DNA from: Escherichia coli
Lineage (GTDB): Bacteria > Pseudomonadota > Gammaproteobacteria > Enterobacterales > Enterobacteriaceae
Reading direction: 5' to 3' (one strand)
DNA length: 64,000 nucleotides
NCBI RefSeq assembly: GCF_051903065.1
Contig: NZ_CP178438.1
Below, piece after piece: positions 1 to 64,000 of the stretch. Below the pieces are notes generated by a model. That model was given only the letters and a program-made list of their open reading frames with translations, was not told the origin of the DNA and ran no database searches. Numbering within the stretch: position 1 is the first letter of the stretch; each line of letters starts with the position of its first letter. The position numbers were made by a program, and so were the translations under genes.

Positions 1-518
1 TGCTACAACAGTCTCTGCGCGGCGAACCGCTCAACCTGCGGGTGTTGATTCGCCAGCCGCTGGTGTTCCCGGAAACCTTGCCGTTGTTACCTGCCCTGGA
101 GCAGTTCCGTAATGCCCGCACGCACTTTGCTTTTGTGGTGGATGAGTTTGGCTCGGTGGAAGGGATTGTGACATTAAGTGACGTCACTGAAACCATTGCC
201 GGTAACTTACCGAACGAAGTGGAAGAGATCGACGCCCGCCATGATATTCAGAAGAATGCGGACGGTTCCTGGACGGCGAATGGTCATATGCCGCTGGAAG
301 ATCTGGTGCAATATGTGCCGCTGCCGCTGGATGAAAAACGTGAATATCACACCATTGCCGGGCTGTTGATGGAGTATTTGCAGCGTATTCCAAAACCTGG
401 CGAAGAAGTTCAGGTAGGGGATTATTTGCTTAAAACGTTGCAGGTAGAAAGCCATCGCGTGCAGAAGGTGCAGATTATACCGCTGCGTAAGGATGGCGAG
501 ATGGAGTACGAGGTGTGA
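1..518 (+). CDS. yegH: YegH-like membrane protein, C-terminal part (CBS pair + CorC/HlyC transporter-associated domain); 5' end lies outside the window
   Basis: Frame open from window start to stop at 516-518; the track ORF 42..518 is only the part after an internal Met. Translation ends in a CorC_HlyC-type domain. Position convergent with asmA matches the E. coli locus. Confidence 0.75.
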   Translation, partial: LQQSLRGEPLNLRVLIRQPLVFPETLPLLPALEQFRNARTHFAFVVDEFGSVEGIVTLSDVTETIAGNLPNEVEEIDARHDIQKNADGSWTANGHMPLEDLVQYVPLPLDEKREYHTIAGLLMEYLQRIPKPGEEVQVGDYLLKTLQVESHRVQKVQIIPLRKDGEMEYEV

Positions 519-689
519 TGGTATCGGTCATTTTACCCGATGCTGCGTAACGCCTTATAACTTCAGCAATGAAGCGTTGTCTGTGGTACATGGACATTAC
601 AGCGGGGGGGTGGGTCCGGCTGTAAATCGCCGAATCGTTTCCTGTGGCCGGGGCAGCCCACATGGATGTGGGCTGAGGGCGCGTTTTAC

Positions 690-2095
690 AGGGATAATGA
701 GATGGACGCTCCAGATTTTACGGTATCAAAGTACCAGACTGGATCGTTGCAATACGTCCTGAAAAATTAGGAGCGTCCACATGAAAGTATCAACTCTTGG
801 TATCGACCTGGCAAAGAACGTTTTTCAGCTTCATGGTGTCGATCATGAAGGCCATACTATTTTGCGTAAAAAGCTCACCCGGGCTAAGTTTGTTCAGTTT
901 GTGATTCAACTGGAACCTTGTCTGATTGGCATGGAAGCCTGCTCATCCAGTCATTATTTTGCGCGATTATTCACCCGCTATGGTCATGAGGTAAAACTCA
1001 TACCTCCGCAGTATGTGAAGCCTTATGTGAAAACGAACAAGACGGATGCAGCAGATGCTGAAGCAATCTGCGAAGCGGTAACCCGTCCGAATATGCGTTT
1101 TGTTCAGATAAAAAACGAAGAGCAGCAGGCCGTTTTAGCGTTACACACTGAACGGGGAATACTTATCCGTGAGCGGATTGCCTGTGCCAATAGTTTAAGA
1201 GCCACACTTGCTGAGTTTGGTATTACGATTGCGGCCGGACAAAGCCATTTAACCCGTGAGCTGCCAGCCATTCTGGAGGATAGCGAAAATGGTTTATCTC
1301 CCTTTGTCAGAACCAGCATCTACAGACAGTCTAAACATATCCGGGAACTTGAAGAACAAGTTAAACAGGTAGAAGAAGCTCTGGCCTCCTGGTATAGAAC
1401 GCAGGAAGCCTGCCAGAGAATGGCCAAAATCCCGGGGGTTGGCATGCTAACGGCCACTTATGTGGTAGCAGCAGTGGGTAATGCCCGACAATTCAGTACC
1501 GCAAAGCAGTTCGCTTCATGGCTGGGGCTGACACCAAAGGAACATTCCAGCGGCGGGAAACAGCAACTGGGAGGGATCAGCAAACGTGGAGATGGATATT
1601 TCCGATACCTGCTGGTTCACGGCGCACGCGCACTTACCGCCTGGGTCAACCGAAACGGCGCGGTTGAGGAGAATTCCTGGCTTCAGGGACTCCTTGAGCG
1701 GAAGCACTACAATGTAGCTGTTGTCGCCATGGCGGCAAAAACAGCGAGGATCATGTGGTCAATGTTGTCACACAATACTGAATATCAACCTCGGCAGCTC
1801 GCCTGACACAAGGTCAGTCAATCTGACGAGGTGCTGAAAAAAAGTTAACGTCCTGGTAGGTGCAGGTGACTTCAGAAGATGGCAAAACAGGTAAGACCGC
1901 AGGCAGGATACACCGAGAGGTAACAAGGGCAAGTTAGCCCGTAGAGGATGATTGGTACCTGCCTGGCGGATTTCATCATGGTTCGGGATAAAAATCCCAT
2001 CAGAAACCGGATATATGGCTGCACCTACCCGTTTTATTACATAACTGAAGAAAGCATTGCATTCCGGGAGCGTCCATATATGTTACCTCGTGCCC
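690..2095 (+). mobile_element. IS110/IS1111-family insertion sequence (boundaries approximate)
   Basis: Single transposase ORF with short 5' and ~280 bp 3' non-coding regions. A 10-bp motif GGAGCGTCCA occurs at 770-779 and 2067-2076, with its inverse TGGACGCTCC at 703-712. A REP element lies immediately to the right. Exact termini cannot be fixed without an empty-site comparison. Confidence 0.5.
781..1806 (+). CDS. IS110-family (IS1111-group-like) DEDD transposase, 341 aa
   Basis: SD AGGAG (769-773) 7 nt before the ATG. N-terminal LGIDLAKN...D and C-terminal IPGVG...LGISKRG motifs are typical of IS110/IS1111 transposases; overall resemblance to IS4321/IS5075-type proteins is from memory. Confidence 0.8.
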   Translation: MKVSTLGIDLAKNVFQLHGVDHEGHTILRKKLTRAKFVQFVIQLEPCLIGMEACSSSHYFARLFTRYGHEVKLIPPQYVKPYVKTNKTDAADAEAICEAVTRPNMRFVQIKNEEQQAVLALHTERGILIRERIACANSLRATLAEFGITIAAGQSHLTRELPAILEDSENGLSPFVRTSIYRQSKHIRELEEQVKQVEEALASWYRTQEACQRMAKIPGVGMLTATYVVAAVGNARQFSTAKQFASWLGLTPKEHSSGGKQQLGGISKRGDGYFRYLLVHGARALTAWVNRNGAVEENSWLQGLLERKHYNVAVVAMAAKTARIMWSMLSHNTEYQPRQLA

Positions 2096-2289
2096 GTACC
2101 CGATAGCCGCAAGGAATAAGATGAGGGAACCGCGCCAGCGGCGATTTACCGCCGGGAGCCCGGGTTGCCAGGGTGGTGGCGATTGAGCCACCCTGGCACG
2201 TTCACCGGCTTGAGCCTTCCATAGTAGCGAGGAACATCAAGTGAACGGAACAGCCTTCGATCTTACATATTCAGAATATAATGGTGCCG

Positions 2290-2335
2290 CCGCGAACGCC
2301 TGATGCGACGCTTTACGCGTCTTATCAGGCCTACA
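2290..2335. repeat. REP (repetitive extragenic palindrome) element
   Basis: GCCTGATGCGACGCTTTACGCGTCTTATCAGGCCTAC is a canonical E. coli REP palindrome, between the IS and the asmA stop. Confidence 0.7.
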
Positions 2336-2354
2336 GGACAGCTCACCAGGTAAC

Positions 2355-4208
2355 CTACATCTTCTCCAGCAACTTCTTCACATCTTTGCCATTGCGGGAA
2401 TCTTTATTCCGCTCGGCCCAGTCATTCAGGCGACGTTTCGCTTCGTCCTGTAGATGTTTGCGCAGCAGCTGGTCCACTTGCAGGCTGTAATTGAGTTGCT
2501 GCCAGTTGCCATAAACCCGCAGCGGTACTGGCGTTTCTTTGAGGAAATCAATCAGTTTACTTTCCCCGTTCCAGCCACCCACGACCCGAATATCAAACTG
2601 GGTGTCGCAGGTTTGATCTGCCAGATTCAACATGCCTTCCCCTGTCAACGCCAGCACAGGCGATTGACCTTGCATGTCGTTTAACGTCACGACGCCATCC
2701 TTCAACGTCAAATCGGTGGTAAAGCGGTCAAGACGCGTTACGTTATCGAAGTTTTCAGCGGCCTTCACATCACCACCATTACGTTCTACCGCTTGCTGAA
2801 TCATCTGCTGGAAGTTCATCCCTTGCATGCGCGTATCGGCCATTTCGACATGCGCCGTCCCCTGCCAGTTGTGGCGGAATGCGTCGGCATCTATGTCAGC
2901 ACCGGAGAAATCACCAGCCAGTGACATCTTTCCGGTCAACGAAATCGGATAGTTAAACGCCTTCAGAATGGTGCCAATCTCAACGTTTTCCAGCCGTGGC
3001 TGAAAGTTTATCCGCGGATTTATTGATGTCGCGTCCAGCGTGCCCGGCAGTGAAACCTGTCCACCGTTAAGTTTGCCCTGCAGTTGAGTAATTTCCAGCA
3101 AACCCGACTTGTTGGTCATTTGCGTGGCAACATCTGTAAAATTCATTCCGCGCCAGCGCACGTTACTGGCCTGCAACAAAATATCAGCCGTAAAGCCTTG
3201 CAGTCCCTGATAGGCCGGTTCATCAATACGCGAAGAAATAACCGGGCGCGGCAACGTTGATTGGCTCTGCCCCTGCTGCGCGGCACCGTTTTCACCATTC
3301 GCGGTTTCATTAAGCGGGATGAGGTTGTCAAGATTCAGTTGCGGGAATTGCAGTCTCAGCTGCCATTCCGGTTTCTCTGTCAGCGTGACCTGTGCTTGCC
3401 CGCTCAGCGTACTATCATTGGCGGTCAAACTAATTTGGTTAAATGAAAGGCGTTTATGTGACTCCTGCCACTGGGCCAGGAAACTCCCCTGCCCCTGAAT
3501 ACCTTGTTTTGGTAAATCGGCACCCTGCAACTGCCAGTTAATTTGTTCAATAGCCGCCGTTAAATCATGCGGATAATCAGAAGCATCTACCGTACCGTTA
3601 AGGGATATCGTGAGATCGCGCTGATCGCGATTAACCCGCCCGGAGAACTCAAATGAGCCACGATGTTGGGGATCTTGTTCCATTTGCAGGCGGATATTGC
3701 GGATTGTCACCTGCTCGTCATCTTCATGCTGGAACACCAGAACGCTGTCCGCCACCTTAAGACTGGATATATCAAACGACCATCCGCGATCGTCTGACAG
3801 ATCCGGCAAGGTATTGTCGCGCGGTGCAACCGGAGCGTCTTCACTGCGCACCGCTTCCGTCTGCGGCGTCAGTTGGATCACTGCCCCTTTTAGCATCACC
3901 TGCTTAACGCTCAGTTGATGACTCAGTAGTGGTAAAAGCGCCACGTCCAGACGCATGTTATCGGCGCGAACCAGTGGCTGGCTTGCGCCCTGGGCGGTGA
4001 GAGACATTCGCCCGGAGAGGATACTAAGCTGCGGCCAGACGTGCCAACGCAGTGGCCCGTCGAGCTGCAATTGATAACCGCTACGTGCAGCAACTTGCTT
4101 GACCATATAGTCGCGGAAATCATTCGGATTCACCAGCAACACTAACGCAGATAACCCGGCCACCAGCACGACCAGGAGTATCATCAGCGTCGTCAGAAAT
4201 CGTCTCAT
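2355..4208 (-). CDS. asmA: Outer-membrane assembly protein AsmA, 617 aa
   Basis: 617-aa ORF with N-terminal signal-anchor; recognised as AsmA by sequence and by position before dcd-udk. Confidence 0.9.
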   Translation of the reverse strand: MRRFLTTLMILLVVLVAGLSALVLLVNPNDFRDYMVKQVAARSGYQLQLDGPLRWHVWPQLSILSGRMSLTAQGASQPLVRADNMRLDVALLPLLSHQLSVKQVMLKGAVIQLTPQTEAVRSEDAPVAPRDNTLPDLSDDRGWSFDISSLKVADSVLVFQHEDDEQVTIRNIRLQMEQDPQHRGSFEFSGRVNRDQRDLTISLNGTVDASDYPHDLTAAIEQINWQLQGADLPKQGIQGQGSFLAQWQESHKRLSFNQISLTANDSTLSGQAQVTLTEKPEWQLRLQFPQLNLDNLIPLNETANGENGAAQQGQSQSTLPRPVISSRIDEPAYQGLQGFTADILLQASNVRWRGMNFTDVATQMTNKSGLLEITQLQGKLNGGQVSLPGTLDATSINPRINFQPRLENVEIGTILKAFNYPISLTGKMSLAGDFSGADIDADAFRHNWQGTAHVEMADTRMQGMNFQQMIQQAVERNGGDVKAAENFDNVTRLDRFTTDLTLKDGVVTLNDMQGQSPVLALTGEGMLNLADQTCDTQFDIRVVGGWNGESKLIDFLKETPVPLRVYGNWQQLNYSLQVDQLLRKHLQDEAKRRLNDWAERNKDSRNGKDVKKLLEKM

Positions 4209-4229
4209 GGTATCCTCAATGGGCCTGAA

Positions 4230-4811
4230 TTAGTCTTTATCGATTCGGCTGGCTACCGCGCCCTGCTGGTTGCGATATTTCGCATCTTCACGGCGGTTGT
4301 AAGGTCGCGCCGCCGGGCCGGAAAGCGGCTCAAAGCTCAGCGCACCAATTAACATGCCCGGACGTAGCGCCAGCGGCAGCTTACCGGAGTTGTAGAACTC
4401 CAGCACAATGCAGCCAGACCAGCCCGGATCGATGCGGTGCGCGGTGACGTGCACCATCAGCCCCAGACGCGCCAGTGAGGAACGCCCGTCCAGCCAGCCC
4501 ACCAGATCGGCTGGCAGCGTCACCGACTCCAGCGTCACCGCCAGCGCCAGCTCTCCTGGGTGAAGATAGAACGCCTCGCTTTCATCGAGAACGATCTCAT
4601 CGCTCATCACGCGGTCAAGCGCGGCGCTCACTTCATCTTTGGGACCGCTCAGATCGATAAACGCTGCCGTGTGACCACGGAAGGTACGAAATTTATTGCC
4701 CAGGCGCACATCCACCGTCGCGCCGTTAATACGCTCCACTGGCGGACGTGGGTTGATCGACAAACGGCCTTCATCAAGCCAGGCTTCAATATCTCGGTCA
4801 CACAGACGCAT
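4230..4811 (-). CDS. dcd: dCTP deaminase, 193 aa
   Basis: 193-aa ORF; dCTP deaminase family; conserved dcd-udk pairing. Confidence 0.9.
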
Positions 4812-4902
4812 GGCATTTTCTCCTTTCGCGCATCACTCCCTTAACGCCAATTACGTCAAGGGCATACCAGGTTATCACTGAACGGTACACAATTTATCAA
4901 GC

Positions 4903-5544
4903 TTATTCAAAGAACTGACTTATTTTCGCTTTCAATATATCGATCGCGATGCGGTTTTTCCCGCCGCGCGGCACGATAATGTCCGCATATTGTTTAGAAG
5001 GCTCAATGAATTGCAGGAACATCGGGCGCACGGTTTTTTGATATTGCGCCATCACGGAATCCATTGAACGCCCACGCTCGTTAACGTCACGCTTGATGCG
5101 GCGCATCAGGCAGATATCCAGCGGGGTATCAACGAAAATGGAGAAGTTAAGTTCGTCACGCAAACGCGCATCCGTCAGCAACAAAATGCCTTCGAGAATG
5201 ATGACCTTCTTCGGCTCAACCGTCACCGTTTCTTTCATACGCGTATGTTCAACATAGCTGTAAACCGGCAGGTCAATTGCCGAGCCGCGTTTCAACGCTT
5301 GTAAATGCTCAAGCAGCAGGCTGTGATCCATCGCGCTGGGATGGTCGTAGTTGGTCTTAACGCGTTCTTCCATCGACAGATGGCTTTGATCTTTGTAATA
5401 GCAGTCTTCGGGAATTACGCCGATGTGTTCATCACCGACTTGCTCACGTAATTCACGATAAAGGGTACTGGCAATAAGACTCTTGCCGGAAGCCGATGCG
5501 CCAGCGATACCGATAATGACGCACTGATGAGACTGATCAGTCAT
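4903..5544 (-). CDS. udk: Uridine/cytidine kinase, 213 aa
   Basis: P-loop [11 protein letters not shown]; start taken at MTDQSHQ (track ORF extends 21 codons further upstream to 5607). Confidence 0.9.
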
Positions 5545-5861
5545 ATATTTAGCGACCTGATTAACCTGGATGTTAGGAAGGGGGCGACGAAGCGCCAAAC
5601 GCGGCAATTATAGGGATTTCATCCGCCTGATACCAGTCGAATAGCGTTGCCGCGCGCTCAGAGTTAATTGTTGACAAAGAATTCCTGGTGGCAAATTACG
5701 TTGATTAGTTTTATGTAAGGTAAAAAATGTTATACGCAGTTGCGCAAATTATCCGCCTTTACGTCACTTTATGAGCAATTCGCATATAAAATGTAAAACT
5801 TTTGTACTAGCATAAACACAGAAACGAATACTGGCGACCTGGCCTTGCGGATAAAGCGGTA

Positions 5862-8800
5862 ATGAGCAAACAATCACAGCATGTATTAATTGCCCTGCCC
5901 CACCCGCTGCTTCACCTGGTCAGTTTAGGTTTAGTCTCGTTTATCTTTACCCTTTTCTCGCTTGAGCTTTCGCAGTTTGGCACCCAACTCGCCCCACTGT
6001 GGTTCCCGACGTCCATCATGATGGTGGCGTTTTATCGCCATGCCGGGCGCATGTGGCCGGGAATTGCGCTGAGCTGTTCGCTGGGAAATATCGCCGCATC
6101 CATCCTGCTTTTTTCCACCAGCTCGCTGAACATGACCTGGACGACTATCAATATTGTTGAAGCCGTGGTCGGGGCAGTGCTGCTACGTAAATTGCTGCCG
6201 TGGTATAACCCCTTGCAAAATCTGGCTGACTGGCTGCGTCTGGCACTCGGCAGCGCCATTGTTCCACCTCTGTTGGGGGGTGTTCTGGTTGTCCTGCTGA
6301 CGCCCGGAGACGATCCTCTCAGGGCATTTTTGATATGGGTACTGTCAGAATCCATCGGCGCTCTGGCACTGGTGCCGCTGGGATTGTTATTTAAACCACA
6401 CTATCTGCTGCGCCATCGCAACCCACGGTTGCTTTTTGAGTCGCTGCTCACGTTAGCCATCACACTGACGTTAAGCTGGCTTTCGATGCTGTATCTGCCG
6501 TGGCCTTTTACTTTCATTATTGTGCTGTTGATGTGGAGCGCCGTGCGCCTGCCACGAATGGAAGCCTTTTTGATCTTCCTTACCACGGTGATGATGGTGT
6601 CGCTGATGATGGCCGCGGATCCCTCCCTGCTTGCTACGCCGCGTACGTACCTGATGAGCCATATGCCGTGGCTACCGTTTTTGCTGATCCTGCTGCCCGC
6701 CAACATCATGACGATGGTGATGTATGCCTTTCGTGCGGAACGCAAACACATTTCCGAAAGCGAAACCCGCTTTCGAAACGCCATGGAATATTCCGCTATC
6801 GGCATGGCGTTAGTGGGCACCGAGGGACAATGGCTGCAATCCAACAAAGCACTCTGCCAGTTTCTCGGTTACAGTCAGGAAGAGCTGCGCGGACTCACCT
6901 TTCAGCAACTGACCTGGCCGGAGGATCTCAATAAAGATCTCCAACAGGTTGAAAAGCTGATAAGCGGTGAAATAAACACCTATTCAATGGAAAAACGTTA
7001 CTACAACCGCAATGGCGATGTTGTCTGGGCGTTGCTTGCCGTCTCTCTGGTGCGCCACACGGATGGCACGCCGCTCTATTTTATCGCTCAGATTGAAGAC
7101 ATTAACGAGCTAAAACGCACCGAACAGGTGAATCAGCAACTGATGGAGCGCATCACGCTGGCTAACGAAGCGGGCGGGATTGGCATCTGGGAGTGGGAGC
7201 TGAAGCCGAATATTTTTAGCTGGGATAAGCGGATGTTCGAACTGTATGAAATTCCTCCGCATATCAAACCGAACTGGCAGGTGTGGTACGAGTGCGTGCT
7301 GCCGGAAGATCGTCAACACGCCGAAAAAGTGATTCGTGATTCGTTGCAATCACGCTCGCCCTTTAAGCTGGAATTTCGCATTGCCGTGAAAGATGGCATC
7401 CGCCATATCCGCGCCCTCGCCAACCGGGTACTGAATAAAGAAGGCGAAGTCGAACGCCTGCTCGGCATTAATATGGATATGACCGAGGTTAAACAGCTTA
7501 ACGAGGCATTGTTTCAGGAAAAAGAGCGCCTGCACATTACGCTGGACTCCATTGGCGAAGCCGTAGTCTGTATTGATATGGCGATGAAAATTACCTTTAT
7601 GAATCCGGTGGCGGAGAAGATGAGCGGCTGGACGCAGGAAGAAGCATTAGGTGTTCCGCTCCTGACGGTGTTGCATATTACTTTTGGCGACAACGGGCCA
7701 TTAATGGAGAATATTTACAGTGCCGACACCTCACGTTCCGCGATCGAACAAGACGTGGTGTTGCACTGTCGGAGCGGCGGCAGCTACGACGTGCATTACA
7801 GTATTACGCCGTTAAGTACTCTGGACGGCAGCAATATTGGTTCGGTTCTGGTGATTCAGGACGTTACCGAATCACGCAAAATGCTGCGCCAGCTGAGCTA
7901 CAGCGCCTCCCATGATGCACTGACGCATCTCGCCAACCGCGCCAGTTTTGAGAAACAACTGCGTATCCTGCTGCAAACGGTAAACAGTACGCATCAGCGA
8001 CATGCACTGGTGTTTATCGATCTTGATCGCTTTAAAGCGGTGAATGACAGCGCCGGGCATGCGGCGGGCGACGCTTTGCTGCGCGAACTGGCGTCGTTGA
8101 TGCTGAGTATGCTGCGCTCCAGTGACGTGCTGGCGAGGCTCGGCGGTGATGAATTTGGTCTGCTGCTGCCAGACTGCAATGTTGAAAGCGCTCGTTTTAT
8201 CGCTACACGTATTATCAGTGCTGTGAATGACTATCACTTTATATGGGAAGGCCGGGTACATCGGGTAGGTGCCAGCGCCGGGATTACCTTGATCGATGAC
8301 AACAATCATCAGGCGGCAGAACTGATGTCGCAGGCTGATATCGCCTGTTATGCCTCCAAAAATGGTGGCCGGGGCCGGGTGACGGTTTACGAACCGCAGC
8401 AAGCTGCCGCACATAGCGAACGGGCGGCGATGTCGCTTGATGAACAGTGGCGGATGATTAAAGAGAATCAGTTGATGATGCTCGCCCACGGTGTCGCTTC
8501 GCCACGGATCCCGGAAGCGCGTAATTTGTGGCTGATTTCACTTAAGCTCTGGAGTTGCGAAGGCGAGATTATTGATGAACAAACATTTCGTCGTAGCTTC
8601 AGCGATCCGGCGCTTAGCCATGCTCTTGACCGCCGGGTATTCCACGAATTTTTCCAGCAGGCCGCAAAAGCGGTTGCCAGTAAAGGCATAAGCATCGCCC
8701 TCCCCCTTTCCGTTGCCGGTTTGAGTAGCGCCACGCTGGTGAATGATCTGCTTGAGCAGCTGGAAAATAGCCCTCTACCACCACGGTTATTACATCTGAT

Positions 8801-9179
8801 TATTCCGGCTGAAGCGATTTTAGATCACGCAGAAAGCGTGCAAAAACTGCGGCTGGCGGGATGTCGGATAGTGCTCAGCCAGGTGGGCCGCGATCTGCAA
8901 ATCTTCAACTCGCTGAAAGCGAATATGGCAGATTACCTGCTACTTGATGGTGAGTTATGCGCCAACGTGCAGGGTAATTTGATGGATGAGATGCTGATTA
9001 CGATTATTCAGGGGCACGCTCAGCGACTCGGGATGAAAACCATCGCCGGGCCAGTCGTTTTACCGTTAGTGATGGATACGCTTTCTGGCATCGGCGTCGA
9101 TCTGATTTATGGTGATGTGATTGCCGATGCCCAACCGCTGGATTTGCTGGTGAATAGTAGTTATTTCGCGATTAACTGA
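5862..9179 (+). CDS. dgcE: Diguanylate cyclase DgcE (YegE): MASE1 membrane domain, PAS domains, GGDEF, degenerate EAL; 1105 aa
   Basis: 1105-aa ORF with a hydrophobic N-terminal third, then PAS-like repeats and GGDEF-type motifs (RLGGDEF). Confidence 0.85.
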   Translation: MSKQSQHVLIALPHPLLHLVSLGLVSFIFTLFSLELSQFGTQLAPLWFPTSIMMVAFYRHAGRMWPGIALSCSLGNIAASILLFSTSSLNMTWTTINIVEAVVGAVLLRKLLPWYNPLQNLADWLRLALGSAIVPPLLGGVLVVLLTPGDDPLRAFLIWVLSESIGALALVPLGLLFKPHYLLRHRNPRLLFESLLTLAITLTLSWLSMLYLPWPFTFIIVLLMWSAVRLPRMEAFLIFLTTVMMVSLMMAADPSLLATPRTYLMSHMPWLPFLLILLPANIMTMVMYAFRAERKHISESETRFRNAMEYSAIGMALVGTEGQWLQSNKALCQFLGYSQEELRGLTFQQLTWPEDLNKDLQQVEKLISGEINTYSMEKRYYNRNGDVVWALLAVSLVRHTDGTPLYFIAQIEDINELKRTEQVNQQLMERITLANEAGGIGIWEWELKPNIFSWDKRMFELYEIPPHIKPNWQVWYECVLPEDRQHAEKVIRDSLQSRSPFKLEFRIAVKDGIRHIRALANRVLNKEGEVERLLGINMDMTEVKQLNEALFQEKERLHITLDSIGEAVVCIDMAMKITFMNPVAEKMSGWTQEEALGVPLLTVLHITFGDNGPLMENIYSADTSRSAIEQDVVLHCRSGGSYDVHYSITPLSTLDGSNIGSVLVIQDVTESRKMLRQLSYSASHDALTHLANRASFEKQLRILLQTVNSTHQRHALVFIDLDRFKAVNDSAGHAAGDALLRELASLMLSMLRSSDVLARLGGDEFGLLLPDCNVESARFIATRIISAVNDYHFIWEGRVHRVGASAGITLIDDNNHQAAELMSQADIACYASKNGGRGRVTVYEPQQAAAHSERAAMSLDEQWRMIKENQLMMLAHGVASPRIPEARNLWLISLKLWSCEGEIIDEQTFRRSFSDPALSHALDRRVFHEFFQQAAKAVASKGISIALPLSVAGLSSATLVNDLLEQLENSPLPPRLLHLIIPAEAILDHAESVQKLRLAGCRIVLSQVGRDLQIFNSLKANMADYLLLDGELCANVQGNLMDEMLITIIQGHAQRLGMKTIAGPVVLPLVMDTLSGIGVDLIYGDVIADAQPLDLLVNSSYFAIN

Positions 9180-9194
9180 GGCGTGCTTCCCCAT

Positions 9195-9280
9195 CGCCTG
9201 ATGCGACGCTAACGCGTCTTATCAGGCCTACAAATCGCTCATTCCCCAGGCCGGATAAGGCGCTCGCACCGCATCCGGCG
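9195..9280. repeat. REP/BIME cluster (two REP units)
   Basis: GCCTGATGCGACGCTAACGCGTCTTATCAGGCCTAC and GCCGGATAAGGCGCTCGCACCGCATCCGGC between dgcE and alkA. Confidence 0.7.
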
Positions 9281-9287
9281 ACCAACG

Positions 9288-10136
9288 TCATGCTTTGTCT
9301 GGTTGCCAGCCTTCCGTATACCAGATATGCAACAGCGCATAAGAACGCCAGGGCTTCCAGCGTTCAGCATAACGGCGGATTTGTGCCGGTGTCATTCCCG
9401 GAAATCGCTGTTTAATCAGATAATCATCCGGCAGGAAAACATCTTTCGCCTGCCAGCCACGCAAAGCGAAATAATTCGCCGTCCAGCGCCCGATACCCGG
9501 AAAAGTTTGCAGCGTTTTCATCGCCTGCTCCACATCGCCCGGAATTGTCATTGGTAAGCTGCCCTCCAGCGCCGCATTTGCCAGATGAATCAGTGCCTCT
9601 GCCCGTTTCAACGGCATGCCTAACGCTTTTAATGCCTGCGGGTCGGCTGCTGCCAGCCGCTGAGGCGTGGGGAAGCAGATATACTCCGGAAAATCATCCA
9701 GCCGTTCGCCATAAAGCTGTGCCACTCTGGCGGTCAATTTTGCCGCCATCGCCACGCTCACCAGTTGGCCTAAAATCGCCCGCACGCCCTGCTCAAAAGC
9801 ATCAACACTGCCGGGTAAACGCAATCCGGGCCGCGCCGCGCCTAACTTGCCCAACGCACCGTTAACAATCTGCGGGTTACATTGCAGATCAAGCAGGCGG
9901 CTCATTTTCGCCAGACACTCAGCGGCAACGGGTTCTAAATCTGCACTTAAATTTATGTGCAGAGTATGGCGGGCTATATCCGGAATAGCAGTCACCACGC
10001 CGCGATATTCGCCCACCGCCAGACTACGGGCATAATAATCGTCAGCGACCGTTTCCACACCACTCACTGCACGGGCGGCGAGAAATCCCAACATCCACGA
10101 CCAGTCATACGGCGGCTGCCAGTTCAGGGTATACAT
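9288..10136 (-). CDS. alkA: 3-methyladenine DNA glycosylase II, 282 aa
   Basis: 282-aa ORF recognised as AlkA (HhH-GPD fold, e.g. LQTFPGIGRWTANYFALRG). Confidence 0.9.
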   Translation of the reverse strand: MYTLNWQPPYDWSWMLGFLAARAVSGVETVADDYYARSLAVGEYRGVVTAIPDIARHTLHINLSADLEPVAAECLAKMSRLLDLQCNPQIVNGALGKLGAARPGLRLPGSVDAFEQGVRAILGQLVSVAMAAKLTARVAQLYGERLDDFPEYICFPTPQRLAAADPQALKALGMPLKRAEALIHLANAALEGSLPMTIPGDVEQAMKTLQTFPGIGRWTANYFALRGWQAKDVFLPDDYLIKQRFPGMTPAQIRRYAERWKPWRSYALLHIWYTEGWQPDKA

Positions 10137-10269
10137 CGCATCTCCTTATTCATCCGCTTTCAGCATAAACGTTATTCAGACGCTGCGCTTTGCTTTCATA
10201 TTCCGGTTGTCGCGACGGCAACATTTCGCTAAAGTCACGCCCCTTCTTCACCGGCATGGGGATTATTTC

Positions 10270-11622
10270 GTGTTTATTGGTTTTGATTACGGTACAGCAA
10301 ACTGTTCAGTGGCGGTCATGCGTGACGGTAAACCGCACTTGCTAAAAATGGAAAACGACAGCACGCTGCTGCCTTCAATGCTTTGCGCGCCAACGCGTGA
10401 AGCGGTAAGCGAATGGCTGTACCGCCATCATGATGTTCCGGCAGACGACGATGAAACGCAGGCGCTGTTACGTCGGGCGATTCGTTATAACCGTGAAGAA
10501 GATATCGATGTTACGGCGAAAAGCGTGCAGTTCGGTCTTTCCTCACTGGCACAGTACATTGATGATCCGGAAGAAGTGTGGTTTGTGAAATCACCAAAAT
10601 CGTTCCTCGGTGCCAGCGGCTTAAAACCGCAGCAGGTAGCGCTGTTTGAGGATCTGGTCTGCGCAATGATGTTGCACATTCGCCAGCAGGCGCAGGCACA
10701 GCTGCCAGAAACGATTACTCAGGCGGTGATCGGTCGCCCGATCAACTTCCAGGGGCTTGGCGGCGATGAAGCAAACACCCAGGCGCAGGGGATTCTGGAA
10801 CGCGCGGCGAAGCGTGCCGGGTTTAAGGATGTGGTATTCCAGTACGAGCCGGTCGCGGCTGGGCTGGATTACGAAGCCACCTTGCAGGAAGAAAAACGGG
10901 TGCTGGTGGTGGATATCGGCGGTGGTACGACTGACTGTTCATTGCTGCTGATGGGGCCGCAGTGGCGTTCGCGTCTCGATCGTGAAGCCAGCCTGCTGGG
11001 TCACAGTGGTTGCCGTATTGGCGGTAACGATCTGGATATCGCGCTGGCGTTTAAAAACCTGATGCCGTTACTGGGCATGGGTGGCGAAACCGAAAAAGGC
11101 ATCGCCCTGCCGATTCTGCCGTGGTGGAATGCGGTTGCCATCAACGACGTACCTGCGCAGAGTGATTTCTACAGTAGTGCCAACGGTCGTCTGCTTAACG
11201 ATCTGGTACGCGATGCCCGCGAACCGGAAAAAGTGGCCCTGTTACAGAAAGTCTGGCGTCAGCGTTTAAGCTATCGCCTGGTGCGTAGCGCAGAAGAGTG
11301 CAAAATTGCTCTTTCAAGCGTAGCGGAAACCCGCGCCTCACTGCCGTTTATCAGCGATGAACTGGCTACGCTGATTAGCCAGCAAGGGCTGGAAAGCGCC
11401 CTCAGCCAGCCACTGGCGCGGATTCTGGAACAGGTGCAACTGGCGCTGGATAACGCCCAGGAAAAACCGGACGTTATCTACCTGACCGGCGGAAGCGCCC
11501 GTTCTCCGCTGATTAAAAAAGCGCTGGCAGAACAGTTGCCGGGCATTCCGATTGCAGGCGGCGATGACTTTGGCTCCGTCACCGCCGGGCTGGCACGCTG
11601 GGCGGAAGTGGTGTTTCGTTAA
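10270..11622 (+). CDS. yegD: Hsp70-family (actin-like ATPase) protein YegD, ~450 aa
   Basis: Phosphate-1 motif IGFDYGTANCSVAV directly follows a GTG at 10270; there is no in-frame ATG just upstream of this conserved N-terminus, so the track's upstream extension to 10207 is unlikely to be the real start. Confidence 0.8.
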   Translation: MFIGFDYGTANCSVAVMRDGKPHLLKMENDSTLLPSMLCAPTREAVSEWLYRHHDVPADDDETQALLRRAIRYNREEDIDVTAKSVQFGLSSLAQYIDDPEEVWFVKSPKSFLGASGLKPQQVALFEDLVCAMMLHIRQQAQAQLPETITQAVIGRPINFQGLGGDEANTQAQGILERAAKRAGFKDVVFQYEPVAAGLDYEATLQEEKRVLVVDIGGGTTDCSLLLMGPQWRSRLDREASLLGHSGCRIGGNDLDIALAFKNLMPLLGMGGETEKGIALPILPWWNAVAINDVPAQSDFYSSANGRLLNDLVRDAREPEKVALLQKVWRQRLSYRLVRSAEECKIALSSVAETRASLPFISDELATLISQQGLESALSQPLARILEQVQLALDNAQEKPDVIYLTGGSARSPLIKKALAEQLPGIPIAGGDDFGSVTAGLARWAEVVFR

Positions 11623-11634
11623 TTGAAAAATGGC

Positions 11635-13584
11635 TCAGCAGCGGCTTAAATCTGCCTGCGCCTGAGCCAGTTTTTCTGCCGCCTGACGTAACGGTTCCAT
11701 CAACGGCATGGTCCGTGCTGGAGCATGAAGGCGGAATCGCTGCAACTCTGTCGCGCCGACAGTCAACGCCGATTCCAGCCGATGTCGTTTGGCGGCCATT
11801 TTCGCCATTACCGCTTGTCTTTCTGCAGGCGTTACCGCTTCGTTCGGCCTGAACACAAAACGGCGTTCACAGCTCGCTTTCCAGTCGATGACCGCCTGGG
11901 TCAGATGATCACCAAACCCTTTAACTTGCTTAACCCCACGACGGGTAACATCCGCGGCTGTTTCAATACCAAAAGACCGTAACGCCGCTTTACGCGCAGG
12001 GCCAACGCCGGGAATAGAGGCAGCATCAATAAAAAATCCCTCCAGAAACTTCTGCTTCTGCCGTTCCCTTGCAGTGTCGTGAAGTGCTGCCAGAGCACGT
12101 TTTTCTTCTTCCGGTAACCCGAGAATTTCGTCCTTCATTTTTTCGAGCATCGTCCGTTTGGCGATAAAACCTTCCAGCCCGCCCAACTGTTGGATCTGGT
12201 TGACTAAATGGTCATAGTCCATTTTCGCGCGATTAAATGCCTCACGGCGTTGCTGGATTTCTGCTTTATAAGCTTTGCTTGTCAGACTGCCAATAATCCA
12301 GATAGCCGCCAGCACAGGAACCAAAATAATATAACGCGGTTCTGCCTGAAGGCCGCAAAGCAACAGCGATAACGCTGACAGTGCGATCTCAATCAGAATG
12401 ATGTATTCGCGCCGTAACAGGCCTAAAGGAAGCGGCCTGCCAGTCGGTTGGAAATGATCGGGTAATGGCAATTGCAATGCTGGCGGTGCTACTGACGCCA
12501 TCACCATCGCCCAGACTTTCGCCAGCACAAAATCACCGCCGGTGGTAATGACCTCTTCACCGAGATCAATAAAATAGATAACGCCTTGATTATCCAGCGT
12601 ACACCACGGGCAGTCAGTCAAATGAGCGGGGTAAACATGCATTGCTGAAACGGTACATTTCTTTAACTGTTGGCGTAGAGAGTCCAGTGCCGCTACCCAC
12701 GCTTTAGCCGTCGGACGCCCCGTTGCCACGCCACTTTCCGTGAATGCCTGCTGAAACATGGCTTCAACATCGCCCGGTAACATCGACAGCGGAATAGATC
12801 GTGGCGGCGGTTTTAAACCACGCCGCTGATTATCTGACGCGTAGGCATAACGGAAATGGGCAATATCCGTCTCCAGCGCATTACCCGCATCAGAGATAAG
12901 CGGCACACCAGAATAAGGATGCCGCCCACCAAACAAGACGTGAAAAATCAGCAACGCAAGGCCAAAATTATCGTGATTTTCTGTGCGTTCAAAACCGACA
13001 AATGATGGCAAGGTTTGTAGCTCTGGCGGCGTAAAATGCGACACGCCAACTTCGCATAAATGCAACGTTCCATTGGCGTTAATCTGAAAGGAGTCGCTGT
13101 CGATCAACACCACTTTGCTGTCGCGACCTACCATAAAGCTGTTCTGGTTTACGTCACCCACGACGTGCCCGTGCTCGTGAACCGTAGCAAAAGATGAAGC
13201 AATATTACGCGCAACATAGAGTAGAAAATCCCACGCACAATGAGGGTAACTCTGGCGACGATGTGCCGGGCTATAGATCATATGAATCGGTTCTTTACCA
13301 GAAACTTTTGGCATCATAAAACCGATAACTTTTCCGCCTCGTCCACCGTGAAGCGTTGCCTGCGGCCAGGCGACATAATTCAGCAACTGTGCATCAGCTG
13401 TCGCAGCCATAAAGGCAAGTTTGTCCTGTTTTAAGGCGGGTGGCGGCGTGTGATAAATCTTAGCGACGCTATCGACAAACTCCTCGATATCATAAACCGC
13501 GCCTTCGCCACCTTTGCCCAGTTCACGGCCTGGCGTAACGCACTCACCAGTAGCAGTATATAAAGTGGGTTTCATGGTAACCAC
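11635..13584 (-). CDS. yegI: Membrane-anchored eukaryotic-like Ser/Thr protein kinase YegI with C-terminal tandem helix-hairpin-helix motifs, ~648 aa
   Basis: Gly-rich loop GKGGEGAVY and VAKIY lysine motif; two hydrophobic helices mid-protein; C-terminal IPGVGPARKAALRSFG and VKGFGDHLTQ HhH-like motifs. Alternative start 3 codons downstream (MKPTLY). Confidence 0.8.
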   Translation of the reverse strand: MVTMKPTLYTATGECVTPGRELGKGGEGAVYDIEEFVDSVAKIYHTPPPALKQDKLAFMAATADAQLLNYVAWPQATLHGGRGGKVIGFMMPKVSGKEPIHMIYSPAHRRQSYPHCAWDFLLYVARNIASSFATVHEHGHVVGDVNQNSFMVGRDSKVVLIDSDSFQINANGTLHLCEVGVSHFTPPELQTLPSFVGFERTENHDNFGLALLIFHVLFGGRHPYSGVPLISDAGNALETDIAHFRYAYASDNQRRGLKPPPRSIPLSMLPGDVEAMFQQAFTESGVATGRPTAKAWVAALDSLRQQLKKCTVSAMHVYPAHLTDCPWCTLDNQGVIYFIDLGEEVITTGGDFVLAKVWAMVMASVAPPALQLPLPDHFQPTGRPLPLGLLRREYIILIEIALSALSLLLCGLQAEPRYIILVPVLAAIWIIGSLTSKAYKAEIQQRREAFNRAKMDYDHLVNQIQQLGGLEGFIAKRTMLEKMKDEILGLPEEEKRALAALHDTARERQKQKFLEGFFIDAASIPGVGPARKAALRSFGIETAADVTRRGVKQVKGFGDHLTQAVIDWKASCERRFVFRPNEAVTPAERQAVMAKMAAKRHRLESALTVGATELQRFRLHAPARTMPLMEPLRQAAEKLAQAQADLSRC

Positions 13585-14333
13585 AGCGCCAGTGCCAACG
13601 TTTTATCATCATCGGTACGCTCGTTTACCGCCGGGCTGGACAAAAACTGCTTTAACAATTCAGGTAATAAATCGAGCTGTTCCTGCGTTGCTGCCGCCAG
13701 TCCATTGAAAAAAGGGGTAAAGAAAGGCACATGCGGAGAATTATCCAACATATTTAACGCCAGTCGCTGGATACCATCCGTAAATGCTGCAACTTTATGC
13801 ACACGCTCAGTGCTGGTGAAAGTTTCCAGTCTGGAAACAGCATCTTCATCGCTAATGAAATGCGTCATATTGGCATATTCACCCACCATCGGCGTGAGCG
13901 GCAGTTCCAGACCACGACCAAAATCCACCACTACACCGCCGTCGCCAATTTGCATAATCAATGTGCCGTTAGCCGATGAAATCAATCCCAGAAACGTGCA
14001 GGCAAAATCGCGAACTGCTAATGCTTTGGCTTCTGCCTCGGCAAAAAGTCGTTGACGAATGGTCAGTACCATATTTGTGGCGAGGACATCATTAAGCCCC
14101 AATTCACCGTCCTGTACTTTTTGCACCATAAACGCCATCGCTTCATTGACGGCGAGCTTCGCGCCTTCTCCTCCCTGCGAAACGCTACCTGCGCCATCAG
14201 CAAGGAACATCACCAGTAATGGCTGCTGGTCATTTAGCCAGGCAACCTGCATCTGGCAGGCATCCTGACAAGGTAAATCAGCGCTAATGTGCGACGTTCC
14301 AACAGCGGATGCATAAACCAGACGCCAGCTCAC
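13572..14333 (-). CDS. yegK: PP2C-family Ser/Thr phosphatase YegK, 253 aa
   Basis: 253-aa ORF, stop overlaps the yegI start by 13 nt; PP2C-like Asp-rich motifs ([15 protein letters not shown]). Confidence 0.8.
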
Positions 14334-14989
14334 ACTGACGTCCAGCCTTTTGGCGCTTCCAGCACAACTTCCGTTCCCGGCGTGGAGCGGGAAACCGAAC
14401 GCAGCGAACTGGATAACCAGCTAAACAGTTCACGGAATTGTAATCCCTGCAGTGGCAAAGGCTGACGAACGCTGATTTGTGCCAGAGTCTTCATATCCGC
14501 CCCCTGAACACCGATGGAAAAGAAGGCAAACTTCTTATCTTCTTCCCCCTGAAACACTTTGTTGGCGGCAGCCTGCCACTCATCGGTTGGTGCACCATCG
14601 GTGATTAGGAAAATCCACGGGCGATAATACGAAATACCATTTGCGCGGTACTCACGTTTCCTCTTTTCAACCATATCCAGGGCTTTGGTAATGGCGGCCC
14701 CCATAGGCGTATCCCCTTGGGCAAACAGGATGGGCGGGAAAAAGTTAGCGGCGCTGGTAAAGGGTTGTTCCACATGCACCGGGCCGAACGTCACAATGCC
14801 GAGTTCCACTCTTTTTAAAGCCAGCGGATCAGCAAGCAGTTCATCACGAAAGGTAACCAATCCGGCGTTAAGTTCATTAATGGGTCTACCGTTCATCGAA
14901 CCAGAAACATCCAGCAGCAGAATGCAGGGGCAACGTGGTTCCGGGTTACTGGCAGAATCGCTGGTGGCAAACATGATTTGTTCGCTCAT
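14330..14989 (-). CDS. yegL: von Willebrand factor A (vWA) domain protein YegL, 219 aa
   Basis: MIDAS motif DVSGS (DxSxS) near the N-terminus; 4-nt ATGA overlap with yegK indicates an operon yegL-yegK-yegI. Confidence 0.8.
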
Positions 14990-15170
14990 AAGAAATCATT
15001 TCTTAGAGAATTATTGAGGTCCGGTATCATACCGACTGCAATAATGAAATAAGAGCAAACGAAGAAACTTTCAGAATTAGTCCCGGCGGCGCAGAAAATT
15101 TTGCTATTCGCCTCGCAAGAACGGAGAGCCGTCGATTGACACTAAGGGCGGAGTGACATAATTTCAGGAG

Positions 15171-15310
15171 TGAGGGTTAGGGAAAGGTTTCCCCCTCCCC
15201 CTGGTGTTCTTAGTAAGCCTGGAAGCTAATCACTAAGAGTATCACCAGTATGATGACGTGCTTCATCATAACCCTTTCCTTATTTAAGGCCCCTTCCTCG
15301 GGAGGGGCTT
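15171..15310 (+). ncRNA. sibA: SibA antitoxin sRNA, antisense to ibsA (ends approximate)
   Basis: Sigma70 promoter TTGACA (15136-15141), 17-nt spacer, TAATTT (15159-15164). Transcript fully overlaps ibsA on the opposite strand and ends at a GC hairpin plus T-rich tract near 15285-15310. Confidence 0.6.
15210..15269 (-). CDS. ibsA: Type I toxin IbsA, 19-aa hydrophobic peptide MMKHVIILVILLVISFQAY
   Basis: Hand-translated minus-strand ORF; too short for the ORF track. Matches the Ibs toxin family. Confidence 0.75.
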   Translation of the reverse strand: MMKHVIILVILLVISFQAY

Positions 15311-15504
15311 TCCCGTTTCAGCATCCCGCTGAAATCGTCGGCTTACCTCCTTTCGCCATGCATGCAGTCTATCGCTGACTTGCGGATAAAATAGTTTCCA
15401 GTGTGATTATTGCGTAACGTCTCGCAAAGAATATTTGCTGGCAGGATCGCAGACTGCAAAGCCTGCAGATTGACAATCTGACCGTGAAGGCATACTTTCA
15501 GGAG

Positions 15505-15640
15505 TGAGGGTTGAGCGGGGTTTCCCCCGCCCTGGTAGTCTTAGTAAGCTGGCCAGCTAATGACTAAGAGCACCACGATGATGAGTAGCTTCATCATGAC
15601 CCTTTTCTTATTAAAGGATGACAAAATAATACAAATCACT
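15505..15640 (+). ncRNA. sibB: SibB antitoxin sRNA, antisense to ibsB (ends approximate)
   Basis: Second copy of the Sib repeat. Promoter TTGACA (15470-15475), 17-nt spacer, TACTTT (15493-15498). Overlaps ibsB. Confidence 0.55.
15541..15597 (-). CDS. ibsB: Type I toxin IbsB, 18-aa hydrophobic peptide MMKLLIIVVLLVISWPAY
   Basis: Hand-translated minus-strand ORF in the second Sib/Ibs repeat unit. Confidence 0.75.
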   Translation of the reverse strand: MMKLLIIVVLLVISWPAY

Positions 15641-15763
15641 TAAAAATCATCGCATTACACGAATTTGCGGTTAAATAATAGACTACAAAGTGCGACAAAA
15701 CGCAACATATGCAGTCACTATGAATCAACTACTTAGATAGTACTAGTGACCTGTAACAGAGCA

Positions 15764-15806
15764 TTAGCGCAAGGTGATTTTTTGTCCTCTTGCGCTAATT
15801 TTTTGT
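15764..15806 (+). terminator. Candidate rho-independent terminator
   Basis: 10-bp inverted repeat TTAGCGCAAG / CTTGCGCTAA (15764-15773 / 15789-15798) followed by TTTTTTG. The 15-nt loop is long, so confidence is moderate. Confidence 0.4.
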
Positions 15807-15961
15807 CATCAAACATGTCGTTCTCCAGAGAAGCATAAAGCCTTGCAATCAAGTGCAAAGCTTTGTGTACCAGAGTTTTTCCTCATCAACTACCACAAGT
15901 ATCGATCGATTGAGACTTGGATGATAGACTTCATGCCTTTCAGAACTCATTGATTACATAA

Positions 15962-16324
15962 ATGTTAAAGCTATTTGCAAAGTACACCTCGATTGGTGTG
16001 CTGAACACACTTATACACTGGGTGGTTTTTGGTGTATGTATCTATGCCGCGCATACCAATCAGGCTCTGGCAAACTTCTCAGGTTTCGTTGTGGCTGTGA
16101 GCTTTAGCTTCTTCGCGAATGCAAAATTCACATTCAAAGCATCGACTACAACGATGCGCTACATGTTATATGTCGGGTTCATGGGAACACTGAGTGCTAC
16201 TGTTGGATGGGCTGCTGATAAGTGCTCGCTTCCTCCAATTATCACTCTTATCACCTTCTCCGCCATCAGCCTGGTGTGCGGTTTCGTCTATTCAAAGTTC
16301 ATTGTCTTTAGGGATGCGAAATGA
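15962..16324 (+). CDS. gtrA: GtrA-family bactoprenol-glucose flippase, 120 aa
   Basis: 120-aa four-helix membrane protein; near-identical to phage P22/SfV-type GtrA as I recall it ([20 protein letters not shown]...). Confidence 0.9.
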
Positions 16325-17241
16325 AAATATCTCTGATTGTTCCTGTCTTCAATGAAGAAGATGCGATACCAATTTTCTATAAAACGGTACGTGAATTCGA
16401 AGAGTTGAAGCCTTATGACGTCGAAATTGTATTCATAAATGACGGAAGCAAAGACGCCACGGAATCAATTATTAACGTTCTGGCTGTTTCAGATCCGCTA
16501 GTTGTTCCGCTGTCATTTACACGAAACTTTGGTAAAGAACCAGCATTGTTTGCAGGGTTAGACCATGCAACGGGCGATGCTGTTATTCCTATTGATGTTG
16601 ACCTGCAAGACCCGATTGAGGTTATTCCTCATCTGATTGAAAAGTGGCAGGCAGGTGCCGATATGGTGCTGGCAAAACGTTCAGATCGTTCAACTGATGG
16701 AAGATTAAAACGGAAAACCGCTGAGTGGTTCTATAAGCTTCACAATAAAATAAGCAATCCAAAGATTGAAGAGAATGTCGGCGATTTCCGCCTGATGTCT
16801 CGAGAGGTGGTAGAAAATATCAAACTACTGCCAGAGCGTAACCTGTTTATGAAAGGCGTTTTATCTTGGGTTGGCGGTAAGACGGATGTTGTTGAATACA
16901 TCCGTGCTGAACGCGTTGCCGGAAGCACAAAATTCAATGGCTGGAAGCTATGGAACCTGGCGCTTGAGGGAATTACAAGTTTCTCGACCTTCCCCTTACG
17001 CGTGTGGACTTACATCGGCCTACTTGTTGCGGGACTCTCGTTCCTTTACGGGGTGTGGATGATTTTCGACACATTGGTGTTCGGTAATGCTGTCCGCGGA
17101 TATCCTTCTATTCTTGTATCTATTCTCTTTTTAGGTGGCATTCAGTTAATTGGTATTGGGGTGCTGGGAGAATACATCGGCAGAATTTACGTAGAAGTTA
17201 AAAATCGTCCTAGATATGTACTTAAAAAAATAAAAGGTTAG
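16321..17241 (+). CDS. gtrB: GtrB bactoprenol glucosyltransferase (GT2 family), 306 aa
   Basis: GT2 motifs (DGSKDAT, DVDLQD) and C-terminal TM helices; 4-nt overlap with gtrA. Confidence 0.9.
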
Positions 17242-17246
17242 AGAAT

Positions 17247-18623
17247 ATGCGCATTTCAAAAAATGAAAAATACCTTTCATTGATTATGATAGCATTTTAC
17301 TTGCCATTTTTATTATCTGATTTACCTTTTAGGGACGATCTAAGCAGGACTTATTGGGGTTTTGTTGGGTTGTCTCAATTAGGTAGACCATTGGCAGACA
17401 TTGTTTATAGTTTGGTTGGATTTGGCTATGAGGGTGTTAACCTCAGCCCTATGCCTAAAATTATAGCGCTATTAATAATATTATCGTCTGCGATATTTTC
17501 ATACAGAACGCTATTCAACTCAATAGGAGCAACCGGGTTACTCTCTTTATCTATTTTCTTTGCAAATCCATTTATTATTCAAAATTTTGCATATCAGTAC
17601 GACTGTTTTCCAATGGCTTTATCTATTTTATTGGCGACATTATCTGTATTATATAGACCAAGATCAAGCTATTTTTATTTTCTTAGCGCATCATTTTTAT
17701 TAACTAGCGCAATATCACTTTATCAAGCATCTATATTTATTGCGGCATCTTTATATTTATGTAAGATCACTATTTATTTCGTTAACGATAGAAATCGCAG
17801 AGATGTTTTTATAGAATGCATGCTTACTCTTTTGTCTTCTTTTTTCTCTATTGCATGTTACATGGTGATTTTACTTTTTGTAGAAAATGGCGTGTCAAAA
17901 CGAGCTAGCATTACAGGGCCAAGTGGCGTTATTAGCAATATCGAGTTCCTTTTGGATAGGTTAAATAGCCTTTACCACTCGGTTTATATTTTTTTTATTA
18001 TTTTGTCATTAGTATTAATATTCTCTCTCTTGAGGATTTTTATCCTAAAAAGATATATCAATTTATGCGTGATATTACTAATACTTGTTGCGCTGCTAGT
18101 CTCTTCCCTACTCCCATCTGTCATCCTTAAGGAAGGGTTCGCCGGACCAAGAGTTTTAATGTCTATTTGTTCGGTATTTATATTTATATCTATCATTGCA
18201 ACCGGAAAAGAAAAATACGTATACGCCATGGTGTTATCTGTTTTAATGATGCATTCCATGTCTATTTCATACGCATTTTCAGGTGACATTAAGGCACAAT
18301 ACGATAGATACTCGATGATATCATCTCTTGTTTATAAAGATATTGATAATTACGTGTCGTCAAATACAGCAAAAATATACATTTCTTGCAAATCAACCCC
18401 ATCACAAAGAGAGTACGTTTTCTATAAATTCAACAATCACATAGCATGGCTCAACCCAGAAGAGGCTTGGGCTATCAGGTTTTTCATAAGAAATAATGGC
18501 GAGAGCAGGGTGGTGCACTCATGGGATGAATGCTTTGATATAAATGGAGGTAAGATCGTTAAAGAAAATGCATTTTATAAAATGGTTGAAAATAAAAATT
18601 CTTACTATTTCATAATGAAATAA
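17247..18623 (+). CDS. gtrC: GtrC-type serotype-specific O-antigen glucosyltransferase (polytopic membrane protein), 458 aa
   Basis: Third gene of a gtr operon; highly hydrophobic and AT-rich with strong codon bias relative to its neighbours, typical of horizontally acquired gtrC-type genes. Target specificity cannot be called from sequence. Confidence 0.7.
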   Translation: MRISKNEKYLSLIMIAFYLPFLLSDLPFRDDLSRTYWGFVGLSQLGRPLADIVYSLVGFGYEGVNLSPMPKIIALLIILSSAIFSYRTLFNSIGATGLLSLSIFFANPFIIQNFAYQYDCFPMALSILLATLSVLYRPRSSYFYFLSASFLLTSAISLYQASIFIAASLYLCKITIYFVNDRNRRDVFIECMLTLLSSFFSIACYMVILLFVENGVSKRASITGPSGVISNIEFLLDRLNSLYHSVYIFFIILSLVLIFSLLRIFILKRYINLCVILLILVALLVSSLLPSVILKEGFAGPRVLMSICSVFIFISIIATGKEKYVYAMVLSVLMMHSMSISYAFSGDIKAQYDRYSMISSLVYKDIDNYVSSNTAKIYISCKSTPSQREYVFYKFNNHIAWLNPEEAWAIRFFIRNNGESRVVHSWDECFDINGGKIVKENAFYKMVENKNSYYFIMK

Positions 18624-18630
18624 ATATAGG

Positions 18631-18662
18631 CGGGGGGGGGGGTAACAATCCCCCGTCTTTTT
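18631..18662 (+). terminator. Rho-independent terminator after gtrC
   Basis: CGGGGGGGGGGG-TAACAAT-CCCCCG hairpin (G11 run pairing with C5) followed by TCTTTTTT. Confidence 0.6.
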
Positions 18663-18849
18663 TGCTACGGCAAGTGATTAATCGCAACAATTGATTATTA
18701 TTTATAACAAATGCGTCATCTACCGCTATTCGGGTGACATTTTCATTCCTTATCTAAAATACAATTAAATAATTAACAAATAATTAAACGAATTGCATGA
18801 AAAATACATTACCGAAAAGTTAGAATAGTGTGCGATTGAAAGTTAATAA

Positions 18850-21381
18850 CTATATAACGGATAGCGTTCTTATGTCATTGCTAGCTGGTGATGCCATAAC
18901 TATCTGTGTTACGTTAGCGCCAGACACCGTATACGTCAGAATTACGTTACCAACGGCTCCTATATTAAAGTTTTGTTTAGCTCCTGAGGTACCTATAGCT
19001 CTGGCATTCGTTAAAGTATACGTGCTTCCCGCAGTGAATCCTGTAGCAATTACAAATTGTTGACCAACTTTAAAAGGAACTGTCATTGTTGCGGATGTTG
19101 ACTCGACAGTAGCAAACGGCAGGCCAGGCTGTTTAACCCCCGTCACATCCCAGAACTCACAGTTACGCACCAATGCTCGACCAATTAAATCGCGAGTTAC
19201 AGGGAATGTTGTCTGGTCCTGTGATAAGAATGCTCCAACAATTTGCACGTTATCGAGCGTAATATCGTGTACTGTGGCCCCATCTATAGGACTTAACGTT
19301 GGTGATGCACTCCATAATTTACCACCCTTCATTTTGATACTTACAGGCCCGTTAGGGTCTGTCCCTCTAAAAGCGCGAATACTCTCAAATTTGCAATCTG
19401 TAAATTCATAGCTGCCGCGTTGGTTAGTTTCGAACAATGTATACGCCTCACCTGACACTCCGTGTCTTACATCACTGGCAACAACGCGCGGATTATGGCG
19501 GAATGATGCAGACGTGACAGAGAAAAATGGCGCGCAGACATCGTTAATAAGAATGTCTGTTGTATAACGCCCTGTAACAGCGCTCTCAGAGTCACTCATA
19601 TCCGAATATAGCGCTTTGAAGCGGGAGAAGTCTATGTTTAGACCTATTCCTGCACTTTTTGGTAATTGTCCAAAATCAAGCCCGTCAATAACAATTTTCT
19701 TAGGGAAATAAAGGGTGTTATCTCGAGCTACAGTTATTAATGTACCCGGATAAGTCAAGACGAAACCTGGATACATTTTAACATCTTTCAAGGTAACATT
19801 ATTGAATAACGTGGGGCTTATAGGCGACCCGCTACTAGGCCCTTGCCCAGCAGTAACAGCTGCGTTTATGATACCATTTCCGGGTGCGCCGCTGCGCAGG
19901 CCAGTTAACTTAATATTCTCCATGTATAAATCACCATCGAAGCCCCCCCCCAGCGTCAGAGCGAGTCGAAATAATATTACCAGGCTTATATGGTGAAGCA
20001 TTAAATATTGAATTGGTTACATACAAATCCCCGATACCAGAAGCGACGACACCATAAGTCCCAATATTACAGTCATTTATCTTTAAGTAGTTTTGGAAAG
20101 GTCTGTGGAAATCAATTCGACTAAGATCGCATCTTTCAAACCTTATATTGGCGCAATTATTGCTGCCTGTTGCCCCCCAGCCTTTACCATTTGCCGTTGC
20201 GTTTTTGATAGTGACATCCATAGAGTTAGATAGGGTTAAGGCGTATGCGTAGCTATCAACACCATCTATTAAGGCGTTTGCTATGGCTGGCGTGTATAAA
20301 CCATCAACTGTAACATCATAGCTTTCGTTAATTTCTATCCTGATATCATTAAAGTTTTGCGTTATCGGTCTGTTAATAAATGTCGTATTAACCAAGCGAA
20401 CTCGTGATGCTTGATTAATATAAATAATTCGATAATTCTTTGTAAGACTTTCGTCTATAGTCAATCCCTTAAGGTCTGCACATCTTTGCGTATTTTAAGT
20501 GCTTTAATTGATGTTGCGTTAGTTCCTAGGGCGTACTTAAGCGGGTTTTCAATGTATCCACGGTTATATACCCTGTTGAAATCTACGCGAGTTTGATTAA
20601 CGCCATCGAAAATAAACATAGGTTGAGATGTCGATAACTGAATGAAGCAACCGTCAAGGTCGGTATTAGAAGCCAAACCATCAAGATAGTTGCTACCTAT
20701 GTCGCGAGAGCCACTGGTGGACGTATTAACTCCATTAACTGGAGCCGAACCAGAACCGTATGTAACAGGGGCGACAGGCTGGCTAATAACAATTTGCCCT
20801 TTCCATGTAGCCGATGGTTTAAGCACACACCCGGTTAAATCCACATTTAAACTTTTAATATCAAGATAAGTATCACCATCTAGTAGAAAAGTTCCGTCAG
20901 ATTGCCTAACGTCTAAATTATTTGAATAAGCATAGTTCAGTGCCTTAGCTATGGCGGGAGCGTCATTTGTTACTCCATCACCAATAGCGCCAAACTCCTT
21001 CAACGTTACCCAGTATTTTACTTTCTCCAAGCTCTTTTGATATTGATCTGGGTCGTACTTCAGCACATTAGGAAAATAGAACTGCTGCGCACCATATGCA
21101 TCATAAACAGCCATAGAGTGGCCTTGCACAGTTACGAACTTGGCAATCTGTCCGTTATATACCGGATATCCAGCAGCGTTAATGATGATTGGTTGTGAAA
21201 CAGGAACGTGAGAACCATCCTCATTCTCCACATAAATCTGAATCTGGTTTTCAGGATTTACCGGGTCAGTGTCAATTTTTCCTATATAAATTTTGCCATT
21301 GGCAACCGCTTTAAAAGAACGTGCCATAGTGAAGAGTTGCGAAGGCATGCTTACCACAACATTTGCGGTGATATCTGTCAT
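18850..21381 (-). pseudogene. P22-like phage tailspike gene broken into three reading-frame segments (306 + 177 + 383 aa)
   Basis: The N-terminal ~120 aa ([34 protein letters not shown]...VLKYDPDQY) is the conserved P22-family tailspike head-binding domain. Downstream segments are beta-helix-like. Frames switch near 20461-20464 and at a G9 run (C9 on + strand, 19943-19951). Confidence 0.7.
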
Positions 21382-21438
21382 TTAATTTGCTCCAGATTCA
21401 AGGAATCGCCGCAGCATGGCTACGGTGAATTTTGTGCA

Positions 21439-21462
21439 TAAAAAACCCAGCCGAAGCTGGGT
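21439..21462 (-). terminator. Candidate rho-independent terminator upstream of the tailspike gene
   Basis: On the minus strand: CCCAGC-TTCG-GCTGGG hairpin followed by TTTTTTAT. Confidence 0.4.
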
Positions 21463-21522
21463 CGTTGCGTTGGTTATCTGTAAGTAGTTATGTGCTTAGG
21501 TAATTTGTATTAGCTCAGACCT

Positions 21523-22690
21523 GATCTGACAGTTACCGGTTATTTATACAGGTATCTGTCAGATTACATCCGGCTTAAATTTTTCTCGGCCCAGATGCGC
21601 TTTCCATCAAGTAACGTTTCCATTGGCGTCCGCCCATTGCGCATTTTTCCCTGATGGGTTCGTTCATTATTATAGTGAGCCAGCCACTCATCAAGATCCG
21701 ATTGCAATGTATCGAGAGCTCCATACAACTTTTTACGGAACGTCACCTGATAAAATTCGTTCAGTATCGTCTTATGGAACCGCTCGCAGATGCCATTTGT
21801 CTGCGGTGACATCGCTTTAGTTTTCGTGTGGTCTATATCATTTATTGCCAGATATAGCTGGTAGTCATGCTGTTCCACCTTACCGCAGTACTCTGTTCCT
21901 CTGTCGGTCAGTATTCTCAGCATTGGCAGGTTTTGCGATTCGTAAAATGGCAACACACGATCATTCAGCAGGTCAGCAGCCGTGATCGGTGTTTTGGTTA
22001 CATACAGTTTACAGTGTGCGACCTTCGAGTAGGTGTCAACGAACGTTTGCTGATAAATGCGTCCGACTCCTTTCAGATTACCCACGTAGAACGTATCCTG
22101 AGAGCCCAGATAACCGGGATGTGCGGTTTCGATTTCACCACACGCTTCGTCATCGCTGGCTTTACGCTCCAGAACGACTATCTGTGCTTCTGTCAGCTCG
22201 ATACCGTCACGGGCTACTTTTTCCTCCAGTGCTTTCAGCCGCTTTTTGAAGTTCTCAAGGTTATGCCGCAGCCAGACAGAACGTACACCCCTTCCTGAGA
22301 TGAAGACACCTTGCTTACGTAGCTCATTGCTGGTCCGGTGCTGGCCATGCGCAGGGTACGCGATGGCATAATCAACAACGGCCCGCTCAGTTGCATCATC
22401 GGTACGATTTTTTAGATTGGGCGTTCGTCGAGTGCGGTTAATCAGTGCATCCACCCCACCTTCATCAGCCAGTTCGCGATAACGGTAAAACGTATCACGC
22501 GAGACGCCCATGATTTTGCAGGCCTTCGAAACATTGCGGAGTTCTTCAGCCAGATTGAGCAAACCGGCTTTGTGTTTGATGACGGGATTGTTAGTATGAA
22601 GCATGAGAGTTACCTCGTGTTTTGTATAAGGATTCGACACCCATATCAAAACCGGTAACTCTCAACCTTTCAAGGCTCAGTGTCAGATCA
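21523..22690 (-). mobile_element. IS481-family insertion sequence (~1.17 kb)
   Basis: Terminal inverted repeats TGATCTGACA at 21523-21532 and, as reverse complement, 22681-22690. Single DDE transposase gene inside. No obvious target-site duplication. Confidence 0.6.
21564..22604 (-). CDS. IS481-family DDE (rve) transposase, ~346 aa
   Basis: N-terminal HTH region plus rve-type catalytic core ending in the IS481-family signature SPQTNGICERFHKTI. Start taken at MLHTNN; the track ORF begins 15 codons upstream at 22649. Confidence 0.75.
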   Translation of the reverse strand: MLHTNNPVIKHKAGLLNLAEELRNVSKACKIMGVSRDTFYRYRELADEGGVDALINRTRRTPNLKNRTDDATERAVVDYAIAYPAHGQHRTSNELRKQGVFISGRGVRSVWLRHNLENFKKRLKALEEKVARDGIELTEAQIVVLERKASDDEACGEIETAHPGYLGSQDTFYVGNLKGVGRIYQQTFVDTYSKVAHCKLYVTKTPITAADLLNDRVLPFYESQNLPMLRILTDRGTEYCGKVEQHDYQLYLAINDIDHTKTKAMSPQTNGICERFHKTILNEFYQVTFRKKLYGALDTLQSDLDEWLAHYNNERTHQGKMRNGRTPMETLLDGKRIWAEKNLSRM

Positions 22691-22755
22691 AGTCGCGACT
22701 AATACATGTACCCGTCATTCAGACGATTCCCGACAGTGTTTCATAATTCCTCCAT

Positions 22756-22773
22756 TTTTCTCCCTTATTGGCT
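22756..22773 (+). promoter_or_regulatory. BaeR-binding box in the mdtA promoter
   Basis: TTTTTCTCCCTTATTGGC matches the BaeR consensus TTTTTCTCCATDATTGGC as I recall it, ~55 bp upstream of the mdtA start and ~65 bp from the IS481-family end. Confidence 0.55.
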
Positions 22774-22825
22774 GGCTACACTAGTATCATTCCGCGAAAC
22801 GTTTCAGGAAGAGAAACTCTTAACG

Positions 22826-24073
22826 ATGAAAGGCAGTTATAAATCCCGTTGGGTAATCGTAATCGTGGTGGTTATCGCCGCCATCGCCGCATTCTGGTTC
22901 TGGCAAGGCCGCAATGACTCCCAGAGTGCAGCCCCAGGGGCGACGAAACAAGCGCAGCAATCGCCAGCGGGTGGTCGCCGTGGTATGCGTTCCGGCCCAT
23001 TAGCCCCGGTTCAGGCGGCGACCGCCGTAGAACAGGCAGTTCCGCGTTACCTTACCGGGCTTGGCACCATTACCGCTGCTAACACCGTTACGGTGCGCAG
23101 CCGCGTAGATGGTCAGTTGATGGCGTTACATTTCCAGGAAGGCCAGCAGGTCAAAGCAGGCGATTTACTGGCAGAAATTGACCCCAGCCAGTTCAAAGTT
23201 GCATTAGCACAAGCCCAGGGCCAACTGGCAAAAGATAAAGCCACGCTTGCCAACGCCCGCCGTGACCTGGCGCGTTATCAACAACTGGTAAAAACCAATC
23301 TCGTATCTCGTCAGGAACTGGATGCCCAACAGGCGCTGGTCAGTGAAACCGAAGGCACCATTAAGGCTGATGAAGCAAGCGTCGCCAGCGCGCAGCTGCA
23401 ACTCGACTGGAGCCGCATCACCGCACCAGTCGATGGTCGCGTTGGTCTCAAGCAGGTTGATGTTGGTAACCAAATCTCCAGTGGTGATACCACCGGGATT
23501 GTGGTGATCACCCAGACGCATCCTATCGATTTGCTCTTTACCCTGCCGGAAAGCGATATCGCTACCGTCGTGCAGGCGCAGAAATCCGGAAAACCGCTGG
23601 TGGTAGAAGCCTGGGATCGCACCAACTCGAAGAAATTAAGTGAAGGCACGCTGTTAAGCCTCGATAACCAAATCGATGCCACAACCGGTACGATTAAAGT
23701 GAAAGCACGCTTTAATAATCAGGATGATGCGCTGTTTCCCAATCAGTTTGTTAACGCGCGCATGTTAGTCGACACCGAACAAAACGCCGTAGTGATCCCA
23801 ACAGCCGCCCTGCAAATGGGCAATGAAGGCCATTTTGTCTGGGTGCTGAATAGCGAAAACAAGGTCAGCAAACATCTGGTGACGCCGGGCATTCAGGACA
23901 GTCAGAAAGTGGTGATCCGCGCAGGTATTTCTGCGGGCGATCGCGTGGTGACAGACGGCATTGATCGCCTGACCGAAGGGGCGAAAGTGGAAGTGGTGGA
24001 AGCCCAGAGCGCCACCACTCCGGAAGAGAAAGCCACCAGCCGCGAATACGCGAAAAAAGGAGCTCGCTCCTGA
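22826..24073 (+). CDS. mdtA: RND multidrug efflux membrane fusion protein MdtA, 415 aa
   Basis: Start taken at MKGSYKSRW (signal-anchor); the track ORF extends 40 codons upstream. Confidence 0.9.
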
Positions 24074-27000
24074 TGCAGGTGTTACCCCCGAGCAGCACAG
24101 GCGGCCCGTCGCGCCTGTTTATTATGCGTCCTGTGGCCACCACGCTGCTGATGGTGGCGATCTTACTCGCCGGGATTATCGGTTATCGCGCCCTGCCCGT
24201 TTCGGCGCTGCCGGAAGTGGACTATCCGACCATTCAGGTGGTCACGCTCTACCCAGGTGCGAGCCCGGATGTCATGACCTCTGCCGTTACCGCGCCGCTC
24301 GAACGCCAGTTCGGGCAGATGTCTGGCCTGAAACAGATGTCGTCGCAAAGTTCCGGCGGTGCGTCAGTTATCACCTTACAGTTCCAGCTAACATTACCGC
24401 TGGATGTCGCCGAGCAGGAAGTGCAGGCCGCGATTAACGCTGCGACCAACTTGTTGCCGAGCGATCTGCCTAACCCGCCGGTTTACAGCAAAGTGAACCC
24501 GGCAGATCCGCCGATCATGACGCTCGCCGTCACCTCAACCGCCATGCCGATGACGCAAGTGGAAGATATGGTGGAAACCCGCGTCGCGCAGAAAATCTCG
24601 CAGATTTCCGGTGTCGGTCTGGTGACGCTTTCCGGCGGCCAGCGTCCGGCTGTTCGCGTCAAACTTAACGCTCAGGCGATTGCCGCCCTCGGCCTGACCA
24701 GCGAAACCGTGCGAACCGCCATTACCGGCGCTAACGTTAACTCGGCAAAAGGTAGCCTCGACGGCCCTTCCCGTGCGGTCACGCTTTCCGCTAACGACCA
24801 GATGCAATCCGCCGAAGAGTATCGCCAGCTAATCATCGCCTACCAGAACGGCGCGCCGATTCGTCTGGGCGATGTCGCAACTGTAGAGCAAGGTGCAGAA
24901 AACAGCTGGCTCGGCGCGTGGGCGAACAAAGAACAGGCCATTGTGATGAATGTTCAGCGCCAGCCCGGTGCTAACATTATCTCCACCGCCGACAGCATCC
25001 GGCAGATGCTGCCACAGCTCACCGAGAGTTTGCCGAAATCGGTGAAGGTGACGGTACTTTCTGACCGTACCACCAATATCCGCGCATCCGTCGACGATAC
25101 CCAGTTTGAGCTGATGATGGCTATCGCGCTGGTAGTCATGATTATCTACCTGTTTTTGCGCAATATTCCGGCGACCATCATTCCCGGTGTTGCCGTGCCG
25201 CTGTCGTTAATCGGCACTTTTGCGGTTATGGTGTTTCTCGATTTTTCAATCAATAACCTGACGCTGATGGCGTTAACTATCGCCACCGGGTTCGTGGTCG
25301 ATGACGCCATCGTGGTGATCGAAAATATTTCCCGCTATATCGAAAAAGGCGAAAAACCGTTGGCGGCGGCGCTCAAGGGCGCAGGTGAAATCGGCTTTAC
25401 CATTATCTCGCTGACCTTCTCACTGATTGCGGTGTTGATCCCACTGCTGTTTATGGGCGATATCGTCGGGCGACTGTTCCGCGAATTTGCTATTACCCTG
25501 GCGGTAGCGATTTTGATCTCAGCGGTGGTGTCGCTGACCCTGACACCGATGATGTGCGCGCGGATGCTCAGCCAGGAGTCGCTGCGTAAACAGAACCGCT
25601 TCTCCCGTGCCTCGGAGAAAATGTTCGACAGGATAATCGCCGCCTATGGACGTGGACTGGCGAAAGTGCTGAATCATCCGTGGCTGACCTTAAGCGTGGC
25701 GCTCAGCACGCTGCTGCTTAGCGTTCTATTGTGGGTGTTCATTCCGAAAGGTTTCTTCCCGGTACAGGACAACGGCATTATTCAGGGCACTTTGCAGGCA
25801 CCGCAATCCAGCTCCTTTACCAATATGGCCCAGCGGCAACGCCAGGTCGCGGACGTGATTTTGCAGGATCCGGCAGTGCAAAGTCTGACCTCATTTGTTG
25901 GCGTTGATGGCACTAACCCGTCGCTGAACAGTGCGCGTTTACAGATCAACCTCAAACCGCTGGATGAACGTGATGATCGGGTGCAAAAAGTCATCGCCCG
26001 TCTGCAAACGGCGGTGGATAAAGTGCCGGGCGTCGATCTCTTCCTGCAACCAACGCAGGACCTGACCATCGATACTCAGGTCAGCCGCACCCAGTACCAG
26101 TTTACCTTGCAGGCCACGTCACTGGATGCGCTCAGTACCTGGGTGCCACAGTTGATGGAAAAACTCCAGCAGCTGCCACAGCTATCTGATGTCTCCAGCG
26201 ACTGGCAGGACAAAGGGCTGGTGGCGTATGTCAATGTTGATCGCGACAGCGCCAGCCGTCTGGGGATCAGCATGGCGGACGTCGATAACGCCCTGTACAA
26301 CGCGTTTGGTCAGCGGCTGATTTCCACTATTTATACTCAGGCTAACCAGTATCGCGTGGTGCTGGAGCACAACACCGAAAATACCCCAGGGCTTGCGGCG
26401 CTGGATACCATTCGCCTTACCAGCAGCGACGGCGGCGTGGTGCCGTTAAGCTCAATTGCCAAAGTTGAACAGCGTTTTGCGCCGCTTTCCATCAACCATC
26501 TGGATCAGTTCCCGGTAACGACCATCTCTTTTAACGTGCCAGATAACTATTCGCTGGGCGATGCGGTGCAGGCGATTATGGACACCGAAAAGACGCTGAA
26601 TCTGCCGGTGGATATCACCACGCAGTTCCAGGGCAGCACCCTCGCCTTCCAGTCGGCGCTGGGCAGCACTGTCTGGCTGATTGTCGCGGCGGTGGTGGCG
26701 ATGTATATCGTGCTCGGCATTCTGTACGAGAGCTTTATTCACCCGATCACCATTCTCTCGACGCTACCCACCGCAGGGGTCGGCGCGCTGCTGGCGTTAA
26801 TGATTGCCGGTAGCGAACTGGATGTGATTGCGATTATCGGCATTATTTTGCTGATCGGTATCGTGAAGAAGAACGCCATCATGATGATCGACTTCGCGCT
26901 GGCTGCTGAGCGCGAGCAAGGCATGTCGCCGCGCGAAGCTATTTACCAGGCTTGTCTGTTGCGTTTTCGTCCGATCCTGATGACCACCCTGGCGGCTCTG

Positions 27001-27195
27001 CTTGGCGCGCTGCCGCTGATGTTGAGTACCGGGGTCGGCGCGGAACTGCGTCGTCCGTTAGGTATCGGCATGGTCGGCGGCCTGATTGTCAGCCAGGTGC
27101 TGACGCTGTTTACCACGCCGGTGATTTATTTGCTGTTCGACCGCCTGGCATTGTGGACCAAAAGCTGCTTTGCCCGTCATGAAGAGGAGGCGTAA
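24073..27195 (+). CDS. mdtB: RND efflux transporter MdtB, 1040 aa
   Basis: 1040-aa 12-TM RND permease; start overlaps the mdtA stop. Confidence 0.9.
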
Positions 27196-30100
27196 GTGAA
27201 GTTTTTTGCCCTCTTCATTTACCGCCCGGTGGCGACGATTTTACTGTCGGTTGCCATTACCCTGTGCGGCATACTGGGTTTCCGTATGCTGCCGGTCGCC
27301 CCGCTGCCGCAGGTCGATTTTCCGGTGATTATGGTCAGCGCCTCGCTGCCCGGTGCGTCGCCGGAGACAATGGCGTCTTCCGTTGCCACGCCGCTGGAGC
27401 GTTCACTTGGGCGCATTGCCGGGGTCAGTGAAATGACCTCCAGCAGTTCGCTCGGCAGCACGCGTATTATTTTGCAGTTTGATTTTGACCGGGATATCAA
27501 CGGCGCAGCGCGTGATGTGCAGGCGGCGATCAACGCTGCACAAAGTTTGCTGCCCAGTGGGATGCCCAGCCGTCCGACCTATCGCAAAGCGAACCCGTCG
27601 GATGCGCCAATTATGATCCTCACGCTGACATCCGATACTTATTCGCAGGGTGAACTGTACGATTTCGCCTCGACGCAGCTGGCTCCGACGATTTCGCAAA
27701 TCGACGGTGTCGGTGATGTCGATGTCGGCGGCAGCTCGCTGCCCGCCGTGCGCGTCGGGCTGAACCCGCAGGCGCTGTTTAATCAGGGCGTGTCGCTGGA
27801 TGACGTACGCACTGCCATCAGCAATGCCAACGTGCGTAAACCGCAGGGGGCGCTGGAAGATGGCACTCACCGCTGGCAGATCCAGACCAACGATGAACTG
27901 AAAACCGCCGCTGAATATCAGCCGCTGATTATTCACTACAACAACGGCGGCGCGGTTCGTCTGGGCGATGTGGCGACGGTGACCGACTCAGTGCAGGATG
28001 TGCGCAACGCCGGGATGACCAACGCCAAACCGGCTATTTTGCTGATGATCCGCAAGCTGCCGGAAGCCAATATTATCCAGACGGTTGACAGCATCCGGGC
28101 AAAATTACCGGAGTTGCAGGAGACCATTCCGGCGGCGATTGATCTGCAAATTGCTCAGGATCGCTCCCCCACCATTCGCGCCTCGCTGGAAGAAGTCGAG
28201 CAAACGCTGATTATCTCGGTGGCGCTGGTGATTCTGGTGGTGTTTTTATTCCTGCGCTCGGGTCGCGCCACTATTATTCCCGCCGTTGCGGTGCCGGTTT
28301 CGCTGATTGGTACGTTTGCGGCGATGTACCTGTGCGGATTCAGTCTCAATAACCTGTCGTTAATGGCGCTCACCATCGCCACAGGCTTTGTGGTGGATGA
28401 CGCCATCGTGGTGCTGGAAAACATTGCCCGTCATCTGGAAGCGGGGATGAAACCACTACAGGCCGCGCTACAAGGTACTCGCGAAGTCGGTTTTACGGTG
28501 CTGTCGATGAGTCTGTCACTGGTGGCGGTGTTCCTGCCGCTGCTGTTGGTGGGCGGATTGCCGGGCCGACTGTTACGCGAGTTTGCCGTGACGCTTTCTG
28601 TCGCCATTGGTATTTCGTTGCTGGTTTCCCTGACGCTAACGCCGATGATGTGTGGCTGGATGCTGAAAGCCAGCAAGCCGCGCGAGCAAAAGCGACTACG
28701 TGGTTTTGGTCGCATGTTGGTAGCCCTGCAACAAGGCTACGGCAAGTCACTGAAATGGGTGCTCAATCATACCCGTCTGGTGGGCGTGGTGCTGCTTGGC
28801 ACCATTGCGCTGAATATCTGGCTATATATCTCGATCCCGAAAACCTTCTTCCCGGAGCAGGACACTGGCGTGTTGATGGGCGGGATTCAGGCGGATCAGA
28901 GTATTTCGTTTCAGGCGATGCGCGGTAAGTTGCAGGATTTTATGAAAATTATCCGTGACGATCCGGCAGTGGATAATGTCACCGGCTTTACCGGCGGTTC
29001 ACGAGTTAACAGTGGGATGATGTTTATCACTCTGAAGCCACGCGACGAACGCAGCGAAACGGCGCAGCAAATTATCGACCGTCTGCGGGTGAAGCTGGCG
29101 AAAGAACCGGGGGCGAATCTGTTCCTGATGGCGGTACAGGATATTCGCGTTGGCGGACGTCAGTCGAACGCCAGTTATCAGTACACGTTGTTATCCGACG
29201 ACCTGGCGGCACTGCGCGAATGGGAGCCAAAAATCCGCAAAAAACTGGCGACGTTGCCGGAACTGGCGGACGTGAACTCCGATCAGCAGGATAACGGCGC
29301 GGAGATGAATCTGGTTTACGATCGCGACACCATGGCACGGCTGGGAATCGACGTACAGGCCGCCAACAGCCTGTTAAATAACGCCTTCGGTCAGCGGCAA
29401 ATCTCGACCATTTACCAGCCGATGAACCAGTACAAAGTGGTGATGGAAGTGGATCCGCGCTATACCCAGGACATCAGTGCGCTGGAAAAAATGTTCGTCA
29501 TTAATAACGAAGGCAAAGCGATCCCGCTGTCGTATTTCGCTAAATGGCAACCGGCGAATGCCCCGCTGTCAGTGAATCATCAGGGATTATCGGCGGCCTC
29601 GACCATCTCGTTCAACCTGCCGACCGGAAAATCGCTCTCAGACGCCAGCGCGGCAATCGATCGCGCAATGACCCAGCTTGGCGTGCCTTCCACCGTGCGC
29701 GGCAGTTTTGCCGGAACGGCGCAGGTGTTCCAAGAGACGATGAACTCGCAGGTGATCCTGATTATCGCCGCCATCGCCACGGTGTATATCGTGCTGGGTA
29801 TCCTTTACGAGAGTTACGTGCATCCGCTGACGATCCTCTCCACCCTGCCCTCGGCGGGCGTTGGAGCGCTGCTGGCGCTGGAGCTGTTCAATGCCCCGTT
29901 CAGCCTAATCGCCCTGATAGGGATTATGTTATTAATCGGCATCGTGAAGAAAAACGCCATTATGATGGTCGATTTTGCGCTCGAAGCCCAACGGCACGGT
30001 AACCTGACGCCGCAGGAAGCTATTTTCCAGGCCTGTCTGCTGCGTTTTCGCCCGATTATGATGACTACCCTGGCGGCGCTGTTTGGCGCGCTGCCGCTGG

Positions 30101-30273
30101 TATTGTCGGGCGGCGACGGCTCGGAGCTGCGGCAACCCCTGGGGATCACCATTGTCGGCGGTCTGGTGATGAGCCAGCTCCTGACGCTGTATACCACGCC
30201 GGTGGTGTATCTCTTTTTCGACCGTCTACGGCTGCGTTTTTCGCGTAAACCTAAACAAACGGTAACCGAATAA
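27196..30273 (+). CDS. mdtC: RND efflux transporter MdtC, 1025 aa
   Basis: Second RND permease, paralogous to MdtB, immediately adjacent. Confidence 0.9.
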
Positions 30274-31689
30274 ATGACAGAGCTTCCCGACAGCACCCGC
30301 TGGCAATTGTGGATTGTGGCTTTCGGCTTCTTTATGCAGTCGCTGGACACCACTATCGTTAACACCGCACTCCCCTCAATGGCGCAAAGCCTGGGGGAAA
30401 GCCCGCTGCATATGCACATGGTCATCGTCTCTTATGTGCTGACCGTGGCGGTGATGCTGCCCGCCAGCGGCTGGCTGGCGGACAAAATCGGCGTGCGCAA
30501 TATTTTCTTTACCGCTATTGTGCTGTTTACCCTCGGTTCACTGTTCTGCGCGCTTTCCGGCACGCTGAACGAACTGTTGCTGGCACGCGCGTTACAGGGC
30601 GTTGGCGGCGCGATGATGGTGCCGGTCGGCAGATTGACAGTGATGAAAATCGTACCGCGCGAGCAATATATGGCGGCGATGACCTTTGTCACGTTACCCG
30701 GTCAGGTCGGTCCGCTGCTCGGTCCGGCGCTCGGCGGCCTGCTGGTGGAGTACGCGTCGTGGCACTGGATCTTTTTGATCAACATTCCGGTGGGAATTAT
30801 CGGCGCGATCGCCACACTGATGTTAATGCCGAACTACACCATGCAGACGCGGCGCTTCGATCTCTCCGGCTTTTTATTGCTGGCGGTTGGCATGGCGGTA
30901 TTAACCCTGGCGCTGGACGGCAGTAAAGGTACAGGTTTATCGCCGCTAACCATCTCCGTGCTGGTAGCGGTTGGCGTGGTGGCACTGGTGCTTTATCTGC
31001 TACACGCCAGAAATAACCACCGCGCTCTTTTCAGTCTGAAACTGTTCCGCACTCGTACCTTTTCGCTGGGCCTGGCGGGGAGCTTTGCCGGACGTATCGG
31101 TAGCGGCATGTTGCCCTTTATGACGCCGGTTTTCCTGCAAATTGGCCTTGGCTTCTCACCGTTTCATGCCGGACTGATGATGATCCCGATGGTGCTTGGC
31201 AGCATGGGAATGAAGCGAATTGTGGTACAGGTGGTGAATCGCTTTGGTTATCGTCGGGTACTGGTAGCGACCACGCTGGGTCTGTCGCTGGTCACCCTGT
31301 TGTTTATGACTACCGCTCTGTTGGGCTGGTACTACGTTTTGCCGTTCGTCCTGTTTTTACAAGGGATGGTCAACTCGACCCGTTTCTCCTCCATGAACAC
31401 CCTGACGCTGAAAGATCTCCCGGACAACCTGGCGAGCAGCGGCAACAGTCTGCTGTCGATGATTATGCAATTGTCGATGAGTATCGGCGTCACCATCGCC
31501 GGGCTGTTGCTGGGACTTTTTGGTTCGCAGCATGTCAGCGTCGACAGCGGCACCACACAAACCGTCTTTATGTACACCTGGCTTAGCATGGCGTTTATCA
31601 TCGCCCTTCCGGCGTTCATCTTTGCCAGAGTGCCGAACGATACGCATCAAAATGTAGCTATTTCGCGGCGAAAAAGGAGCGCGCAATGA
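30274..31689 (+). CDS. mdtD: MFS transporter MdtD, 471 aa
   Basis: 14-TM MFS-type protein following mdtC. Confidence 0.85.
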
Positions 31690-33089
31690 AGTTCTGGCGA
31701 CCCGGTATTACCGGCAAACTGTTTCTGGCGATTTTCGCCACCTGCATTGTCTTGCTGATCAGTATGCACTGGGCGGTGCGTATCAGTTTTGAGCGTGGCT
31801 TTATTGATTACATCAAGCATGGTAATGAACAGCGATTACAACTGTTAAGTGATGCGCTTGGCGAGCAGTATGCGCAGCATGGTAACTGGCGCTTCCTGCG
31901 CAACAATGATCGCTTTGTCTTTCAGATCCTGCGTTCATTTGAACACGATAATTCGGAAGATAAACCCGGCCCGGGTATGCCACCACACGGCTGGCGTACT
32001 CAGTTCTGGGTGGTTGATCAAAACAACAAGGTGCTGGTTGGTCCGCGAGCGCCGATTCCACCTGACGGTACACGGCGACCCATTCTGGTCAACGGTGCGG
32101 AAGTGGGCGCGGTGATTGCCTCCCCTGTTGAGCGGCTGACCCGCAATACTGATATCAATTTCGATAAACAACAGCGGCAAACCAGCTGGCTGATTGTCGC
32201 CCTGGCAACGTTACTCGCGGCGCTCGCCACCTTTCTGCTGGCGCGTGGTCTTTTGGCCCCGGTCAAACGGCTGGTGGACGGCACGCACAAACTGGCGGCG
32301 GGCGATTTCACTACCCGCGTAACGCCCACCAGTGAAGATGAACTGGGCAAACTGGCGCAAGACTTCAACCAGCTCGCCAGCACGCTGGAGAAAAACCAGC
32401 AAATGCGGCGCGATTTTATGGCCGATATTTCTCACGAACTGCGTACGCCATTAGCGGTGCTGCGCGGTGAACTGGAAGCCATTCAGGATGGCGTGCGTAA
32501 ATTCACGCCGGAGACGGTGGCGTCTTTACAGGCGGAGGTCGGTACACTGACCAAACTGGTTGACGATCTTCATCAGTTGTCGATGTCTGATGAAGGCGCT
32601 CTCGCCTATCAAAAAGCACCGGTAGATTTGATCCCACTGCTGGAAGTGGCGGGCGGCGCATTTCGCGAACGATTTGCCAGCCGTGGCCTGAAACTGCAAT
32701 TTTCCCTGCCAGACAGTATCACCGTATTTGGCGATCGCGACCGTTTAATGCAGTTATTCAATAACTTACTGGAAAACAGCCTGCGCTACACTGACAGCGG
32801 CGGCAGCCTGAAAATCTCTGCCGAGCAGCACGACAAAACGGTGCGCCTGACCTTTGCCGACAGTGCGCCAGGTGTCAGTGACGATCAGCTACAAAAATTG
32901 TTTGAACGTTTTTATCGCACCGAAGGTTCCCGCAACCGCGCCAGCGGCGGTTCCGGGCTGGGGCTGGCGATTTGCCTGAACATTGTTGAAGCACATAATG
33001 GCCGCATTATTGCCGCCCATTCGCCTTTTGGCGGGGTAAGCATTACAGTAGAGTTACCGCTGGAACGGGATTTACAGAGAGAAGTATGA
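31686..33089 (+). CDS. baeS: Envelope-stress sensor histidine kinase BaeS, 467 aa
   Basis: HAMP plus HisKA H-box (SHELRTPL) and HATPase motifs; overlaps the mdtD stop. Confidence 0.9.
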
Positions 33090-33808
33090 CCGAGTTACCA
33101 ATCGACGAAAACACACCGCGTATTTTGATCGTGGAAGATGAACCGAAGCTGGGGCAGTTGCTCATTGATTATCTGCGTGCTGCGAGCTATGCGCCGACGC
33201 TTATCAGCCACGGCGATCAGGTACTGCCGTATGTGCGCCAGACACCACCGGATCTGATCCTGTTGGATCTGATGCTCCCTGGCACCGATGGCTTGACGCT
33301 GTGCCGGGAAATTCGTCGTTTTTCTGACATTCCTATCGTGATGGTGACAGCAAAAATCGAAGAGATCGACCGCCTGCTGGGGCTGGAGATTGGCGCAGAT
33401 GACTACATCTGCAAGCCGTACAGCCCACGGGAAGTGGTAGCGCGTGTCAAAACCATTTTGCGCCGTTGCAAACCGCAGCGTGAGTTGCAGCAACAGGATG
33501 CTGAAAGCCCGTTGATTATCGACGAAGGTCGTTTTCAGGCTTCATGGCGCGGTAAAATGCTTGACCTGACGCCTGCGGAATTTCGTCTGCTGAAAACGCT
33601 CTCTCATGAACCAGGAAAAGTGTTCTCCCGCGAGCAATTGCTCAATCATCTTTATGACGACTACCGCGTAGTAACCGACCGCACCATCGACAGCCACATT
33701 AAAAACCTGCGCCGCAAGCTGGAATCTCTCGACGCCGAACAGTCATTTATCCGCGCCGTTTACGGCGTTGGTTACCGCTGGGAAGCCGACGCCTGCCGCA
33801 TCGTTTAG
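33086..33808 (+). CDS. baeR: OmpR-family response regulator BaeR, 240 aa
   Basis: Receiver domain plus winged-helix output domain; overlaps the baeS stop. Confidence 0.9.
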
Positions 33809-33998
33809 TTTTAGCGACATTACTTTGTTAGCCGGAGATGGCGTTCAGACCAGATCCGGCAACATTATCCCACGCATGGTCAGCAAACTGACATTATCTC
33901 TCCGCCCTGGCAGGCATCAGAAAATCGCTCATACTTTACTCGGTAAACAGCACCTTTAGATGCTGTTTTCGATAAGCAATTTCAATCAAGGAGTCATT

Positions 33999-34331
33999 AT
34001 GGCTGGTTGGTTTGAACTCAGTAAGAGCAGTGATAATCAGTTCCGGTTTGTGCTAAAAGCGGGCAATGGTGAGACTATCCTCACCAGCGAGCTGTATACC
34101 TCAAAAGCCTCTGCGGAAAAGGGCATCGCGTCGGTGCGTAGCAACAGCCCGCAAGAAGAACGCTATGAGAAAAAAACGGCAAGCAACGGCAAATTCTATT
34201 TCAATCTGAAAGCCGCCAATCATCAAATTATCGGCTCCAGCCAGATGTATGCCACCGCGCAATCTCGTGAAACCGGAATTGCCTCCGTTAAAGCCAATGG
34301 CACAAGCCAGACGGTGAAAGACAATACGTAA
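33999..34331 (+). CDS. yegP: YegP, tandem DUF1508/UPF0339 small protein, 110 aa
   Basis: Start taken at MAGWFELSK; internal duplication of two ~50-aa repeats. Confidence 0.8.
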   Translation: MAGWFELSKSSDNQFRFVLKAGNGETILTSELYTSKASAEKGIASVRSNSPQEERYEKKTASNGKFYFNLKAANHQIIGSSQMYATAQSRETGIASVKANGTSQTVKDNT

Positions 34332-34478
34332 TTACGATGCCGGGCGTGGATTGTTGGCGTCCGGCGCTTTACCAGATCCCCCCTACAGCGCTACAATGCC
34401 CGCCCTTAAAGTGGGGGCACTCCCCTAACCGCTTCATCAGGTGAAGCGGATCTGACCTGTCATCAGAACGAGAGAATT

Positions 34479-35840
34479 ATGTTTAAACCGGAACTCCTTT
34501 CCCCGGCGGGAACGCTGAAAAATATGCGTTACGCTTTCGCTTATGGCGCAGATGCTGTTTATGCGGGCCAGCCGCGTTACTCCCTGCGTGTGCGCAACAA
34601 CGAATTCAACCACGAAAATCTTCAGCTCGGCATCAATGAAGCCCACGCGCTGGGGAAAAAGTTTTATGTCGTGGTCAACATTGCACCGCACAACGCTAAG
34701 CTGAAAACCTTTATCCGTGACCTGAAACCGGTGGTGGAAATGGGGCCGGATGCGCTGATTATGTCCGATCCAGGGCTGATTATGCTGGTGCGTGAGCACT
34801 TCCCTGAAATGCCGATCCACCTCTCGGTGCAGGCTAACGCCGTAAACTGGGCGACGGTGAAATTCTGGCAGCAAATGGGCCTGACCCGCGTGATCCTCTC
34901 TCGCGAGCTGTCGCTGGAAGAGATTGAAGAGATCCGCAATCAGGTGCCGGATATGGAGATCGAGATCTTCGTTCACGGCGCACTGTGCATGGCCTACTCC
35001 GGTCGCTGCCTGCTCTCTGGCTATATCAACAAGCGCGATCCGAACCAGGGTACCTGCACCAACGCCTGCCGCTGGGAGTACAACGTCCAGGAAGGGAAAG
35101 AAGATGACGTTGGCAACATCGTACACAAGTACGAGCCGATTCCGGTGCAAAATGTTGAGCCGACGCTGGGTATCGGCGCGCCAACCGACAAAGTGTTTAT
35201 GATCGAAGAAGCCCAGCGTCCGGGCGAGTATATGACCGCGTTTGAAGATGAGCACGGCACTTACATTATGAACTCGAAAGATCTGCGCGCCATCGCCCAT
35301 GTAGAACGCCTTACCAAAATGGGCGTGCATTCGCTGAAAATCGAAGGTCGTACCAAATCTTTCTACTATTGCGCACGCACCGCACAGGTTTATCGTAAAG
35401 CTATCGATGATGCCGCTGCGGGCAAACCGTTCGATACCAGCCTGCTGGAAACTCTGGAAGGTCTGGCGCATCGTGGCTATACCGAAGGTTTCCTGCGTCG
35501 TCATACTCACGACGATTATCAGAACTACGAATACGGTTATTCGGTTTCTGACCGCCAGCAGTTTGTTGGTGAGTTTACCGGTGAGCGCAAGGGGGACCTC
35601 GCGGCGGTAGCGGTGAAAAATAAATTCTCCGTTGGCGACAGCCTTGAGCTGATGACGCCGCAAGGCAACATTAACTTTACCCTTGAGCACATGGAAAACG
35701 CCAAAGGCGAAGCTATGCCGGTAGCACCAGGCGATGGTTATACTGTGTGGCTCCCGGTGCCGCAGGATCTTGAGCTAAATTACGCGCTGCTGATGCGTAA
35801 TTTCTCCGGGGAAACCACGCGTAACCCCCACGGTAAGTGA
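34479..35840 (+). CDS. yegQ: Peptidase U32 family protein YegQ, 453 aa
   Basis: 453-aa ORF of the U32 collagenase-like family; the long antisense ORF 34437..35690 is treated as spurious. Confidence 0.85.
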   Translation: MFKPELLSPAGTLKNMRYAFAYGADAVYAGQPRYSLRVRNNEFNHENLQLGINEAHALGKKFYVVVNIAPHNAKLKTFIRDLKPVVEMGPDALIMSDPGLIMLVREHFPEMPIHLSVQANAVNWATVKFWQQMGLTRVILSRELSLEEIEEIRNQVPDMEIEIFVHGALCMAYSGRCLLSGYINKRDPNQGTCTNACRWEYNVQEGKEDDVGNIVHKYEPIPVQNVEPTLGIGAPTDKVFMIEEAQRPGEYMTAFEDEHGTYIMNSKDLRAIAHVERLTKMGVHSLKIEGRTKSFYYCARTAQVYRKAIDDAAAGKPFDTSLLETLEGLAHRGYTEGFLRRHTHDDYQNYEYGYSVSDRQQFVGEFTGERKGDLAAVAVKNKFSVGDSLELMTPQGNINFTLEHMENAKGEAMPVAPGDGYTVWLPVPQDLELNYALLMRNFSGETTRNPHGK

Positions 35841-35872
35841 TTAATTTCGATTATTTTTCCCGGATGGAAAAT

Positions 35873-35888
35873 TCTTAGAAACCGATCA
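35873..35888 (+). promoter_or_regulatory. Candidate CRP site of the cyaR promoter
   Basis: TTAGAaaccgaTCACA is a half-consensus CRP site ~45 bp upstream of the inferred cyaR start; a -10 TATCAT lies at 35912-35917. Confidence 0.4.
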
Positions 35889-35924
35889 CATACAGCTGCA
35901 TTTATTAAGGTTATCATCCGTTTC

Positions 35925-36011
35925 GCTGAAAAACATAACCCATAAAATGCTAGCTGTACCAGGAACCACCTCCTTAGCCTGTGTAATCTCCCTTACACGG
36001 GCTTATTTTTT
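35925..36011 (+). ncRNA. cyaR: CyaR (RyeE) Hfq-dependent sRNA, ~87 nt
   Basis: GCTGAAAAACATAACCCATAAAATGCTAGCTGTACCAGGAACCACCTCCTTAGCCTGTGTAATCTCCCTTACACGGGCTTATTTTTT matches CyaR as I recall it, including the terminator hairpin and U-tail. Confidence 0.85.
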
Positions 36012-36169
36012 ATGCATAAGCCCTATCCCTGGTCACCGTCTTCCATTGACCACATCGATAGAATCTCCCTTCATAGCACGATGCCTTTCACATAACGGCA
36101 TCGTGCTCGCCCAGGTTCCGGCTACGCACAGCCAGAACGCGCATGTTTGACGCTTACCAAAAAATATTC

Positions 36170-36487
36170 TCACTCTCCACATTTGAATGTCAGGCGAGCG
36201 ACACCATGTAATCCTGCACCTTCTGTCTTCAGGTCAACTATCTGCATTTTTTTGCCCTGAGTAACACAGAAATGGGCTGCATCATTTTTTACTATATTTT
36301 CTGCACCAGAAATTCTGCCCCTGGCTAAAGAAGCTTCGGCTTCGGTGTAGTATTGGTTATCGAGTTTACGCTGAATATTACTTTTATATGCAAGGCCAAA
36401 TTTACCAATACTTGTCTCATCATTATGCACAGCACAACCAGACATAATAAAAATACTAATCAATGATATAGCAGCTATCTTTTTCAT
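36170..36487 (-). CDS. yegR: YegR, small putative lipoprotein, ~105 aa
   Basis: Start taken at MKKIAAISLISIFIMSGCA (lipobox); AT-rich; track ORF extends 35 codons upstream. Confidence 0.7.
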   Translation of the reverse strand: MKKIAAISLISIFIMSGCAVHNDETSIGKFGLAYKSNIQRKLDNQYYTEAEASLARGRISGAENIVKNDAAHFCVTQGKKMQIVDLKTEGAGLHGVARLTFKCGE

Positions 36488-36900
36488 CTCACCTTTCCCC
36501 ATTAAATACCAACGACACTCTCTAGTGTTTAAATATAATAATGGCTGATTATTATATTTGAATAGGATTATAATAAATGTTCTGTACAACATTTCCTACA
36601 TAAGTAGGAATTACAGACATGAAGGCCCTTTCCAAGTAACTCCATGGGGCTTTAATATATTTGGAATAGTATATTTAAGATGCCACTGTTTGGTTGAATA
36701 TTAGGCATATGCTCTTTTTTGAAATTTATCGGTGGCTGCCGTTAGTATTCGCTGTCCCCATTGCAAGCTCCTGGTGGTAACCACTGAATCCCCCATACTT
36801 GAACTGACTTTTTATCCTCCGACTTTCATCCTGTTCTGACTCCACCTTTTCTTTTCTGCTCTACACTATCTACAGACCAATCATAAAGGCACATACGATC

Positions 36901-37800
36901 ATGGCAGAATTTCCCGCCAGCTTACTGATTCTTAATGGCAAAAGTACTGACAATTTACCATTGCGCGAAGCAATTATGCTGTTGCGTGAGGAAGGAATGA
37001 CGATCCATGTGCGGGTCACCTGGGAGAAAGGCGATGCCGCACGATATGTAGAGGAGGCCCGGAAGTTGGGCGTCGCAACGGTGATTGCCGGTGGTGGCGA
37101 TGGCACCATTAATGAAGTTTCTACAGCGTTGATTCAGTGTGAGGGGGATGACATACCCGCGCTGGGAATTTTACCATTAGGAACCGCCAATGATTTTGCC
37201 ACCAGTGTAGGGATTCCTGAGGCACTGGATAAGGCGCTGAAACTGGCAATTGCCGGTAATGCCATTGCGATAGATATGGCGCAGGTCAACAAACAAACCT
37301 GTTTTATTAATATGGCGACAGGCGGGTTTGGGACGCGTATTACCACAGAAACACCGGAAAAATTAAAAGCCGCGCTGGGTGGCGTCTCTTACATCATTCA
37401 TGGCTTAATGCGCATGGATACTCTGCAACCGGACCGTTGTGAAATCCGCGGTGAAAACTTTCACTGGCAAGGTGACGCCCTGGTCATTGGTATTGGTAAC
37501 GGGCGTCAGGCCGGTGGCGGTCAACAATTGTGCCCGAACGCGTTAATTAACGATGGCTTGCTGCAACTGCGCATTTTTACCGGCGATGAAATTCTTCCGG
37601 CTCTCGTATCAACCTTAAAATCTGACGAAGATAACCCGAATATTATCGAAGGCGCTTCGTCGTGGTTTGATATACAAGCCCCACACGAAATCACTTTTAA
37701 TCTTGATGGCGAACCGTTGAGCGGACAAAACTTTCATATTGAAATACTTCCGGCGGCGTTGCGTTGTCGATTACCACCAGATTGTCCATTATTGCGTTAA
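36901..37800 (+). CDS. yegS: Lipid kinase YegS (DAG-kinase-like fold), 299 aa
   Basis: GGDGT nucleotide-binding motif. Confidence 0.85.
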
Positions 37801-37835
37801 TCAAACTATTCTCTCTTGAACCAGGGAGAATTCGT

Positions 37836-37872
37836 AATGCCGGATGCGGTGTAAACACCTTATCCGGCATAC
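37836..37872. repeat. REP element
   Basis: GCCGGATGCGGTGTAAACACCTTATCCGGCAT between yegS and gatR. Confidence 0.65.
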
Positions 37873-37881
37873 AGAACAATA

Positions 37882-38661
37882 CTACACCGTAATTAATTTC
37901 ACCCGTGTCTTCTGCAATGCCAGTTTATCCACATCTGACACGGCATCATCGGTAATAATAATGTCAATTTTTTCGATTGGCAGTACCTGATTAAAACCGC
38001 GACGATTAAATTTCGATGAATCGAGAACGGCAATCACTTTATTTGCGGCGGTGACCATCGCCCCGCTAATCGAATAACCTTCATTAAAGGTCGTAATACC
38101 ATTAACCGCATCAATACCATCAGCACCGACAAACATTAAATCGGCATTAATATCCTGCAATGAACGCTCGGCAATGGAACCATGCATCGAGCGCGTTTTA
38201 TGGCGGACCGTGCCACCGCAGACGACCAGAGTAATGTCTTTATTTTCGGAAAGGGCAAACGCTGCCGGGAGACTGTTGGTAATCACCGTGATATTTTTGG
38301 CGGTCATTAATCCTTCGGCGATAAGCATTGTCGTACTTCCGCTGTCGAGAATAACGGTCATCCCTTCGTGGATCATTTTGACTGCCGCCTGCGCTATTCT
38401 GTTTTTTGGCGCGCTGGCGAGCTGAAATCGCTCTTTAAACCCGACTTCCTGGGTCTCGGTTTCACTATTACCGGACATTATTTTCGCCGCACCGCCATGA
38501 AAGCGCGTAACCACGCCTTTTTGTTCGAGAAAGCGCAAATCGGCACGGATTGTCGCTTCCGAGGCAGCAAATACTCCCGCCAGATCCTGAACAAGCACGG
38601 TTCCCTGTTCATTCACTAATTGGATGATCTTATTCCTTCGCTCGAATGAATTCATCGTCAT
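37882..38661 (-). CDS. gatR: DeoR-family galactitol operon repressor GatR, intact
   Basis: ~257-aa DeoR-type HTH plus sugar-binding domain, uninterrupted here. Alternative start MNSFERR at 38655. Confidence 0.85.
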   Translation of the reverse strand: MTMNSFERRNKIIQLVNEQGTVLVQDLAGVFAASEATIRADLRFLEQKGVVTRFHGGAAKIMSGNSETETQEVGFKERFQLASAPKNRIAQAAVKMIHEGMTVILDSGSTTMLIAEGLMTAKNITVITNSLPAAFALSENKDITLVVCGGTVRHKTRSMHGSIAERSLQDINADLMFVGADGIDAVNGITTFNEGYSISGAMVTAANKVIAVLDSSKFNRRGFNQVLPIEKIDIIITDDAVSDVDKLALQKTRVKLITV

Positions 38662-38760
38662 TTACCCATATTCAATTGTGGCTAGTGTAAACGAAGGGGG
38701 ACCATTGGTGAATGATCTGTTTTGCACAATACCGGGCCAGCATCACGCTGGCCCGCGGTT

Positions 38761-39801
38761 TCAGGGAATGAGCAACACTTTGCCCGGCATAGCATTACGA
38801 GCGATGTCACGCACCGCCTGGGCGAAGCTTTCAAAGCTTCCACGGTGAGCGATTAATGGCTCCAGGCTTAACTTACGTTCTGTCAGCAACCGGCTCGCCG
38901 TTTCCCACTCCTGCCCCGGCCAAGGGCTGGAATAGTTCATCCAACTGCCGATAACTGTCAGCTCTTTACGCAATATTTTGCCAAACGTTGCCGATGTTAA
39001 ATGCAGATCCTGATGCAACGTCCCCACCAGCGCCAGTTGGGCATGAGGACCGGCAATCTCTACCGCCAGTTCGACAGTTTGCGGTACGCCAGCCGTCTCG
39101 AGGATAAGCTGATTAAAGCGCAGTTCGCGTAAAACGCTCTGCATTTGCGGCGCGCTCATTTCGCTACTGTTAAATGTTTGCATCGCACCGAAAGATTTTG
39201 CCAGTGCCAGTTTTTCTGAACTAATGTCGATAGCCGTCACACTCTTTGCTCCCAGCGCGACAGCGCACTGAATGGCCAGCAGGCCAATGGTTCCGGCACC
39301 AATAATAATAACGTTTTTATTCTCACAACCTTGCGCTAAATGAAAAGCATGCAGGCCAACGGTAATCGGTTCAATAAAAGCCCCATCCTCAATAGGCATA
39401 TCCGTGGGTAGAGCAAAGACATTTTTTCGCTTAACGACAATATATTCAGCAAATCCACCATCACGCCGCGAGCCAATAAAATCATATTTTGCGCACTGGG
39501 AATAAAACCCTTTCAAACACTCTGGACAAGTAAAACAGGGTAATAACGGCACACAGGCAACCGCATCGCCAGGGTGTAAATCATCAACACCGGATCCCAC
39601 AGCATCAATATAGCCGCTAAATTCATGGCCTAACGTTATTGGATAATAATGTGCACCATTTTTAAATATCCTGGGTAAATCGGAACCACATAAGCCCGAG
39701 CTGGCAATTTTTACCCGCACCTCATCCTGATGTTTAATTTCAGGAATGACGCTTTCTGCAACGCGCACGATACCATCAGTATCATTCACCACTGATTTCA
39801 T
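38761..39801 (-). CDS. gatD: Galactitol-1-phosphate 5-dehydrogenase, 346 aa
   Basis: Zn-dependent MDR-family dehydrogenase with cysteine ligands. Confidence 0.9.
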   Translation of the reverse strand: MKSVVNDTDGIVRVAESVIPEIKHQDEVRVKIASSGLCGSDLPRIFKNGAHYYPITLGHEFSGYIDAVGSGVDDLHPGDAVACVPLLPCFTCPECLKGFYSQCAKYDFIGSRRDGGFAEYIVVKRKNVFALPTDMPIEDGAFIEPITVGLHAFHLAQGCENKNVIIIGAGTIGLLAIQCAVALGAKSVTAIDISSEKLALAKSFGAMQTFNSSEMSAPQMQSVLRELRFNQLILETAGVPQTVELAVEIAGPHAQLALVGTLHQDLHLTSATFGKILRKELTVIGSWMNYSSPWPGQEWETASRLLTERKLSLEPLIAHRGSFESFAQAVRDIARNAMPGKVLLIP

Positions 39802-39848
39802 AAAAACTCCTGATTGTTAAGGGGGATAACCTCCCCCTCAGGTAAAAA

Positions 39849-41204
39849 TTATTCTGCGAGAACGGCTTTCTCTTGTTTAATAAAACCACGCGCTCTACGC
39901 CAGGTCATGAAAATACCGGTCAGATAAATTGCGCCGATAATAATGAAACCGGGAATATTTTGCGGGGAGAAAACCTGAATCAGTAACCAGGTAATGGGAG
40001 AACCGCCCTGATCCATTGAAGCCACCATACCCCCGGCTTTTAACGCCCCAGCATTAGCCGCCAGTTGGGTGTGCAAACCAATAGTTTGCGTCGCGATCCA
40101 CAGAGTGATGCTCATGATGATGACACCCGAGATTAAGGTGCGGAACAGATTTCCACGATGCACCGCGACCGCCATCGCCACAAAGAAGCCGATAGTGGCA
40201 AGATCGCCAAACGGCAGCACCTGATTACCCGGCACACAAACAGCAATTAAAATGGTGAGCGGGATAAAAATCAGGCTTGCCGATACCACCGCCGTATGCC
40301 CCAGCAGCAACGCCGGATCAAGGCCAATCAGGAACTCCTGACCGCCGAACTTCGCCTGTAAACGACTACGGGCCTGCTTAGCGATGGGCGTTAAACCATC
40401 CATGATGGGTTTAATCACCCGTGGCATCAGCAGCATCACCGCCGCCGTTTTTACCGCCAGCTGCAATACACCTTTGACATCGTAACCCGCGAGGATGCCG
40501 ATAATCAGCCCCATCACAAAACCCACGGTGACAGGCTCGCCAAACGGACCAAATTTGCGCTGAATATCGTCGGCGCTAAATTTAATACGGTTTATGCCTG
40601 GGATTTTCTCGATAATGGCATCGACCAGCACCGCAATCGGCCCCATATACGCCGACGTACCGTGCGGAATAGCAATGCCTTCCAGCTCAAAGAAATTTCG
40701 GGTATCGCGGGCAAACCAGTCGCCGAGCTTATAAACAAACGCCGCGTGAATTACCACACCCGCCATCCCTATCATCCATGAACCGGTTGCCAGATGCAGC
40801 AACGCGCCGGTGAAGGTCATATGCCAGATATTCCAGATATCAACATTTACCACCCGCGTCATACGGGTCAGTAACATCGCCACGTTAACCAGAATCGCAA
40901 TCGGAATCGCCACCAGCGCAATTTGCGACGCCCAGGTCATTGGTGAAGAGCCCGGCCAGCCAACATCGACCACATGCAGATTCAGGTCGAAATTTTCCGC
41001 CATCGCTTTCGCCGCCGGGCCAATGGAATCCAGCATTAAGCCAATCACAAGGCCAATGCCAACAAAGCCAATCCCGATATGCAGACCCGCTTTAAAGCAA
41101 TCGCCTGCCTTCATGCCTAATATTTTAGAAAAAATAATGATGACAATCGGCAGCATCACCGTAGGGCCGAGATCGAGAATATAACGCATGACTTCTGAAA
41201 ACAT
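39849..41204 (-). CDS. gatC: PTS galactitol-specific EIIC, 451 aa
   Basis: Polytopic membrane protein following gatD. Confidence 0.9.
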   Translation of the reverse strand: MFSEVMRYILDLGPTVMLPIVIIIFSKILGMKAGDCFKAGLHIGIGFVGIGLVIGLMLDSIGPAAKAMAENFDLNLHVVDVGWPGSSPMTWASQIALVAIPIAILVNVAMLLTRMTRVVNVDIWNIWHMTFTGALLHLATGSWMIGMAGVVIHAAFVYKLGDWFARDTRNFFELEGIAIPHGTSAYMGPIAVLVDAIIEKIPGINRIKFSADDIQRKFGPFGEPVTVGFVMGLIIGILAGYDVKGVLQLAVKTAAVMLLMPRVIKPIMDGLTPIAKQARSRLQAKFGGQEFLIGLDPALLLGHTAVVSASLIFIPLTILIAVCVPGNQVLPFGDLATIGFFVAMAVAVHRGNLFRTLISGVIIMSITLWIATQTIGLHTQLAANAGALKAGGMVASMDQGGSPITWLLIQVFSPQNIPGFIIIGAIYLTGIFMTWRRARGFIKQEKAVLAE

Positions 41205-41207
41205 AGG

Positions 41208-41492
41208 TCACCCCTGTAAGATAGTCAGAATTTTATTTTGTAATGCTTCGATACCGACACCAGAAACAAAAGGCATGCCGTGAACTAACGGAATATCGCC
41301 AAAACTACGGTCAACTTTGGCGGTAGTACATATCAAATGCACACCATCCATATAGGTTTCTATTTCATTAACCCGACACTGGATTAATTCAACAGGAATA
41401 TTATGACTCTGACACAACTCTTTAATTTCTTCCGCCGCCATCGTAGAGGTCGCAACCGCGCCTCCGCAAGCGACAATAATCTTGCGTTTCAT
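41208..41492 (-). CDS. gatB: PTS galactitol-specific EIIB, 94 aa
   Basis: 94-aa ORF with the active-site Cys region ([11 protein letters not shown]). Confidence 0.9.
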
Positions 41493-41522
41493 AAATAGTC
41501 CTTTTTATTGTTACAGAGGGAT

Positions 41523-41975
41523 TTATTCGTCTGAATCTAAAACATACTTTGTGAAGTATTCCTTTAACTGAGTTTCAGGAAGAGTGATTAGTGTCTCGAC
41601 GATATCGGGCTGTTGTAACTTGCCAAATAAACAGCGTAAAAGTTTCAATTGCTGCTGCGGATTTTCCACAATCAACGCAATAACCAACGATACCGCCACG
41701 TCATTATCATCATCCGCTTGCTGAAAATGAACTTTATTTGTTGGCCTTAACAGATAAATGGCTGACGACTTAGCATGAATCGCCTCACAATGCGGTATTG
41801 CAATGGCGTGCTGCTCAAGCATTATCCCGGTAGGGAATTCTGCTTCTCTGGCAATTAATGCCTGTGGCCAGGTATCATGAACCACACCTTTGGCGAGCAT
41901 CTCATTACCGATATGGGTTAAAACTTCGCTACGATCGACAAAAGAAATTCCGCTACGAACAAACAGGTTAGTCAT
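41523..41975 (-). CDS. gatA: PTS galactitol-specific EIIA, 150 aa
   Basis: 150-aa ORF of EIIA (mannitol/fructose-type) fold. Confidence 0.9.
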   Translation of the reverse strand: MTNLFVRSGISFVDRSEVLTHIGNEMLAKGVVHDTWPQALIAREAEFPTGIMLEQHAIAIPHCEAIHAKSSAIYLLRPTNKVHFQQADDDNDVAVSLVIALIVENPQQQLKLLRCLFGKLQQPDIVETLITLPETQLKEYFTKYVLDSDE

Positions 41976-41984
41976 ATACCGTCC

Positions 41985-44185
<2,201 letters not shown>

Positions 44186-44295
44186 TTAAATGTCGAGATA
44201 ACGATCACAAAAACGACAATATGAAAATTAATCCAGAATGACAGGCAAAAAAACGGCCTCCCGGGGGAAGCCGTAACGAAGTGTGCGTGTTTTTA

Positions 44296-44350
44296 TGCCG
44301 GATGCGGTGTAAACATACGTGGCAGTGCTATGTAGGCATGATAAGACGCT
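44296..44350. repeat. REP-like sequence, left part of a REP palindrome split by the IS
   Basis: GCCGGATGCGGTGTAAACA... then GTAGGCATGATAAGACGCTTCC abuts the IS left end. Confidence 0.5.
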
Positions 44351-44404
44351 TCCTGAACTGCACCCCAAATGTTGGACATAATCTGACATCTGAAGGTGCA
44401 GTTT

Positions 44405-44926
44405 ATGAAACATTCATTTGAAGTAAAACTTGCCGCTGTAAATCATTACCTGGCCGGTCATGCAGGCATCATTTCTACGGCAAAACTCTTTCAACTTTCT
44501 CACACCAGCCTCTCACACTGGATTAATCTTTTTCTTCTTCACGGTCCTCAGGCACTGGATTGCAGACACAAGCGTAGCTATTCTCCTGAAGATAAACTTT
44601 GCGTGGTTCTTTATGCTCTCGGGCATTCTGAGTCTCTACCCCGGGTAGCTGCCCGGTTTAACATTCCCAGCCACAACATGGTTAAAAACTGGATAAAAGG
44701 CTACCGCAAATCTGGTAATGAGGCCTTTATCAGGCGCAGGAAGGAGAAAAGCATGACCCGTTCTGATGATACCCATGAAAACGAGGCAAACATGACGCCG
44801 GAAGAGATGAAGAATGAGCTGCGTTATCTTCGCGCAGAAAATGCATATCTGAAAGCCATGCAGGAGCATCTCCTGGAAAAAAAGCGCCAGGAGCTGGAGA
44901 AAAAACGAAAGTCATCCAGAACCTGA
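44405..44926 (+). CDS. IS150-like transposase OrfA (HTH), 173 aa
   Basis: Start at MKHSFEVKLAAVNHY; C-terminal leucine-zipper-like region; an A6 run (44900-44905) near the 3' end is the probable -1 frameshift site. Confidence 0.75.
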   Translation: MKHSFEVKLAAVNHYLAGHAGIISTAKLFQLSHTSLSHWINLFLLHGPQALDCRHKRSYSPEDKLCVVLYALGHSESLPRVAARFNIPSHNMVKNWIKGYRKSGNEAFIRRRKEKSMTRSDDTHENEANMTPEEMKNELRYLRAENAYLKAMQEHLLEKKRQELEKKRKSSRT

Positions 44927-45030
44927 AGTGCGGACACTGCCAGTCTGACCTGTTAAAGGCTGCAGGGCTGGCCAGAAGCACGCTGTACTACCAGCTGTCA
45001 CTGCAGAAGGCTAAGGACAAGTATGCTGAT

Positions 45031-45774
<744 letters not shown>

Positions 45775-45787
45775 AGTTCAGTTCAGC

Positions 45788-45866
45788 CAGCGTCGCATCA
45801 GGCATAGGTTACCGGATGCAGTGTAAACGCCTTATCCGTCCTACGGGGTGGTGCTGTTCGTATGAG
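45788..45866. repeat. REP/BIME sequences (right part of the split REP plus a further REP)
   Basis: GCCAGCGTCGCATCAGGCAT... and CCGGATGCAGTGTAAACGCCTTATCCGTCCTAC immediately right of the IS. Confidence 0.6.
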
Positions 45867-45871
45867 GCGTA

Positions 45872-46924
45872 TCAGGCAATAGTAATTTTGCTATCGAGAT
45901 AAACGTCCTGCACGGCGTTAATCAGTTTCACGCCGTCAGCCATCGATTTCTTGAACGCCTTACGTCCAAGAATCAGCCCCATTCCGCCAGCGCGTTTGTT
46001 GATAACCGCAGTACGCACTGCATCGCTGAGGTCAGTTTCACCGCCTGCAGCACCACCGGAGTTTATCAACCCGGCCCGGCCCATATAGCAGTTAGCTAAC
46101 TGATAACGCACCAGATCAATCGGGTTTTCGCTGGTTAACTTGCTGTACACGCGATCGTCGGTATAACCGTAATTAATCGCTTTATAGCCGCCGTTATTTT
46201 CCGCCATTTTTTGTTTGACGATATCTGCACCTATGGTTGCTGCCAGATGGTTCGCCTGACCAGTCAGGTCGGCGGAAACATGGTAATCAACGCCATCTTT
46301 CTTAAAGGCGGAGTTACGCAAATAGGCCCACAGCACTGTCACCATGCCCAGCTCGTGCGCACGTTCAAAAGCCGCAGAAATTTCTTCAATCTGGCGACGT
46401 GACTCTTCCGAGCCAAAATAGATAGTCGCACCAACCGCCACCGCGCCCATGTTGAAGGCCTGCTCCACGCTGGCATACAGCGTTTGATCGTAGGTATTCG
46501 GGTAACTTAGCGTCTCGTTGTGATTAAGTTTGACGAGAAATGGAATGCGATGCGCATAGCGCCGCGATACCGACGCCAGCACGCCGTAAGTTGATGCCAC
46601 ACAGTTACAGCCCGCTTCGATCGCCAGTTCAACAATGTTTTTCGGGTCAAAGTAGAGCGGGTTAGCGGCAAATGAAGCTCCGGCAGAGTGCTCAACGCCC
46701 TGGTCAACGGGCAGAATAGAAAGATATCCTGTGCCAGCCAGACGCCCGGTGTTGTACAACGTCTGCATATTACGTAACACCGCTGGCGGGCGATTATTGT
46801 CAATCATCACGCGGTCTACGTAGTCATGTCCGGGGAGATAAAGCTGGTCAGAAGGAATAGTCATACAACGGTGCTGTAAAAGGTTGTCGGCGTCTTTGCC
46901 AAGCAACTGCGCAATATCTGTCAT
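45872..46924 (-). CDS. fbaB: Fructose-bisphosphate aldolase class I, 350 aa
   Basis: Start taken at [10 protein letters not shown]; DeoC/FbaB-type class I aldolase. Confidence 0.85.
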
Positions 46925-47180
46925 TACTATGCTCCCGTAAATTCCGATTGGATATCGGCTATGGATTGTCCTGGCCCGCCATTTGCGGGCAATCATAATC
47001 CTGGTCGTTACGGGCGAGTTTTTCCATCTTTTGGATGTTTTTTCAGCGTTTTCTGTTGGCTCGATTCATCAGAAAAAATGTTAGCGCGGTCAAGTTTTCA
47101 CCGCAAAGGTATTTAAAAGGTATTATTAAGTGGTATTGTCATCGCGTACCTTACATTACCTGTCATGAAGGAATTAAAAG

Positions 47181-48458
47181 ATGAAAACAACAGCAAAGCT
47201 GTCGTTCATGATGTTTGTTGAATGGTTTATCTGGGGCGCGTGGTTTGTGCCATTGTGGTTGTGGTTAAGTAAAAGCGGTTTTAGTGCCGGAGAAATTGGC
47301 TGGTCGTATGCCTGCACAGCCATTGCGGCGATCCTGTCGCCAATTCTGGTTGGCTCCATCACTGACCGCTTTTTCTCGGCGCAAAAAGTGCTGGCGGTAT
47401 TGATGTTCGCTGGTGCGGTGCTGATGTATTTCGCCGCGCAACAGACCACTTTTGCCGGGTTCTTCCCGTTACTGCTGGCCTACTCGCTAACCTATATGCC
47501 GACCATTGCGCTGACTAACAGCATCGCTTTTGCCAACGTGCCGGATGTTGAGCGTGATTTCCCGCGCATTCGTGTGATGGGCACTATCGGCTGGATTGCC
47601 TCCGGTCTGGCATGTGGTTTCTTGCCGCAAATGCTGGGGTATGCCGATATCTCACCGACTAACATCCCGCTGCTGATTACCGCCGGAAGTTCTGCTCTGC
47701 TCGGTGTGTTTGCGTTTTTCCTGCCCGACACGCCACCAAAAAGCACCGGCAAAATGGACATTAAAGTCATGCTCGGCCTGGATGCGCTGATCCTGCTGCG
47801 CGATAAAAACTTCCTCGTCTTTTTCTTCTGTTCATTCCTGTTTGCGATGCCACTGGCGTTCTATTACATCTTTGCCAACGGTTATCTGACCGAAGTTGGC
47901 ATGAAAAACGCCACCGGCTGGATGACGCTCGGCCAGTTCTCTGAAATATTCTTTATGCTGGCATTGCCGTTTTTCACTAAACGCTTTGGTATCAAAAAGG
48001 TATTATTGCTTGGTCTGATCACCGCTGCGATCCGCTATGGCTTCTTTATTTACGGTAGTGCGGATGAATATTTCACCTACGCGTTACTGTTCCTCGGTAT
48101 TTTGCTTCACGGCGTAAGTTACGATTTTTACTACGTTACCGCTTACATCTATGTCGATAAAAAAGCCCCCGTGCATATGCGTACCGCCGCGCAGGGGCTG
48201 ATCACGCTCTGCTGCCAGGGCTTCGGCAGTTTGCTCGGCTATCGTCTTGGCGGTGTGATGATGGAAAAGATGTTCGCTTATCAGGAACCGGTAAACGGAC
48301 TGACTTTCAACTGGTCCGGGATGTGGACTTTCGGCGCGGTGATGATTGCCATTATCGCCGTGCTTTTCATGATTTTTTTCCGCGAATCCGACAACGAAAT
48401 TACGGCTATCAAGGTCGATGATCGCGATATTGCGTTGACACAAGGGGAAGTTAAATGA
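47181..48458 (+). CDS. yegT: MFS nucleoside transporter (NupG/XapB family) YegT, 425 aa
   Basis: 12-TM MFS protein, first gene of a yegT-yegU-yegV operon with overlapping stops and starts. Confidence 0.8.
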   Translation: MKTTAKLSFMMFVEWFIWGAWFVPLWLWLSKSGFSAGEIGWSYACTAIAAILSPILVGSITDRFFSAQKVLAVLMFAGAVLMYFAAQQTTFAGFFPLLLAYSLTYMPTIALTNSIAFANVPDVERDFPRIRVMGTIGWIASGLACGFLPQMLGYADISPTNIPLLITAGSSALLGVFAFFLPDTPPKSTGKMDIKVMLGLDALILLRDKNFLVFFFCSFLFAMPLAFYYIFANGYLTEVGMKNATGWMTLGQFSEIFFMLALPFFTKRFGIKKVLLLGLITAAIRYGFFIYGSADEYFTYALLFLGILLHGVSYDFYYVTAYIYVDKKAPVHMRTAAQGLITLCCQGFGSLLGYRLGGVMMEKMFAYQEPVNGLTFNWSGMWTFGAVMIAIIAVLFMIFFRESDNEITAIKVDDRDIALTQGEVK

Positions 48459-49459
48459 AAACAGAACGTATTCTCGGTGCTCTTTATGGGCAGGCGTTAG
48501 GGGATGCGATGGGGATGCCCTCCGAGCTTTGGCCACGCAGCCGCGTTAAAGCACACTTTGGCTGGATTGACCGTTTTCTGCCTGGACCAAAGGAGAATAA
48601 CGCGGCCTGTTATTTTAACCGCGCCGAATTCACCGACGATACCTCGATGGCGCTGTGTCTGGCGGATGCGTTGCTGGAACGTAAAGGCAAGATCGATCCG
48701 GATCTGATTGGGCGTAATATTCTCGACTGGGCGCTGCGTTTCGACGCCTTTAATAAAAACGTACTAGGTCCGACCTCGAAGATTGCGCTTAACGCCATTC
48801 GCGACGGTAAACCCGTTGCTGAACTGGAAAACAATGGCGTGACAAACGGCGCAGCGATGCGCGTCTCGCCATTAGGTTGTTTGCTTCCGACGCACGATGT
48901 TGATTCCTTTATTGATGATGTGGCGCTGGCGTCCAGCCCGACCCATAAATCCGATCTGGCGGTTGCAGGCGCGGTAGTCATCGCATGGGCGATTTCTCGT
49001 GCCATTGACGGAGAAAGCTGGTCAGCGATTGTTGATTCACTGCCTTCAATTGCCCGACATGCCCAGCAAAAACGCATCACTACCTTCAGCGCCTCACTGG
49101 CGGCACGGCTGGAGATTGCGCTGAAAATTGTGCGCAATGCCGACGGCACCGAATCCGCCAGCGAACAGCTTTACCAGGTCGTTGGCGCAGGTACCAGCAC
49201 TATTGAGTCCGTTCCGTGCGCCATTGCGCTGGTTGAACTGGCACAAACCGACCCGAATCGCTGCGCCGTCCTGTGCGCTAACCTTGGCGGCGACACAGAC
49301 ACCATCGGCGCTATGGCAACGGCGATTTGCGGCGCGTTGCATGGCGTTAACGCTATCGATCCTGCATTAAAGGCGGAACTGGATGCGGTAAATCAGCTTG
49401 ATTTCAACCGCTATGCCACAGCGCTGGCGAAATATCGTCAACAACGGGAGGCGGTATGA
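48455..49459 (+). CDS. yegU: ADP-ribosylglycohydrolase-family protein YegU, 334 aa
   Basis: 334-aa ORF; ARH-family resemblance from translation. Confidence 0.75.
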   Translation: MKTERILGALYGQALGDAMGMPSELWPRSRVKAHFGWIDRFLPGPKENNAACYFNRAEFTDDTSMALCLADALLERKGKIDPDLIGRNILDWALRFDAFNKNVLGPTSKIALNAIRDGKPVAELENNGVTNGAAMRVSPLGCLLPTHDVDSFIDDVALASSPTHKSDLAVAGAVVIAWAISRAIDGESWSAIVDSLPSIARHAQQKRITTFSASLAARLEIALKIVRNADGTESASEQLYQVVGAGTSTIESVPCAIALVELAQTDPNRCAVLCANLGGDTDTIGAMATAICGALHGVNAIDPALKAELDAVNQLDFNRYATALAKYRQQREAV

Positions 49460-50421
49460 GCGGCGCTCGATTACACACGCTGCTGCCTGAATTAACCTCG
49501 CGTCAGCCGGTGATGGTCGTCGGCGCGGCGGTCATTGATGTGATCGCCGACGCTTATGCCCTCCCCTGGCGTGGGTGCGATATCGAACTGAAACAGCAGA
49601 GCGTTAACGTTGGCGGCTGCGCACTGAATATTGCCGTGGCGTTAAAGCGCCTCGGCATCGAAGCGGGTAATGCCTTGCCGCTCGGTCAGGGCGTGTGGGC
49701 GGAGATTATTCGCAACCGGATGGCAAAAGAGGGCTTAATCAGCCTGATCGATAACGCCGAAGGTGATAACGGCTGGTGTCTGGCGCTGGTTGAGCCGGAT
49801 GGCGAACGCACTTTTATGTCATTCAGCGGTGTGGAAAATCAGTGGAATCGCCAGTGGCTGGCGCGATTAACCGTTGCGCCTGGCAGCCTGCTCTATTTTT
49901 CCGGTTATCAACTGGCCTCGCCCTGCGGCGAATTATTAGTGGAATGGCTGGAAAAGCTGCAAGACGTGACGCCGTTTATCGATTTTGGCCCACGTATTGG
50001 CGATATCCCGGATGCATTACTGGCGCGGATCATGGCCTGTCGACCTTTAGTGTCACTCAATCGTCAAGAGGCTGAGATTGCCGCCGAACGTTTTGCTTTA
50101 TCCGCAGAGATAACAACACTTGGCAAGCAATGGCAGGAGAAATTTGCCACGCCGTTGATCATTCGTCTCGATAAAGAGGGCGCATGGTATTTCAGCAACG
50201 ACGCTTCTGGCTGCATTCCGGCATTTCCCACGCAAGTTGTCGACACCATTGGGGCGGGCGACAGTCATGCAGGTGGCGTACTTGCCGGGCTGGCCTCTGG
50301 TCTGCCACTGGCGGATGCCGTATTACTGGGCAATGCAGTGGCGTCGTGGGTTGTCGGGCATCGCGGCGGTGATTGTGCGCCAACGCGCGAGGAACTACTC
50401 CTCGCACACAAAAACGTATAG
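49456..50421 (+). CDS. yegV: PfkB-family sugar/nucleoside kinase YegV, 321 aa
   Basis: C-terminal PfkB signature DTIGAGDSHAGG. Confidence 0.8.
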   Translation: MSGARLHTLLPELTSRQPVMVVGAAVIDVIADAYALPWRGCDIELKQQSVNVGGCALNIAVALKRLGIEAGNALPLGQGVWAEIIRNRMAKEGLISLIDNAEGDNGWCLALVEPDGERTFMSFSGVENQWNRQWLARLTVAPGSLLYFSGYQLASPCGELLVEWLEKLQDVTPFIDFGPRIGDIPDALLARIMACRPLVSLNRQEAEIAAERFALSAEITTLGKQWQEKFATPLIIRLDKEGAWYFSNDASGCIPAFPTQVVDTIGAGDSHAGGVLAGLASGLPLADAVLLGNAVASWVVGHRGGDCAPTREELLLAHKNV

Positions 50422-51141
50422 ATCGCTGCGACAGTGGCTGATGCTGTATTCAATAGGCCGTTGCTGTTGGTCAAGCGCCACTTGCTTGATCACCAGCACC
50501 GGTATTTTGCTATCTAACTGAATATGTGACTGAAACTCGGCATCTGGCATCCGGGCGCTAACGCGGGAACGTGTACGTTGTGGGTAAATGTGCTGGCTGC
50601 GGAAATAGTCATAAAGAGAAATTCCGATGGCATCAACATCATGAATTAAATGCGCCGGAACCCACGATTCCTCAATCGATACCGCTTCTTCATCGACATA
50701 GCGAATACGCTTAAGCAAAAAGACATCACTTCCCGCTTCGACCGCAAGCTGCTGCGCGACTTCTTCGGGACATTTCACGACACGCTTGTTAACCCATAGC
50801 GTATCGGGCTTTTTCCCGCGCAATACCACCTGCTGAGAAAAACCTCGCGCTTCTTTCAACGAGTATTCGAAGATGTTGTTGATCTGCGTGCCGTAACCAC
50901 GCGAACGCGTCACCACGCCCTCTTCTTCCAGCGCCTGCATCGCCTTGCGCACCGTAATGCGCGAAACGCCGGTTAACTGACTTAAATCACGCTCACCGGG
51001 CAAAATATTGCCATGCTCCAGCACCCCGCTGCGCACGGCATTTTTTACCGTTTCGGCAAACTTAATATAAAGCGGCGTGTTATCCGCCGCTAAAATACGC
51101 TCGTTCAGTTGGGCAATCAGCTGGGTATGCGCTTGTTCCAT
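50395..51141 (-). CDS. yegW: GntR-family (HutC-like) transcriptional regulator YegW, 248 aa
   Basis: N-terminal GntR winged HTH (SGVLEHGNILPGERDLSQLTGVSRITVRKA) plus UTRA-like effector domain; convergent with yegV. Confidence 0.8.
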   Translation of the reverse strand: MEQAHTQLIAQLNERILAADNTPLYIKFAETVKNAVRSGVLEHGNILPGERDLSQLTGVSRITVRKAMQALEEEGVVTRSRGYGTQINNIFEYSLKEARGFSQQVVLRGKKPDTLWVNKRVVKCPEEVAQQLAVEAGSDVFLLKRIRYVDEEAVSIEESWVPAHLIHDVDAIGISLYDYFRSQHIYPQRTRSRVSARMPDAEFQSHIQLDSKIPVLVIKQVALDQQQRPIEYSISHCRSDLYVFVCEE

Positions 51142-51192
51142 TTGTCTTTTTCCTGCCAGGGAGTCTGGTGGGAGTATATCACTGCTTCTTAT

Positions 51193-52020
51193 TTAAGGCG
51201 TTTCTTTAATCCCATCAACGAATGCCTGCAACTCCTCCACCGTGCCATTAAATACATTAAAATCCACCGGACCATTGATGCCATCTACCTGTCCACGGTC
51301 GGAATGCTGCCAGAAACGCCAGGCCATGCCGTCATTGTCCGGACGACGTTGATAGTAGTGAGCCACCCACCACGGATATTCATTGAAATAGCCCGCCAGA
51401 TTGGTGTGATAAAAAACGGCTCCTGAGTAAATAATCGGCTTTTTTCCCGTACTTTTTTCGACCATTTTTAGCCACTGACTTACCCGCTTGCGTAATTCTT
51501 TTGCCGATAATTTTCCCCGTTCCTCTACGTCCAGCACGGCAGGGAAATCGCCTTGTGAGAAATCCACCGTTTGCAGAAATAATCGCGCCTGAACAAGCGC
51601 TGCTACCGACGGGGAGAAATAATGATACGCCCCGCGCAGCAGGCCATTTTCGCGGCTTAGTTGCCAGTTACGCGAAAAATAGGGGTCCACCAGCTTTTCG
51701 CCTTCCGTCGCCTTGATAAAGGCAAATTGTAAGCGGATACCGTTATCGCGCATTTTTGCCACCCGCTGCCAGTCGATCCGCTCCTGCCAGCGCGAAACAT
51801 CTATTCCGTGAATGGTGTAACTGGCAGGAATACGAATAGCGAAAGATTTAACCGGGCGATAACCGTAGAAGTGGATGTAGTCTGTAATCTGAACTGCTGT
51901 CGAATAGAAAAAATTCACCGTCTGACGCGGATAAATTGCAACGATGGAAATTAGCCCAAGAGCGCATAATAGAGCGGTGAGTTTTTTTCGACTGGTAATT
52001 CTTAGCTGCATTGGTTTCAT
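51193..52020 (-). CDS. yegX: Glycoside hydrolase family 25 (lysozyme-like) protein YegX, ~272-275 aa
   Basis: N-terminal signal-anchor; GH25-like motif (GIDVSRWQ). Alternative start MQLRITS at 52011. Confidence 0.75.
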   Translation of the reverse strand: MKPMQLRITSRKKLTALLCALGLISIVAIYPRQTVNFFYSTAVQITDYIHFYGYRPVKSFAIRIPASYTIHGIDVSRWQERIDWQRVAKMRDNGIRLQFAFIKATEGEKLVDPYFSRNWQLSRENGLLRGAYHYFSPSVAALVQARLFLQTVDFSQGDFPAVLDVEERGKLSAKELRKRVSQWLKMVEKSTGKKPIIYSGAVFYHTNLAGYFNEYPWWVAHYYQRRPDNDGMAWRFWQHSDRGQVDGINGPVDFNVFNGTVEELQAFVDGIKETP

Positions 52021-52075
52021 CCCTGAATGTCAGTGCCAAAGGCTGACAATAACCAAAGCAGCTATAGTACGGTGC

Positions 52076-52876
52076 TCACCACCAGGCGTGGAAGTGGTGA
52101 ACCGGACCAATACCGTGACCAACTTCCAGCGTGTCGGCCTGTGCTAACGCCGATGAAAGCCAGCTTTTTGCCTCCTGTACGGTGTCAGCCCAGTTTGTAT
52201 GGCGCGGGCGTAGTGCAGCCAACGCCGCAGAGAGCGTACAACCAGTGCCGTGGGTGTTTTTGGTCATAATGCGCGGTGCAGTAAATCGTTGTTCTCCCTC
52301 ACGAGTAAACAGCCAGTCCGGGCTTTGCTCATCATCCAGATGACCACCTTTCATTAGCACTGCGCCACAGCCCATCGCCAACAGCGATCGCCCTTGTTCC
52401 AGCATTTCCTGTTCGGTGCGCACGTGTGGCGCGTCGAGCAAGGCGGCTGCTTCGGGCAAGTTTGGCGTTATTAATGAAACCTGTGGCAATAATCGACTGC
52501 GTAGCGTGGCAACTGCCGAAGGTGAAAGCAGTGGGTCGCCGCTTTTTGCCAGCATAACGGTGTCGAGTACCACGTTTTGGATCTGATAACGTTGCAACCG
52601 TTCTGCCACCGCTTCAACAATATCGGTTTCCGCCAACATACCGATTTTAGTGGTATCGATTCGCACATCGCTGAACACCGAATCGAGCTGGGCGGCGACA
52701 AAATCAGGCTCAATGCGATACACCGACTGTACGCCACGGGTATTTTGCGCCACCAGTGCAGTAATAACTGAGCAACCATAAGCGCCAAGTGCCGAGAAGG
52801 TTTTAAGATCGGCCTGAATCCCCGCACCACCACTCGGATCAGTACCGGCAATCGTCAGAGCGTTAATTCGTTTCAT
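52076..52876 (-). CDS. thiD: Hydroxymethylpyrimidine/phosphomethylpyrimidine kinase, 266 aa
   Basis: PfkB-type kinase with GTGC motif; overlaps the thiM stop. Confidence 0.9.
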
Positions 52877-53661
52877 GCCTGCACCTCCTGCGTCAATTGC
52901 CAGAGCGCATCAAGGAAATGTGGAACAAAACTGCCTGGCCCCTCGCTTCTGGCGACTGCGCGTTCTCCGGCTTGTTTCATCCAGTGACAGGCAGATGCGA
53001 CATTTTCCAGCATATCGCCTGGTAACGCACAGCAGGCAGCGATAACTGCCGATAATGCACAGCCAGTTCCTACCACTTTGGCCATTAACGGATCGCCGCC
53101 GTGAATGCCAACGGTGCGACGACCATCGGTAACATAATCCACCTCGCCAGTGACCACGACGATTGCGCCAGTTTCCCGTGCCAGTGTTTGTGCAGCGGGT
53201 ATCGCGTTAGCTGCGGCGTCAGTGGTATCCACTCCCCGTCCACAATTAGCAACGCCAGCTAATGCCATGATTTCCGAAGCATTACCACGTATCGCTGCCG
53301 GTTTAAAAGATAAAAGTTCATGACAAAAATGGCGGCGATAATCGAGCGCACCAATCGCTACTGGATCAAGCGTCCAGGGGGTTTGAGAGCTTTTTGCTTG
53401 CTCAACGGCGGCACGCATCGCCTGTGCGCGTGGCTGCGTCAGCGTGCCAACGTTAATCAACAAGGCACTGGCGATAGCCGCAAACTGACTGGCCTCTTCG
53501 GTTTCGATAACCATCGCTGGCGATGCACCGAGCGCCAGCAAGGTATTGGCAGTAAAGGTTTGCACCACATCGTTGGTCATGCAGTGTACAAGAGGGGAAT
53601 GTTGGTGAAAAAGGTGTAACGTGTGCGCAGATTGCGCGGAACTCAGCAGGTCGACTTGCAT
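52873..53661 (-). CDS. thiM: Hydroxyethylthiazole kinase, 262 aa
   Basis: 262-aa ORF directly downstream of a TPP riboswitch. Confidence 0.9.
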
Positions 53662-53800
53662 AGTTTGCTCCTGCCATAACGTGAAGAAGCAATGACCTGG
53701 TGGTCCGTGACTTCCCTACGCTGGCATTATCCAGATCAGGTGATACGGGTATTTCTCAGCCTTCACGCAGAAGGGCACCCCGAGTCGTTTGGTTGCGATG
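53662..53800 (-). promoter_or_regulatory. TPP (thi-box) riboswitch in the thiM leader
   Basis: Minus-strand sequence ...GGGGTGCCCTTCTGCGTGAAGGCTGAGAAATACCCGTATCACCTGATCTGGATAATGCCAGCGTAGGGAAGTCACGGACCACCAGGTCATTGC... matches the thiM TPP aptamer as I recall it. Confidence 0.85.
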
Positions 53801-53883
53801 ATAAATCGCAGAGGAAGATGGTAATGTCCAGCGCACGCGTTGTAAACGAGGAAAAACCGCAGTTTTACAATCGCGTTAATAAA

Positions 53884-54156
53884 TTATTTGATATAAGAAT
53901 CCAGCACCTTCAGAACGACATCCAGATCTTCTTCACGCTTTAGTTCATCGCCCTGGTGAACAATGTGTTCTGTCAGATGACCTTTAATCACTTCCCGCAT
54001 CAGGCCGTTTACCGCGCCACGGATAGCAGCAATCTGTTGTAAAACTGCAGCGCATTCGTGCGGCTCGTCGAGCATTTTCTTGAGCGCCACGACCTGGCCC
54101 TGAATCTTACTGGCACGCGCTTTCAGTTTCTGTTTATCACGGATTGTATGAGACAT
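53884..54156 (-). CDS. rcnR: Ni/Co-responsive repressor RcnR (CsoR/RcnR family), 90 aa
   Basis: 90-aa all-helical ORF divergent from rcnA. Confidence 0.85.
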
Positions 54157-54204
54157 GGCAACACCTGGTTAACAAGAATATGAAAAATCATAGCACTATT
54201 AATC

Positions 54205-54239
54205 TACTGGGGGGTAGTATCAGGTACTGGGGGGGAGTA
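54205..54239. promoter_or_regulatory. Two RcnR operator sites (TACT-G6-N-AGTA)
   Basis: TACTGGGGGGTAGTA (54205-54219) and TACTGGGGGGGAGTA (54225-54239) in the rcnR-rcnA intergenic region. Confidence 0.7.
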
Positions 54240-54276
54240 GAATAAGATTGCCGAATTAATACTAAGAATTATTATC

Positions 54277-55101
54277 ATGACCGAATTTACAACTCTTCTT
54301 CAGCAAGGAAACGCCTGGTTCTTCATCCCCAGCGCCATCTTACTTGGTGCGCTTCATGGCCTGGAACCAGGGCACTCAAAAACGATGATGGCGGCGTTTA
54401 TCATCGCCATCAAAGGCACCATTAAACAGGCGGTGATGCTCGGACTGGCAGCAACCATTTCACATACTGCGGTGGTCTGGTTGATTGCCTTTGGCGGGAT
54501 GGTGATCAGCAAGCGCTTTACTGCTCAATCAGCAGAACCGTGGCTCCAGCTGATTTCCGCAGTGATCATTATTAGCACCGCGTTCTGGATGTTCTGGCGT
54601 ACCTGGCGCGGCGAACGCAACTGGCTGGAGAATATGCACGAGCATGATCATGAGCATCATCACCACGATCACGAAGATCACCAAGACCATGGACATCATC
54701 ACCATCACGAACATGGCGAGTATCAGGATGCCCATGCACGAGCCCATGCCAATGACATTAAACGACGCTTTGATGGTAGAGAGGTCACCAACTGGCAAAT
54801 TTTGCTATTTGGCTTAACCGGTGGCCTTATCCCCTGCCCGGCAGCAATTACCGTGCTGTTGATTTGCATTCAGTTGAAAGCCCTGACACTGGGCGCAACA
54901 CTGGTCGTCAGTTTCAGCATTGGCCTGGCGTTAACGCTGGTCACCGTAGGCGTTGGCGCAGCAATCAGCGTTCAGCAGGTCGCAAAACGCTGGAGCGGAT
55001 TTAACACTCTCGCTAAACGCGCCCCCTATTTTTCCAGTCTGTTGATTGGCTTAGTCGGTGTGTATATGGGCGTACATGGATTCATGGGCATAATGCGATA
55101 A
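54277..55101 (+). CDS. rcnA: Ni/Co efflux permease RcnA, 274 aa
   Basis: Membrane protein with a His-rich cytoplasmic loop (HEHDHEHHHHDHEDHQDHGHHHHHEHGE). Confidence 0.9.
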   Translation: MTEFTTLLQQGNAWFFIPSAILLGALHGLEPGHSKTMMAAFIIAIKGTIKQAVMLGLAATISHTAVVWLIAFGGMVISKRFTAQSAEPWLQLISAVIIISTAFWMFWRTWRGERNWLENMHEHDHEHHHHDHEDHQDHGHHHHHEHGEYQDAHARAHANDIKRRFDGREVTNWQILLFGLTGGLIPCPAAITVLLICIQLKALTLGATLVVSFSIGLALTLVTVGVGAAISVQQVAKRWSGFNTLAKRAPYFSSLLIGLVGVYMGVHGFMGIMR

Positions 55102-55319
55102 CTCAATCCTTTAGGCTTGCATGTTATCTTCAGCCCAGGATGATTCTTAAATCAGCTATTTCCGCTGACTCTCTGCTCGATAAGGATGCTTTTAGGGCAT
55201 CCTTTCATTTACACTTTTTACGAAATCATGGGATCACTAACAAAATATCGCTTGTCAGTTATATTGTATGGCATGAAAGATATGCGACTGATATTACAGA
55301 TCCCCAAAGTGGAGAATTT

Positions 55320-55658
55320 ATGACCATTAAATATAAGATGTTGCTGGGTGCGCTTTTGCTGGTTACCAGTGCCGCCTGGGCCGCACCAGCCACCGCGGGT
55401 TCGACCAATACCTCGGGAATTTCTAAGTATGAGTTAAGCAGTTTCATTGCTGACTTTAAGCATTTCAAACCAGGGGACACCGTACCAGAAATGTACCGTA
55501 CCGATGAGTACAACATTAAGCAGTGGCAGTTGCGTAACCTGCCCGCACCTGACGCCGGAACCCACTGGACCTATATGGGTGGCGCGTACGTGTTGATCAG
55601 CGACACCGACGGTAAAATCATTAAAGCCTACGACGGTGAGATTTTTTATCATCGCTAA
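55320..55658 (+). CDS. rcnB: Periplasmic RcnB (YohN), 112 aa
   Basis: Start taken at MTIKYKMLLGALLLVTSAAWA (signal peptide); track ORF extends 60 codons upstream. Confidence 0.8.
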   Translation: MTIKYKMLLGALLLVTSAAWAAPATAGSTNTSGISKYELSSFIADFKHFKPGDTVPEMYRTDEYNIKQWQLRNLPAPDAGTHWTYMGGAYVLISDTDGKIIKAYDGEIFYHR

Positions 55659-55660
55659 AA

Positions 55661-55690
55661 AAAGCCCCCTCATCATGAGGGGGAAATGCA
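55661..55690 (-). terminator. Rho-independent terminator between convergent rcnB and yehA (clearest for yehA)
   Basis: GCCCCCTCA-TCA-TGAGGGGG hairpin; on the minus strand it is followed by CTTTTTTTAG. Confidence 0.55.
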
Positions 55691-55739
55691 GACACCTTGT
55701 TATTTTTTATTATTAGCCACTTGCTCGTCTTGCTTGTTA

Positions 55740-56774
55740 TTAGTCGTATTTCACGTTGATTAGTGCGGTTGCCTCCAGTGCGCCAGATTTAACTTTGTTT
55801 GTATCGTAGACGTAGTAACTGGCTGTTATCGGAATTGAAACCGTTGTATCTGTAAGTTTTAACTTTGCCGCAATTTCTTTTAAATTTGTGTATCCTTTAC
55901 TGCTGTTAGTGATATTTAAAAGTGTGACTGGCGAACCATTACTTTCAAGAATAAATCCTACGCCATTATCTTCCGCACCTTTCAGTATTGTGTTGCTGTT
56001 GGTTAACAAGTCAGAACTTGATAAATACACCTGCATTTTCCGTGATGTTTGATTTTGTTGACCTAATAAATTTTTACAACGCAGAATAATATCCCCTTTT
56101 TTACTATTTACTGTTGCTTTGTTACCTGTGGCTGGTAATTGTGAAACGGGAATACTCTCTAAAGTAATTAATAAATCGTCCGGTTTGCAGGTTGTGGTTA
56201 TCGGGTTGTATGACAATGTCAGATTAAAGGAATAGACACCTGCATTTTGTGCCAATGCATTTCTGTAGCTATTTACACATGCATCCCATGACTTGCCACC
56301 TAATAAACACAGTAGAAATTGTACTGCGGCACTCCCGCGTGTCGATGATGAAGCACTGGATAATGTCGCAACACCATTAATCATCACTGAACCGCCGCCC
56401 CCCGCAGAAACATTCACTTTTGCATTACTGGCCGCAGGTGTCACCGTTACCGAATAACCACTGGTGAAACTGGTCTGATTATTTGACAACGTGATGTTAT
56501 TTTTATTGGTCCATTCAAAATGTAAATTTAATTTAATAGTATCGTTATAAAGTCCAACAATAATATCCGACGGGCTCATAGGGGTGATAGTATTTGTACT
56601 TACGCATGACGAATCATTAAAATTATGCTCATAGGTCGCCATTTGTGTTTGAGTAAGTGCAAAATCCCCCTGAACAACCAAATTGTGCTGAACAGATAAC
56701 TCACTATAACATGCTGCATAGCTCACTGGCATAACCATCATCATTAATATAAATAGCATTATGCGAATTTTCAT
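55740..56774 (-). CDS. yehA: Chaperone-usher fimbrial tip adhesin-like protein YehA, 344 aa
   Basis: 344-aa secreted protein, last gene of the yehDCBA cluster. Confidence 0.8.
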   Translation of the reverse strand: MKIRIMLFILMMMVMPVSYAACYSELSVQHNLVVQGDFALTQTQMATYEHNFNDSSCVSTNTITPMSPSDIIVGLYNDTIKLNLHFEWTNKNNITLSNNQTSFTSGYSVTVTPAASNAKVNVSAGGGGSVMINGVATLSSASSSTRGSAAVQFLLCLLGGKSWDACVNSYRNALAQNAGVYSFNLTLSYNPITTTCKPDDLLITLESIPVSQLPATGNKATVNSKKGDIILRCKNLLGQQNQTSRKMQVYLSSSDLLTNSNTILKGAEDNGVGFILESNGSPVTLLNITNSSKGYTNLKEIAAKLKLTDTTVSIPITASYYVYDTNKVKSGALEATALINVKYD

Positions 56775-56789
56775 AGAACCACCTGACTA

Positions 56790-59270
56790 TTACTGGCAAA
56801 TATAATTTCTACTTTCATCAATCTCTTTACCGAAGGTGATTGTGCATGAAAGTCCTTGTTGCTTATTAATTGCCACATTAACCGATGGCGGTACTTCATT
56901 GGTGCGAATAAATAACTGACTTCCCTGGCCGACAACGCCAATATTATGACCGTGGATATCATTGACTTCATAACCAAACGTTAATGGTTGCCCATCCGCT
57001 CTTAACGCTTTTATAAACCAGGGCTTGCGCTGATCGGTATCAAAATTAACCAGTACAACCGCGCCGCGATAAGGGGCGGCAATTTTCCGGTTGCCACGTA
57101 ATTCTGCTTCGCTATCGCTTTGCGACACATCCAGCATCAGGTGATTTTCCCGATAAGGTGTCATTCCGTCGTATACCACCACTCCATTACGGTTTGTTGT
57201 GCGATATTTTTGCCCATTGACATAGGCATCTTTAATTCCTGGCGCATTCATCACAGCAAACGTTTCGGAAAGACGGTTCGCCAGATTAACGCCACCCGAC
57301 CAGGCGACAATGCCCCCTGAAACACTGGCTCCAGCCTGTCGATAAGTACTCGACTGACTATAACTGCCATTCACTGTTGCCACCGGCGCGTTCCAGGTTA
57401 AATTCGCTCCAGCTGTCGTTTCATTTCCCTGATGTTGATGACTCAGGTTGACACCATAATTGAACTGTTCCCGACTCCCTACTGTTCCTGATAATCCCGT
57501 ATTATTTGAGGCAAACCCCTGATCATCAAACGTCGTTGAGTTAGACATATATATTTGCCGACGAGGCGTCGAAACGTCATCACCCCAATCAAAGGGAATC
57601 GATATAAAAATATTAAAACGTTTCTCTTCATGATGATTCTCGTCATAAGCCTGGCTTGCCGCGAGGGTATAGCTTATCCGTCGCAGGTTGTTGGAATAAC
57701 TCAACTGATAATCCTTACTACTGCCGCTACGCCCCCAGTAATCTCGCCATAACGTACTTAATGACACAGAACCCCAACCTTCTGGCAATGACTGGCTCAT
57801 ATTGGCGGAAAAGCTATTTTTGCGACCAAAATCATTCTGGTAATAATCGGCAATGTCATAGACATCGTTTTCATTACGGCGATAATTATCTTTATTGTTT
57901 GCCCAAACGTGATCATTAAATGTCCGGTAATCACGCGACGAATAACGCCAGGCCGCCAGACCAAAACGCGTCGACGTTTGGCTCACAAATTTGTTGTAGG
58001 CAATTTGATAACTTTGCCCGTCAAACACATCGCCGTTGTCTTGTTTACTATGCGACTTCGTGGCATCGACGGAAATGGCACCAATGCGTGTATTCCAGCC
58101 AGTCCCCAAAGTGAACGCGTAATAATTATTCGCGACCATCGAGCCACCATACAGCGTCAATAAGTTATTAAAACCACACTGATAACCCGCCTGGACAAAA
58201 TCACTTTGTTTGCTCGCCCCTTCAATATGGCTACGACCCGCCGCAAAATCATATTTCGACACGCCGGGTTGCAGCATATTTGGCACGGCTGCATAAGGCA
58301 CCAGATAGGTGGTTACCGAACCGTCCGCCTCTTTCACGCTGACATCAAGATCTGCTCCACCACCGGCCAACTGCAAATCTGTAATCGCAAACGGGCCAGG
58401 AGGAACCTCTTTCTGATAAACCACAAAACCATTCTGTTCAATAGTTATCAGCGCGTTACTCTGAGCAATCCCCTGCACCCGTGGCGTAAAATTTTGTTTC
58501 GAGTTAGGCAACATCTGCATATCACGAAACAACCGCACACCTCTGAAGCGAACAGAATCAAAAATATCGCTTGATGTGTACATATCACCCACGCGAAGCG
58601 TGCCGAGAAGTTGGGCAAATCCACGTTCCAGATACAGGGTATTGCTTTTCCACACCCCTGGATTGTTATTTGTTTTACTGAAACTGGCATCAGAATGCAG
58701 TTGCCACCCCAGTAAATTTAACCCGCTGTTAAAACGTACATATGTACTCTTACTATTACCCGACGCTTTATAGTCACTGTAATACTGACTCACATAATAA
58801 GAGGTATAAAACGCATTAATACCCCGCTCCCAGTTTTCCGGTGGAACATAGCCACTTTCCAGTTCTTCCACCCAGGCCTGCGGGACACTGAAATCGAGAC
58901 GAAAGACCCCGATATCCCAGGTATAGCTCCCACCCTGAACAAGTTGCTCAAATGTTAAACATTGCTTTCCACTGGCGAAGTTATCGGTGTTAATGCCTAA
59001 CCGCTTGATAATTTCCCTTGATAAACAAGTTTCTTGCGGGTTGTCTTTAACAATGATCTCATATTTCCCGCGCCATTTCTTATTGACATAAATATCGATG
59101 TCATACTGCCCCGGTAAGGGTTGATTATCATCAAGACGAATATTTGCAACCTGCTGGTCTTTCATTCCACCTATCATAAAATGGGTATCAAAGGTTTCTT
59201 CAGCTGCATAAGCTTCAATGCCGAGCAATAACGCTACGATTGCTGATGCAAGTGGGGTCATTCTCAACAT
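56790..59270 (-). CDS. yehB: Fimbrial outer-membrane usher YehB, ~826 aa
   Basis: Usher-family beta-barrel; start taken at MLRMTPLASA (track ORF 5 codons longer). Confidence 0.85.
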   Translation of the reverse strand: MLRMTPLASAIVALLLGIEAYAAEETFDTHFMIGGMKDQQVANIRLDDNQPLPGQYDIDIYVNKKWRGKYEIIVKDNPQETCLSREIIKRLGINTDNFASGKQCLTFEQLVQGGSYTWDIGVFRLDFSVPQAWVEELESGYVPPENWERGINAFYTSYYVSQYYSDYKASGNSKSTYVRFNSGLNLLGWQLHSDASFSKTNNNPGVWKSNTLYLERGFAQLLGTLRVGDMYTSSDIFDSVRFRGVRLFRDMQMLPNSKQNFTPRVQGIAQSNALITIEQNGFVVYQKEVPPGPFAITDLQLAGGGADLDVSVKEADGSVTTYLVPYAAVPNMLQPGVSKYDFAAGRSHIEGASKQSDFVQAGYQCGFNNLLTLYGGSMVANNYYAFTLGTGWNTRIGAISVDATKSHSKQDNGDVFDGQSYQIAYNKFVSQTSTRFGLAAWRYSSRDYRTFNDHVWANNKDNYRRNENDVYDIADYYQNDFGRKNSFSANMSQSLPEGWGSVSLSTLWRDYWGRSGSSKDYQLSYSNNLRRISYTLAASQAYDENHHEEKRFNIFISIPFDWGDDVSTPRRQIYMSNSTTFDDQGFASNNTGLSGTVGSREQFNYGVNLSHQHQGNETTAGANLTWNAPVATVNGSYSQSSTYRQAGASVSGGIVAWSGGVNLANRLSETFAVMNAPGIKDAYVNGQKYRTTNRNGVVVYDGMTPYRENHLMLDVSQSDSEAELRGNRKIAAPYRGAVVLVNFDTDQRKPWFIKALRADGQPLTFGYEVNDIHGHNIGVVGQGSQLFIRTNEVPPSVNVAINKQQGLSCTITFGKEIDESRNYICQ

Positions 59271-59285
59271 AGGCAGCTCCTGCAA

Positions 59286-59960
59286 TTAAATTTTGTCACT
59301 AATATAATTGCCGTGGTCATCGATAATGGTCAGATACCAGTTATTTGCATTATTACTTTTGACATTAACACTCTGACTTTCTAAGGGGGCAATCATAATA
59401 GTTTCATAATTGACTTTAACATTATTAGCTTTGACATCCGAAATCGTCACCCAATTAGCTGAGTCATTTTTTATCACCAATCCATTGCCACTGCGATTTA
59501 CCAGTAACTTTTTAAAGGTCGCTTTATTTACCGGAGCAATACCCGCCGGGCGGTAAAACAATTTGATTCTGTTTTGCATCGCAAACTTCAGTGCATTCTT
59601 ACCTTCTTGTTCTGGACTATTTGGTGGAATATCCAGAACATTCAGATAAAAAATGCTTTCTTTATTAGTGGGCAGTTTATTCGGCATAATTTTGATTTTT
59701 ACTTGCTGCCCGGAATTTGCCCCTATTTTTGCCACTGGTGGCGTTAACATGAAAGGAACCTGAATTTTTTCTGGTGGTAACGACGTATCGCCATCATCAA
59801 TCCACGCCTGCAGCAGCGAAGAACGGTTTCCCTGGTTCATCAACTGCACCATAACTTCTTTATTTTCTGCCGGGTAAATAATGCGCGTCCCGTAGATAAC
59901 AATTCCGGCATGTGCAGGAAGGACCATAGAAAAAATGAGTAAAGATAATAATCCTTTCAT
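59286..59960 (-). CDS. yehC: Fimbrial periplasmic chaperone YehC (PapD-like), 224 aa
   Basis: Signal peptide plus PapD-like fold; stop abuts the yehB start. Confidence 0.85.
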   Translation of the reverse strand: MKGLLSLLIFSMVLPAHAGIVIYGTRIIYPAENKEVMVQLMNQGNRSSLLQAWIDDGDTSLPPEKIQVPFMLTPPVAKIGANSGQQVKIKIMPNKLPTNKESIFYLNVLDIPPNSPEQEGKNALKFAMQNRIKLFYRPAGIAPVNKATFKKLLVNRSGNGLVIKNDSANWVTISDVKANNVKVNYETIMIAPLESQSVNVKSNNANNWYLTIIDDHGNYISDKI

Positions 59961-60040
59961 CTTAATGCCTCTTAAATTAAAAAGCCGCCATGGGGATAGC
60001 GGCCATGTTTATTACCTGGAGAAACTTGCAATTTTATTTA

Positions 60041-60583
60041 TTAATCCTGCGCCACACGCATAACCAGAGAAGATAACACATCACCTGATTGCACTGAGTT
60101 ATCTGTCAGTTTCAGGTATTTTGCTTTAAACGGAATAGCATATTGACCTTCCGCTGTTTTATAACTCTCAATATTAAAAGGTGCAGAAACATCCAGGACA
60201 TCGCTGTTATCACCTAAATAGAGATAGTAACCCACAGTATCGTTGCTACTGGCTATCGCCTTATCGTTACCAGTTATTTTATCGTTGGTAATCAACGAGA
60301 GTTTTACACCAGCAACTTCTTTCGGGCAGCTAATTTTTAACATGCTACTGGTTACACCGACTGCATCATCATAGGTAGAATATTTAGCTTTACCTTCAAA
60401 GACAGTGGTTGGTACAGTTGGCATATTAATACTTACTGAATCACCACCCGCTTCGAATTTACACGGAGATTCTGCAATATTTCCTTTAATGGTTAATGTT
60501 CCGGTATCAACGTCTGCAGCAAATACTCCAGCGCTCATAAAAAAAGAAGAAAAGACAGCGACAGCAATAATTGAACGTTTCAT
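60041..60583 (-). CDS. yehD: Major fimbrial subunit YehD, 180 aa
   Basis: Signal peptide and pilin-like C-terminal strand; preceded by a very AT-rich region. Confidence 0.8.
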   Translation of the reverse strand: MKRSIIAVAVFSSFFMSAGVFAADVDTGTLTIKGNIAESPCKFEAGGDSVSINMPTVPTTVFEGKAKYSTYDDAVGVTSSMLKISCPKEVAGVKLSLITNDKITGNDKAIASSNDTVGYYLYLGDNSDVLDVSAPFNIESYKTAEGQYAIPFKAKYLKLTDNSVQSGDVLSSLVMRVAQD

Positions 60584-60804
60584 AATATGTTCCTTAATAA
60601 AATTTATTTTTGGTTGTTAAGAGTCTGTATCTCTTGGAAACAAATTTCTCACATCAAAAAAGTTGCCGCAATGTAAACATATTGTTTTATTGATTTAAAA
60701 CAAATTAACCATTGCAATATAAATACAACAAATACTTAAGAGTATTAAATATTTATCGTATCTATTAATTAATGTAGATTTATGTAAATGGTATTGTTGA
60801 TATC

Positions 60805-60848
60805 AATAAAAAAGCCGAAATCATTTATATAAATGATTTCGGCTTTCT
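60805..60848 (-). terminator. Rho-independent terminator downstream of yehE
   Basis: Near-perfect 14-bp palindrome GCCGAAATCATTTA / TAAATGATTTCGGC; on the minus strand it is followed by TTTTTTATT. Confidence 0.6.
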
Positions 60849-60875
60849 AAATGCAATTAAAATCAGGTTGCCAAA

Positions 60876-61157
60876 TTAATCGTAGCGATTTAACACGATT
60901 CGACGTTTGCTATCACTACCTGCAACAACCACTTCTGTCGTTACACCTTTGACGGGCGAAGAAACCTGATGACGGGTATCGACATTATACGTTAACTGAC
61001 CACAATGCTGTTGAGGTTGACTATTAACCATAGCCATACTGCATGTTGGGGGACTGATCCTGCCATTAATCGTTAATGTGGCAGTCTCTGAAGAGAACGC
61101 GGGAGAAGCCAATCCATAGGCAAGAAAAATAATTCCTGACAGCCAATACTTATTCAT
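60876..61157 (-). CDS. yehE: Small secreted protein YehE, 93 aa
   Basis: 93-aa ORF with signal peptide upstream of the yeh fimbrial genes. Confidence 0.7.
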   Translation of the reverse strand: MNKYWLSGIIFLAYGLASPAFSSETATLTINGRISPPTCSMAMVNSQPQQHCGQLTYNVDTRHQVSSPVKGVTTEVVVAGSDSKRRIVLNRYD

Positions 61158-61346
61158 TGAACGTTATCCCTGTAGTAAAGGTTATGCCTGGATAGAATGA
61201 GTGCATAACAAACTATAGCTGTACATCCACTACACAGCACGAAGGATGATAATGAAGCATTGCCTGTACGATCAATCGACTTTGTAGAGTTTCGGACGAA
61301 GGTCCGCAGAATATTCGCAGTATTAAATAAGTGTTCATTAATGCGG

Positions 61347-61389
61347 CAAAAACAAATACACCGCATCAATGTAACATCTCTGCGGTGTA
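61347..61389 (-). terminator. Candidate rho-independent terminator downstream of apbC/mrp
   Basis: TACACCGCA / TGCGGTGTA stem (61357-61365 / 61381-61389); on the minus strand it is followed by TTTGTTTTT. Confidence 0.45.
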
Positions 61390-61418
61390 TGAAGAATAAC
61401 CAGAATGGTTAATAGGCG

Positions 61419-62528
61419 TTAGACCGCGCGGAAGGAAATCTCGCCTGGAATGACTTCACCCTGCCAGTAGAGCTGAGCTGCAACGCGGTCAGCCAGCTGG
61501 CGGTAGATAGCGGTAAATTCGCTCTCCGGACGGCTGATAACCGTTGGCGTGCCTTTATCGAGATCCTCACGTAAGGAAATATGTAACGGCATCTGCCCCA
61601 GCAGTTGTGTGTGGTATTTCTCTGCCAGTTTCTCTGCACCACCGGTACCAAAAATCGGTTCATGGTGACCACAGTTACTGCAAATATGCACACTCATGTT
61701 CTCGACAATACCGAGCACCGGAACCTCGACTTTCTCGAACATCACAATGCCTTTTTTCGCATCGATCAACGCGATGTCCTGCGGGGTGGTGACCACGACT
61801 GCACCAGTTACTGGAATGTTTTGCGCCAGCGTCAATTGAATGTCACCGGTGCCTGGCGGCATATCAAGCACCAGATAGTCGAGATCCGGCCACAAGGTTT
61901 CCTGCAACATCTGCATTAACGCCTTGCTCGCCATCGGTCCACGCCACACCATCGCATTGTCGTCAGTGACCAGATAACCAATTGAATTGGTTGCCAGGCC
62001 ATGAGACATAATCGGTGCCATATGGGTACCGTCCGGCGAAGTTGGACGCTGATTTTCTGCGCCCAGCATGGTGGGAATTGATGGGCCGTAGATATCGGCG
62101 TCCAGAATGCCGACTTTCGCCCCTTCCGCCGCCAGTGCCAGCGCCAGGTTTACCGCCGTGGAGGATTTACCCACGCCGCCTTTACCGGAACTGACCGCAA
62201 TGATGTTCTTCACGCCATTAATACCCGGCTGATTCTTCACGCGTTTTAAGGTGGCGATATTGTGCGACAGTTTCCAGTCGATAGCTTTCGCCCCGGTGAT
62301 ACGCAGCAGTTCGGCGCTACATTGCTCTTTTAACTCTTCAAACGCGCTATGCCAGACGAATGGCATAACCAGTTCCACATGCAACGTGTCGTCCATCCAG
62401 GCGACATGGTGCAACGCTTTCAGCGTGGTGAGGTTATGCTTCAGGGTTGGGTGCTGAAAATTGGCCAGTGTCCCGGCGACCATTGCGCGCAAGGCTTCTG
62501 GTGATTTGGCCTGGGATTGTTCGTTCAT
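61419..62528 (-). CDS. apbC: Fe-S cluster carrier ATPase ApbC/Mrp, 369 aa
   Basis: Deviant Walker A (SGKGGVGKSS) and CxxC motif (CSNCGHH); start taken at MNEQSQAK. Confidence 0.9.
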   Translation of the reverse strand: MNEQSQAKSPEALRAMVAGTLANFQHPTLKHNLTTLKALHHVAWMDDTLHVELVMPFVWHSAFEELKEQCSAELLRITGAKAIDWKLSHNIATLKRVKNQPGINGVKNIIAVSSGKGGVGKSSTAVNLALALAAEGAKVGILDADIYGPSIPTMLGAENQRPTSPDGTHMAPIMSHGLATNSIGYLVTDDNAMVWRGPMASKALMQMLQETLWPDLDYLVLDMPPGTGDIQLTLAQNIPVTGAVVVTTPQDIALIDAKKGIVMFEKVEVPVLGIVENMSVHICSNCGHHEPIFGTGGAEKLAEKYHTQLLGQMPLHISLREDLDKGTPTVISRPESEFTAIYRQLADRVAAQLYWQGEVIPGEISFRAV

Positions 62529-62659
62529 CCCGACTCCTTTTTTGTATAGATAAACCATCAGCTGATAGTTTACCTGAAGAATATAGAGAAGTACTTACTT
62601 AACATTTTCCCATTTGGTACTATCTAACCCCTTTTCACTATTAAGAAGTAATGCCTACT

Positions 62660-64000
62660 ATGACTCAAGTCGCGAAGAAAATTCTGGTGACGTGCGCACT
62701 GCCGTACGCTAACGGCTCAATCCACCTCGGCCATATGCTGGAGCACATCCAGGCTGATGTCTGGGTCCGTTACCAGCGAATGCGCGGCCACGAGGTCAAC
62801 TTCATCTGCGCCGACGATGCCCACGGTACACCGATCATGCTGAAAGCTCAGCAGCTTGGTATCACCCCGGAGCAGATGATTGGCGAAATGAGTCAGGAGC
62901 ATCAGACTGATTTCGCAGGCTTTAACATCAGCTATGACAACTATCACTCGACGCACAGCGAAGAGAACCGCCAGTTGTCTGAGCTTATCTATACTCGCCT
63001 GAAAGAAAACGGTTTTATTAAAAACCGCACCATCTCTCAGCTGTACGATCCGGAAAAAGGCATGTTCCTGCCGGACCGTTTTGTGAAAGGCACCTGCCCG
63101 AAATGTAAATCCCCGGATCAATACGGCGATAACTGCGAAGTCTGCGGCGCGACCTACAGCCCGACTGAACTGATCGAGCCGAAATCGGTGGTTTCTGGCG
63201 CTACCCCGGTAATGCGTGATTCTGAACACTTCTTCTTTGATCTGCCCTCTTTCAGCGAAATGTTGCAGGCATGGACCCGCAGCGGTGCGTTGCAGGAGCA
63301 GGTGGCAAATAAAATGCAGGAGTGGTTTGAATCCGGTCTGCAACAGTGGGATATCTCCCGCGACGCGCCGTACTTCGGTTTTGAAATTCCGAACGCGCCG
63401 GGTAAATATTTCTACGTCTGGCTGGATGCGCCGATTGGCTATATGGGTTCTTTCAAGAATCTGTGCGACAAGCGCGGCGACAGCGTAAGCTTCGATGAAT
63501 ACTGGAAGAAAGACTCCACCGCCGAGCTGTACCACTTCATCGGTAAAGATATTGTTTACTTCCACAGTCTGTTCTGGCCTGCAATGCTGGAAGGCAGCAA
63601 CTTCCGCAAGCCGACCAACTTGTTTGTTCACGGCTATGTGACAGTGAACGGTGCGAAGATGTCCAAGTCTCGCGGCACCTTTATTAAAGCCAGCACCTGG
63701 CTGAATCATTTTGACGCCGACAGCCTGCGTTACTACTACACTGCGAAACTCTCTTCGCGCATTGATGATATCGATCTCAACCTGGAAGATTTCGTTCAGC
63801 GCGTGAATGCCGATATCGTTAACAAAGTGGTTAACCTGGCCTCTCGTAATGCGGGCTTTATCAACAAGCGTTTTGACGGCGTGCTGGCAAGCGAACTGGC
63901 TGACCCGCAGTTGTACAAAACCTTCACTGATGCCGCTGAAGTGATTGGTGAAGCGTGGGAAAGCCGCGAATTTGGTAAAGCAGTGCGCGAAATCATGGCG
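62660..64000 (+). CDS. metG: Methionyl-tRNA synthetase, N-terminal part (3' end beyond window)
   Basis: ATG at 62660 opens [31 protein letters not shown] (HIGH motif); frame stays open to the window end. The minus-strand ORF 62717..63709 is antisense and spurious. Confidence 0.9.

Follow-up and report, generated by a model that had tools for sequence, protein, structure and literature searches.

Hiding the ribosome-binding site in an mRNA structure is a familiar way for insertion sequences to keep transposase synthesis low. In IS10 and IS50, fold-back inhibition protects transposase translation from read-through transcription, and transcripts from their own promoters begin downstream of the fold's 5′ arm. 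A stem-loop in the 5′-UTR of IS200 tnpA suppresses transposase expression (PMC4513863), and within the IS110 family a structure in the tnp 5′-UTR of ISPpu9 blocks tnp translation (PMC8450116; PMC12288879). ISPpu9's 5′-UTR is long, the element lacks subterminal repeats, and its structure, known together with the small RNAs Asr9 and Ssr9, is opened by an antisense RNA (PMC8450116). The IS1111 group of the same family is defined by its subterminal-repeat architecture (PMC11187229; PMC11208160), in which the hallmark is a pair of repeats with extensions of 7 or 6 bp on the left and 3 bp on the right (PMC11187229). Junction promoters are also known for the family (PMC11187229). ISEc11, IS4321/IS5075, ISYen1, ISEch3 and the element described here have in common a DEDD transposase, 11–13-bp subterminal repeats, asymmetric extensions, a long guide-RNA region downstream of tnp and a junction promoter, in the present element a predicted one (PMC11187229). 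IS110/IS1111 recombinases are under development as programmable RNA-guided genome-editing tools, and their natural expression control is little described. In the literature searched, we found no description of a ribosome-site-hiding leader in IS1111 elements, and the leader reported here is new to that literature for the group.

The element sits in the spacer between yegH and asmA of Escherichia coli, in a 64-kb stretch of DNA (the window) that starts within yegH (to 518) and carries asmA on the minus strand (2355–4208). Comparison with the empty yegH–asmA site of another E. coli (...cagggAT/gttactcg..., the slash marking the junction) maps a complete IS1111-group (IS110 family) insertion sequence of 1386 bp to 696–2081 on the plus strand, with ends that are ambiguous by 2 nt, AT being common to both junctions (694–695 and 2080–2081). 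The same 1386 bp is found at 99% identity or more in 179 of 5426 complete E. coli genomes, with one to four copies per carrying genome and at several loci; in terms of E. coli biology it is an unremarkable low-copy insertion sequence. Its gene and terminal repeats are as follows.

702–712, plus strand: left subterminal inverted repeat (IRL), ATGGACGCTCC, an 11-nt perfect inverted repeat with 2067–2077
781–1806, plus strand: tnp, transposase/recombinase gene, 341 aa
2067–2077, plus strand: right subterminal inverted repeat (IRR), GGAGCGTCCAT, the perfect partner of 702–712

The tnp product matches Pfam DEDD_Tnp_IS110 (PF01548, 2.1e-15) and Transposase_20 (PF02371, 1.1e-24), and has the DEDD/RuvC-like N-terminal and IS110-type C-terminal transposase domains that mark IS1111 elements. 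In an identical E. coli copy, NCBI labels the gene 'IS110 family RNA-guided transposase' and PGAP picks the same ATG, at 781. The longer non-coding side is downstream of tnp (275 nt, against 85 nt upstream), again as in the group. IRL lies 6–7 nt from the left end and IRR 4 nt from the right end; depending on how the shared AT is assigned, the terminal extensions are 6–8 nt on the left and 2–4 nt on the right, which allows 7 + 3 and agrees with the group's subterminal repeats of about 11–13 bp and short asymmetric extensions. Amino-acid identity is 69% to ISYen1, 65% to ISEch3 and 40% to IS5075, and by these sequence comparisons the element is a distinct IS1111-group member.

Inside IRL, the 10-mer TGGACGCTCC (703–712) has its exact reverse complement, GGAGCGTCCA, both at 770–779 and at 2067–2076. 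The copy at 770–779, here called the third copy, overlaps the Shine–Dalgarno sequence AGGAG (769–773) and ends 1 nt before the tnp ATG at 781. From these positions, all of them correct on direct reading, the initial annotation had proposed a hairpin that sequesters the ribosome-binding site, and had suggested that the 10-mer may also be a subterminal recombination signal. The second suggestion is borne out: 702–712 and 2067–2077 are the 11-bp repeats of an IS1111 element whose ends are given by the empty site. Counting both strands, the window has three exact occurrences of the 10-mer, against 0.05 ± 0.26 in dinucleotide shuffles, none of which (0/100) reaches three copies; allowing one mismatch adds a single match, elsewhere in the window. 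Together with the conserved, covarying pairing in relatives described below, the shuffles rule out a chance origin of the repeat pairing.

Taken from the folds and alignments, the pairing of 703–712 with 770–779 is the closing helix of a conserved tnp leader of about 85 nt that consists of three helices.

703–719, plus strand: 5′ arm of the outer helix, with 10 bp, a 1-nt mismatch and 6 bp more; bases 703–712 belong to IRL
722–735, plus strand: leader hairpin 1 (GGUAU-CAAA-GUACC) in the minimum-free-energy fold; family consensus ACGGCAUC..GUGCCAAAG
741–759, plus strand: leader hairpin 2, variable in sequence with the pairing kept
763–779, plus strand: 3′ arm of the outer helix, which includes AGGAG (769–773) and covaries with IRL

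The two 17-nt arms are 88% complementary. Folding of 690–790 had been proposed as a check, and the stem is present in both the minimum-free-energy and the centroid folds of 690–800 (−32 kcal/mol, z = −2.94); the leader from 702 to the ATG (702–783) has a folding energy of −30.2 kcal/mol (z = −5.23). The Shine–Dalgarno-burying stem is real, as first suggested. The hairpin as such has to be redrawn, being not a simple stem-loop and instead closing a three-helix leader.

The pairing was followed through 52–84 distinct relatives with 40–100% transposase identity, drawn from a genome scan (80 loci, identity 45–54%), an exact-protein look-up (54–88%; ISYen1, ISEch3 and elements from Serratia, Jejubacter, Citrobacter and Salmonella) and named plasmid elements such as IS5075, IS5708 and IS1618. 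In nearly all of them the left repeat lies 75–88 nt before the ATG and the right repeat 225–420 nt past the stop codon, and the sequence just before the ATG complements the left repeat and varies together with it, as in these pairs.

Left repeat GGACGC, ribosome-site copy GCGTCC
Left repeat GGTCGCC, ribosome-site copy GGCGACC
Left repeat GGACGGC, ribosome-site copy GCCGTCC
Left repeat GGACTCC, ribosome-site copy GGAGTCC
Left repeat TGGCTCC, ribosome-site copy GGAGCCA

In a plain MAFFT alignment of 52 distinct leaders (transposase identity 45–100%), 85.9% of outer-helix cells are paired and five of ten pairs have changed on both sides (AU↔UA 11 times, GC↔UA 7, CG↔GC 6, and CG↔UA 9 and 8 at two pairs); none of 500 shuffles reaches the observed values, and slid controls give 29–47%. 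A covariance-model alignment of 84 distinct leaders, which is fitted to the three-helix model and so leans towards structure, has 85% of cells paired and compensatory changes in 14 of 20 pairs; both sides have changed in 158 cells, where shuffles give 48.5 ± 5.4. Across alignments, pairing of IRL with the Shine–Dalgarno region is retained in about 84–86% of cells, with five to six of ten pairs changed on both sides. The comparison with related copies that the initial annotation had recommended thus comes out in favour of the stem, which is kept with compensatory changes over transposase identities of 45–100%.

All matches of the three-helix covariance model are sense-strand leaders, and 694–783 is its single match in the 64-kb window. 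Folded individually, 72 of 76 distinct leaders form at least five pairs between IRL and the Shine–Dalgarno region in their minimum-free-energy structure (median z −3.7). IS5075, at 40% identity, has the same pairing of IRL with the Shine–Dalgarno sequence, and both it and a Klebsiella element adopt the same fold as the window leader. RNAalifold on the plain MAFFT alignment recovers hairpin 1 only, which we attribute to poor alignment in the middle of the leader, and pairs were therefore counted on named structures and on the covariance-model alignment. Hairpin 1 is conserved in sequence and in pairing, with 94% of cells paired in the plain alignment, 92% in the model-fitted one and compensatory changes present; hairpin 2 has 72% and 80% of cells paired, with compensatory changes at 5/5 pairs in the fitted alignment. 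C·A mismatches at two Shine–Dalgarno positions occur in 30 of 104 cells and in many leaders, so that the Shine–Dalgarno adenine frequently has no partner. In a few relatives the pairing is absent or falls beside the Shine–Dalgarno sequence (L028, L043, L048, L089; L044/L045/L058).

How far such a helix would control tnp depends on which transcripts carry its 5′ arm. Joining of the element ends in the circular intermediate is predicted to form a promoter from the following hexamers.

2057–2062, plus strand: junction −35 hexamer TTGCAT, of the promoter formed by the joined ends
2079–2081 (TAT) and 696–698 (AAT), plus strand: junction −10 hexamer TAT/AAT, formed by the joined ends

With a 16-nt spacer, TTGCAT and TAT/AAT are a near-consensus promoter by sequence prediction, and the geometry is the same in 60 distinct relatives (−10 TATAAT in 24/60 and TACAAT in 12/60; −35 TTGGCA or TTGCAA; spacer 16–18 nt). 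At the usual 7-nt distance from the −10 hexamer, transcription is predicted to start at about 705 (G705), so the element's own mRNA would still include 8 of 10 arm bases as well as the 6-bp extension. As a measure of occlusion we used the predicted ensemble cost of opening positions −16 to +3 around the tnp start. The predicted family median is about 11.6 kcal/mol with the IRL arm and 6.5–6.9 kcal/mol without it, where 'without' means a transcript starting 8–12 nt into the repeat; for the window leader the predicted values are 13.0–15.5 and 6.8–7.2 kcal/mol. In these models, the arm adds about 5 kcal/mol of occlusion (6–8 in the window). When the start is moved, the predicted cost for the window is 15.5 kcal/mol at 704, 9.9 at 706 and 6.8 at 710, with family medians of 11.7, 8.7 and 6.9 kcal/mol at the equivalent starts; predicted occlusion therefore persists at starts 704–705 and drops sharply from 706 on.

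The reading that best fits the alignments and the folding models is that the leader's main function is translational attenuation of tnp, with IRL serving both as a DNA signal and as the RNA arm opposite the Shine–Dalgarno sequence, and we consider this probable. In DNA, IRL is a recombination signal partnered with IRR. In RNA, its C-rich inner half (GCUCC in the window) would be the anti-Shine–Dalgarno arm and would pair with the third, Shine–Dalgarno-bearing copy of the repeat 1–3 nt before the start codon. All transcripts containing the repeat would then have their ribosome site folded into a helix enclosing two hairpins, and tnp translation would be attenuated. Such attenuation would certainly cover transcripts reading in from the host gene yegH, and probably also, at least in part, the junction-promoter mRNA, whose predicted 5′ end lies at the arm edge. 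Both the formation of this structure in vivo and its lowering of translation are inferences on our part, as is the transcription start. The conservation of hairpins 1 and 2 goes beyond the needs of simple occlusion, and the leader may therefore have a further function.

The strongest competitor is a classical fold-back as in IS10 and IS50, a block on read-through transcription of the kind that the initial annotation had named. Only outside transcripts would be blocked, and the junction-promoter mRNA, starting in or past the 5′ arm, would escape. The likeness is close, in that a leader inverted repeat pairs with the Shine–Dalgarno sequence, the sequence near the left repeat being matched in RNA to the transposase ribosome site, and transcripts with this pairing are predicted to translate poorly. 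The conserved junction promoter has its predicted start inside IRL, the opening cost drops steeply when that start is placed 1–3 nt further in, and insertion in one orientation into transcribed intergenic repeats should make read-through common. However, a block confined to read-through requires a native mRNA without the arm, so its selectivity hangs on 1–3 nt of start position. Family-wide, the geometry puts the arm start essentially at the mRNA 5′ end and not upstream of it. Unlike IS10 and IS50, the element has a predicted start at the arm edge that keeps most of the arm, and its stem encloses two further conserved hairpins. Transcripts entering from upstream do carry the arm, and that part of the earlier proposal stands; a restriction of the block to read-through we regard as unlikely, occlusion being predicted to persist largely at the expected start.

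In having a 5′-UTR structure over tnp translation the leader resembles that of ISPpu9, a member of the same family, but it is a short leader made out of the subterminal repeat, with no evident antisense RNA; the opposite strand of the leader holds one weak promoter-like site (814→786), no more than expected by chance. IS200 belongs to an unrelated transposase family, and unlike there the occluding arm here is the recombination repeat itself.

Attenuation might also be only the resting state of a switch. The three repeat copies could form an RNA switch that ties transposase synthesis to the state of the element, an idea that we consider quite improbable. Pairing of IRL with the Shine–Dalgarno copy would be the default off state. 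The perfectly complementary IRR would capture IRL, on transcription through the circle junction or from a long 3′ guide-RNA precursor, and so free the ribosome site; alternatively, the recombinase would free it by binding the three-way junction. Recognition would take place on the conserved hairpins 1 and 2 as a platform.

It is very improbable, in our view, that the leader serves mainly mRNA stability, as a 5′-terminal helix against 5′-end-dependent decay, or is mainly riboregulatory, with a three-way junction opened by the recombinase or by IRR RNA that competes for IRL. Terminal stems at the 5′ end do stabilise E. coli mRNAs, for example in the ompA leader, and the helix begins where the mRNA is predicted to start. 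Conservation of hairpin 1 in sequence and structure, and of hairpin 2 in structure, exceeds what occlusion needs, and IRR complements IRL better than the third copy does. These roles are nevertheless compatible with Shine–Dalgarno occlusion and do not exclude it; moreover, the leader interior holds no segment that matches the element flanks (see below), and the tested guide RNA of ISEc11 excludes IRR (PMC11187229).

Equally improbable is that the copy at 770–779 acts in DNA, as a third recombinase site in autoregulation or synapsis or as an alternative 'right end', with an incidental Shine–Dalgarno overlap. Such a role would account for the match of 770–782 to 2067–2079 at 12 of 13 positions. 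It would also fit the covariation of IRL, the third copy and IRR in relatives, which is expected if one protein or RNA specificity reads all three; because all three covary, part of the covariation could reflect shared DNA-level specificity and not RNA pairing. Yet the third copy resembles IRR only over the part that pairs with IRL, and the terminal bases, which the guide RNA would read, differ (CCAC/CCGA against CCAT-RTA). The main differences between the third copy and IRR are G-to-A changes that create GGAG or GAGG, and across relatives the third copy keeps a fixed distance to the ATG, 1–3 nt before the start codon. In the clade of the window element, the helix runs 6 bp beyond the repeat (714–719 with 763–768), into a stretch that the sequence adjoining IRR does not share. 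At the closing pair, 24 sequences have U-A and 20 have U-G (plain alignment), which favours RNA, as the wobble is tolerated in RNA and is a mismatch to IRR. The covariation within hairpins 1 and 2, which the helix encloses, points to single-stranded RNA and not to duplex DNA. For ISEc11, 50 bp of left-end sequence are enough for a mini-element to transpose, and cargo can be inserted after bp 50 (PMC11187229); by analogy, whatever follows bp 50, the third copy of this family included, would be dispensable in cis for recombination. Counts of G·U against A·C are confounded as a discriminator between RNA and DNA because the Shine–Dalgarno sequence requires an A opposite the C-run of the repeat, and the positions at which IRL and IRR differ give too few informative cases to place the third copy. 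Overall, the comparative evidence and the ISEc11 analogy favour an RNA helix that would serve translation.

Two further readings of the hairpin were rejected. An intrinsic terminator does not fit, as the stem has no terminator-like site and is not followed by a U-run. The hairpin could also have been part of the guide RNA, whose features are all found at the other end of the element.

1807–2066, plus strand: right-end non-coding region, which encodes the guide (seekRNA/bridge) RNA and holds complements of flank and terminus
1855–1865 with 2019–2029, plus strand: closing stem of the guide RNA, an inverted repeat
1917–1925, plus strand: GAGGTAACA, which complements the right flank
2011–2018, plus strand: ATATATGG, which complements the right terminus

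The guide RNA region around GAGGTAACA is well folded (z = −3.24), and the order of the guide segments in the downstream non-coding region, target top strand and then bottom-strand partner, is that of the IS1111 group. The left-flank guide match is imperfect in the window (ACAAGGG against ACAGGGAT), and the same segment is exact for the flank of the lysO–yohP copy, ACAAGGAT. At the same right-end place, 27 of 53 relatives have a complement of at least 7 nt to their own right flank. By comparison, matches between the leader interior and the element flanks are at background only, with a mean longest match of about 4 nt and matches of at least 7 nt in at most 2 of 53 elements per flank and orientation, where an equally long right-end slice has complements of at least 7 nt in 27 of 53. 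The guide RNA therefore lies at the right end and the hairpin outside it, which rules out the hairpin as part of the guide RNA.

Acting as an attenuator, a conserved ribosome-site-hiding leader would account for the low basal level of transposase made by the IS1111 group. The subterminal repeat would then be under a dual constraint, in DNA and in RNA, which matters when the ends are re-engineered or when these genes are expressed from their native leaders. On the sequence evidence, the finding amounts to a solid conserved regulatory RNA with what would be a classical mechanism. It also defines an alignable RNA motif of three helices and about 85–92 nt that marks the left end and the orientation of such elements in genome annotation. 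The motif is absent from Rfam: Rfam 15 has no match over the leader (694–783), whether 400–2500 is searched at E ≤ 1 or the whole window at the gathering score. Elsewhere in 400–2500, Rfam matches at E ≤ 1 comprise a chance microRNA and a REP-type naRNA4 at 2259–2331.

The insertion sequence (IS) interrupts a repeated intergenic element, the halves of which lie at window positions 560-695 and 2082-2280, and an uninterrupted copy of this target is found at positions 321-463 of the compared sequence L001. It is likewise the insertion target at lysO-yohP, at ybaP-copA and at a further yegH site. When the uninterrupted target was searched with the Rfam TwoAYGGAY RNA model (RF01731), it scored 31.7 bits (E = 0.0073), short of the 43 bits set as the gathering score. 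The IS lies directly 3' of GGGAT in the second AYGGAY-type loop, and the left flank also ends in (A/G/T)GGAT in relatives from Serratia, Yersinia, Dickeya and Jejubacter. As a separate observation, ATGGAC, the core of the IS's own repeat, is itself an AYGGAY word.

The right-end non-coding region (1807-2066) has a stable predicted fold (z = -3.24) and contains two complementary segments:
1917-1925, GAGGTAACA, complement of the right flank
2011-2018, ATATATGG, complement of the right terminus
Relatives carry the complement of their own right flank approximately 105-120 nt past the stop codon, and then, at approximately 125-160 nt past the stop, the left flank repeated in the same sense. This order, right-flank complement and then left-flank copy, is the one reported for the seekRNAs of IS1111 elements.

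Joining the two ends of the IS (2057-2081 to 696-705) would create a near-consensus sigma-70 promoter, TTGCAT and TATAAT separated by 16 nt. In 52 of the 60 relatives the base 5' of the left end is identical to the fourth base past the right repeat, and from this agreement the two ends look as if they share a one-base core. A further promoter-like site is directed antisense into the leader, the structured 5' RNA upstream of that gene:
814->786, minus strand, promoter-like site TTGCCA, 17-nt spacer, GATACT
This site could be the source of an antisense RNA, as in IS10, IS200 and ISPpu9. However, promoter-like sites in the region are not more frequent than in shuffled sequences (2 found versus 1.8 expected), and the conserved DLAK codons dictate some of its bases.

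In L091 (1-521) and L092 (1-552), from a metagenome contig and Salmonella and with transposase identities of 60% and 54%, a gene encoding a group II intron reverse transcriptase (RVT_1, GIIM) lies directly upstream of the element, which suggests that group II introns are the target of some family members. Inverted repeats of 56-60 nt, well above the usual 12 nt, are present in L044, L058 and L066; they pair the left region, some 85 nt ahead of the ATG, with the region past the right repeat, some 275 nt past the stop, and may stem from a palindromic target or from nested copies. L057 carries the leader motif twice in tandem with equal scores (1317-1408 and 1412-1503) ahead of a single transposase gene; the copies adjoin an N in the assembly, and either an assembly error or duplication of the left end may account for the doubling.

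Other features noted in the window are ordinary for E. coli; the last four are all at the Rfam gathering score:
2259-2331, REP-type sequence 3' of the target element, sub-threshold naRNA4 match
15136-15284, Sib RNA
15470-15612, Sib RNA
35923-36008, CyaR
53696-53792, TPP riboswitch

Follow-up and report, generated by a model that had tools for sequence, protein, structure and literature searches.

The question raised by the yegL-pphC-yegI locus of Escherichia coli is what a domain of nucleic-acid-binding type might do at the end of a membrane-anchored protein kinase, and whether the three gene products sense or act on nucleic acid at the membrane. The window analyzed here is a stretch of 64,000 nucleotides of contig NZ_CP178438.1 (assembly GCF_051903065.1). 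As annotated in RefSeq, yegI occupies 11635..13575 on the minus strand, with an ATG start at 13575 and a product of 646 amino acids; the longest open reading frame starts with a GTG at 13584 (11635..13584, minus strand) and codes for 649 amino acids, and residues are numbered here according to this longer frame, i.e., the published YegI numbering plus 3. Megablast comparison with complete E. coli genomes returned 100% identical matches labelled "yegI: protein kinase YegI", and the gene was detected at a coverage of at least 80% in 5401 of 5426 such genomes. Upstream on the same strand lie pphC (yegK; 13572..14333, minus strand), which codes for a PP2C phosphatase and overlaps yegI by 4 nt, and yegL (14330..14989, minus strand), which codes for a vWA protein with an intact MIDAS motif DxSxS (D27-V-S-G-S31), the stops and starts of the three genes overlapping. 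The yegLKI genes adjoin alkA outside any mobile island, and the E. coli cassette is a core chromosomal locus with no obvious defence island. The gene yegJ is a K-12-specific insertion between pphC and yegI (PMC13232886) and is absent from the strain of the window. According to the literature, yegLKI is expressed at a very low level with no inducing condition known, and a promoter and terminator scan of the yegI region revealed nothing exceeding the shuffled expectation. An antisense open reading frame at 11725-11982 (plus strand, 85 aa) was treated as spurious.

From its N-terminus onward, the YegI chain consists of a kinase, a four-residue zinc ribbon, a two-helix membrane anchor, a helical stalk, a tandem helix-hairpin-helix domain, (HhH)2, and a long terminal helix. 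An AF2 model of the full-length protein was built from an alignment of 48 full-length homologues of 32-63% identity, on which all conservation figures given below are based, and reached a pLDDT of 93.3 and a pTM of 0.78. The cytoplasmic kinase domain (aa ~1-305; 12670..13575, minus strand) adopts a bilobal fold in this model and is a divergent member of the Hanks-type Ser/Thr kinases: it yielded weak kinase-profile matches only (NCBIfam: lanthionine synthetases; PADLOC: PD-T4-6 and MkoA), and a Pfam search of YegI gave HHH_5 as the sole match and no kinase match, the domain being too divergent, whereas the kinase region of a homologue from Sphingomonas matched Pfam Pkinase. Kinase activity of YegI has been demonstrated experimentally, with Mn2+ as the preferred ion and with second-order kinetics of autophosphorylation, and two of the sites autophosphorylated in vitro, S605 and S647 (S602 and S644 in the paper), lie in the tail (10.1101/819920). 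Such kinetics are compatible with activation by clustering. PphC dephosphorylates YegI and so reverses its autophosphorylation (10.1101/303594). Both experimental papers reported the stimulus and the substrates of YegI as unknown, and neither mentions an HhH domain (10.1101/819920; 10.1101/303594).

Directly after the kinase, a zinc-ribbon-like element with the pattern C310-x5-H316-x8-C325-x2-C328 (aa 306-335; 12580..12669, minus strand) was recognized from conservation and the AF2 model. All four residues, C310, H316, C325 and C328, are invariant among the 48 homologues, the knuckle is flanked by short strands (307-309 and 317-319) in the model, and the element had no Pfam match. As judged from sequence and model, YegI therefore appears to share the succession of kinase and zinc ribbon by which TerY-P kinases are recognized, metal binding being putative.

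The membrane anchor comprises two transmembrane helices (aa about 394-412 and 418-434; 12283..12405, minus strand) joined by a periplasmic loop of 5 residues, as indicated by hydropathy, the AF2 model (where the first helix spans aa 392-412) and published fusions. PhoA-LacZα fusions at positions 340, 390, 439 and 646 of the published numbering were LacZ-positive and hence cytoplasmic, and those at positions 414 and 432 were PhoA-positive (10.1101/819920). The catalytic domain and the (HhH)2 tail are thus both cytoplasmic and both ends of the chain face the cytoplasm; a periplasmic tail, which would have spoken against the sequence-only reading of this gene, is at odds with the fusions at 439 and 646. 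The authors of the topology work described a protein without an extracytoplasmic sensor and left the tail undiscussed (10.1101/819920). The same location is implied, independently of the fusion data, by the predicted architecture of the homologues, in all of which the C-terminal module would be cytoplasmic and adjacent to the membrane. In the C-terminally extended homologues with kinase and module, a third transmembrane helix separates the module from the extension in eight of eight cases, and the extensions beyond it carry TPR repeats or, judged by sequence, SH3-like or peptidoglycan-binding-like regions that are apparently extracytoplasmic. In the kinase-less forms the module is followed by transmembrane helices, and one of them (P0191) ends in a TonB_C domain.

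The tail itself starts as a continuation of the anchor. In the AF2 model the second transmembrane helix runs as a single helix to aa 468 and is followed by helices 470-488, 490-503 and 505-514, forming a stalk (aa 436-515; 12040..12279, minus strand) that has a pLDDT >90 and belongs to the conserved C-terminal module. The (HhH)2 domain follows at aa 516-585 (11830..12039, minus strand) and is supported by profiles, fold and conservation, including that of W568, R569 and F576-x-F578. Its first motif, IPGVGPARKAALRSFGIETAADV (aa 524-546; 11947..12015, minus strand), contains G528, conserved in 100% of the homologues, and a basic residue at R531 in 94%; the second, VKGFGDHLTQAVIDW (aa 554-568; 11881..11925, minus strand), contains G556 and G558 (98%) and W568 (100%) and is followed by R/K569 (98%). 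A scan of the whole of YegI for the pattern h-x-G-h-G detected two sites only, namely aa 524-528 and 554-558, which are 30 residues apart. The invariant residues of the 48 homologues comprise G528, A543, W568 and F576, conservation of at least 90% was found for G539, G556, F557, G558, R569 and E573, and G526 is conserved in 81%, the family consensus being I-x-G-I-G-P-x-R-K-A-x-L-x-S-F-G-I-E-T-A-A-D-V ... V-P-G-F-G-x-x-L-T-x-x-L-x-x-W-R. The domain carries a net positive charge in 88% of the homologues (mean +2.9), with R531, K532, R569, R574 and R575 as conserved basic residues. The chain ends in a long helix of about 63 residues (aa 586-649; 11638..11829, minus strand; AF2), which is connected to the (HhH)2 helices by the conserved, strand-like F-x-F segment and terminates in an LAQAxAD motif that is conserved at the extreme C-terminus (Q641 90%, A642 92%, D645 90%).

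Profile searches agree with these motifs at the level of the family. The E. coli sequence alone gave a weak match to Pfam HHH_5 (E 0.0016-0.008; aa 518-553) that is confined to positions 1-36 of the 57-position model, and among the 48 homologue tails, 28 matched HHH_5 at E<=0.1 and four at E<=0.001, the best at 2e-5, each match being marginal individually. When the tail sequence alone was compared with the PDB by phmmer, nothing significant came up, the best relevant match being the Rad51 N-terminal domain (E 0.27). With a tail profile, the best match among PDB sequences was the N-terminal (HhH)2 of haloarchaeal L32e (E 0.0066) with both hairpins aligned, followed by the HhH regions of DinB and Rev1, and hhalign of the domain profile with the L32e (HhH)2 segment gave a probability of 97.4%. 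Among 1.84 billion representative proteins, the tail (aa 441-649) matched 2075 clusters in end-to-end alignment at E<=1e-3. In the AF2 model the domain is built from a short helix, a hairpin, helix 529-537, a linker, helix 548-552, a hairpin and helix 559-574, and this modelled fold matches solved HhH2 structures, i.e., two HhH motifs with a connector helix. Foldseek ranked the Rad51 N-terminal domain first (probability 0.99), and the best structural neighbours include SAM domains, NusA AR, the RAD51C N-terminal domain, XPF/FAAP24 and DisA. The sequence-only reading had proposed a kinase with two hydrophobic helices and a tail of tandem HhH motifs, an order that the motif scan, the conservation and the AF2 model bear out; structure prediction, named there as a check, returned an (HhH)2 fold and not a non-HhH fold. 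Taken together, the conserved hairpins, the profiles and the predicted fold confirm that the C-terminal domain of YegI is a genuine tandem HhH domain, which by its fold is of the type that binds the DNA backbone. This reading of fold and topology is one that we hold with high confidence.

The domain call as such is not new, since it is already stated in the names used by NCBI, JGI, UniProt and COG. For the orthologues, NCBI and UniProt use "helix-hairpin-helix domain-containing protein", and JGI gives those at 57-63% identity the name 'DNA-binding helix-hairpin-helix protein with protein kinase domain'; in alignments that span 96-100% of YegI, the JGI-named members are 56-60% identical to it (E ~1e-240). 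The name of COG4248, which lists protein kinase and HhH DNA-binding domains, is quoted in PMC3861447; YegI is the E. coli member of this very family and does not differ from it, the names being computational and DNA binding a prediction only. The earlier suggestion that a kinase with a tail of nucleic-acid-binding type is an unusual combination is therefore unsupported, as the databases already name the family for it. What is added here to that old annotation is the intactness of the gene triad in 12 of 12 loci outside E. coli, its defence and plasmid context and a variant with a zinc ribbon of the Top1 type. The value of the analysis is that of a testable lead and not of a discovery.

The loci outside E. 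coli were inspected with their flanks in nine chromosomal or metagenomic cases (L001, L002, L005, L006, L008, L009, L015, L016 and L017) and three plasmid cases (L011, L012 and L013), and in each of the 12 the order was VWA, PP2C, kinase/HhH. Restriction or defence genes were found within 9 kb in 8 of the 12, a tally that is qualitative because it comes without a background rate. The neighbours were BrxR, JetB, a ScoMcrA-like gene, an SLFN-type helicase and NYN in L001; AbiH, a KAP NTPase and Tn7-like genes in L002; Shedu SduA_C, a HIT-PLD-helicase and HNH in L005; type I RM and Mrr in L008; GmrSD, type I RM and SymE in L009; DUF262 with an Hxs cluster alongside on the plasmid of L013; E1/E2/JAB genes, a gene of the dCTP-deaminase family and a recombinase in L016; and JetD, McrA, GmrSD and PIN-TPR-GreABC in L017. 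The only neighbours in L006 were housekeeping genes and lexA. In the window, yegI is followed after a gap of 12 nt by the convergent, Hsp70-like gene yegD, which was considered as a functional partner and rejected because it was absent from the neighbourhood in all 12 other loci. Furthermore, the module was found on 57 plasmid records other than those of E. coli. One of the plasmid homologues, from Sphingomonas, continues from the module straight into a Zn_ribbon_Top1 finger (E 1.2e-8), a transmembrane helix being absent between the two, and further relatives among the AFDB neighbours are named for a Top1 zinc finger. A tblastn search of a phage collection found no YegI homologue; PHROGs contains near-identical families of unknown function for YegI, PphC and YegL, matches that are uninformative and probably reflect chromosomal sequence captured in prophage calls.

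The three gene types of a TerY-P operon (vWA protein with MIDAS, PP2C phosphatase and Ser/Thr kinase) are all found in yegL-pphC-yegI, and they stand there in the same order as in the TerY-P triad (Anantharaman, Iyer & Aravind 2012; Gao et al. 2020; both as summarized in PMC11090510 and PMC7699616). TerY-P kinases have been described with a C-terminal zinc ribbon, and those linked to CoCoNuT carry only a zinc ribbon at their end (PMC11090510). For the anti-phage TerY-P of Gao et al. 2020, the kinase is described as having an OB fold at its C-terminus, which is taken to suggest oligonucleotide binding (PMC11090510; PMC7699616). A zinc ribbon together with a putative nucleic-acid-binding C-terminal domain is common to the kinases of both kinds, and both kinds of loci are often associated with restriction or defence loci. 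YegI differs in its C-terminal part, where the anchor of two helices is followed by the stalk and the (HhH)2 domain, as against an OB fold in the tested TerY-P kinase and a zinc ribbon only in the CoCoNuT-linked ones. The PADLOC models of TerY-P recognized neither YegK nor YegI, be it at default settings or at E<=10, and gave only an E of 0.015 (12.8 bits) for YegL; therefore yegLKI is TerY-P-like in architecture and not a demonstrated member of the validated system. YegI, PphC and YegL make up one of a small number of Ser/Thr phospho-signalling modules of eukaryote-like type in E. coli, and reading the tail in this way ties a core operon of the species to defence systems of the TerY-P class.

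Following this, we propose that the vWA/PP2C/Ser-Thr-kinase cassette of which YegI is the kinase would work as a TerY-P-like phospho-switch with a nucleic-acid-binding tail at the inner membrane, a proposal drawn from sequence and modelling for which we see about even chances. The hypothesis that comes with a conserved cytoplasmic (HhH)2 is that nucleic acid is either an activating ligand or a targeting cue. The domain would contact the sugar-phosphate backbone of DNA, or of structured RNA, independently of sequence, by means of its two Gly-h-Gly hairpins and R531, K532, R569, R574 and R575. With its anchor in the inner membrane, YegI would encounter the nucleic acid close to the membrane, candidate ligands being DNA entering from phage or plasmid or the membrane-proximal nucleoid. 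Where several copies of YegI sit on the same nucleic acid, their kinase domains might be brought together and, because activation is second-order, such clustering would promote trans-autophosphorylation. YegL and/or cellular targets could be the substrates of the active kinase, and PphC would return the switch to its initial state. Equally, the role of the (HhH)2 domain might be to direct the kinase to substrates that are bound to DNA. The conserved basic residues, the Top1 ribbon variant, the defence context and the OB-fold or zinc-ribbon tails on other TerY-P kinases speak for a role involving nucleic acid, and it is plausible that the three proteins sense nucleic acid, or act on it, at the membrane. 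A defence role of yegLKI in E. coli itself is conceivable, the balance leaning against it. We are more doubtful of the fuller version, in which yegLKI is a membrane-anchored innate-immunity sensor whose YegI tail detects foreign DNA during its passage through the inner membrane or in contact with it, clusters the kinase and restricts the establishment of phages or plasmids via a phospho-switch controlled by the vWA and PP2C proteins; if true, yegLKI would form a separate branch of the TerY-P systems, marked by its HhH tail and overlooked by the models of present defence-finding tools.

The same domain could instead work on proteins. NusA AR domains, the dimerisation of XPF-ERCC1 through HhH2 and SAM domains are known examples of protein interaction by related folds. 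Accordingly, the (HhH)2/SAM-like domain might, together with the long helices on either side of it, form a protein-interaction or oligomerisation module that dimerises YegI, or docks YegL or PphC, and controls the kinase without nucleic acid. This would fit the structural comparison, in which SAM domains and protein-binding HhH2 domains (NusA AR, the RAD51C N-terminal domain and XPF/FAAP24) were equally good neighbours, and it would fit the long helices of the AF2 model, the conserved LAQAxAD motif, which resembles a docking element, and both the second-order autophosphorylation and the in vitro phosphorylation of the tail itself (10.1101/819920). However, a purely protein-binding module would leave aside that Gly-h-Gly is near-invariant in both hairpins, that the basic residues starting their second helices are conserved, that the domain matches HhH profiles at the sequence level and that the module is recurrently fused to the DNA-binding zinc ribbon of Top1, and we regard it as an improbable, if serious, alternative. 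The two roles of the domain are not mutually exclusive.

Less probable still, in our estimate, is that the tail binds DNA in the service of housekeeping, i.e., of a stress or DNA-damage signalling system and not of one directed at phages or plasmids; the system would be a membrane-tethered counterpart of DisA that reports on the state of DNA, or a tether of the nucleoid to the membrane, and would phosphorylate chromosomal proteins. The near-silent expression and the core status of yegLKI (5401 of the 5426 genomes), its position next to alkA outside any mobile island and the orthologous locus flanked by housekeeping genes and lexA are in line with such a function. Moreover, YegI and YegL are both listed among the proteins whose overproduction raises endogenous DNA damage (10.1101/354589), which fits contact with DNA, yet is not specific to it. 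DisA is also among the structural neighbours, and the resemblance is an analogy only, as this diadenylate cyclase forms soluble octamers and is without kinase, membrane anchor, and vWA or PP2C partners. Contrarily, most of the inspected orthologous cassettes are plasmid-borne or surrounded by restriction and defence genes, with no conservation among their neighbours, a pattern typical of mobile defence cassettes, and the related TerY-P triad is reported to be anti-phage (PMC11090510; PMC7699616). Finally, it might be supposed that YegI has no HhH domain at all and that a helical region matches the glycine-rich motif twice by chance. The weak Pfam match of the E. coli sequence alone (E 0.008) and the single-sequence PDB search without a significant match would speak for this notion, but it is ruled out for practical purposes by the near-invariance of the hairpins across 48 divergent homologues, the matches of the family-level profiles and a confident AF2 model with HhH2/SAM-like fold neighbours.

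ComEA-type receptors bind DNA non-specifically at the membrane by a membrane-anchored (HhH)2 domain, which is extracytoplasmic and serves DNA uptake. YegI shares with them the membrane-anchored (HhH)2, but its domain, unlike theirs, is cytoplasmic and attached to a kinase. The closest match of the YegI domain at the sequence level is the (HhH)2 extension of L32e; here, as for the Rad51 N-terminal domain, the likeness is limited to a domain of ~45-70 residues and the protein contexts are unrelated.

A cysteine- and histidine-containing cluster of the form C-x5-H-x8-C-x2-C is found in YegI after the kinase domain and before the membrane anchor (residues 306-335; window 12580-12669, minus strand). 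The four residues C310, H316, C325 and C328 are all invariant, and the cluster probably forms a zinc ribbon; it carries no annotation in Pfam and resembles an element of like kind described in TerY-P kinases, i.e., those of the vWA/PP2C/kinase triad class. Strong conservation was also detected at the extreme C-terminus, where the motif LAQAxAD (residues 639-645; window 11650-11670, minus strand) may serve as a docking element: Q641, A642 and D645 are conserved at the level of 90%, 92% and 90%, respectively. The in vitro autophosphorylation sites near this motif, S605 (17%) and S647 (27%), are not conserved.

The conserved C-terminal module of YegI, which includes the (HhH)2 motifs, is also present in homologues of variant architecture (protein representatives P0154, P0172, P0178, P0180, P0191, P0196, P0216, P0223, P0246, P0247, P0258 and P0267, and the related triad locus L005 at 8001-10700). 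In some of these, kinase and module are followed by a third transmembrane helix and then by TPR repeats or other regions, which, judging by sequence, would be SH3-like or PG-binding-like. Kinase-less forms show the order N-terminal Cys-rich region, module and transmembrane helices, and one of them, P0191, ends in a TonB_C domain. Moreover, the YegI homologue of locus L011 (5690-7849), located on the Sphingomonas panacis plasmid NZ_CP014169.1, possesses an additional C-terminal topoisomerase-type C4 zinc finger behind the HhH module (Zn_ribbon_Top1, E 1.2e-8), and further relatives named for the Top1 zinc finger are listed in AFDB (I4KB67 and A0A072TPJ3).

Directly upstream of the vWA gene of the triad, four related loci (L001 5719-6474, L015 6700-7501, L017 6691-7473 and L008 7075-7284) share a conserved basic ORF of about 70 aa (…MISARTSPARFVRH…GWGWLTNPKRAAYNRVYSRTT…), which is followed in three of the four by a staphylococcal-nuclease-like (SNase) gene. 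The SNase-like product may be an accessory nuclease, and the one that was translated, from L017, has a hydrophobic, signal-peptide-like N-terminal segment. Neither the basic ORF nor the SNase-like gene is present in the E. coli window.

At 13572-13584 of the window, yegI shares 4 nt with pphC, and yegJ is absent. In E. coli K-12, by contrast, yegJ is inserted between the two genes in opposite orientation (PMC13232886), which may make this strain ill-suited to phenotypic studies of the yegLKI operon. According to bioRxiv 10.1101/354589, YegI and YegL are both among the proteins that increase endogenous DNA damage when overproduced in E. coli.

On the other side of yegI, the Hsp70-like gene yegD (10207-11622, plus strand) is convergent with it across a gap of 12 nt. 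It was found beside the triad in none of the 12 other loci and, since some CoCoNuT defence systems have Hsp70-like components, its adjacency may be coincidental or Escherichia-specific. Two genes from yegI lies alkA (9288-10136, minus strand), which encodes the DNA glycosylase AlkA, an HhH-GPD enzyme with the motif FPGIGRWTANYF; no tie to the YegI domain was seen. Immediately upstream of yegL, two Sib antitoxin RNAs (15136-15284 and 15470-15612, plus strand; Rfam RF00113, 149 and 133 bits) were located; their partners are ibs genes, which encode type I toxins. These loci are adjoined by a gtr-like cluster (about 15962-18623 and beyond, plus strand) comprising a bactoprenol glucosyl transferase, a GT2 glycosyltransferase and a glucosyltransferase. 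This region looks like a prophage remnant; in the identical RefSeq strain, a phage head-binding pseudogene and an IS481 transposase follow the cluster.

Follow-up and report, generated by a model that had tools for sequence, protein, structure and literature searches.

The Sib/Ibs pairs of Escherichia coli are type I toxin-antitoxin modules (Rfam RF00113) in which an antisense RNA, Sib, lies opposite the gene of a small toxin, Ibs. In K-12, sibA/ibsA and sibB/ibsB (formerly RyeC/RyeD, QUAD repeats) stand in tandem in the order yegL–ibsA/sibA–ibsB/sibB, followed by mdtA. The sibC/ibsC pair has the same architecture, with an antisense RNA over the whole ORF and its initiation region, a P1 outer stem and a P7 terminator, but it lies at another genomic locus and has another recognition sequence. 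In the parts of Han et al. (2010; PMC2943612) that concern the ends of these transcripts, the start of SibC is given as AAGGGTAAGGG, as defined by primers, and the 3′ hairpins of SibC and SibD are terminators, the one of SibD (TCGGGAGGGGCTTTCCCGT, P7) being labelled 'transcription terminator stem' after TRD2. The same source maps the ibsC and ibsD starts to a point 18 nt past the 3′ end of the Sib RNA and roughly 60 nt ahead of the ATG, and puts the ibs Shine-Dalgarno (SD) sequence near +50 of a ~160-nt mRNA. It also describes a 3′-shortened (~30 nt) SibC species and the construct SibC(1-78), which has TRD1 only, is fused to a foreign terminator and still represses.

The phage DNA next to the locus described here resembles two further known systems. 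Phage HK022 carries an attP/Int module that is also found in mEp235 and Gally, and PMC7736782 states that the overlap may be arbitrary provided attP and attB are identical there. Gally, a P22-like Lederbergvirus, has the HK022 core, and its elements follow the order xis-int-attP-cargo-tailspike. The gtrABC cassettes for O-antigen glucosylation occur in the Shigella phages SfI, SfII, SfIV and SfV and in P22-like phages, and in P22-like phages such as Gally they lie between attP and the tailspike gene.

The yegL–mdtA array and its first unit

The window, that is, the whole 64,000-nt stretch of E. coli DNA analysed here, was scanned against Rfam 15 at the gathering threshold, which is a score of 56 for SIB_RNA (RF00113). 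Two plus-strand matches were found, at 15136-15284 (unit 1; 149.3 bits, E 3.8e-31) and 15470-15612 (unit 2; 133.3 bits, E 3.1e-27), both covering model positions 1-147. Over these spans of 149 and 143 nt, respectively, the two units have 119 identical positions. The features of the two units are as follows.

15136..15162, plus strand: predicted sibA promoter, identical to K-12, with -35 TTGACA at 15136-15141, a 15-nt spacer and a TG-extended -10 CATAAT at 15157-15162
15172..15320, plus strand: SibA antitoxin RNA, predicted length ~149 nt, with a terminator hairpin at 15286-15311 and the tail UCCCGUUU to 15320
15269..15210, minus strand: ibsA ORF, ATGATG start, 19 aa, MMKHVIILVILLVISFQAY, GRAVY 1.98
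15270..15380, minus strand: ibsA SD, 5′ UTR, inferred start (~15332) and weak promoter region, placed by ibsC/ibsD homology and conserved in K-12
15470..15496, plus strand: predicted sibB promoter, with -35 TTGACA at 15470-15475, a 15-nt spacer and -10 CATACT at 15491-15496
15506..15612, plus strand: SibB body (P1 to TRD2; the 133.3-bit match), predicted +1 at ~15506, cut from its own terminator
15597..15541, minus strand: ibsB-type ORF, ATGATG start, 18 aa, MMKLLIIVVLLVISWPAY, GRAVY 2.13

The order yegL, ibsA/sibA, ibsB/sibB and then mdtA is that of the known array, and in a K-12 derivative yegL-ibsA-ibsB is followed directly by mdtA. Strain 33F4 of E. coli (NZ_CM147849) matched the whole window with 100% identity, and its RefSeq annotation has the entries 'ibsA: type I toxin-antitoxin system toxin IbsA' and 'Ibs family toxin' in the same positions, between yegL and the gtr cluster. 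IbsA has one protein accession in the window genome and in K-12 (WP_010723109.1), and the IbsB allele (WP_100249772.1, RefSeq 'Ibs family toxin') agrees with K-12 IbsB (MMKLLIIVVLLVISFPAY) in 17 of 18 residues, the one difference being F15W. With the same IbsA accession and an IbsB that differs by this single substitution, the region is therefore very likely the known chromosomal sibA/ibsA–sibB/ibsB array between yegL and mdtA, with unit 2 as a phage-split half. The pair itself is already known, being annotated in RefSeq and belonging to a family characterised in the literature.

An earlier note on this DNA, made from the sequence alone, had read the region as a tandem ibs/sib type I toxin-antitoxin pair with 18-19-aa hydrophobic toxins on the minus strand, fully overlapped by antisense RNAs and too short for a 60-aa ORF cut-off, and had proposed aligning the units to each other and to characterised loci. 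This reading was borne out: RF00113 matches both units, RefSeq names both toxins, and the alignments of unit to unit, to K-12 and to SIB_RNA confirm the family assignment, with a likeness far greater than chance would give. Both repeat units lie where the note had placed them, and each ORF is wholly within its Sib span (ibsA, 15210-15269, in SibA, 15172-15320; ibsB, 15541-15597, with its SD in SibB, 15506-15612), and neither appears in the ORF listing even with a 20-aa minimum. Both peptides are strongly hydrophobic and homologous to K-12 Ibs, and on this basis they are members of the Ibs family with a predicted toxicity. In each unit the minus strand would thus supply a very hydrophobic 18-19-aa Ibs peptide and the plus strand a Sib antisense RNA that, by analogy with the SibC/ibsC literature, would span the entire ibs ORF and its ribosome-binding site and repress by base pairing.

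As far as its sequence can tell, unit 1 is complete, with the sib promoter, the Sib body and its own terminator as well as the ibsA ORF, SD, 5′ UTR and upstream region. The SibA +1, the terminator and the ibsA start were placed by homology to the SibC and SibD primers of PMC2943612; the ends given for SibA and SibB rest on this homology. Compared to K-12, 249 of 265 positions are identical in unit 1, the terminator and the ibsA upstream region included. The RNA 15172-15320 folds to the Rfam architecture plus the terminator at -57.2 kcal/mol (z -3.9).

In both units the -35 TTGACA matches the consensus at 6/6 positions, and a relaxed script gave an overall score of 11/12 for unit 1 (TGaCATAAT) and 10/12 for unit 2 (CATACT). 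The earlier proposal of a near-consensus sigma70 promoter driving each antisense RNA therefore agrees with the predicted elements, TTGACA plus a -10, of both units. A promoter and terminator scan with spacers of 16-18 nt detected neither of the sib promoters because their 15-nt spacer is outside that range, and it missed the Sib terminators and the phage tI terminator because their tail or loop is outside its rules. An alternative -10 is found at a 17-nt spacer, TAATTT at 15159-15164 in unit 1 and TACTTT in unit 2. The predicted +1 positions, 15172 and 15506, lie 10 nt past CATAAT and CATACT, respectively, and 7-8 nt past TAATTT and TACTTT, so transcription may in fact rely on the alternative -10, which fits the SibC +1 of Han et al. 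better. Judged against the consensus, the native ibs promoters are weak.

The second unit and its predicted transcripts

The window and K-12 share the locus, order and orientation of the array, the identical IbsA, and alike sib promoters and Sib fold. Unit 2 is identical to K-12 at 135 of 143 positions, and four of the eight nucleotide changes are clustered where the sequence aligns with SibC TRD1; in contrast to K-12, however, unit 2 of the window has no SibB terminator and no ibsB 5′ UTR or promoter, and its SD carries a G>A change. The K-12 homology of unit 2 stops at 15612/15613, 16 nt upstream of the ibsB ATG. In the pairwise alignment, identity runs through CATCATGACCCTTT(C/T)CTTATT and is followed by unrelated AT-rich DNA in the window, whereas in K-12 the hairpin GGCCCCTTCCTCGGGAGGGGCTTTCCCGTTT and a further ~110 bp come next. 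Window positions 15612 and 22706 correspond to positions 4306 and 4450 of the K-12 comparison sequence (L002). The K-12 segment from 4307 to 4449 (143 bp) is absent and ~7.1 kb (15613-~22705) stand in its place; the two sequences are homologous again from window ~22706 onwards, 128 bp ahead of the mdtA start. When a 3-kb query across the locus was searched against complete E. coli genomes, 5421 of 5426 were matched; nearly all of these matches end at window ~15612-15617, and only 7 genomes continue. Strains that carry the island include 33F4, ECNB21-M121 and 23CRST027.

The hairpin P7 directly after TRD2, which limits a Sib RNA to ~140 nt, is present with its U-rich tail in unit 1 and absent in unit 2. 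Likewise, a promoter and a ~60-nt 5′ UTR of its own beyond the Sib 3′ end are present for ibsA and absent for ibsB. Since the K-12 hairpin is replaced at 15613 by the P arm of a phage attachment site, unit 2 is a truncated Sib member. With the ibsB start taken from the ibsC/ibsD mapping (PMC2943612), a junction 16 nt upstream of the ATG means that the ibsB transcription start, most of the 5′ UTR and the promoter cannot be present. The 'intact promoters' of the earlier note thus hold for both sib promoters and for the ibsA upstream region; the promoter segment of ibsB is absent. One might still take both units for complete and independent modules with four intact promoters, given that both Sib bodies are full-length Rfam matches and that both ORFs and both sib promoters are intact. 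We regard this as highly improbable. The 143 bp that hold the terminator, 5′ UTR and promoter are missing, K-12 homology ends before the ibsB upstream elements, and the mapped ibs starts reported in the relevant part of PMC2943612 fall beyond the break point of unit 2. A full-length Rfam match is no sign of a complete gene here because the SIB_RNA model stops before the terminator. For annotation, a full-length SIB_RNA match together with an intact Ibs ORF does not prove a functional unit, since the ibs promoter lies even further out.

Downstream of the SibB body, the first and only strong hairpin with a U-run in the folded segment 15506-15812 is the phage tI terminator. This fold kept the Sib body and formed the tI hairpin, at -93.5 kcal/mol (z -5.7). 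The orientation of tI is correct, as transcription of int in HK022 passes across attP and on into tI. As no terminator was found between the sibB promoter and tI, a chimeric SibB of ~300 nt, or processed forms of it, is predicted. SibB would still be transcribed, either reading ~300 nt to tI or being processed to shorter forms, and a 3′-extended SibB would retain both target-recognition regions. By analogy with the shortened SibC and SibC(1-78), this suggests that the extended RNA could still pair with its target.

Lacking its native promoter, ibsB is probably silent or nearly so, with low expression possible. No minus-strand promoter of at least 9/12 was found in the ibsB upstream region in the scan with 16-18 nt spacers. 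The relaxed script gave three promoter-like minus-strand sites at 8/12 in the AT-rich P arm (15705>15675, 15674>15646 and 15655>15626). A C>T change at 15606, confined to the lineage of the window, turns the ibsB SD from AAGG into the weaker AAGA; strain RM14723 has the same W15 allele but keeps the C. The change fits relaxed selection or counter-selection.

These sites bear on whether unit 2 might work with borrowed parts, a promoter in the P arm and a new 5′ UTR driving ibsB, and tI ending SibB. All three 8/12 sites lie 30-110 nt upstream of the ibsB ATG, tI is correctly oriented, and the TRD1-only SibC on a foreign terminator represses according to the passage of PMC2943612 that describes it. 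Sites of 8/12 are, however, frequent in AT-rich DNA, none reaches 9/12, and the lineage-specific C>T at 15606 has weakened the SD. We consider a working unit of this kind unlikely, and take ibsB to be probably silent in what follows.

The attachment site at the junction and the island beyond it

The earlier note had placed the locus at the left boundary of a prophage remnant and had guessed that it may have been an integration or recombination boundary. Phage-derived DNA indeed starts at 15613, and the second point is supported by an HK022-type attP P arm at the junction and by prophages of other strains at the same point. The features at the junction and in the island are as follows.

15271..15291, no strand assigned: unoccupied 21-bp att core copy ACCCTTT-CCTTATT-TAAGGCC, inside unit 1
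15599..15619, no strand assigned: phage-chromosome att core, with B′ ACCCTTT (15599-15605), overlap TCTTATT (15606-15612) and C site AAAGGAT (15613-15619)
15613..15760, no strand assigned: P arm of an HK022-type attP; identity to the annotated attP of HK022 and of mEp235, 92.4%
15761..15806, plus strand: phage tI terminator, or 'sib' retroregulator hairpin, with a T-run; 'sib transcription processing site' in the HK022 record X51962
15613..22705, no strand assigned: ~7.1-kb island absent from K-12, with the P arm, tI, gtrABC, a tailspike fragment and an IS481-family element
15962-16324: gtrA, in the island
16321-17241: gtrB, in the island
17247-18623: gtrC-like gene, in the island, which also holds two hypothetical genes
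21041-21389: truncated pseudogene of a tailspike head-binding domain
21506-22706: IS481-family element with imperfect 26-nt inverted repeats at 21506-21531 and 22681-22706

Window 15612-15808 was 92.4% identical to the HK022 attP (P arm) with its 'sib' site and to the mEp235 attP annotated as 'type HK022'. When the cores are aligned, the window reads ACCCTTT-TCTTATT-AAAGGAT-GAC and HK022 attP reads CAACTTA-TTCACCT-AAAGGAT-GAC. The comparison was extended by strains 2022N21-074 and M18; in M18 a prophage remnant occupies this site, and its excisionase and integrase genes adjoin mdtA. The two junctions of M18 read ACCCTTT-CCTTATT-AAAGGAT and AAACTTA-CCTTATT-TAAGGCC-CCTTCCTCGGGAGGGGC, so that a 7-bp direct repeat, CCTTATT, flanks the prophage with HK022-like core sites on either side, and the SibB terminator and ibsB promoter are kept at the int end. 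The P′ and P halves of M18, when joined, are collinear with HK022 attP over 98% of its length, the core expected of the phage attP being AAACTTA-CCTTATT-AAAGGAT, and the M18 Int is 97% identical to the Int of phage Gally. The attB halves deduced from M18 give the same sequence as the unoccupied 21-bp copy in unit 1. Of the two junctions, the window retains just the first, with TCTTATT where the other strains, including the repeat of M18, have CCTTATT. No int or xis was found in the island of the window, which is therefore a one-ended, immobile remnant.

The likeness to the HK022 module extends over the P arm (92% identity), the C site AAAGGAT, which is the same in both, and the tI/'sib' hairpin beyond the P arm; the C′ site is one base apart (AAACTTA in M18, CAACTTA in HK022). 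The differences are the overlap, CCTTATT instead of TTCACCT, and the target, the sibB/ibsB unit rather than HK022 attB. From the P arm onwards, the island of the window also has the order of Gally. The simplest reading of these sequences is that a change of the overlap from TTCACCT to CCTTATT retargeted an HK022-type module to sibB/ibsB. The 7-bp overlap CCTTATT is at the same time the SD of ibsB and the anti-SD of SibB. Very likely, a P22-like or lambdoid phage with such a module recombined within these 7 bp; integration left the ibsB ORF and the Sib body with its sibB promoter beside the phage P arm and sent the SibB terminator and the ibsB 5′ UTR and promoter to the far end of the prophage. 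Among 50,697 phage records no free phage with a CCTTATT core was found, only phages with the TTCACCT core (HK022, mEp235 and Gally), and IMG/VR gave 0 exact matches to 22-nt and 18-nt core patterns, which were strict and based on M18. A description of an attB at sibB/ibsB was not found in the literature as far as the search reached, coverage being incomplete and subscription papers partly outside it.

At the right edge of the island, the IS481-family element lies between the truncated tailspike pseudogene and K-12-type DNA and adjoins both. This edge, and the lack of an integrase gene in the window, would also suit an island that arrived by IS481 transposition or general recombination and came to abut on sibB by coincidence rather than by Int. 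Such an origin is extremely improbable. On its left the island begins with an attP P arm whose end coincides exactly with the HK022 C site, the identical junction occurs in five other strains whose cargo is unrelated, and xis-int, a P′ arm and the 7-bp direct repeat are all present in M18; the IS accounts for the right-hand deletion only. Under Int-mediated integration, a later IS481-associated deletion would have removed most of the prophage, the int-side att site and 143 bp of the chromosome. The gtrA-gtrB genes of the island are ~90% identical at the nucleotide level to the gtrABC cassettes of the Shigella and P22-like phages; in contrast to those, the copy in the window is a stranded remnant without an integrase and at a different chromosomal site.

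Occurrence of the junction and its consequences

The junction was searched for with the sibB body plus 108 nt of the P arm and counted at a coverage of at least 80%. It was present in 91 of 5426 E. coli genomes. In five junction genomes sampled from the 91, it lay at the yegL array in every case, with the shared break between ACCCTTTCCTTATT and AAAGGATGAC, and always on the last Ibs unit (1 of 1, 2 of 2 or 3 of 3). Integration at unit 1 or at another Sib locus was also considered, and is discarded on the same sample, in which 5/5 junctions are on the last unit of the yegL array. The cargo next to the att site was as follows.

2022N21-074: retron Eco8
M18: DUF4236/DUF2971 genes
RM14723: nleD/nleC/nleB2
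AMSHJX01: nleA
2014C-3011: espJ/nleH/cif
This window: gtrABC

A prophage thus interrupts the last unit in about 1.7% of complete E. coli genomes, and the prophages found there carry serotype-conversion genes, a retron or T3SS effectors beside the att site. It is tempting to go further and to see in the last Sib/Ibs unit between yegL and mdtA a dedicated attB of overlap-switched HK022-type integrases, at which integration is functionally meaningful and cargo enters, but we put this forward as a tentative and rather doubtful proposal. If it were true, integration would reversibly part the ibsB ORF from its promoter and SibB from its terminator, with tI/'sib' replacing the latter, so that ibsB would be disarmed in the lysogen and re-armed upon excision, and the site would be an entry point for cargo as diverse as gtrABC, a retron and T3SS effectors.

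What these findings add to a known pair is that its second unit is a phage-split half unit with a defined att core. The unit is split precisely at a lambdoid integration site, which lies within a type I toxin-antitoxin module and seems to have arisen through a change confined to the 7-bp overlap of an HK022-type attP. On a small scale, the locus offers a testable case of an integrase being retargeted and of a host antisense-RNA locus being rewired by a prophage.

Att core copies and the altered overlap

The 21-bp att core ACCCTTT-CCTTATT-TAAGGCC was also found inside unit 1 (sibA), at window 15271-15291, and this copy is unoccupied. The prophage was located in the last unit of the array in every sampled lysogen, despite the free att core in the sibA unit. 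Inside the att overlap, a C>T substitution at window 15606, specific to the window's lineage, turns the ibsB Shine-Dalgarno (SD) sequence from AAGG into AAGA and also alters the anti-SD of SibB. The C at this position was kept in five other lysogens, one of which shares the window's IbsB W15 allele (F15W relative to K-12 IbsB). Joining to the P arm also yields an in-frame 32-aa ORF (window 15541-15639, minus strand) with a GTG start, in which IbsB is extended at its N terminus (MICIILSSFNKKRV + IbsB). This ORF has no obvious SD and is probably meaningless.

Ibs/Sib copy number and the flanking chromosome

The number of Ibs/Sib units at yegL was found to differ among strains.

Ibs/Sib units at yegL
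RM14723 (comparison locus L008, 6042-6098): one unit; IS3 inside yegL
K-12 and the window: two units each
2014C-3011 (comparison locus L010, 5382-6098): three units

Among the genome matches to the locus, many from O157 and ST131 also have three units, as judged from their annotation ('Ibs family toxin (x2)' plus ibsA).

In K-12, yegJ is flanked by yegI and pphC; the window (approximately 11635-14333) and M18 both lack this gene, and in the window yegI and pphC have a 4-nt overlap. Between yegH and asmA (approximately 781-1806, plus strand), RefSeq annotates an 'IS110 family RNA-guided transposase' gene. The CyaR/RyeE sRNA at 35923-36008 (plus strand) is a full-length match to Rfam RF00112 (100.7 bits), and a TPP riboswitch was found at 53696-53792 (minus strand; RF00059, 71.2 bits). 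Its position at the syntenic locus of M18 is upstream of thiM-thiD.

Genes of the island and cargo of other prophages

Island features in the window
15962-18623: gtrA-gtrB-gtrC O-antigen glucosylation cassette
18857-20472 (-): a pair of hypothetical genes that overlap each other (RefSeq products of 357 aa and 186 aa), located after gtrC and before the tailspike fragment
21041-21389: P22-type tailspike head-binding-domain pseudogene, truncated, adjoining the IS481-family element
21506-21531 and 22681-22706: inverted repeats of the IS481-family element; transposase at 21572-22612 (-)

The gtrA and gtrB genes share approximately 90% nucleotide identity with Shigella phages SfI, SfII, SfIV and SfV. 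From its annotation as 'glucosyltransferase domain-containing protein', the third gene of the cassette is probably a serotype-specific gtrC. The IS481-family element directly borders the mdtA upstream region.

Among prophages at the att site in the Ibs/Sib array, the att-proximal cargo is highly diverse.

Att-proximal cargo in the comparison loci
2022N21-074 (L005 9704-13094): retron Eco8 RT and effector
RM14723 (L008 6519-9719): T3SS effectors nleD/nleC/nleB2
AMSHJX01 (L009 6719-7960): T3SS effector nleA
2014C-3011 (L010 6519-11266): T3SS effectors espJ/nleH/cif
M18 (L004 9590-14427): DUF4236/DUF2971 genes

Follow-up and report, generated by a model that had tools for sequence, protein, structure and literature searches.

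A P22-like prophage remnant at sibB in O38 Escherichia coli, with an intact gtrABC operon and a frameshifted tailspike gene

The window, a stretch of 64,000 nucleotides from an Escherichia coli chromosome, contains a foreign block of about 7.09 kb that, by attachment-site logic, spans positions 15618-22706. BLAST comparison with K-12 MG1655 revealed that 15613-22705 stands in place of 143 bp of K-12 DNA in the sibB-mdtA interval and that both flanks (13581-15612 and 22706-24998) are collinear with the K-12 chromosome, confirming the proposal of an earlier note that a block of roughly 7 kb, missing from K-12, lies between ibsB/sibB and mdtA. GC content ranges from 0.32 to 0.45 over the block and is about 0.50-0.60 in the flanks. 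The block comprises intact gtrA, gtrB and gtrC genes, a tailspike gene in convergent orientation and an IS481-family element of 1.2 kb. In the left flank lies the antitoxin sRNA gene sibA (15136..15284, plus strand; Rfam RF00113, 149 bits), also present in the PGAP annotation of an identical genome, with ibsA on the opposite strand (15210-15269, minus). On the right, about 50 bp beyond the insertion sequence, the mdtA promoter region holds a sequence (22755..22772, plus) that resembles a BaeR box; mdtA itself starts at 22826.

The whole block occurs in six of the 5426 complete E. coli genomes, which may represent a single clone, and is thus no part of the core conserved in most E. coli; all six belong to serogroup O38. 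Neither an integrase ORF in the ORF list of the block nor any P22-type virion, ejection, lysis, immunity or integrase gene was found in 15618-22706, and the tailspike is the only phage structural gene, as the earlier note had reported. Since these genes are missing, the block is a prophage remnant and not a prophage. That it derives from a heavily eroded P22-like prophage, also the view of the earlier note, is supported by the gtrABC genes, a P22-family head-binding domain in the tailspike, the IS481 edge and the rarity of the block.

The left boundary falls within sibB. The copy found here (15470..15617, plus; RF00113, 133 bits) lacks the native terminator hairpin, CCCCTTCCTCGGGAGGGG in the alignment with K-12 sibB, and the ibsB ORF on the opposite strand (15541-15597, minus) is severed from its own upstream region, both having been replaced by phage DNA from 15618 on. 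The two RF00113 matches and the Ibs toxins annotated in the identical genome back the pairing of each Sib RNA with an opposite-strand ibs ORF. A 12-bp attL core, TCTTATTAAAGG (15606..15617, plus), is located in the interval from the start codon of ibsB to the sibB terminator; its consensus is CCTTATTTAAGG and the K-12 attB reads CCTTATTTATGG. The same 12-mer flanks a larger remnant in strain 2018-05-2CC on both sides (attL and attR), where a partial integrase is kept, and it also occurs at the attR of RM14723, beside the integrase. The statement that the block has no tRNA attachment site holds, in that no tRNA gene occurs in 10000-28000 of the window; an attachment site as such is nevertheless present, namely the attL inside sibB.

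The 3' end of the integrase is joined to a sib-type flank in at least 715 of the 5426 complete genomes. All four of those inspected adjoin mdtA, and two of the four carry an excisionase and a full-length integrase. sibB is a site used by many E. coli prophages and, being occupied in roughly one in eight complete genomes, provides a useful annotation landmark. In the literature searched, no paper identifies sibB/ibsB or yegL-mdtA as a site of prophage attachment. Prophage hotspots adjacent to sRNA genes do figure as a class in Bobay et al. (2013; PMC3603311). The sRNA-gene sites (ryeB/sdsR in Salmonella, ryeE in E. coli) resemble the present one in having an att core at the sRNA 3' end by the terminator hairpin and in being often occupied, and differ in that the target here is a type I toxin-antitoxin pair within a tandem array, where integration cuts sibB off from its terminator and deprives ibsB of its upstream region. 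The locus illustrates phage integration into a pair of this type.

Three intact ORFs with family matches follow on the plus strand and make up the complete gtrA-gtrB-gtrC operon that had been proposed from the sequence. gtrA (15962-16324) encodes a predicted undecaprenyl-phosphate-glucose flippase (PHROG 2224, E 1e-70, 120 of 120 positions), with a protein accession identical to that of GtrA from the intact BL12 prophage. The product of gtrB (16321-17241), a family 2 glycosyltransferase, is the predicted maker of undecaprenyl-phosphate-glucose (PHROG 841, E 4e-166; PHROG 34335, E 4e-181); its NCBIfam matches are all under the cut-off and all to polyprenyl-phosphate sugar transferases, and hydropathy indicates two C-terminal hydrophobic segments. 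gtrC (17247-18623) encodes a predicted type-specific glucosyltransferase of 458 aa (Pfam PF14264 Glucos_trans_II, E 5e-31; PHROG 4829), in which hydropathy indicates at least eight hydrophobic segments and, after them, a C-terminal domain of some 135 aa.

This gtrC was found in six of the 5426 complete genomes. Among 5.8 billion proteins its family forms 11 clusters, the nearest being 90% identical (Enterobacter hormaechei) and 45% identical (Winslowiella), and identity to any GtrC in the phage collection is at most 34%, over part of the length. Judged by these sequence comparisons, GtrC is a rare allele without a close characterised relative. For the receptor-binding domain of the tailspike, identity to the proteins of the phage collection likewise does not exceed 58%, which agrees with the earlier suggestion that both specificities may be uncharacterised. 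No intact ancestral phage with this gtrC was found in the complete E. coli genomes, in the phage collection or in contigs encoding the GtrC protein.

Between attL and the operon lies a terminator-like hairpin with a U-run (15756..15808, plus; fold -24.1 kcal/mol, z = -5.1, none of 200 shuffles as stable), which is kept in the related prophages L002 and ET665. The 130 bp upstream of gtrA match the equivalent stretch in intact prophages such as BL12. A sigma-70 consensus scan for the gtrA promoter gave no more sites than shuffled sequence, and by alignment the annotated gtr promoter of P22 is not conserved upstream of gtrA here. The Dam/OxyR switch of P22-type gtr operons reportedly consists of two GATC pairs upstream of gtrA; the P22 region shows four GATC sites, which are not conserved here, and 15618-15961 contains only one, at 15904. 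With a single GATC in the regulatory region, phase variation of the P22 kind was rejected. A second terminator hairpin (18632..18654), recovered in the terminator scan, separates the convergent gtrC and tailspike genes; it holds a run of 11 G, which is 18 G long in strain 33F4.

The tailspike gene (18850..21381, minus) encodes 843 aa after frame repair, its three ORF pieces being collinear with PHROG 16586 and with intact homologues. Residues 1-118 form a head-binding domain of the P22/Sf6 type (Pfam Head_binding PF09008, E 2e-66, model positions 1-113 of 113), residues 122-571 a beta-helix and residues 572-843 a C-terminal region, and PDB matches include the Sf6 gene 14 protein (E 9e-65) and the P22 tailspike (E 5e-54). 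Across its full 843 residues, the repaired protein shares 87% identity with the intact tailspike that the P22-like BL12 prophage encodes. Its beta-helix aligns continuously with the K64-ORF41 lyase (PDB 8X8M, E 3e-39), whose catalytic residues are Tyr528, His574 and Arg628 (PMC11652154); Tyr380, His426 and Arg474 of the repaired tailspike align with these once the 20-residue tag offset in the PDB chain is allowed for. With this Klebsiella phage capsule depolymerase, a beta-elimination lyase, the tailspike shares the beta-helix and the Tyr/His/Arg set, whereas its N-terminal adaptor and C-terminal region are different, its reading frame is broken and its likely substrate is the O38 O-antigen instead of the K64 capsule. 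Shigella phage MK-13, Enterobacter phage fGh-Ecl02 and phage Rtp also encode homologues of the receptor-binding domain.

The convergent tailspike with a P22-family N-terminus was thus correctly recognised in the earlier note, but the gene is not intact: two frameshifts divide it, and it is a pseudogene. The first (20462..20481, minus) is a 1-nt deletion at about 20472, common to every copy examined, that turns VQT-IKGLTIDE into VQTLRD and a stop. The second (19943..19951, minus), directly after the aligned catalytic Arg474, is a poly-G tract (C on the plus strand) of 9 nt here and of 8, 10 or 11 nt in other genomes, a variation that may partly reflect homopolymer sequencing error. A split protein still in use, in which the N-terminal piece of 306 aa and a translationally coupled C-terminal piece would together act as a depolymerase or receptor-binding protein, could be imagined from the TTGA overlap of stop codon and possible TTG start codon at the first break, and from the single downstream ORF of 538 aa in genomes with 8 or 11 G. 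This is extremely improbable, as the first break falls inside the beta-helix that aligns unbroken with K64-ORF41, the second frameshift in the window comes after the aligned catalytic Arg, intact homologues are single proteins of 843-859 aa, and no virion is left to carry the product.

At the right edge, where the earlier note had placed it, is an IS481-family insertion sequence of 1201 bp (21506..22706, minus) with 26-nt imperfect terminal inverted repeats (21506-21531 and 22681-22706, 81% complementary) and a DDE transposase gene (21564-22649, minus) that scores above the cut-off of its family model (NCBIfam NF033577, 278.9 bits against 224). Homology to the BL12 prophage stops at about 21511, and the final 124 bp of phage sequence ahead of the element include a terminator hairpin upstream of the tailspike (21444..21463, minus; terminator scan). 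No target-site duplication surrounds the element (the flanks GGTAATT and TGTACCC differ); its two flanks are of different origin, and it abuts DNA upstream of mdtA. The missing duplication is taken as a sign that neighbouring DNA was deleted or that two IS copies recombined. Because the element has no target-site duplication and abuts the mdtA upstream DNA, an IS481-associated deletion best explains the loss of integrase and virion genes, and probably removed the rest of the prophage. An IS at one edge without a duplication, together with close gtr-tailspike modules at argW, torT and dacD-sbcB in other strains, could also be seen as a sign that a prophage fragment from elsewhere was brought to the locus by the element or by homologous recombination. 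This is very unlikely, given that the left junction falls exactly at the att core of the sib-site integrase and that the phage arm, ATGACAAAATAA..., is the same as at the attL of the 2018-05-2CC remnant, which keeps integrase and attR. Also, the block has only one IS copy, and hence is no composite transposon. With its left edge an exact attL, IS-mediated import was rejected.

The organisation of the block resembles that of Salmonella phage P22 (Lederbergvirus), which has the order att-gtrA-gtrB-gtrC-convergent tailspike (gene 9) in the same orientation and with an intergenic terminator, about 76% DNA identity in gtrA and gtrB, and a homologous head-binding domain. In contrast to P22, the att site is sibB and not the P22 attP site, and all other phage genes are gone. 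Identity to the P22 GtrC reaches only about 32% across 124 residues, and the receptor-binding domain has no relationship to the endorhamnosidase of P22. The gtrA/gtrB module is of the E. coli type found in CPS-53 (KpLE1) of K-12 (intS-yfdG-yfdH-yfdI, argW) and in the BL12 prophage (argW), although in both of these the integrase adjoins gtrA and the att site is a tRNA-Arg gene. BL12 is a complete P22-like prophage which, unlike the block, has virion, ejection, lysis and immunity genes and an integrase; its host is also O38 and its tailspike is similar, but its GtrC is unrelated (E 0.012). The Gtr systems of Shigella flexneri (GtrI, II, IV, V, X) and the Salmonella gtr families (PMC7685785) likewise combine conserved GtrA and GtrB with a divergent polytopic PF14264 GtrC, att-proximal on a temperate phage; they differ in that the present GtrC has no close characterised relative and its presumed acceptor is O38 rather than those backbones.

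Altogether, the block is probably the leftover end of a P22-like phage that integrated at sibB and was cut back by an IS-associated deletion, with a gtr operon that most likely still works next to a dead, matching tailspike. A P22-like temperate phage would have integrated by site-specific recombination at the 12-bp core at the 3' end of sibB, an IS481-family element would later have become the right-hand boundary, and a deletion associated with it would have extended from shortly upstream of the tailspike to a point 143 bp beyond the terminator of sibB, with the loss of attR, xis-int and every gene for virion, lysis, replication and immunity functions. With xis-int, attR and the virion genes lost, the element would therefore be immobile. 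The view that the gtr cargo and the receptor-binding protein are what survived thus stands for the former and fails for the latter.

The gtr operon is most likely the part still working. Alternatively, the whole block could be inert, decaying DNA in which gtr is open only because the deletion is recent and is either unexpressed or no longer acts on the O antigen. Some observations fit this: no promoter is recognisable upstream of gtrA, the hairpin at 15756..15808 would stop read-through from sibB, the adjoining tailspike is decaying, and the block is rare. Across eight copies, gtrABC has 3 SNPs in 2.66 kb and the tailspike pseudogene 7 in 2.53 kb, a density difference that is not significant; these counts are too few for a conclusion and give no statistical evidence of selection on gtr within the lineage. 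Against it, no copy compared has a break in gtrA, gtrB or gtrC (the copies come from Ecuador, China and Switzerland and include draft and read-set assemblies), while the tailspike is frameshifted in all, and the sequence 5' of gtrA matches that of intact prophages. Also, gtr operons are classic retained cargo of eroded prophages, CPS-53 in K-12 being an example. An inert block is thus considered unlikely, and a remnant with a functional gtr operon is the preferred explanation.

The host's gene cluster for the O antigen is annotated with O38 wzx and wzy. O38 wzy occurs in 12 of the 5426 complete genomes, and full-length homologues of the tailspike receptor-binding domain in 11, at three loci (sibB, argW and dacD-sbcB); all 11 are O38 (Fisher p = 4e-33, or about 1e-8 with the three loci treated as independent events). 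Against the link, the O38 genome NCTC9038 lacks a homologue of the domain, and a 540-bp fragment of it is present in three non-O38 genomes. The tailspike beta-helix is probably specific for the O38 polysaccharide, and the confinement of full-length homologues to O38 hosts makes a prediction that can be put directly to the test in a depolymerase family not yet characterised. The protein database also contains a partial GtrC that bears the label E. coli O38:H39.

By homology to established Gtr systems, GtrB would make undecaprenyl-phosphate-glucose, GtrA would flip it to the periplasmic face, and the polytopic GtrC would move the glucose onto one position of the host O-unit. As the host O antigen is O38, GtrC is inferred to attach glucose to the O38 O-antigen as a side branch. 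Such glucosylation would be expected to change the serological epitope and to keep phages that use this receptor from adsorbing. The tailspike, when alive, would have been the matching receptor-destroying enzyme, a P22-type head-binding adaptor fused to a lyase-homologous beta-helix. The O38 gene cluster resembles that of Shigella dysenteriae type 8, and strains of the two cross-agglutinate (PMC8795385, PMC6156305). The literature search yielded no chemical structure for either antigen that would confirm a free acceptor position for glucose or the 4-linked uronic acid expected in the substrate of a K64-ORF41-like lyase.

In a long-tailed prophage of E. hormaechei, gtrABC and the receptor-binding domain are collinear with those of the block at 82% nucleotide identity, and the tailspike has a different N-terminal adaptor. 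It is tentatively proposed, as a possibility of somewhat less than even likelihood, that GtrC specifies an undescribed glucosylated variant of O38 (and of the related S. dysenteriae type 8) and that gtrABC with the lyase-type receptor-binding domain forms a portable receptor cassette that is exchanged whole between phages of podovirus type and long-tailed ones, and also between Escherichia and Enterobacter. If so, the glycan specificities of GtrC and of the receptor-binding domain could be read from each other. The intact tailspike versions of BL12 and E. hormaechei may offer O38-specific reagents. Also, if gtr is active, serotyping based on wzx/wzy sequences would miss a modified O antigen, and antiserum typing and phage susceptibility may be affected, in a lineage that has been recovered from human, calf and meat sources on three continents.

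The DNA between sibB and mdtA (about 15618-22706) is a textbook sort of object, the grounded end of a P22-like prophage that has retained its O-antigen-conversion cargo. The ORF listing of 13500-25000 gives a co-oriented gtrABC operon, three minus-strand tailspike pieces, a transposase gene and mdtA, in that order. The plus-strand genes gtrA (15962-16324, 120 aa; PHROG 2224, E 1e-70), gtrB (16321-17241, 306 aa; PHROG 841, E 4e-166) and gtrC (17247-18623, 458 aa; PHROG 4829; Pfam PF14264, E 5e-31) precede tailspike ORFs at 18850-20001, 19931-20464 and 20461-21381, whose N-terminus matches Pfam Head_binding (PF09008, E 2e-66) and, in the PDB, the Sf6 gene 14 protein (9e-65) and the P22 tailspike (5e-54). 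The transposase (21564-22649, minus strand, 361 aa) is of the IS481 family (NF033577, 278.9 bits, cut-off 224). These matches, along with a drop in GC content to 0.32-0.45 relative to the surroundings, agree with the gene content described in the earlier note, and its reading of the block as an eroded P22-like prophage is upheld. Absence from the K-12 arrangement was borne out by BLAST against MG1655, which is collinear until 15612 and resumes at 22706, ∼7.09 kb in the window standing in place of 143 bp in K-12. The entire block occurs in 6 of 5426 complete E. coli genomes, at the same locus each time, and is therefore not a conserved core locus, a possibility that the earlier note had itself raised. 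What is new is modest: an uncharacterised pair of GtrC and receptor-binding domain linked to serogroup O38, with evidence that the two move as a cassette; the lyase-type fold of the domain; and a precise attachment core inside the sibB/ibsB toxin-antitoxin locus.

The supposed lack of an attachment site holds for tRNAs, none of which was found by ARAGORN around the block, but an attL core lies within sibB. Two SIB RNAs are predicted by Rfam at 15136-15284 and 15470-15612. In strain 2018-05-2CC, a larger remnant occupies the same place as the island and consists of sibA, sibB', gtrABC (with a different gtrC), IS elements and an ead/Ea22-like gene, followed by a right end with a partial tyrosine integrase, a further sib/ibs copy and mdtA. 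Alignment of the junctions gave ...GACCCTTT-CCTTATTTAAGG-ATGACAAAATAA... for attL, ...GCAACTTA-CCTTATTTAAGG-CCCCTTCCTCGGGAGGGG... for attR and ...CCCTTT-CCTTATTTATGG-CCCCTTCC... for K-12 attB. Read on one strand, the core 12-mer lies 8 nt upstream of the start codon of ibsB; read on the other, it directly precedes the hairpin of the sibB terminator. Its sequence in the window is TCTTATTAAAGG (15606-15617), with phage DNA from 15618. When the integrase 3' end together with the sib junction was used as a query, 715 of 5426 genomes covered at least 80% of it. All four inspected loci of this kind adjoin mdtA, and two of them keep a full-length integrase and excisionase. Integrase is followed directly by mdtA in 82 genomes, and an extra sib copy lies between att and mdtA in some genomes carrying the junction. 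The sibB site is a heavily used integration site for lambdoid and P22-like phages. No paper among those searched names it as a prophage attachment site; prophage hotspots adjacent to sRNAs are described as a class by Bobay et al. 2013 (PMC3603311).

Insertion at this site has cut sibB' off from its terminator and ibsB' from its native upstream DNA. A strong hairpin followed by a U-run at 15756-15808 (-24.1 kcal/mol, z = -5.1), conserved in related prophages, could stop SibB' read-through ahead of the gtr operon. The ibsB' toxin ORF (15541-15597, minus strand) keeps its Shine-Dalgarno sequence, with phage DNA now 8 nt upstream of the start codon. No promoter-like site was found for it on its strand in 15618-15700, so ibsB' may be silent. 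The sib/ibs toxin-antitoxin array between yegL and mdtA is also polymorphic in copy number: K-12 has two tandem copies and some E. coli have three (e.g. 19640-20140 of comparison locus L002), the three-copy arrays occurring with or without a prophage. In strain ET665, a P22-like prophage beside torT (5990-6030 of locus L006) carries the phage arm found at sibB, ATGACAAAATAA..., likewise directly following a ...TAAAGG junction. Related gtr-proximal att arms seem to serve at different integration sites.

At the right edge, the IS spans 21506-22706 and has imperfect 26-nt inverted repeats. On the left it borders phage DNA, where homology to the prophage of BL12 (an O38 strain with a complete P22-like prophage at argW) stops at ∼21511, and on the right it borders the upstream DNA of mdtA. 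The flanking bases differ (GGTAATT vs TGTACCC), and hence there is no target-site duplication around the IS. This is most simply read as the result of an adjacent deletion or of recombination between two IS copies, an event that would have removed the rest of the prophage (∼35 kb), attR and the 143 bp of host DNA. The mdtA gene and a BaeR-box-like sequence at 22755-22772 are untouched. The IS ends ∼50 bp short of this sequence and 120 bp ahead of the mdtA start codon (22706-22826), and outward transcription from it could affect mdtABCD-baeSR expression.

In GtrC, at least 8 hydrophobic segments precede a C-terminal domain of ∼135 aa. Among the complete E. coli genomes searched, gtrC DNA is confined to the six island genomes, and no GtrC of the phage collection exceeds ∼34% identity, over part of the length only. 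In a collection of 5.8 billion proteins the family forms 11 clusters, from E. coli itself, Enterobacter hormaechei (90%), two unnamed sources (58-59%) and Winslowiella (40-45%), the rest being weaker. No gtr promoter was identified in the upstream region. The signature of P22-type Dam/OxyR phase variation is missing, since one GATC site lies upstream of gtr in the window versus four in P22. In genomes from Ecuador, China and Switzerland and in draft or read-set assemblies, gtrA, gtrB and gtrC are open in all copies compared and the tailspike is broken in all of them, in genomes that may be one clone; SNPs number 3 in gtrABC and 7 in the tailspike, a difference that is not significant. The gtr genes are presumably functional.

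The tailspike, which the earlier note had taken for a surviving receptor-binding protein, is a pseudogene by virtue of two frameshifts. Its three pieces fall consecutively on PHROG 16586 (positions 230-429, 432-609 and 607-956) and also map to single-ORF homologues. One frameshift is a 1-nt deletion near 20472, common to all copies examined; the other lies in a poly-G tract at 19943-19951, of 9 nt in the window and 8, 10 or 11 nt in others. A second poly-G run, after gtrC (18632-18642), has 11 G in the window and 18 in strain 33F4. Both tracts differ among otherwise near-identical genomes, reflecting either real slippage or homopolymer sequencing error.

Undoing both frameshifts yields a protein of 843 aa with 87% end-to-end identity to the intact BL12 tailspike. 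Over residues 122-571, the repaired protein shows homology (E 3e-39) to the capsule depolymerase K64-ORF41 of a Klebsiella phage (PDB 8X8M), which a review lists among beta-elimination lyases, giving Tyr528, His574 and Arg628 as its catalytic residues (PMC11652154). Once a 20-residue tag in the PDB chain is corrected for, the aligned counterparts of these three in the repaired tailspike are Tyr380, His426 and Arg474, which makes lyase chemistry plausible. The nearest phage-collection proteins (Shigella phage MK-13, Enterobacter phage fGh-Ecl02 and phage Rtp rtp50) share 47-58% identity, so that, together with the distant GtrC matches, the specificities do appear uncharacterised, as had been proposed.

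The E. hormaechei GtrC homologue (assembly GCA_023060285.1) belongs to a long-tailed prophage, which has genes for a tape-measure protein, a Dit-like protein and a sheath initiator and in which gtrA-gtrB-gtrC-tailspike is collinear with 15899-20997 of the window (82% DNA identity, 5.1 kb). Its tailspike is 83% identical to that of the window from residue 122 onward, whereas at its N-terminus a Tail_spike_N adaptor takes the place of the P22-type domain. The gtr genes and the receptor-binding domain therefore move together between phage types and between genera, consistent with a single glycan on which both act. Where the domain occurs elsewhere in O38 strains, it adjoins different cargo: an unrelated 490-aa protein follows gtrAB in BL12, and strain DAM carries an O-acetyltransferase and a 471-aa protein.

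Strain 23CRST027, whose genome matches the window at 100% identity across 15000-23000, carries O38 wzx and wzy annotations in its O-antigen cluster; ECNB21-M121 is another strain that carries the island. The O38 wzy occurs in 12 of 5426 genomes, and full-length homologues of the receptor-binding domain in exactly 11, all of them within these 12 (Fisher p = 4e-33, or ∼1e-8 if counted as three events). The 11 comprise six island genomes, three with argW prophages (BL12, GS04, BHD6) and two with dacD-sbcB remnants (DAM, ANT), that is, three independent insertions, each in an O38 background. Also, a partial GtrC database entry is labelled E. coli O38:H39. We infer that the domain recognised, and that GtrC modifies, the O38 polysaccharide. 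The O38 gene cluster of E. coli resembles that of S. dysenteriae 8, with cross-agglutination of the strains (PMC8795385; PMC6156305). An unannotated 540-bp fragment, 93% identical to the 3' end of this tailspike type, is found at dacD-sbcB in three non-O38 genomes (e.g. 7001-7540 of locus L008, strain 2017.06.05CC) and may be the trace of O-antigen replacement after prophage decay. The dacD-sbcB prophage site is close to the O-antigen locus.

Outside the island, yegJ is absent at 13530-13581 of the window. K-12 has ∼785 bp, including yegJ, between yegI and pphC; in the window, as in the other non-K-12 genomes examined, there is a direct overlap between yegI (end 11635) and pphC.

Follow-up and report, generated by a model that had tools for sequence, protein, structure and literature searches.

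Analysis of the window (the whole 64-kb stretch of Escherichia coli DNA under study) showed that the locus is an ordinary, already annotated gtrABC operon, intact within a decayed P22-like prophage stump on an E. coli O38 chromosome. The stump covered 7.1 kb (15613-22705), was inserted at the sibB 3' end in the yegL-mdtA interval, and consisted of an att arm, the three gtr genes, a tailspike gene with frameshifts and an IS481-family element. Outside the stump, the window was ordinary chromosome, with yegI-pphC-yegL-sibA/sibB on one side and mdtABCD-baeSR and the following genes on the other. The original prediction that the phage around the gtr genes is gone was essentially correct, except that the tailspike gene, 124 bp upstream of it, an att-proximal arm of ~350 bp and the IS481-family element remain (Table 1). 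Taken as a whole, the locus is probably best explained as the att-proximal end of a P22-like prophage that works by the Gtr mechanism, with the O38 O-antigen as acceptor and uniform expression from its own promoter.

Table 1 Features of the prophage stump and its chromosomal boundary, with positions in the window
Feature	Position	Strand	Description
sibB antitoxin sRNA repeat	15470..15612	+	Rfam RF00113, 133 bits, model positions 1-147 of 147, end at 15612
Phage att-proximal arm and gtr regulatory region	15613..15961	+	Assigned by homology (P22 and E. coli alignments)
gtrA	15962..16324	+	Small membrane protein, 120 aa; PF04138 1.3e-13, residues 7-116
gtrB	16321..17241	+	GT2 polyprenyl-phosphate glucosyltransferase, 306 aa; PF00535 4.6e-31
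gtrC	17247..18623	+	Serotype-specific transferase with modelled GT-C fold, 458 aa; 33% GC cassette
Intrinsic terminator after gtrC	18628..18665	+	Hairpin and T-run
P22-type tailspike pseudogene	18850..21381	-	N-terminal head-binding domain and O38-associated receptor-binding domain
Tailspike upstream remnant with ant terminator	21382..21505	-	Cut by IS element; 92.7% P22 identity over 21413-21493
IS481-family insertion sequence	21506..22706	-	26-nt terminal inverted repeats at 21506-21531 and 22681-22706

The gtrABC genes and the surrounding prophage remnant

All three gtr genes were full length, as predicted, and each product matched its own family. GtrA also matched phrog_2224 (GtrA-like, 1e-70, full length) in PHROGs, demonstrated 82% identity to P22 GtrA and 100% identity to the GtrA of the E. 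coli BL12 prophage, and is the proposed flippase for undecaprenyl-phosphate-glucose. GtrB was 87% identical to P22 GtrB, matched GtrB in PHROGs at 3.8e-181 and the solved Synechocystis GtrB (5EKP) at E = 2e-89, and contained C-terminal hydrophobic segments at residues 230-254 and 260-286. Disabling substitutions in the GtrB catalytic motifs, which the original prediction had named as evidence that would count against it, were looked for by alignment and none was found. The 12 residues listed as essential in the solved homologue (PMC4728340) were all conserved (12/12), namely D92/D94 (DXD), R120, R123, K130, A134, Y138, D155, R198, L210, A214 and R288. GtrC matched PF14264 (5.3e-31, model positions 3-317 of 317) and GtrC-like proteins in PHROGs (2.5e-44), and retained every family-invariant residue. 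Assigned to the Glucos_trans_II family, it is polytopic, carries an acidic motif in its first periplasmic loop and was modelled with a GT-C fold. The families of the three products, with the modelled fold of GtrC, are those of a gtrABC O-antigen glucosylation operon. On NCBIfam, nothing above the cut-off was obtained for GtrA or GtrC, and GtrB produced sub-threshold matches only (PgfS, ArnC).

The three genes formed a tightly packed unit with one terminator, the att arm at 15613 on one side and the convergent tailspike gene on the other, as expected of an operon. The tight junctions were confirmed, with the gtrB ATG overlapping the gtrA stop by 4 bp and a gap of 5 bp between gtrB and gtrC, and the clean terminator expected 3' of gtrC was recovered as a hairpin (18628-18658) with T6 behind it (-23.8 kcal/mol, z = -3.2). 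The 5' stem arm of this terminator holds a G homopolymer of variable length, G10 here, G17 in strain 33F4 and G4 in the Enterobacter hormaechei homologue; homopolymer length differences (G10 vs G17, C8 to C10) may partly represent assembly errors.

The gtrC gene was markedly AT-rich, with 33.0% GC and 31.8% GC3 against 50-55% in the flanking chromosomal genes; the corresponding values were 45.2% and 52.1% for gtrA and 42.9% and 40.4% for gtrB. Its proposed nature as a separately shuffled module was borne out by breakpoints against the E. coli BL12 prophage at 17217/17218 and 18853/18854, with cassette flanks that were 97.8% and 83.7% identical; the third gene of the BL12 prophage was unrelated to gtrC (BLASTP E = 0.003). 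The closest gtrC (91% nucleotide identity) was in an E. hormaechei prophage, whose gtrA and gtrB showed 76% and 81% identity, respectively, and comparison of that gtrC with the one in E. coli gave a dN/dS of 0.19. GtrC was only about 25% identical to any characterised GtrC. In the phage collection, no isolated phage covered more than about 31% of the island and no close GtrC was present, the best matches reaching 28-34% identity across no more than half of the protein. What is new here is the gtrC allele, and the Gtr system itself is well known.

The tailspike pseudogene is 2532 bp long, the length of the intact 843-aa BL12 gene, from which it differs by two 1-bp indels: a -1 frameshift near 20473, which every carrier has, and a +1 frameshift within a C9 run (about 19943-19951), which is variable among carriers. 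The three ORF pieces were colinear on phrog_16586, the N-terminal 120 aa matched many tail-spike PHROGs (E = 1e-68 to 1e-110), and the head-binding region demonstrated 74% nucleotide identity to P22. Compensation of one frameshift by the other was considered and rejected, because the frame opened by the start codon ends at 20461, just past the first shift, and the second shift sits in the length-variable C run. Homology to BL12 stops exactly at 21505. The combination typical of P22-like phages (Lederbergvirus), a gp9-type head-binding domain preceded by the ant/immI region, was present and, judging from this one surviving end, the remaining phage genome was probably of the Lederbergvirus type.

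The chromosomal integration target was sibB, whose repeat carries the ibsB toxin ORF on the minus strand. The island begins directly after the last conserved sibB base (K-12 alignment break at 15612), so that the sibB terminator found in K-12 and the sequence upstream of ibsB are absent. In strain ET665, the same arm sequence starts at a prophage junction beside torT. The right island boundary is the IS481-family element, whose transposase matched NF033577 at 4.9e-83 and through which the phage DNA is joined directly to the chromosome upstream of mdtA. Inspection of the inverted repeats and comparison with K-12 revealed no target-site duplication at the element, and 143 bp of K-12-type chromosome were missing at this boundary. 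In the proposed history, a P22-like (Lederbergvirus-type) temperate phage would have entered the chromosome of an E. coli O38 strain at the 3' end of the sRNA gene sibB, and a later deletion bounded by the IS481-family element would have removed everything beyond the tailspike gene. The lysogenic-conversion operon gtrABC, lying at the att-proximal prophage end, would be the part that survived intact.

Retention of the operon

The suggestion in the original prediction that retention of the operon reflects selection was not established. The carriers, among them strains 23CRST027, ECNB21-M121 and 33F4, differed by only about 0.1-0.2% across the island, so the intactness could reflect a young remnant, and selection for gtrABC retention is a plausible, weakly supported reading. 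Any benefit may lie in phage exclusion or antigenic change. Across three carriers, gtrABC contained 1 SNP, against 7 SNPs plus indels in the adjacent tailspike pseudogene (one-sided p about 0.03, our own binomial estimate on small numbers and with a comparable background in the shared block). The contrast is unconvincing because the background density in the shared block was comparable and, the numbers being too small as well, SNP counts were dropped as a test of purifying selection. Strain 2018-05-2CC, from another lineage, contained a second, independent gtrABC-only stump at the identical site; its gtrAB shared only 84% nucleotide identity with the pair here, and its gtrC was a different one. 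Two diverged backgrounds also combined the island region with identical O38 rfb clusters. The second stump and the rfb co-occurrence offer indirect support for selection, and att-proximal position and linkage explain both too.

These two E. coli backgrounds, 1-3% apart in neighbouring DNA, share near-identical blocks at O38 rfb and at the gtr island; the block around the island measures 27-35 kb, and the rfb block lies 47 kb away. Other O38 lineages carry alternative modification modules beside the same tailspike type. One tentative reading, possible and short of likely, is that the stump has ceased to be a phage gene set and is now a fixed chromosomal, constitutively expressed O-antigen modification locus travelling with the O38 rfb cluster. 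If this is true, homologous recombination would spread the serogroup and its side-branch modification together and would define an unrecognised glucosylated O38 subtype.

It is unlikely that the operon is a neutral recent leftover, kept intact by the short time elapsed and by an att-adjacent place away from IS-mediated deletion, and maybe silent or with no phenotype. The island sequences of the three carrier groups do differ at only about 10 sites in 7 kb, and the tailspike gene has merely its two 1-bp frameshifts without a large deletion, as a recent leftover would have. The independently derived 2018-05-2CC stump, however, also retains exactly gtrABC at the same site, and the core promoter and all catalytic residues are intact here. 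The SNP comparison falls on both sides, with the single gtrABC change standing against those in the neighbouring pseudogene, yet at a density not clearly lower than in the surrounding shared block; the island region could also have hitch-hiked with a strongly selected rfb locus.

Probable O38 acceptor and predicted expression

This gtrC allele was present in 6 of 5,426 complete E. coli genomes, all of them O38: it occurred in every genome whose O38 wzy was 100% identical (6/6) and was absent from the remaining 5,420. Among 12 O38 genomes, 11 had a full-length tailspike receptor domain, each of these carrying O38 wzy, and no non-O38 genome had the domain at full length. The O38 strain NCTC9038 has neither this gtrC allele nor this type of tailspike. 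The O38 wzx/wzy cluster, 47 kb from the island, is annotated without pseudogene flags, and a partial copy of GtrC is labelled E. coli O38:H39 by its source; the 90%-identity cluster to which this GtrC belongs has 47 members. The O38 O-antigen is most likely the acceptor of GtrC, because the linked tailspike receptor domain and the gtrC allele occur only in O38 genomes. Following the general Gtr model (summarised in PMC7685785), GtrB would move glucose from UDP-glucose onto undecaprenyl phosphate at the cytoplasmic face, GtrA would flip UndP-Glc into the periplasm, and GtrC, through its putative GT-C fold, would link the glucose to one particular sugar within the O-antigen repeat. A literature search, including the Liu et al. 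review and its supplements, found no published E. coli O38 O-antigen structure or O38 gtr report. The specificity of GtrC is not predictable from sequence at its low identity to characterised GtrC proteins, but use of another acceptor (e.g. another surface glycan) or transfer of a non-glucose sugar is very unlikely given the tight confinement of the allele and the linked receptor domain to O38 genomes and the closeness of GtrB to P22 GtrB.

Upstream of the operon, a strong hairpin and T-run were present at about 15762-15812 (-26.6 kcal/mol, z = -4.2). When the region upstream of gtrA was aligned with those of P22 and three E. coli gtr operons, only one GATC (15904-15907) was seen; it lies within the -35 region, which a 17-nt spacer separates from the -10 element TAGACT (15925-15930). 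The transcription start predicted from P22 homology lies about 25 nt upstream of gtrA. Compared with the P22 gtr regulatory anatomy (PMC2909390), a ~74-bp block with the OxyR(A) and OxyR(B) half sites and GATC1-3 was missing here and in the three other E. coli gtr operons, so the region is not of the Dam/OxyR phase-variable Salmonella type. Since the Salmonella switch is absent, constitutive expression is predicted, and the P22 core promoter by itself is constitutively active (349 MU; PMC2909390). The operon would be transcribed uniformly from its own sigma-70 promoter. Phase variation of a functional operon under Dam methylation and OxyR, the ON/OFF switching of Salmonella P22, was rejected as extremely improbable: the one GATC, equivalent to P22 GATC4, does lie beside a partial OxyR(C)-like half site, but phase variation needs paired GATCs inside two alternative OxyR sites (PMC2909390), the block that holds them is missing, and the S. 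Choleraesuis gtr SCB67_I operon, with only the -35/GATC4 and -10 elements, did not phase-vary (PMC3688519).

If the operon is active, this O38 lineage would show a modified O-antigen invisible to wzx/wzy-based in-silico serotyping, with possible effects on susceptibility to phages, reactivity with O38 antiserum and recognition by the immune system. The locus leaves the current understanding of Gtr systems unchanged. It is a natural example of att-adjacent conversion genes outliving their phage, of gtrC cassettes swapped independently of gtrAB, across genera too, and of a non-mobile remnant still able to spread with the flanking chromosome near the rfb hotspot.

Comparison with known systems

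The locus resembled the P22 gtrABC operon (O-antigen factor 1 glucosylation) in gene order and in its place between the tailspike gene and attP, the layout of the P22 right end being ant terminator, tailspike, gtrC, gtrB, gtrA and attP. GtrA, GtrB and the core promoter geometry (GATC in the -35, 17-nt spacer, -10) were also shared with P22, whose proteins have been studied experimentally, whereas GtrC was only 25% identical to that of P22, the OxyR A/B half sites and GATC1-3 were lacking, the host carries the E. coli O38 O-antigen and only a stump of the phage is left.

The cryptic prophage CPS-53/KpLE1 of E. coli K-12, located at argW, contains intS-yfdG-yfdH-yfdI with the integrase retained. 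It is likewise a degraded prophage that keeps a gtrAB-type pair and a third membrane protein gene beside att, while the stump described here is at sibB, has lost the integrase and carries a third gene of a different family or allele. Related argW prophages were found, and the intact BL12 prophage also lies at argW.

Serotype-converting phages of Shigella flexneri integrate at thrW. By description, SfII, SfV, SfX and others share the att-adjacent order gtrA-gtrB-gtr(type), with conserved A and B genes and an AT-rich type-specific third gene, and they differ from this locus in integration site (here sibB), GtrC allele and target O-antigen. No phase variation is reported for the S. flexneri phage gtr clusters (PMC3688519). 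The S. Choleraesuis SCB67_I operon and the GtrC family IV operons (Davies et al. 2013, PMC3688519) resemble the locus described here in keeping only the -35 (with GATC4) and the -10; they belong to another species and another GtrC family, and the absence of phase variation was measured there, whereas here it is predicted.

The E. hormaechei prophage module (GCA_023060285.1, locus L012) was colinear with window positions 15899-20997 at 82% nucleotide identity, with a GtrC 90% identical in amino acids and a homologous tailspike receptor domain. It differed in that its prophage appears intact, is of another type, encodes baseplate and sheath-initiator proteins and has another tailspike N-terminal adaptor, and its gtrA and gtrB were far more diverged from those of the stump than its gtrC.

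Integrity of the gtrABC operon

The locus is well supported as a textbook gtrABC operon for lysogenic conversion, kept in a 7-kb stump of a P22-like prophage, with an uncharacterised, O38-associated allele of GtrC. The identity and integrity of the gtr genes and the shuffling of the cassette are likewise well supported; gtr expression, the sugar, its acceptor and the selective value are what we infer. The original prediction described three full-length, tightly packed genes, a terminator after gtrC and a gtrC richer in AT than gtrAB and the chromosome, and all of this was borne out by the ORFs, the family matches, the terminal hairpin and the base composition.

Coordinates of the gtrABC operon and of its associated island features in the window
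Feature	Position	Strand or location	Description
Core promoter	GATC 15904-15907; -10 TAGACT 15925-15930		GATC corresponds to GATC4 of P22; 17-nt spacer
gtrA	15962-16324	+	ORF, 120 aa
gtrB	16321-17241	+	ORF, 306 aa; ATG overlaps gtrA stop by 4 bp
gtrC	17247-18623	+	ORF, 458 aa; 5-bp gap after gtrB
gtrC terminator	18628-18658, then T6	starts 5 nt past gtrC stop	hairpin, -23.8 kcal/mol, z = -3.2
Tailspike gene	18850-21381	downstream of and convergent with gtrC	2,532 bp, split into ORFs of 306, 177 and 383 aa
IS481-family element	21506-22706	right boundary of island	26-nt inverted repeats; transposase vs NF033577 4.9e-83

The RefSeq names already given to gtrA, gtrB, and gtrC are "bactoprenol glucosyl transferase", "glycosyltransferase family 2 protein", and "glucosyltransferase domain-containing protein", respectively. 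The gtrA product matched Pfam GtrA_DPMS_TM (1.3e-13) and PHROGs GtrA-like (1e-70), that of gtrB matched Glycos_transf_2 (4.6e-31) and GtrB (3.8e-181), and that of gtrC matched Glucos_trans_II (5.3e-31, model positions 3-317 of 317) and GtrC-like (2.5e-44). The GC contents were 45.2%, 42.9%, and 33.0% (GC3 52.1%, 40.4%, and 31.8%) for gtrA, gtrB, and gtrC, respectively, against 50-55% in the adjacent chromosomal genes. Past the gtrC stop codon, the 5' stem arm of the terminator holds a G10 homopolymer (18630-18639), against G17 in strain 33F4 and just G4 in the Enterobacter hormaechei homologue; the run may truly have expanded through hypermutability, or its length may be an artefact of long-read assembly.

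GtrA and GtrB were 82% and 87% identical to the P22 proteins. GtrB aligned over its full length with the Synechocystis GtrB of solved structure (E = 2e-89), and the 12 residues needed for activity in that enzyme (D94, D96, R122, R125, K132, A136, Y140, D157, R200, L212, A216, and R290; PMC4728340) were all kept, as D92, D94, R120, R123, K130, A134, Y138, D155, R198, L210, A214, and R288. Disabling substitutions in the GtrB catalytic motifs, which the original prediction had named as counter-evidence, were thus absent at these positions. A HMMER search of 1.8 billion representative proteins returned 766 relatives of GtrC, of which just 7 scored better than E = 1e-30. An alignment of 101 sequences including P22 GtrC gave seven invariant residues (D30, D31, R34, D119, Y159, Q160, and R302), and the window GtrC keeps every one of these together with eight near-invariant residues. 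Judged by their sequences, all three components of the Gtr pathway (model summarised in PMC7685785) look functional.

Boundaries of the prophage stump

The window is E. coli chromosome, ordinary throughout except for the stump, and the complete 15000-22800 segment was present in 6 of 5,426 complete genomes (megablast). Homology to K-12 ends at 15612 and picks up again at 22706, and 15613-22705 (7,093 bp) stands in place of 143 bp of K-12 DNA between ibsB/sibB and mdtA. None of the isolated phages covered more than about 31% of the island. The Rfam Sib model matched over its full length and ended at 15612 (15470-15612), so the left junction is the exact end of the conserved sibB repeat. The phage arm, beginning AAAGGATGACAAAATAA, also opens the prophage adjoining torT in strain ET665, which makes 15613 the phage end. 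On the right, phage DNA abuts the chromosome directly at the IS481-family element with no target duplication, the signature of an IS-associated deletion.

At the junction (15470-15620), the K-12 type sibB terminator is missing, and integration also removed DNA upstream of the ibsB toxin ORF, so that the 3' end of the antitoxin sRNA and the promoter region of the toxin now consist of phage DNA. The identical sibB-phage arm junction was found in 91 of the 5,426 genomes, and the cargo next to the arm differs among lambdoid prophages there (loci L017, 12140-16200, and L018, 12140-17500): the slot holds gtrABC in the window, retron Eco8 (reverse transcriptase and effector endonuclease) in 2022N21-074, and several hypothetical, DUF4236 and DUF2971 genes in M18. 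Directly left of the island, yegI, pphC, and yegL (kinase, PP2C phosphatase, and vWA-domain protein) form a tight operon with few-base overlaps (13572-13584 and 14330-14333); yegJ, between yegI and pphC in 2022N21-074, is absent.

The three tailspike ORFs are colinear on one PHROG, and the gene has the length of the intact 843-aa tailspike of the BL12 argW prophage. Relative to the BL12 gene, it lacks 1 bp near 20473 and has an extra 1 bp in a C9 run (19943-19951). The frameshift near 20473 is common to all carriers, and the C run varies (C9 in the window, C8 in ECNB21-M121, C10 in 33F4); the C8 version would match the reading frame of the intact BL12 homologue.

Exchange of gtrC, the O38 association and retention

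Sequence comparison with BL12 and E. hormaechei bore out the proposal that gtrC is a module shuffled separately from gtrAB. BL12 was 97.8% identical over 15832-17217 (upstream region, gtrA, and gtrB minus its last 8 codons) and 83.7% over 18854-21505 (tailspike to IS); the 1.64 kb between showed no DNA homology to BL12, whose third gene is unrelated to gtrC as protein (E = 0.003). The nearest GtrC (90% aa) lies in E. hormaechei prophages of another type, colinear with the window over all of 15899-20997, with identities of 91% for gtrC, 76% for gtrA, 81% for gtrB, and 77% for the tailspike. Since BL12 matches the gtrAB flank and E. hormaechei matches gtrC best, the nearest relatives of gtrAB and gtrC differ. 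The dN/dS of gtrC between E. coli and E. hormaechei was 0.19. In one such genome (GCA_023060285.1, locus L012, 6654-11744), gtrABC and the tailspike receptor domain are colinear with the stump (82% nt). The surrounding prophage has genes for a baseplate and a sheath initiator, and its tailspike carries a different N-terminal adaptor; the colinearity hints that this Enterobacter may have an O38-like O-antigen.

[quoted passage not shown] The O38 wzy occurred in 12 complete genomes, and the window gtrC allele was confined to the six (6/12) with 100%-identical wzy. A partial copy of the window GtrC bears the source label E. coli O38:H39. The tailspike receptor-binding region (18850-20460) was full length in 11 genomes, all O38; elsewhere, only three genomes matched, over a 540-bp fragment (34% of the query). 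Tailspikes of the P22-like phage type bind O-antigen, and with the full-length receptor region confined to O38 the donor phage would have been O38-specific. The acceptor of GtrC is most likely the O38 repeat unit, of which no E. coli structure was found in the literature searched.

The same tailspike type stands beside different modification modules in other O38 lineages: gtrAB and an unrelated 490-aa protein in the argW prophage of BL12, GS04, and BHD6, and an acyltransferase with a 471-aa protein in DAM and ANT, whose stump lies near sbcB. The 490-aa protein following gtrAB in BL12 is a membrane protein. A homologous receptor domain was present in every O38 lineage but NCTC9038, and the putative O-antigen modification modules linked to it are of three kinds, counting the window GtrC (loci L005, 10411-14555, and L010, 5393-10967).

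The further suggestion that retention of the operon reflects selection found thin evidence. Across three carrier groups (Ecuador, China, and Switzerland), gtrABC had 1 SNP (GtrA S40A), the tailspike 7 SNPs plus the C-run length changes, and the IS 2 SNPs; for 1 versus 7 the one-sided p was about 0.03 (our own binomial estimate), and the SNP density of the surrounding shared block was comparable to that of gtrABC. In favour of selection, strain 2018-05-2CC carries, again at sibB, an independent second stump that also keeps exactly gtrABC (gtrAB 84% nt identity, a different gtrC, then IS elements). The att-proximal position by itself accounts for gtr surviving deletion from the other side. A further point for selection is that the Swiss strains, 1-3% diverged from the window lineage across most of the DNA nearby, are near-identical to it in two blocks, the O38 rfb (about 18 kb) and 0-27 kb plus 30-35 kb of the window around the island, so this non-mobile remnant was moved or kept together with the O38 rfb by homologous recombination. 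This linkage fits co-selection and, equally, hitch-hiking near the rfb recombination hotspot.

The mosaic with the Swiss 33F4 lineage, which takes in 1-35000 of the window and the 50 kb to its left, is near-identical at O38 rfb-galF-wcaM..cpsG, yegH..mdtB, and mdtD..trhP, with 1-3% divergent stretches between, including a short patch in mdtB/mdtC (27-30 kb). The annotation of the near-identical strain 23CRST027 marks gatZ as frameshifted, places a copy of IS1397 (IS3-family), absent in 33F4, between gatY and fbaB, and shows IS903B and IS1A interrupting the fimbrial usher gene yehB; the corresponding window positions (about 41900-44200, 44300-45800, and 56700-61100) were derived from that annotation.

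Promoter architecture and comparison with P22

A strong hairpin followed by a T-run is predicted at about 15762-15812 (z = -4.2) and should shield the operon from read-through of the terminator-less sibB. When the DNA upstream of gtrA in the window was aligned with its counterparts in P22 and in three further E. coli gtr operons, the E. coli operons proved to keep the core promoter and leader and all to lack a block of about 74 bp that contains GATC1-3 as well as OxyR(A) and OxyR(B). In Salmonella P22, gtr phase variation involves four GATC sites and three OxyR half sites (PMC2909390), and the core promoter alone gave uniform expression of 349 MU, roughly 44% of what the full ON state gives. 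The equally reduced gtr of S. Choleraesuis showed no phase variation (PMC3688519). Because only the core promoter is kept, and given these two precedents, we predict constitutive expression of the window gtrABC without phase variation. The stump layout is the right-end order of P22 (ant terminator, tailspike, gtrC, gtrB, gtrA, attP), but P22 has GATC1-3 and OxyR(A)/(B), whereas the window operon has only the core promoter with its GATC4 equivalent.
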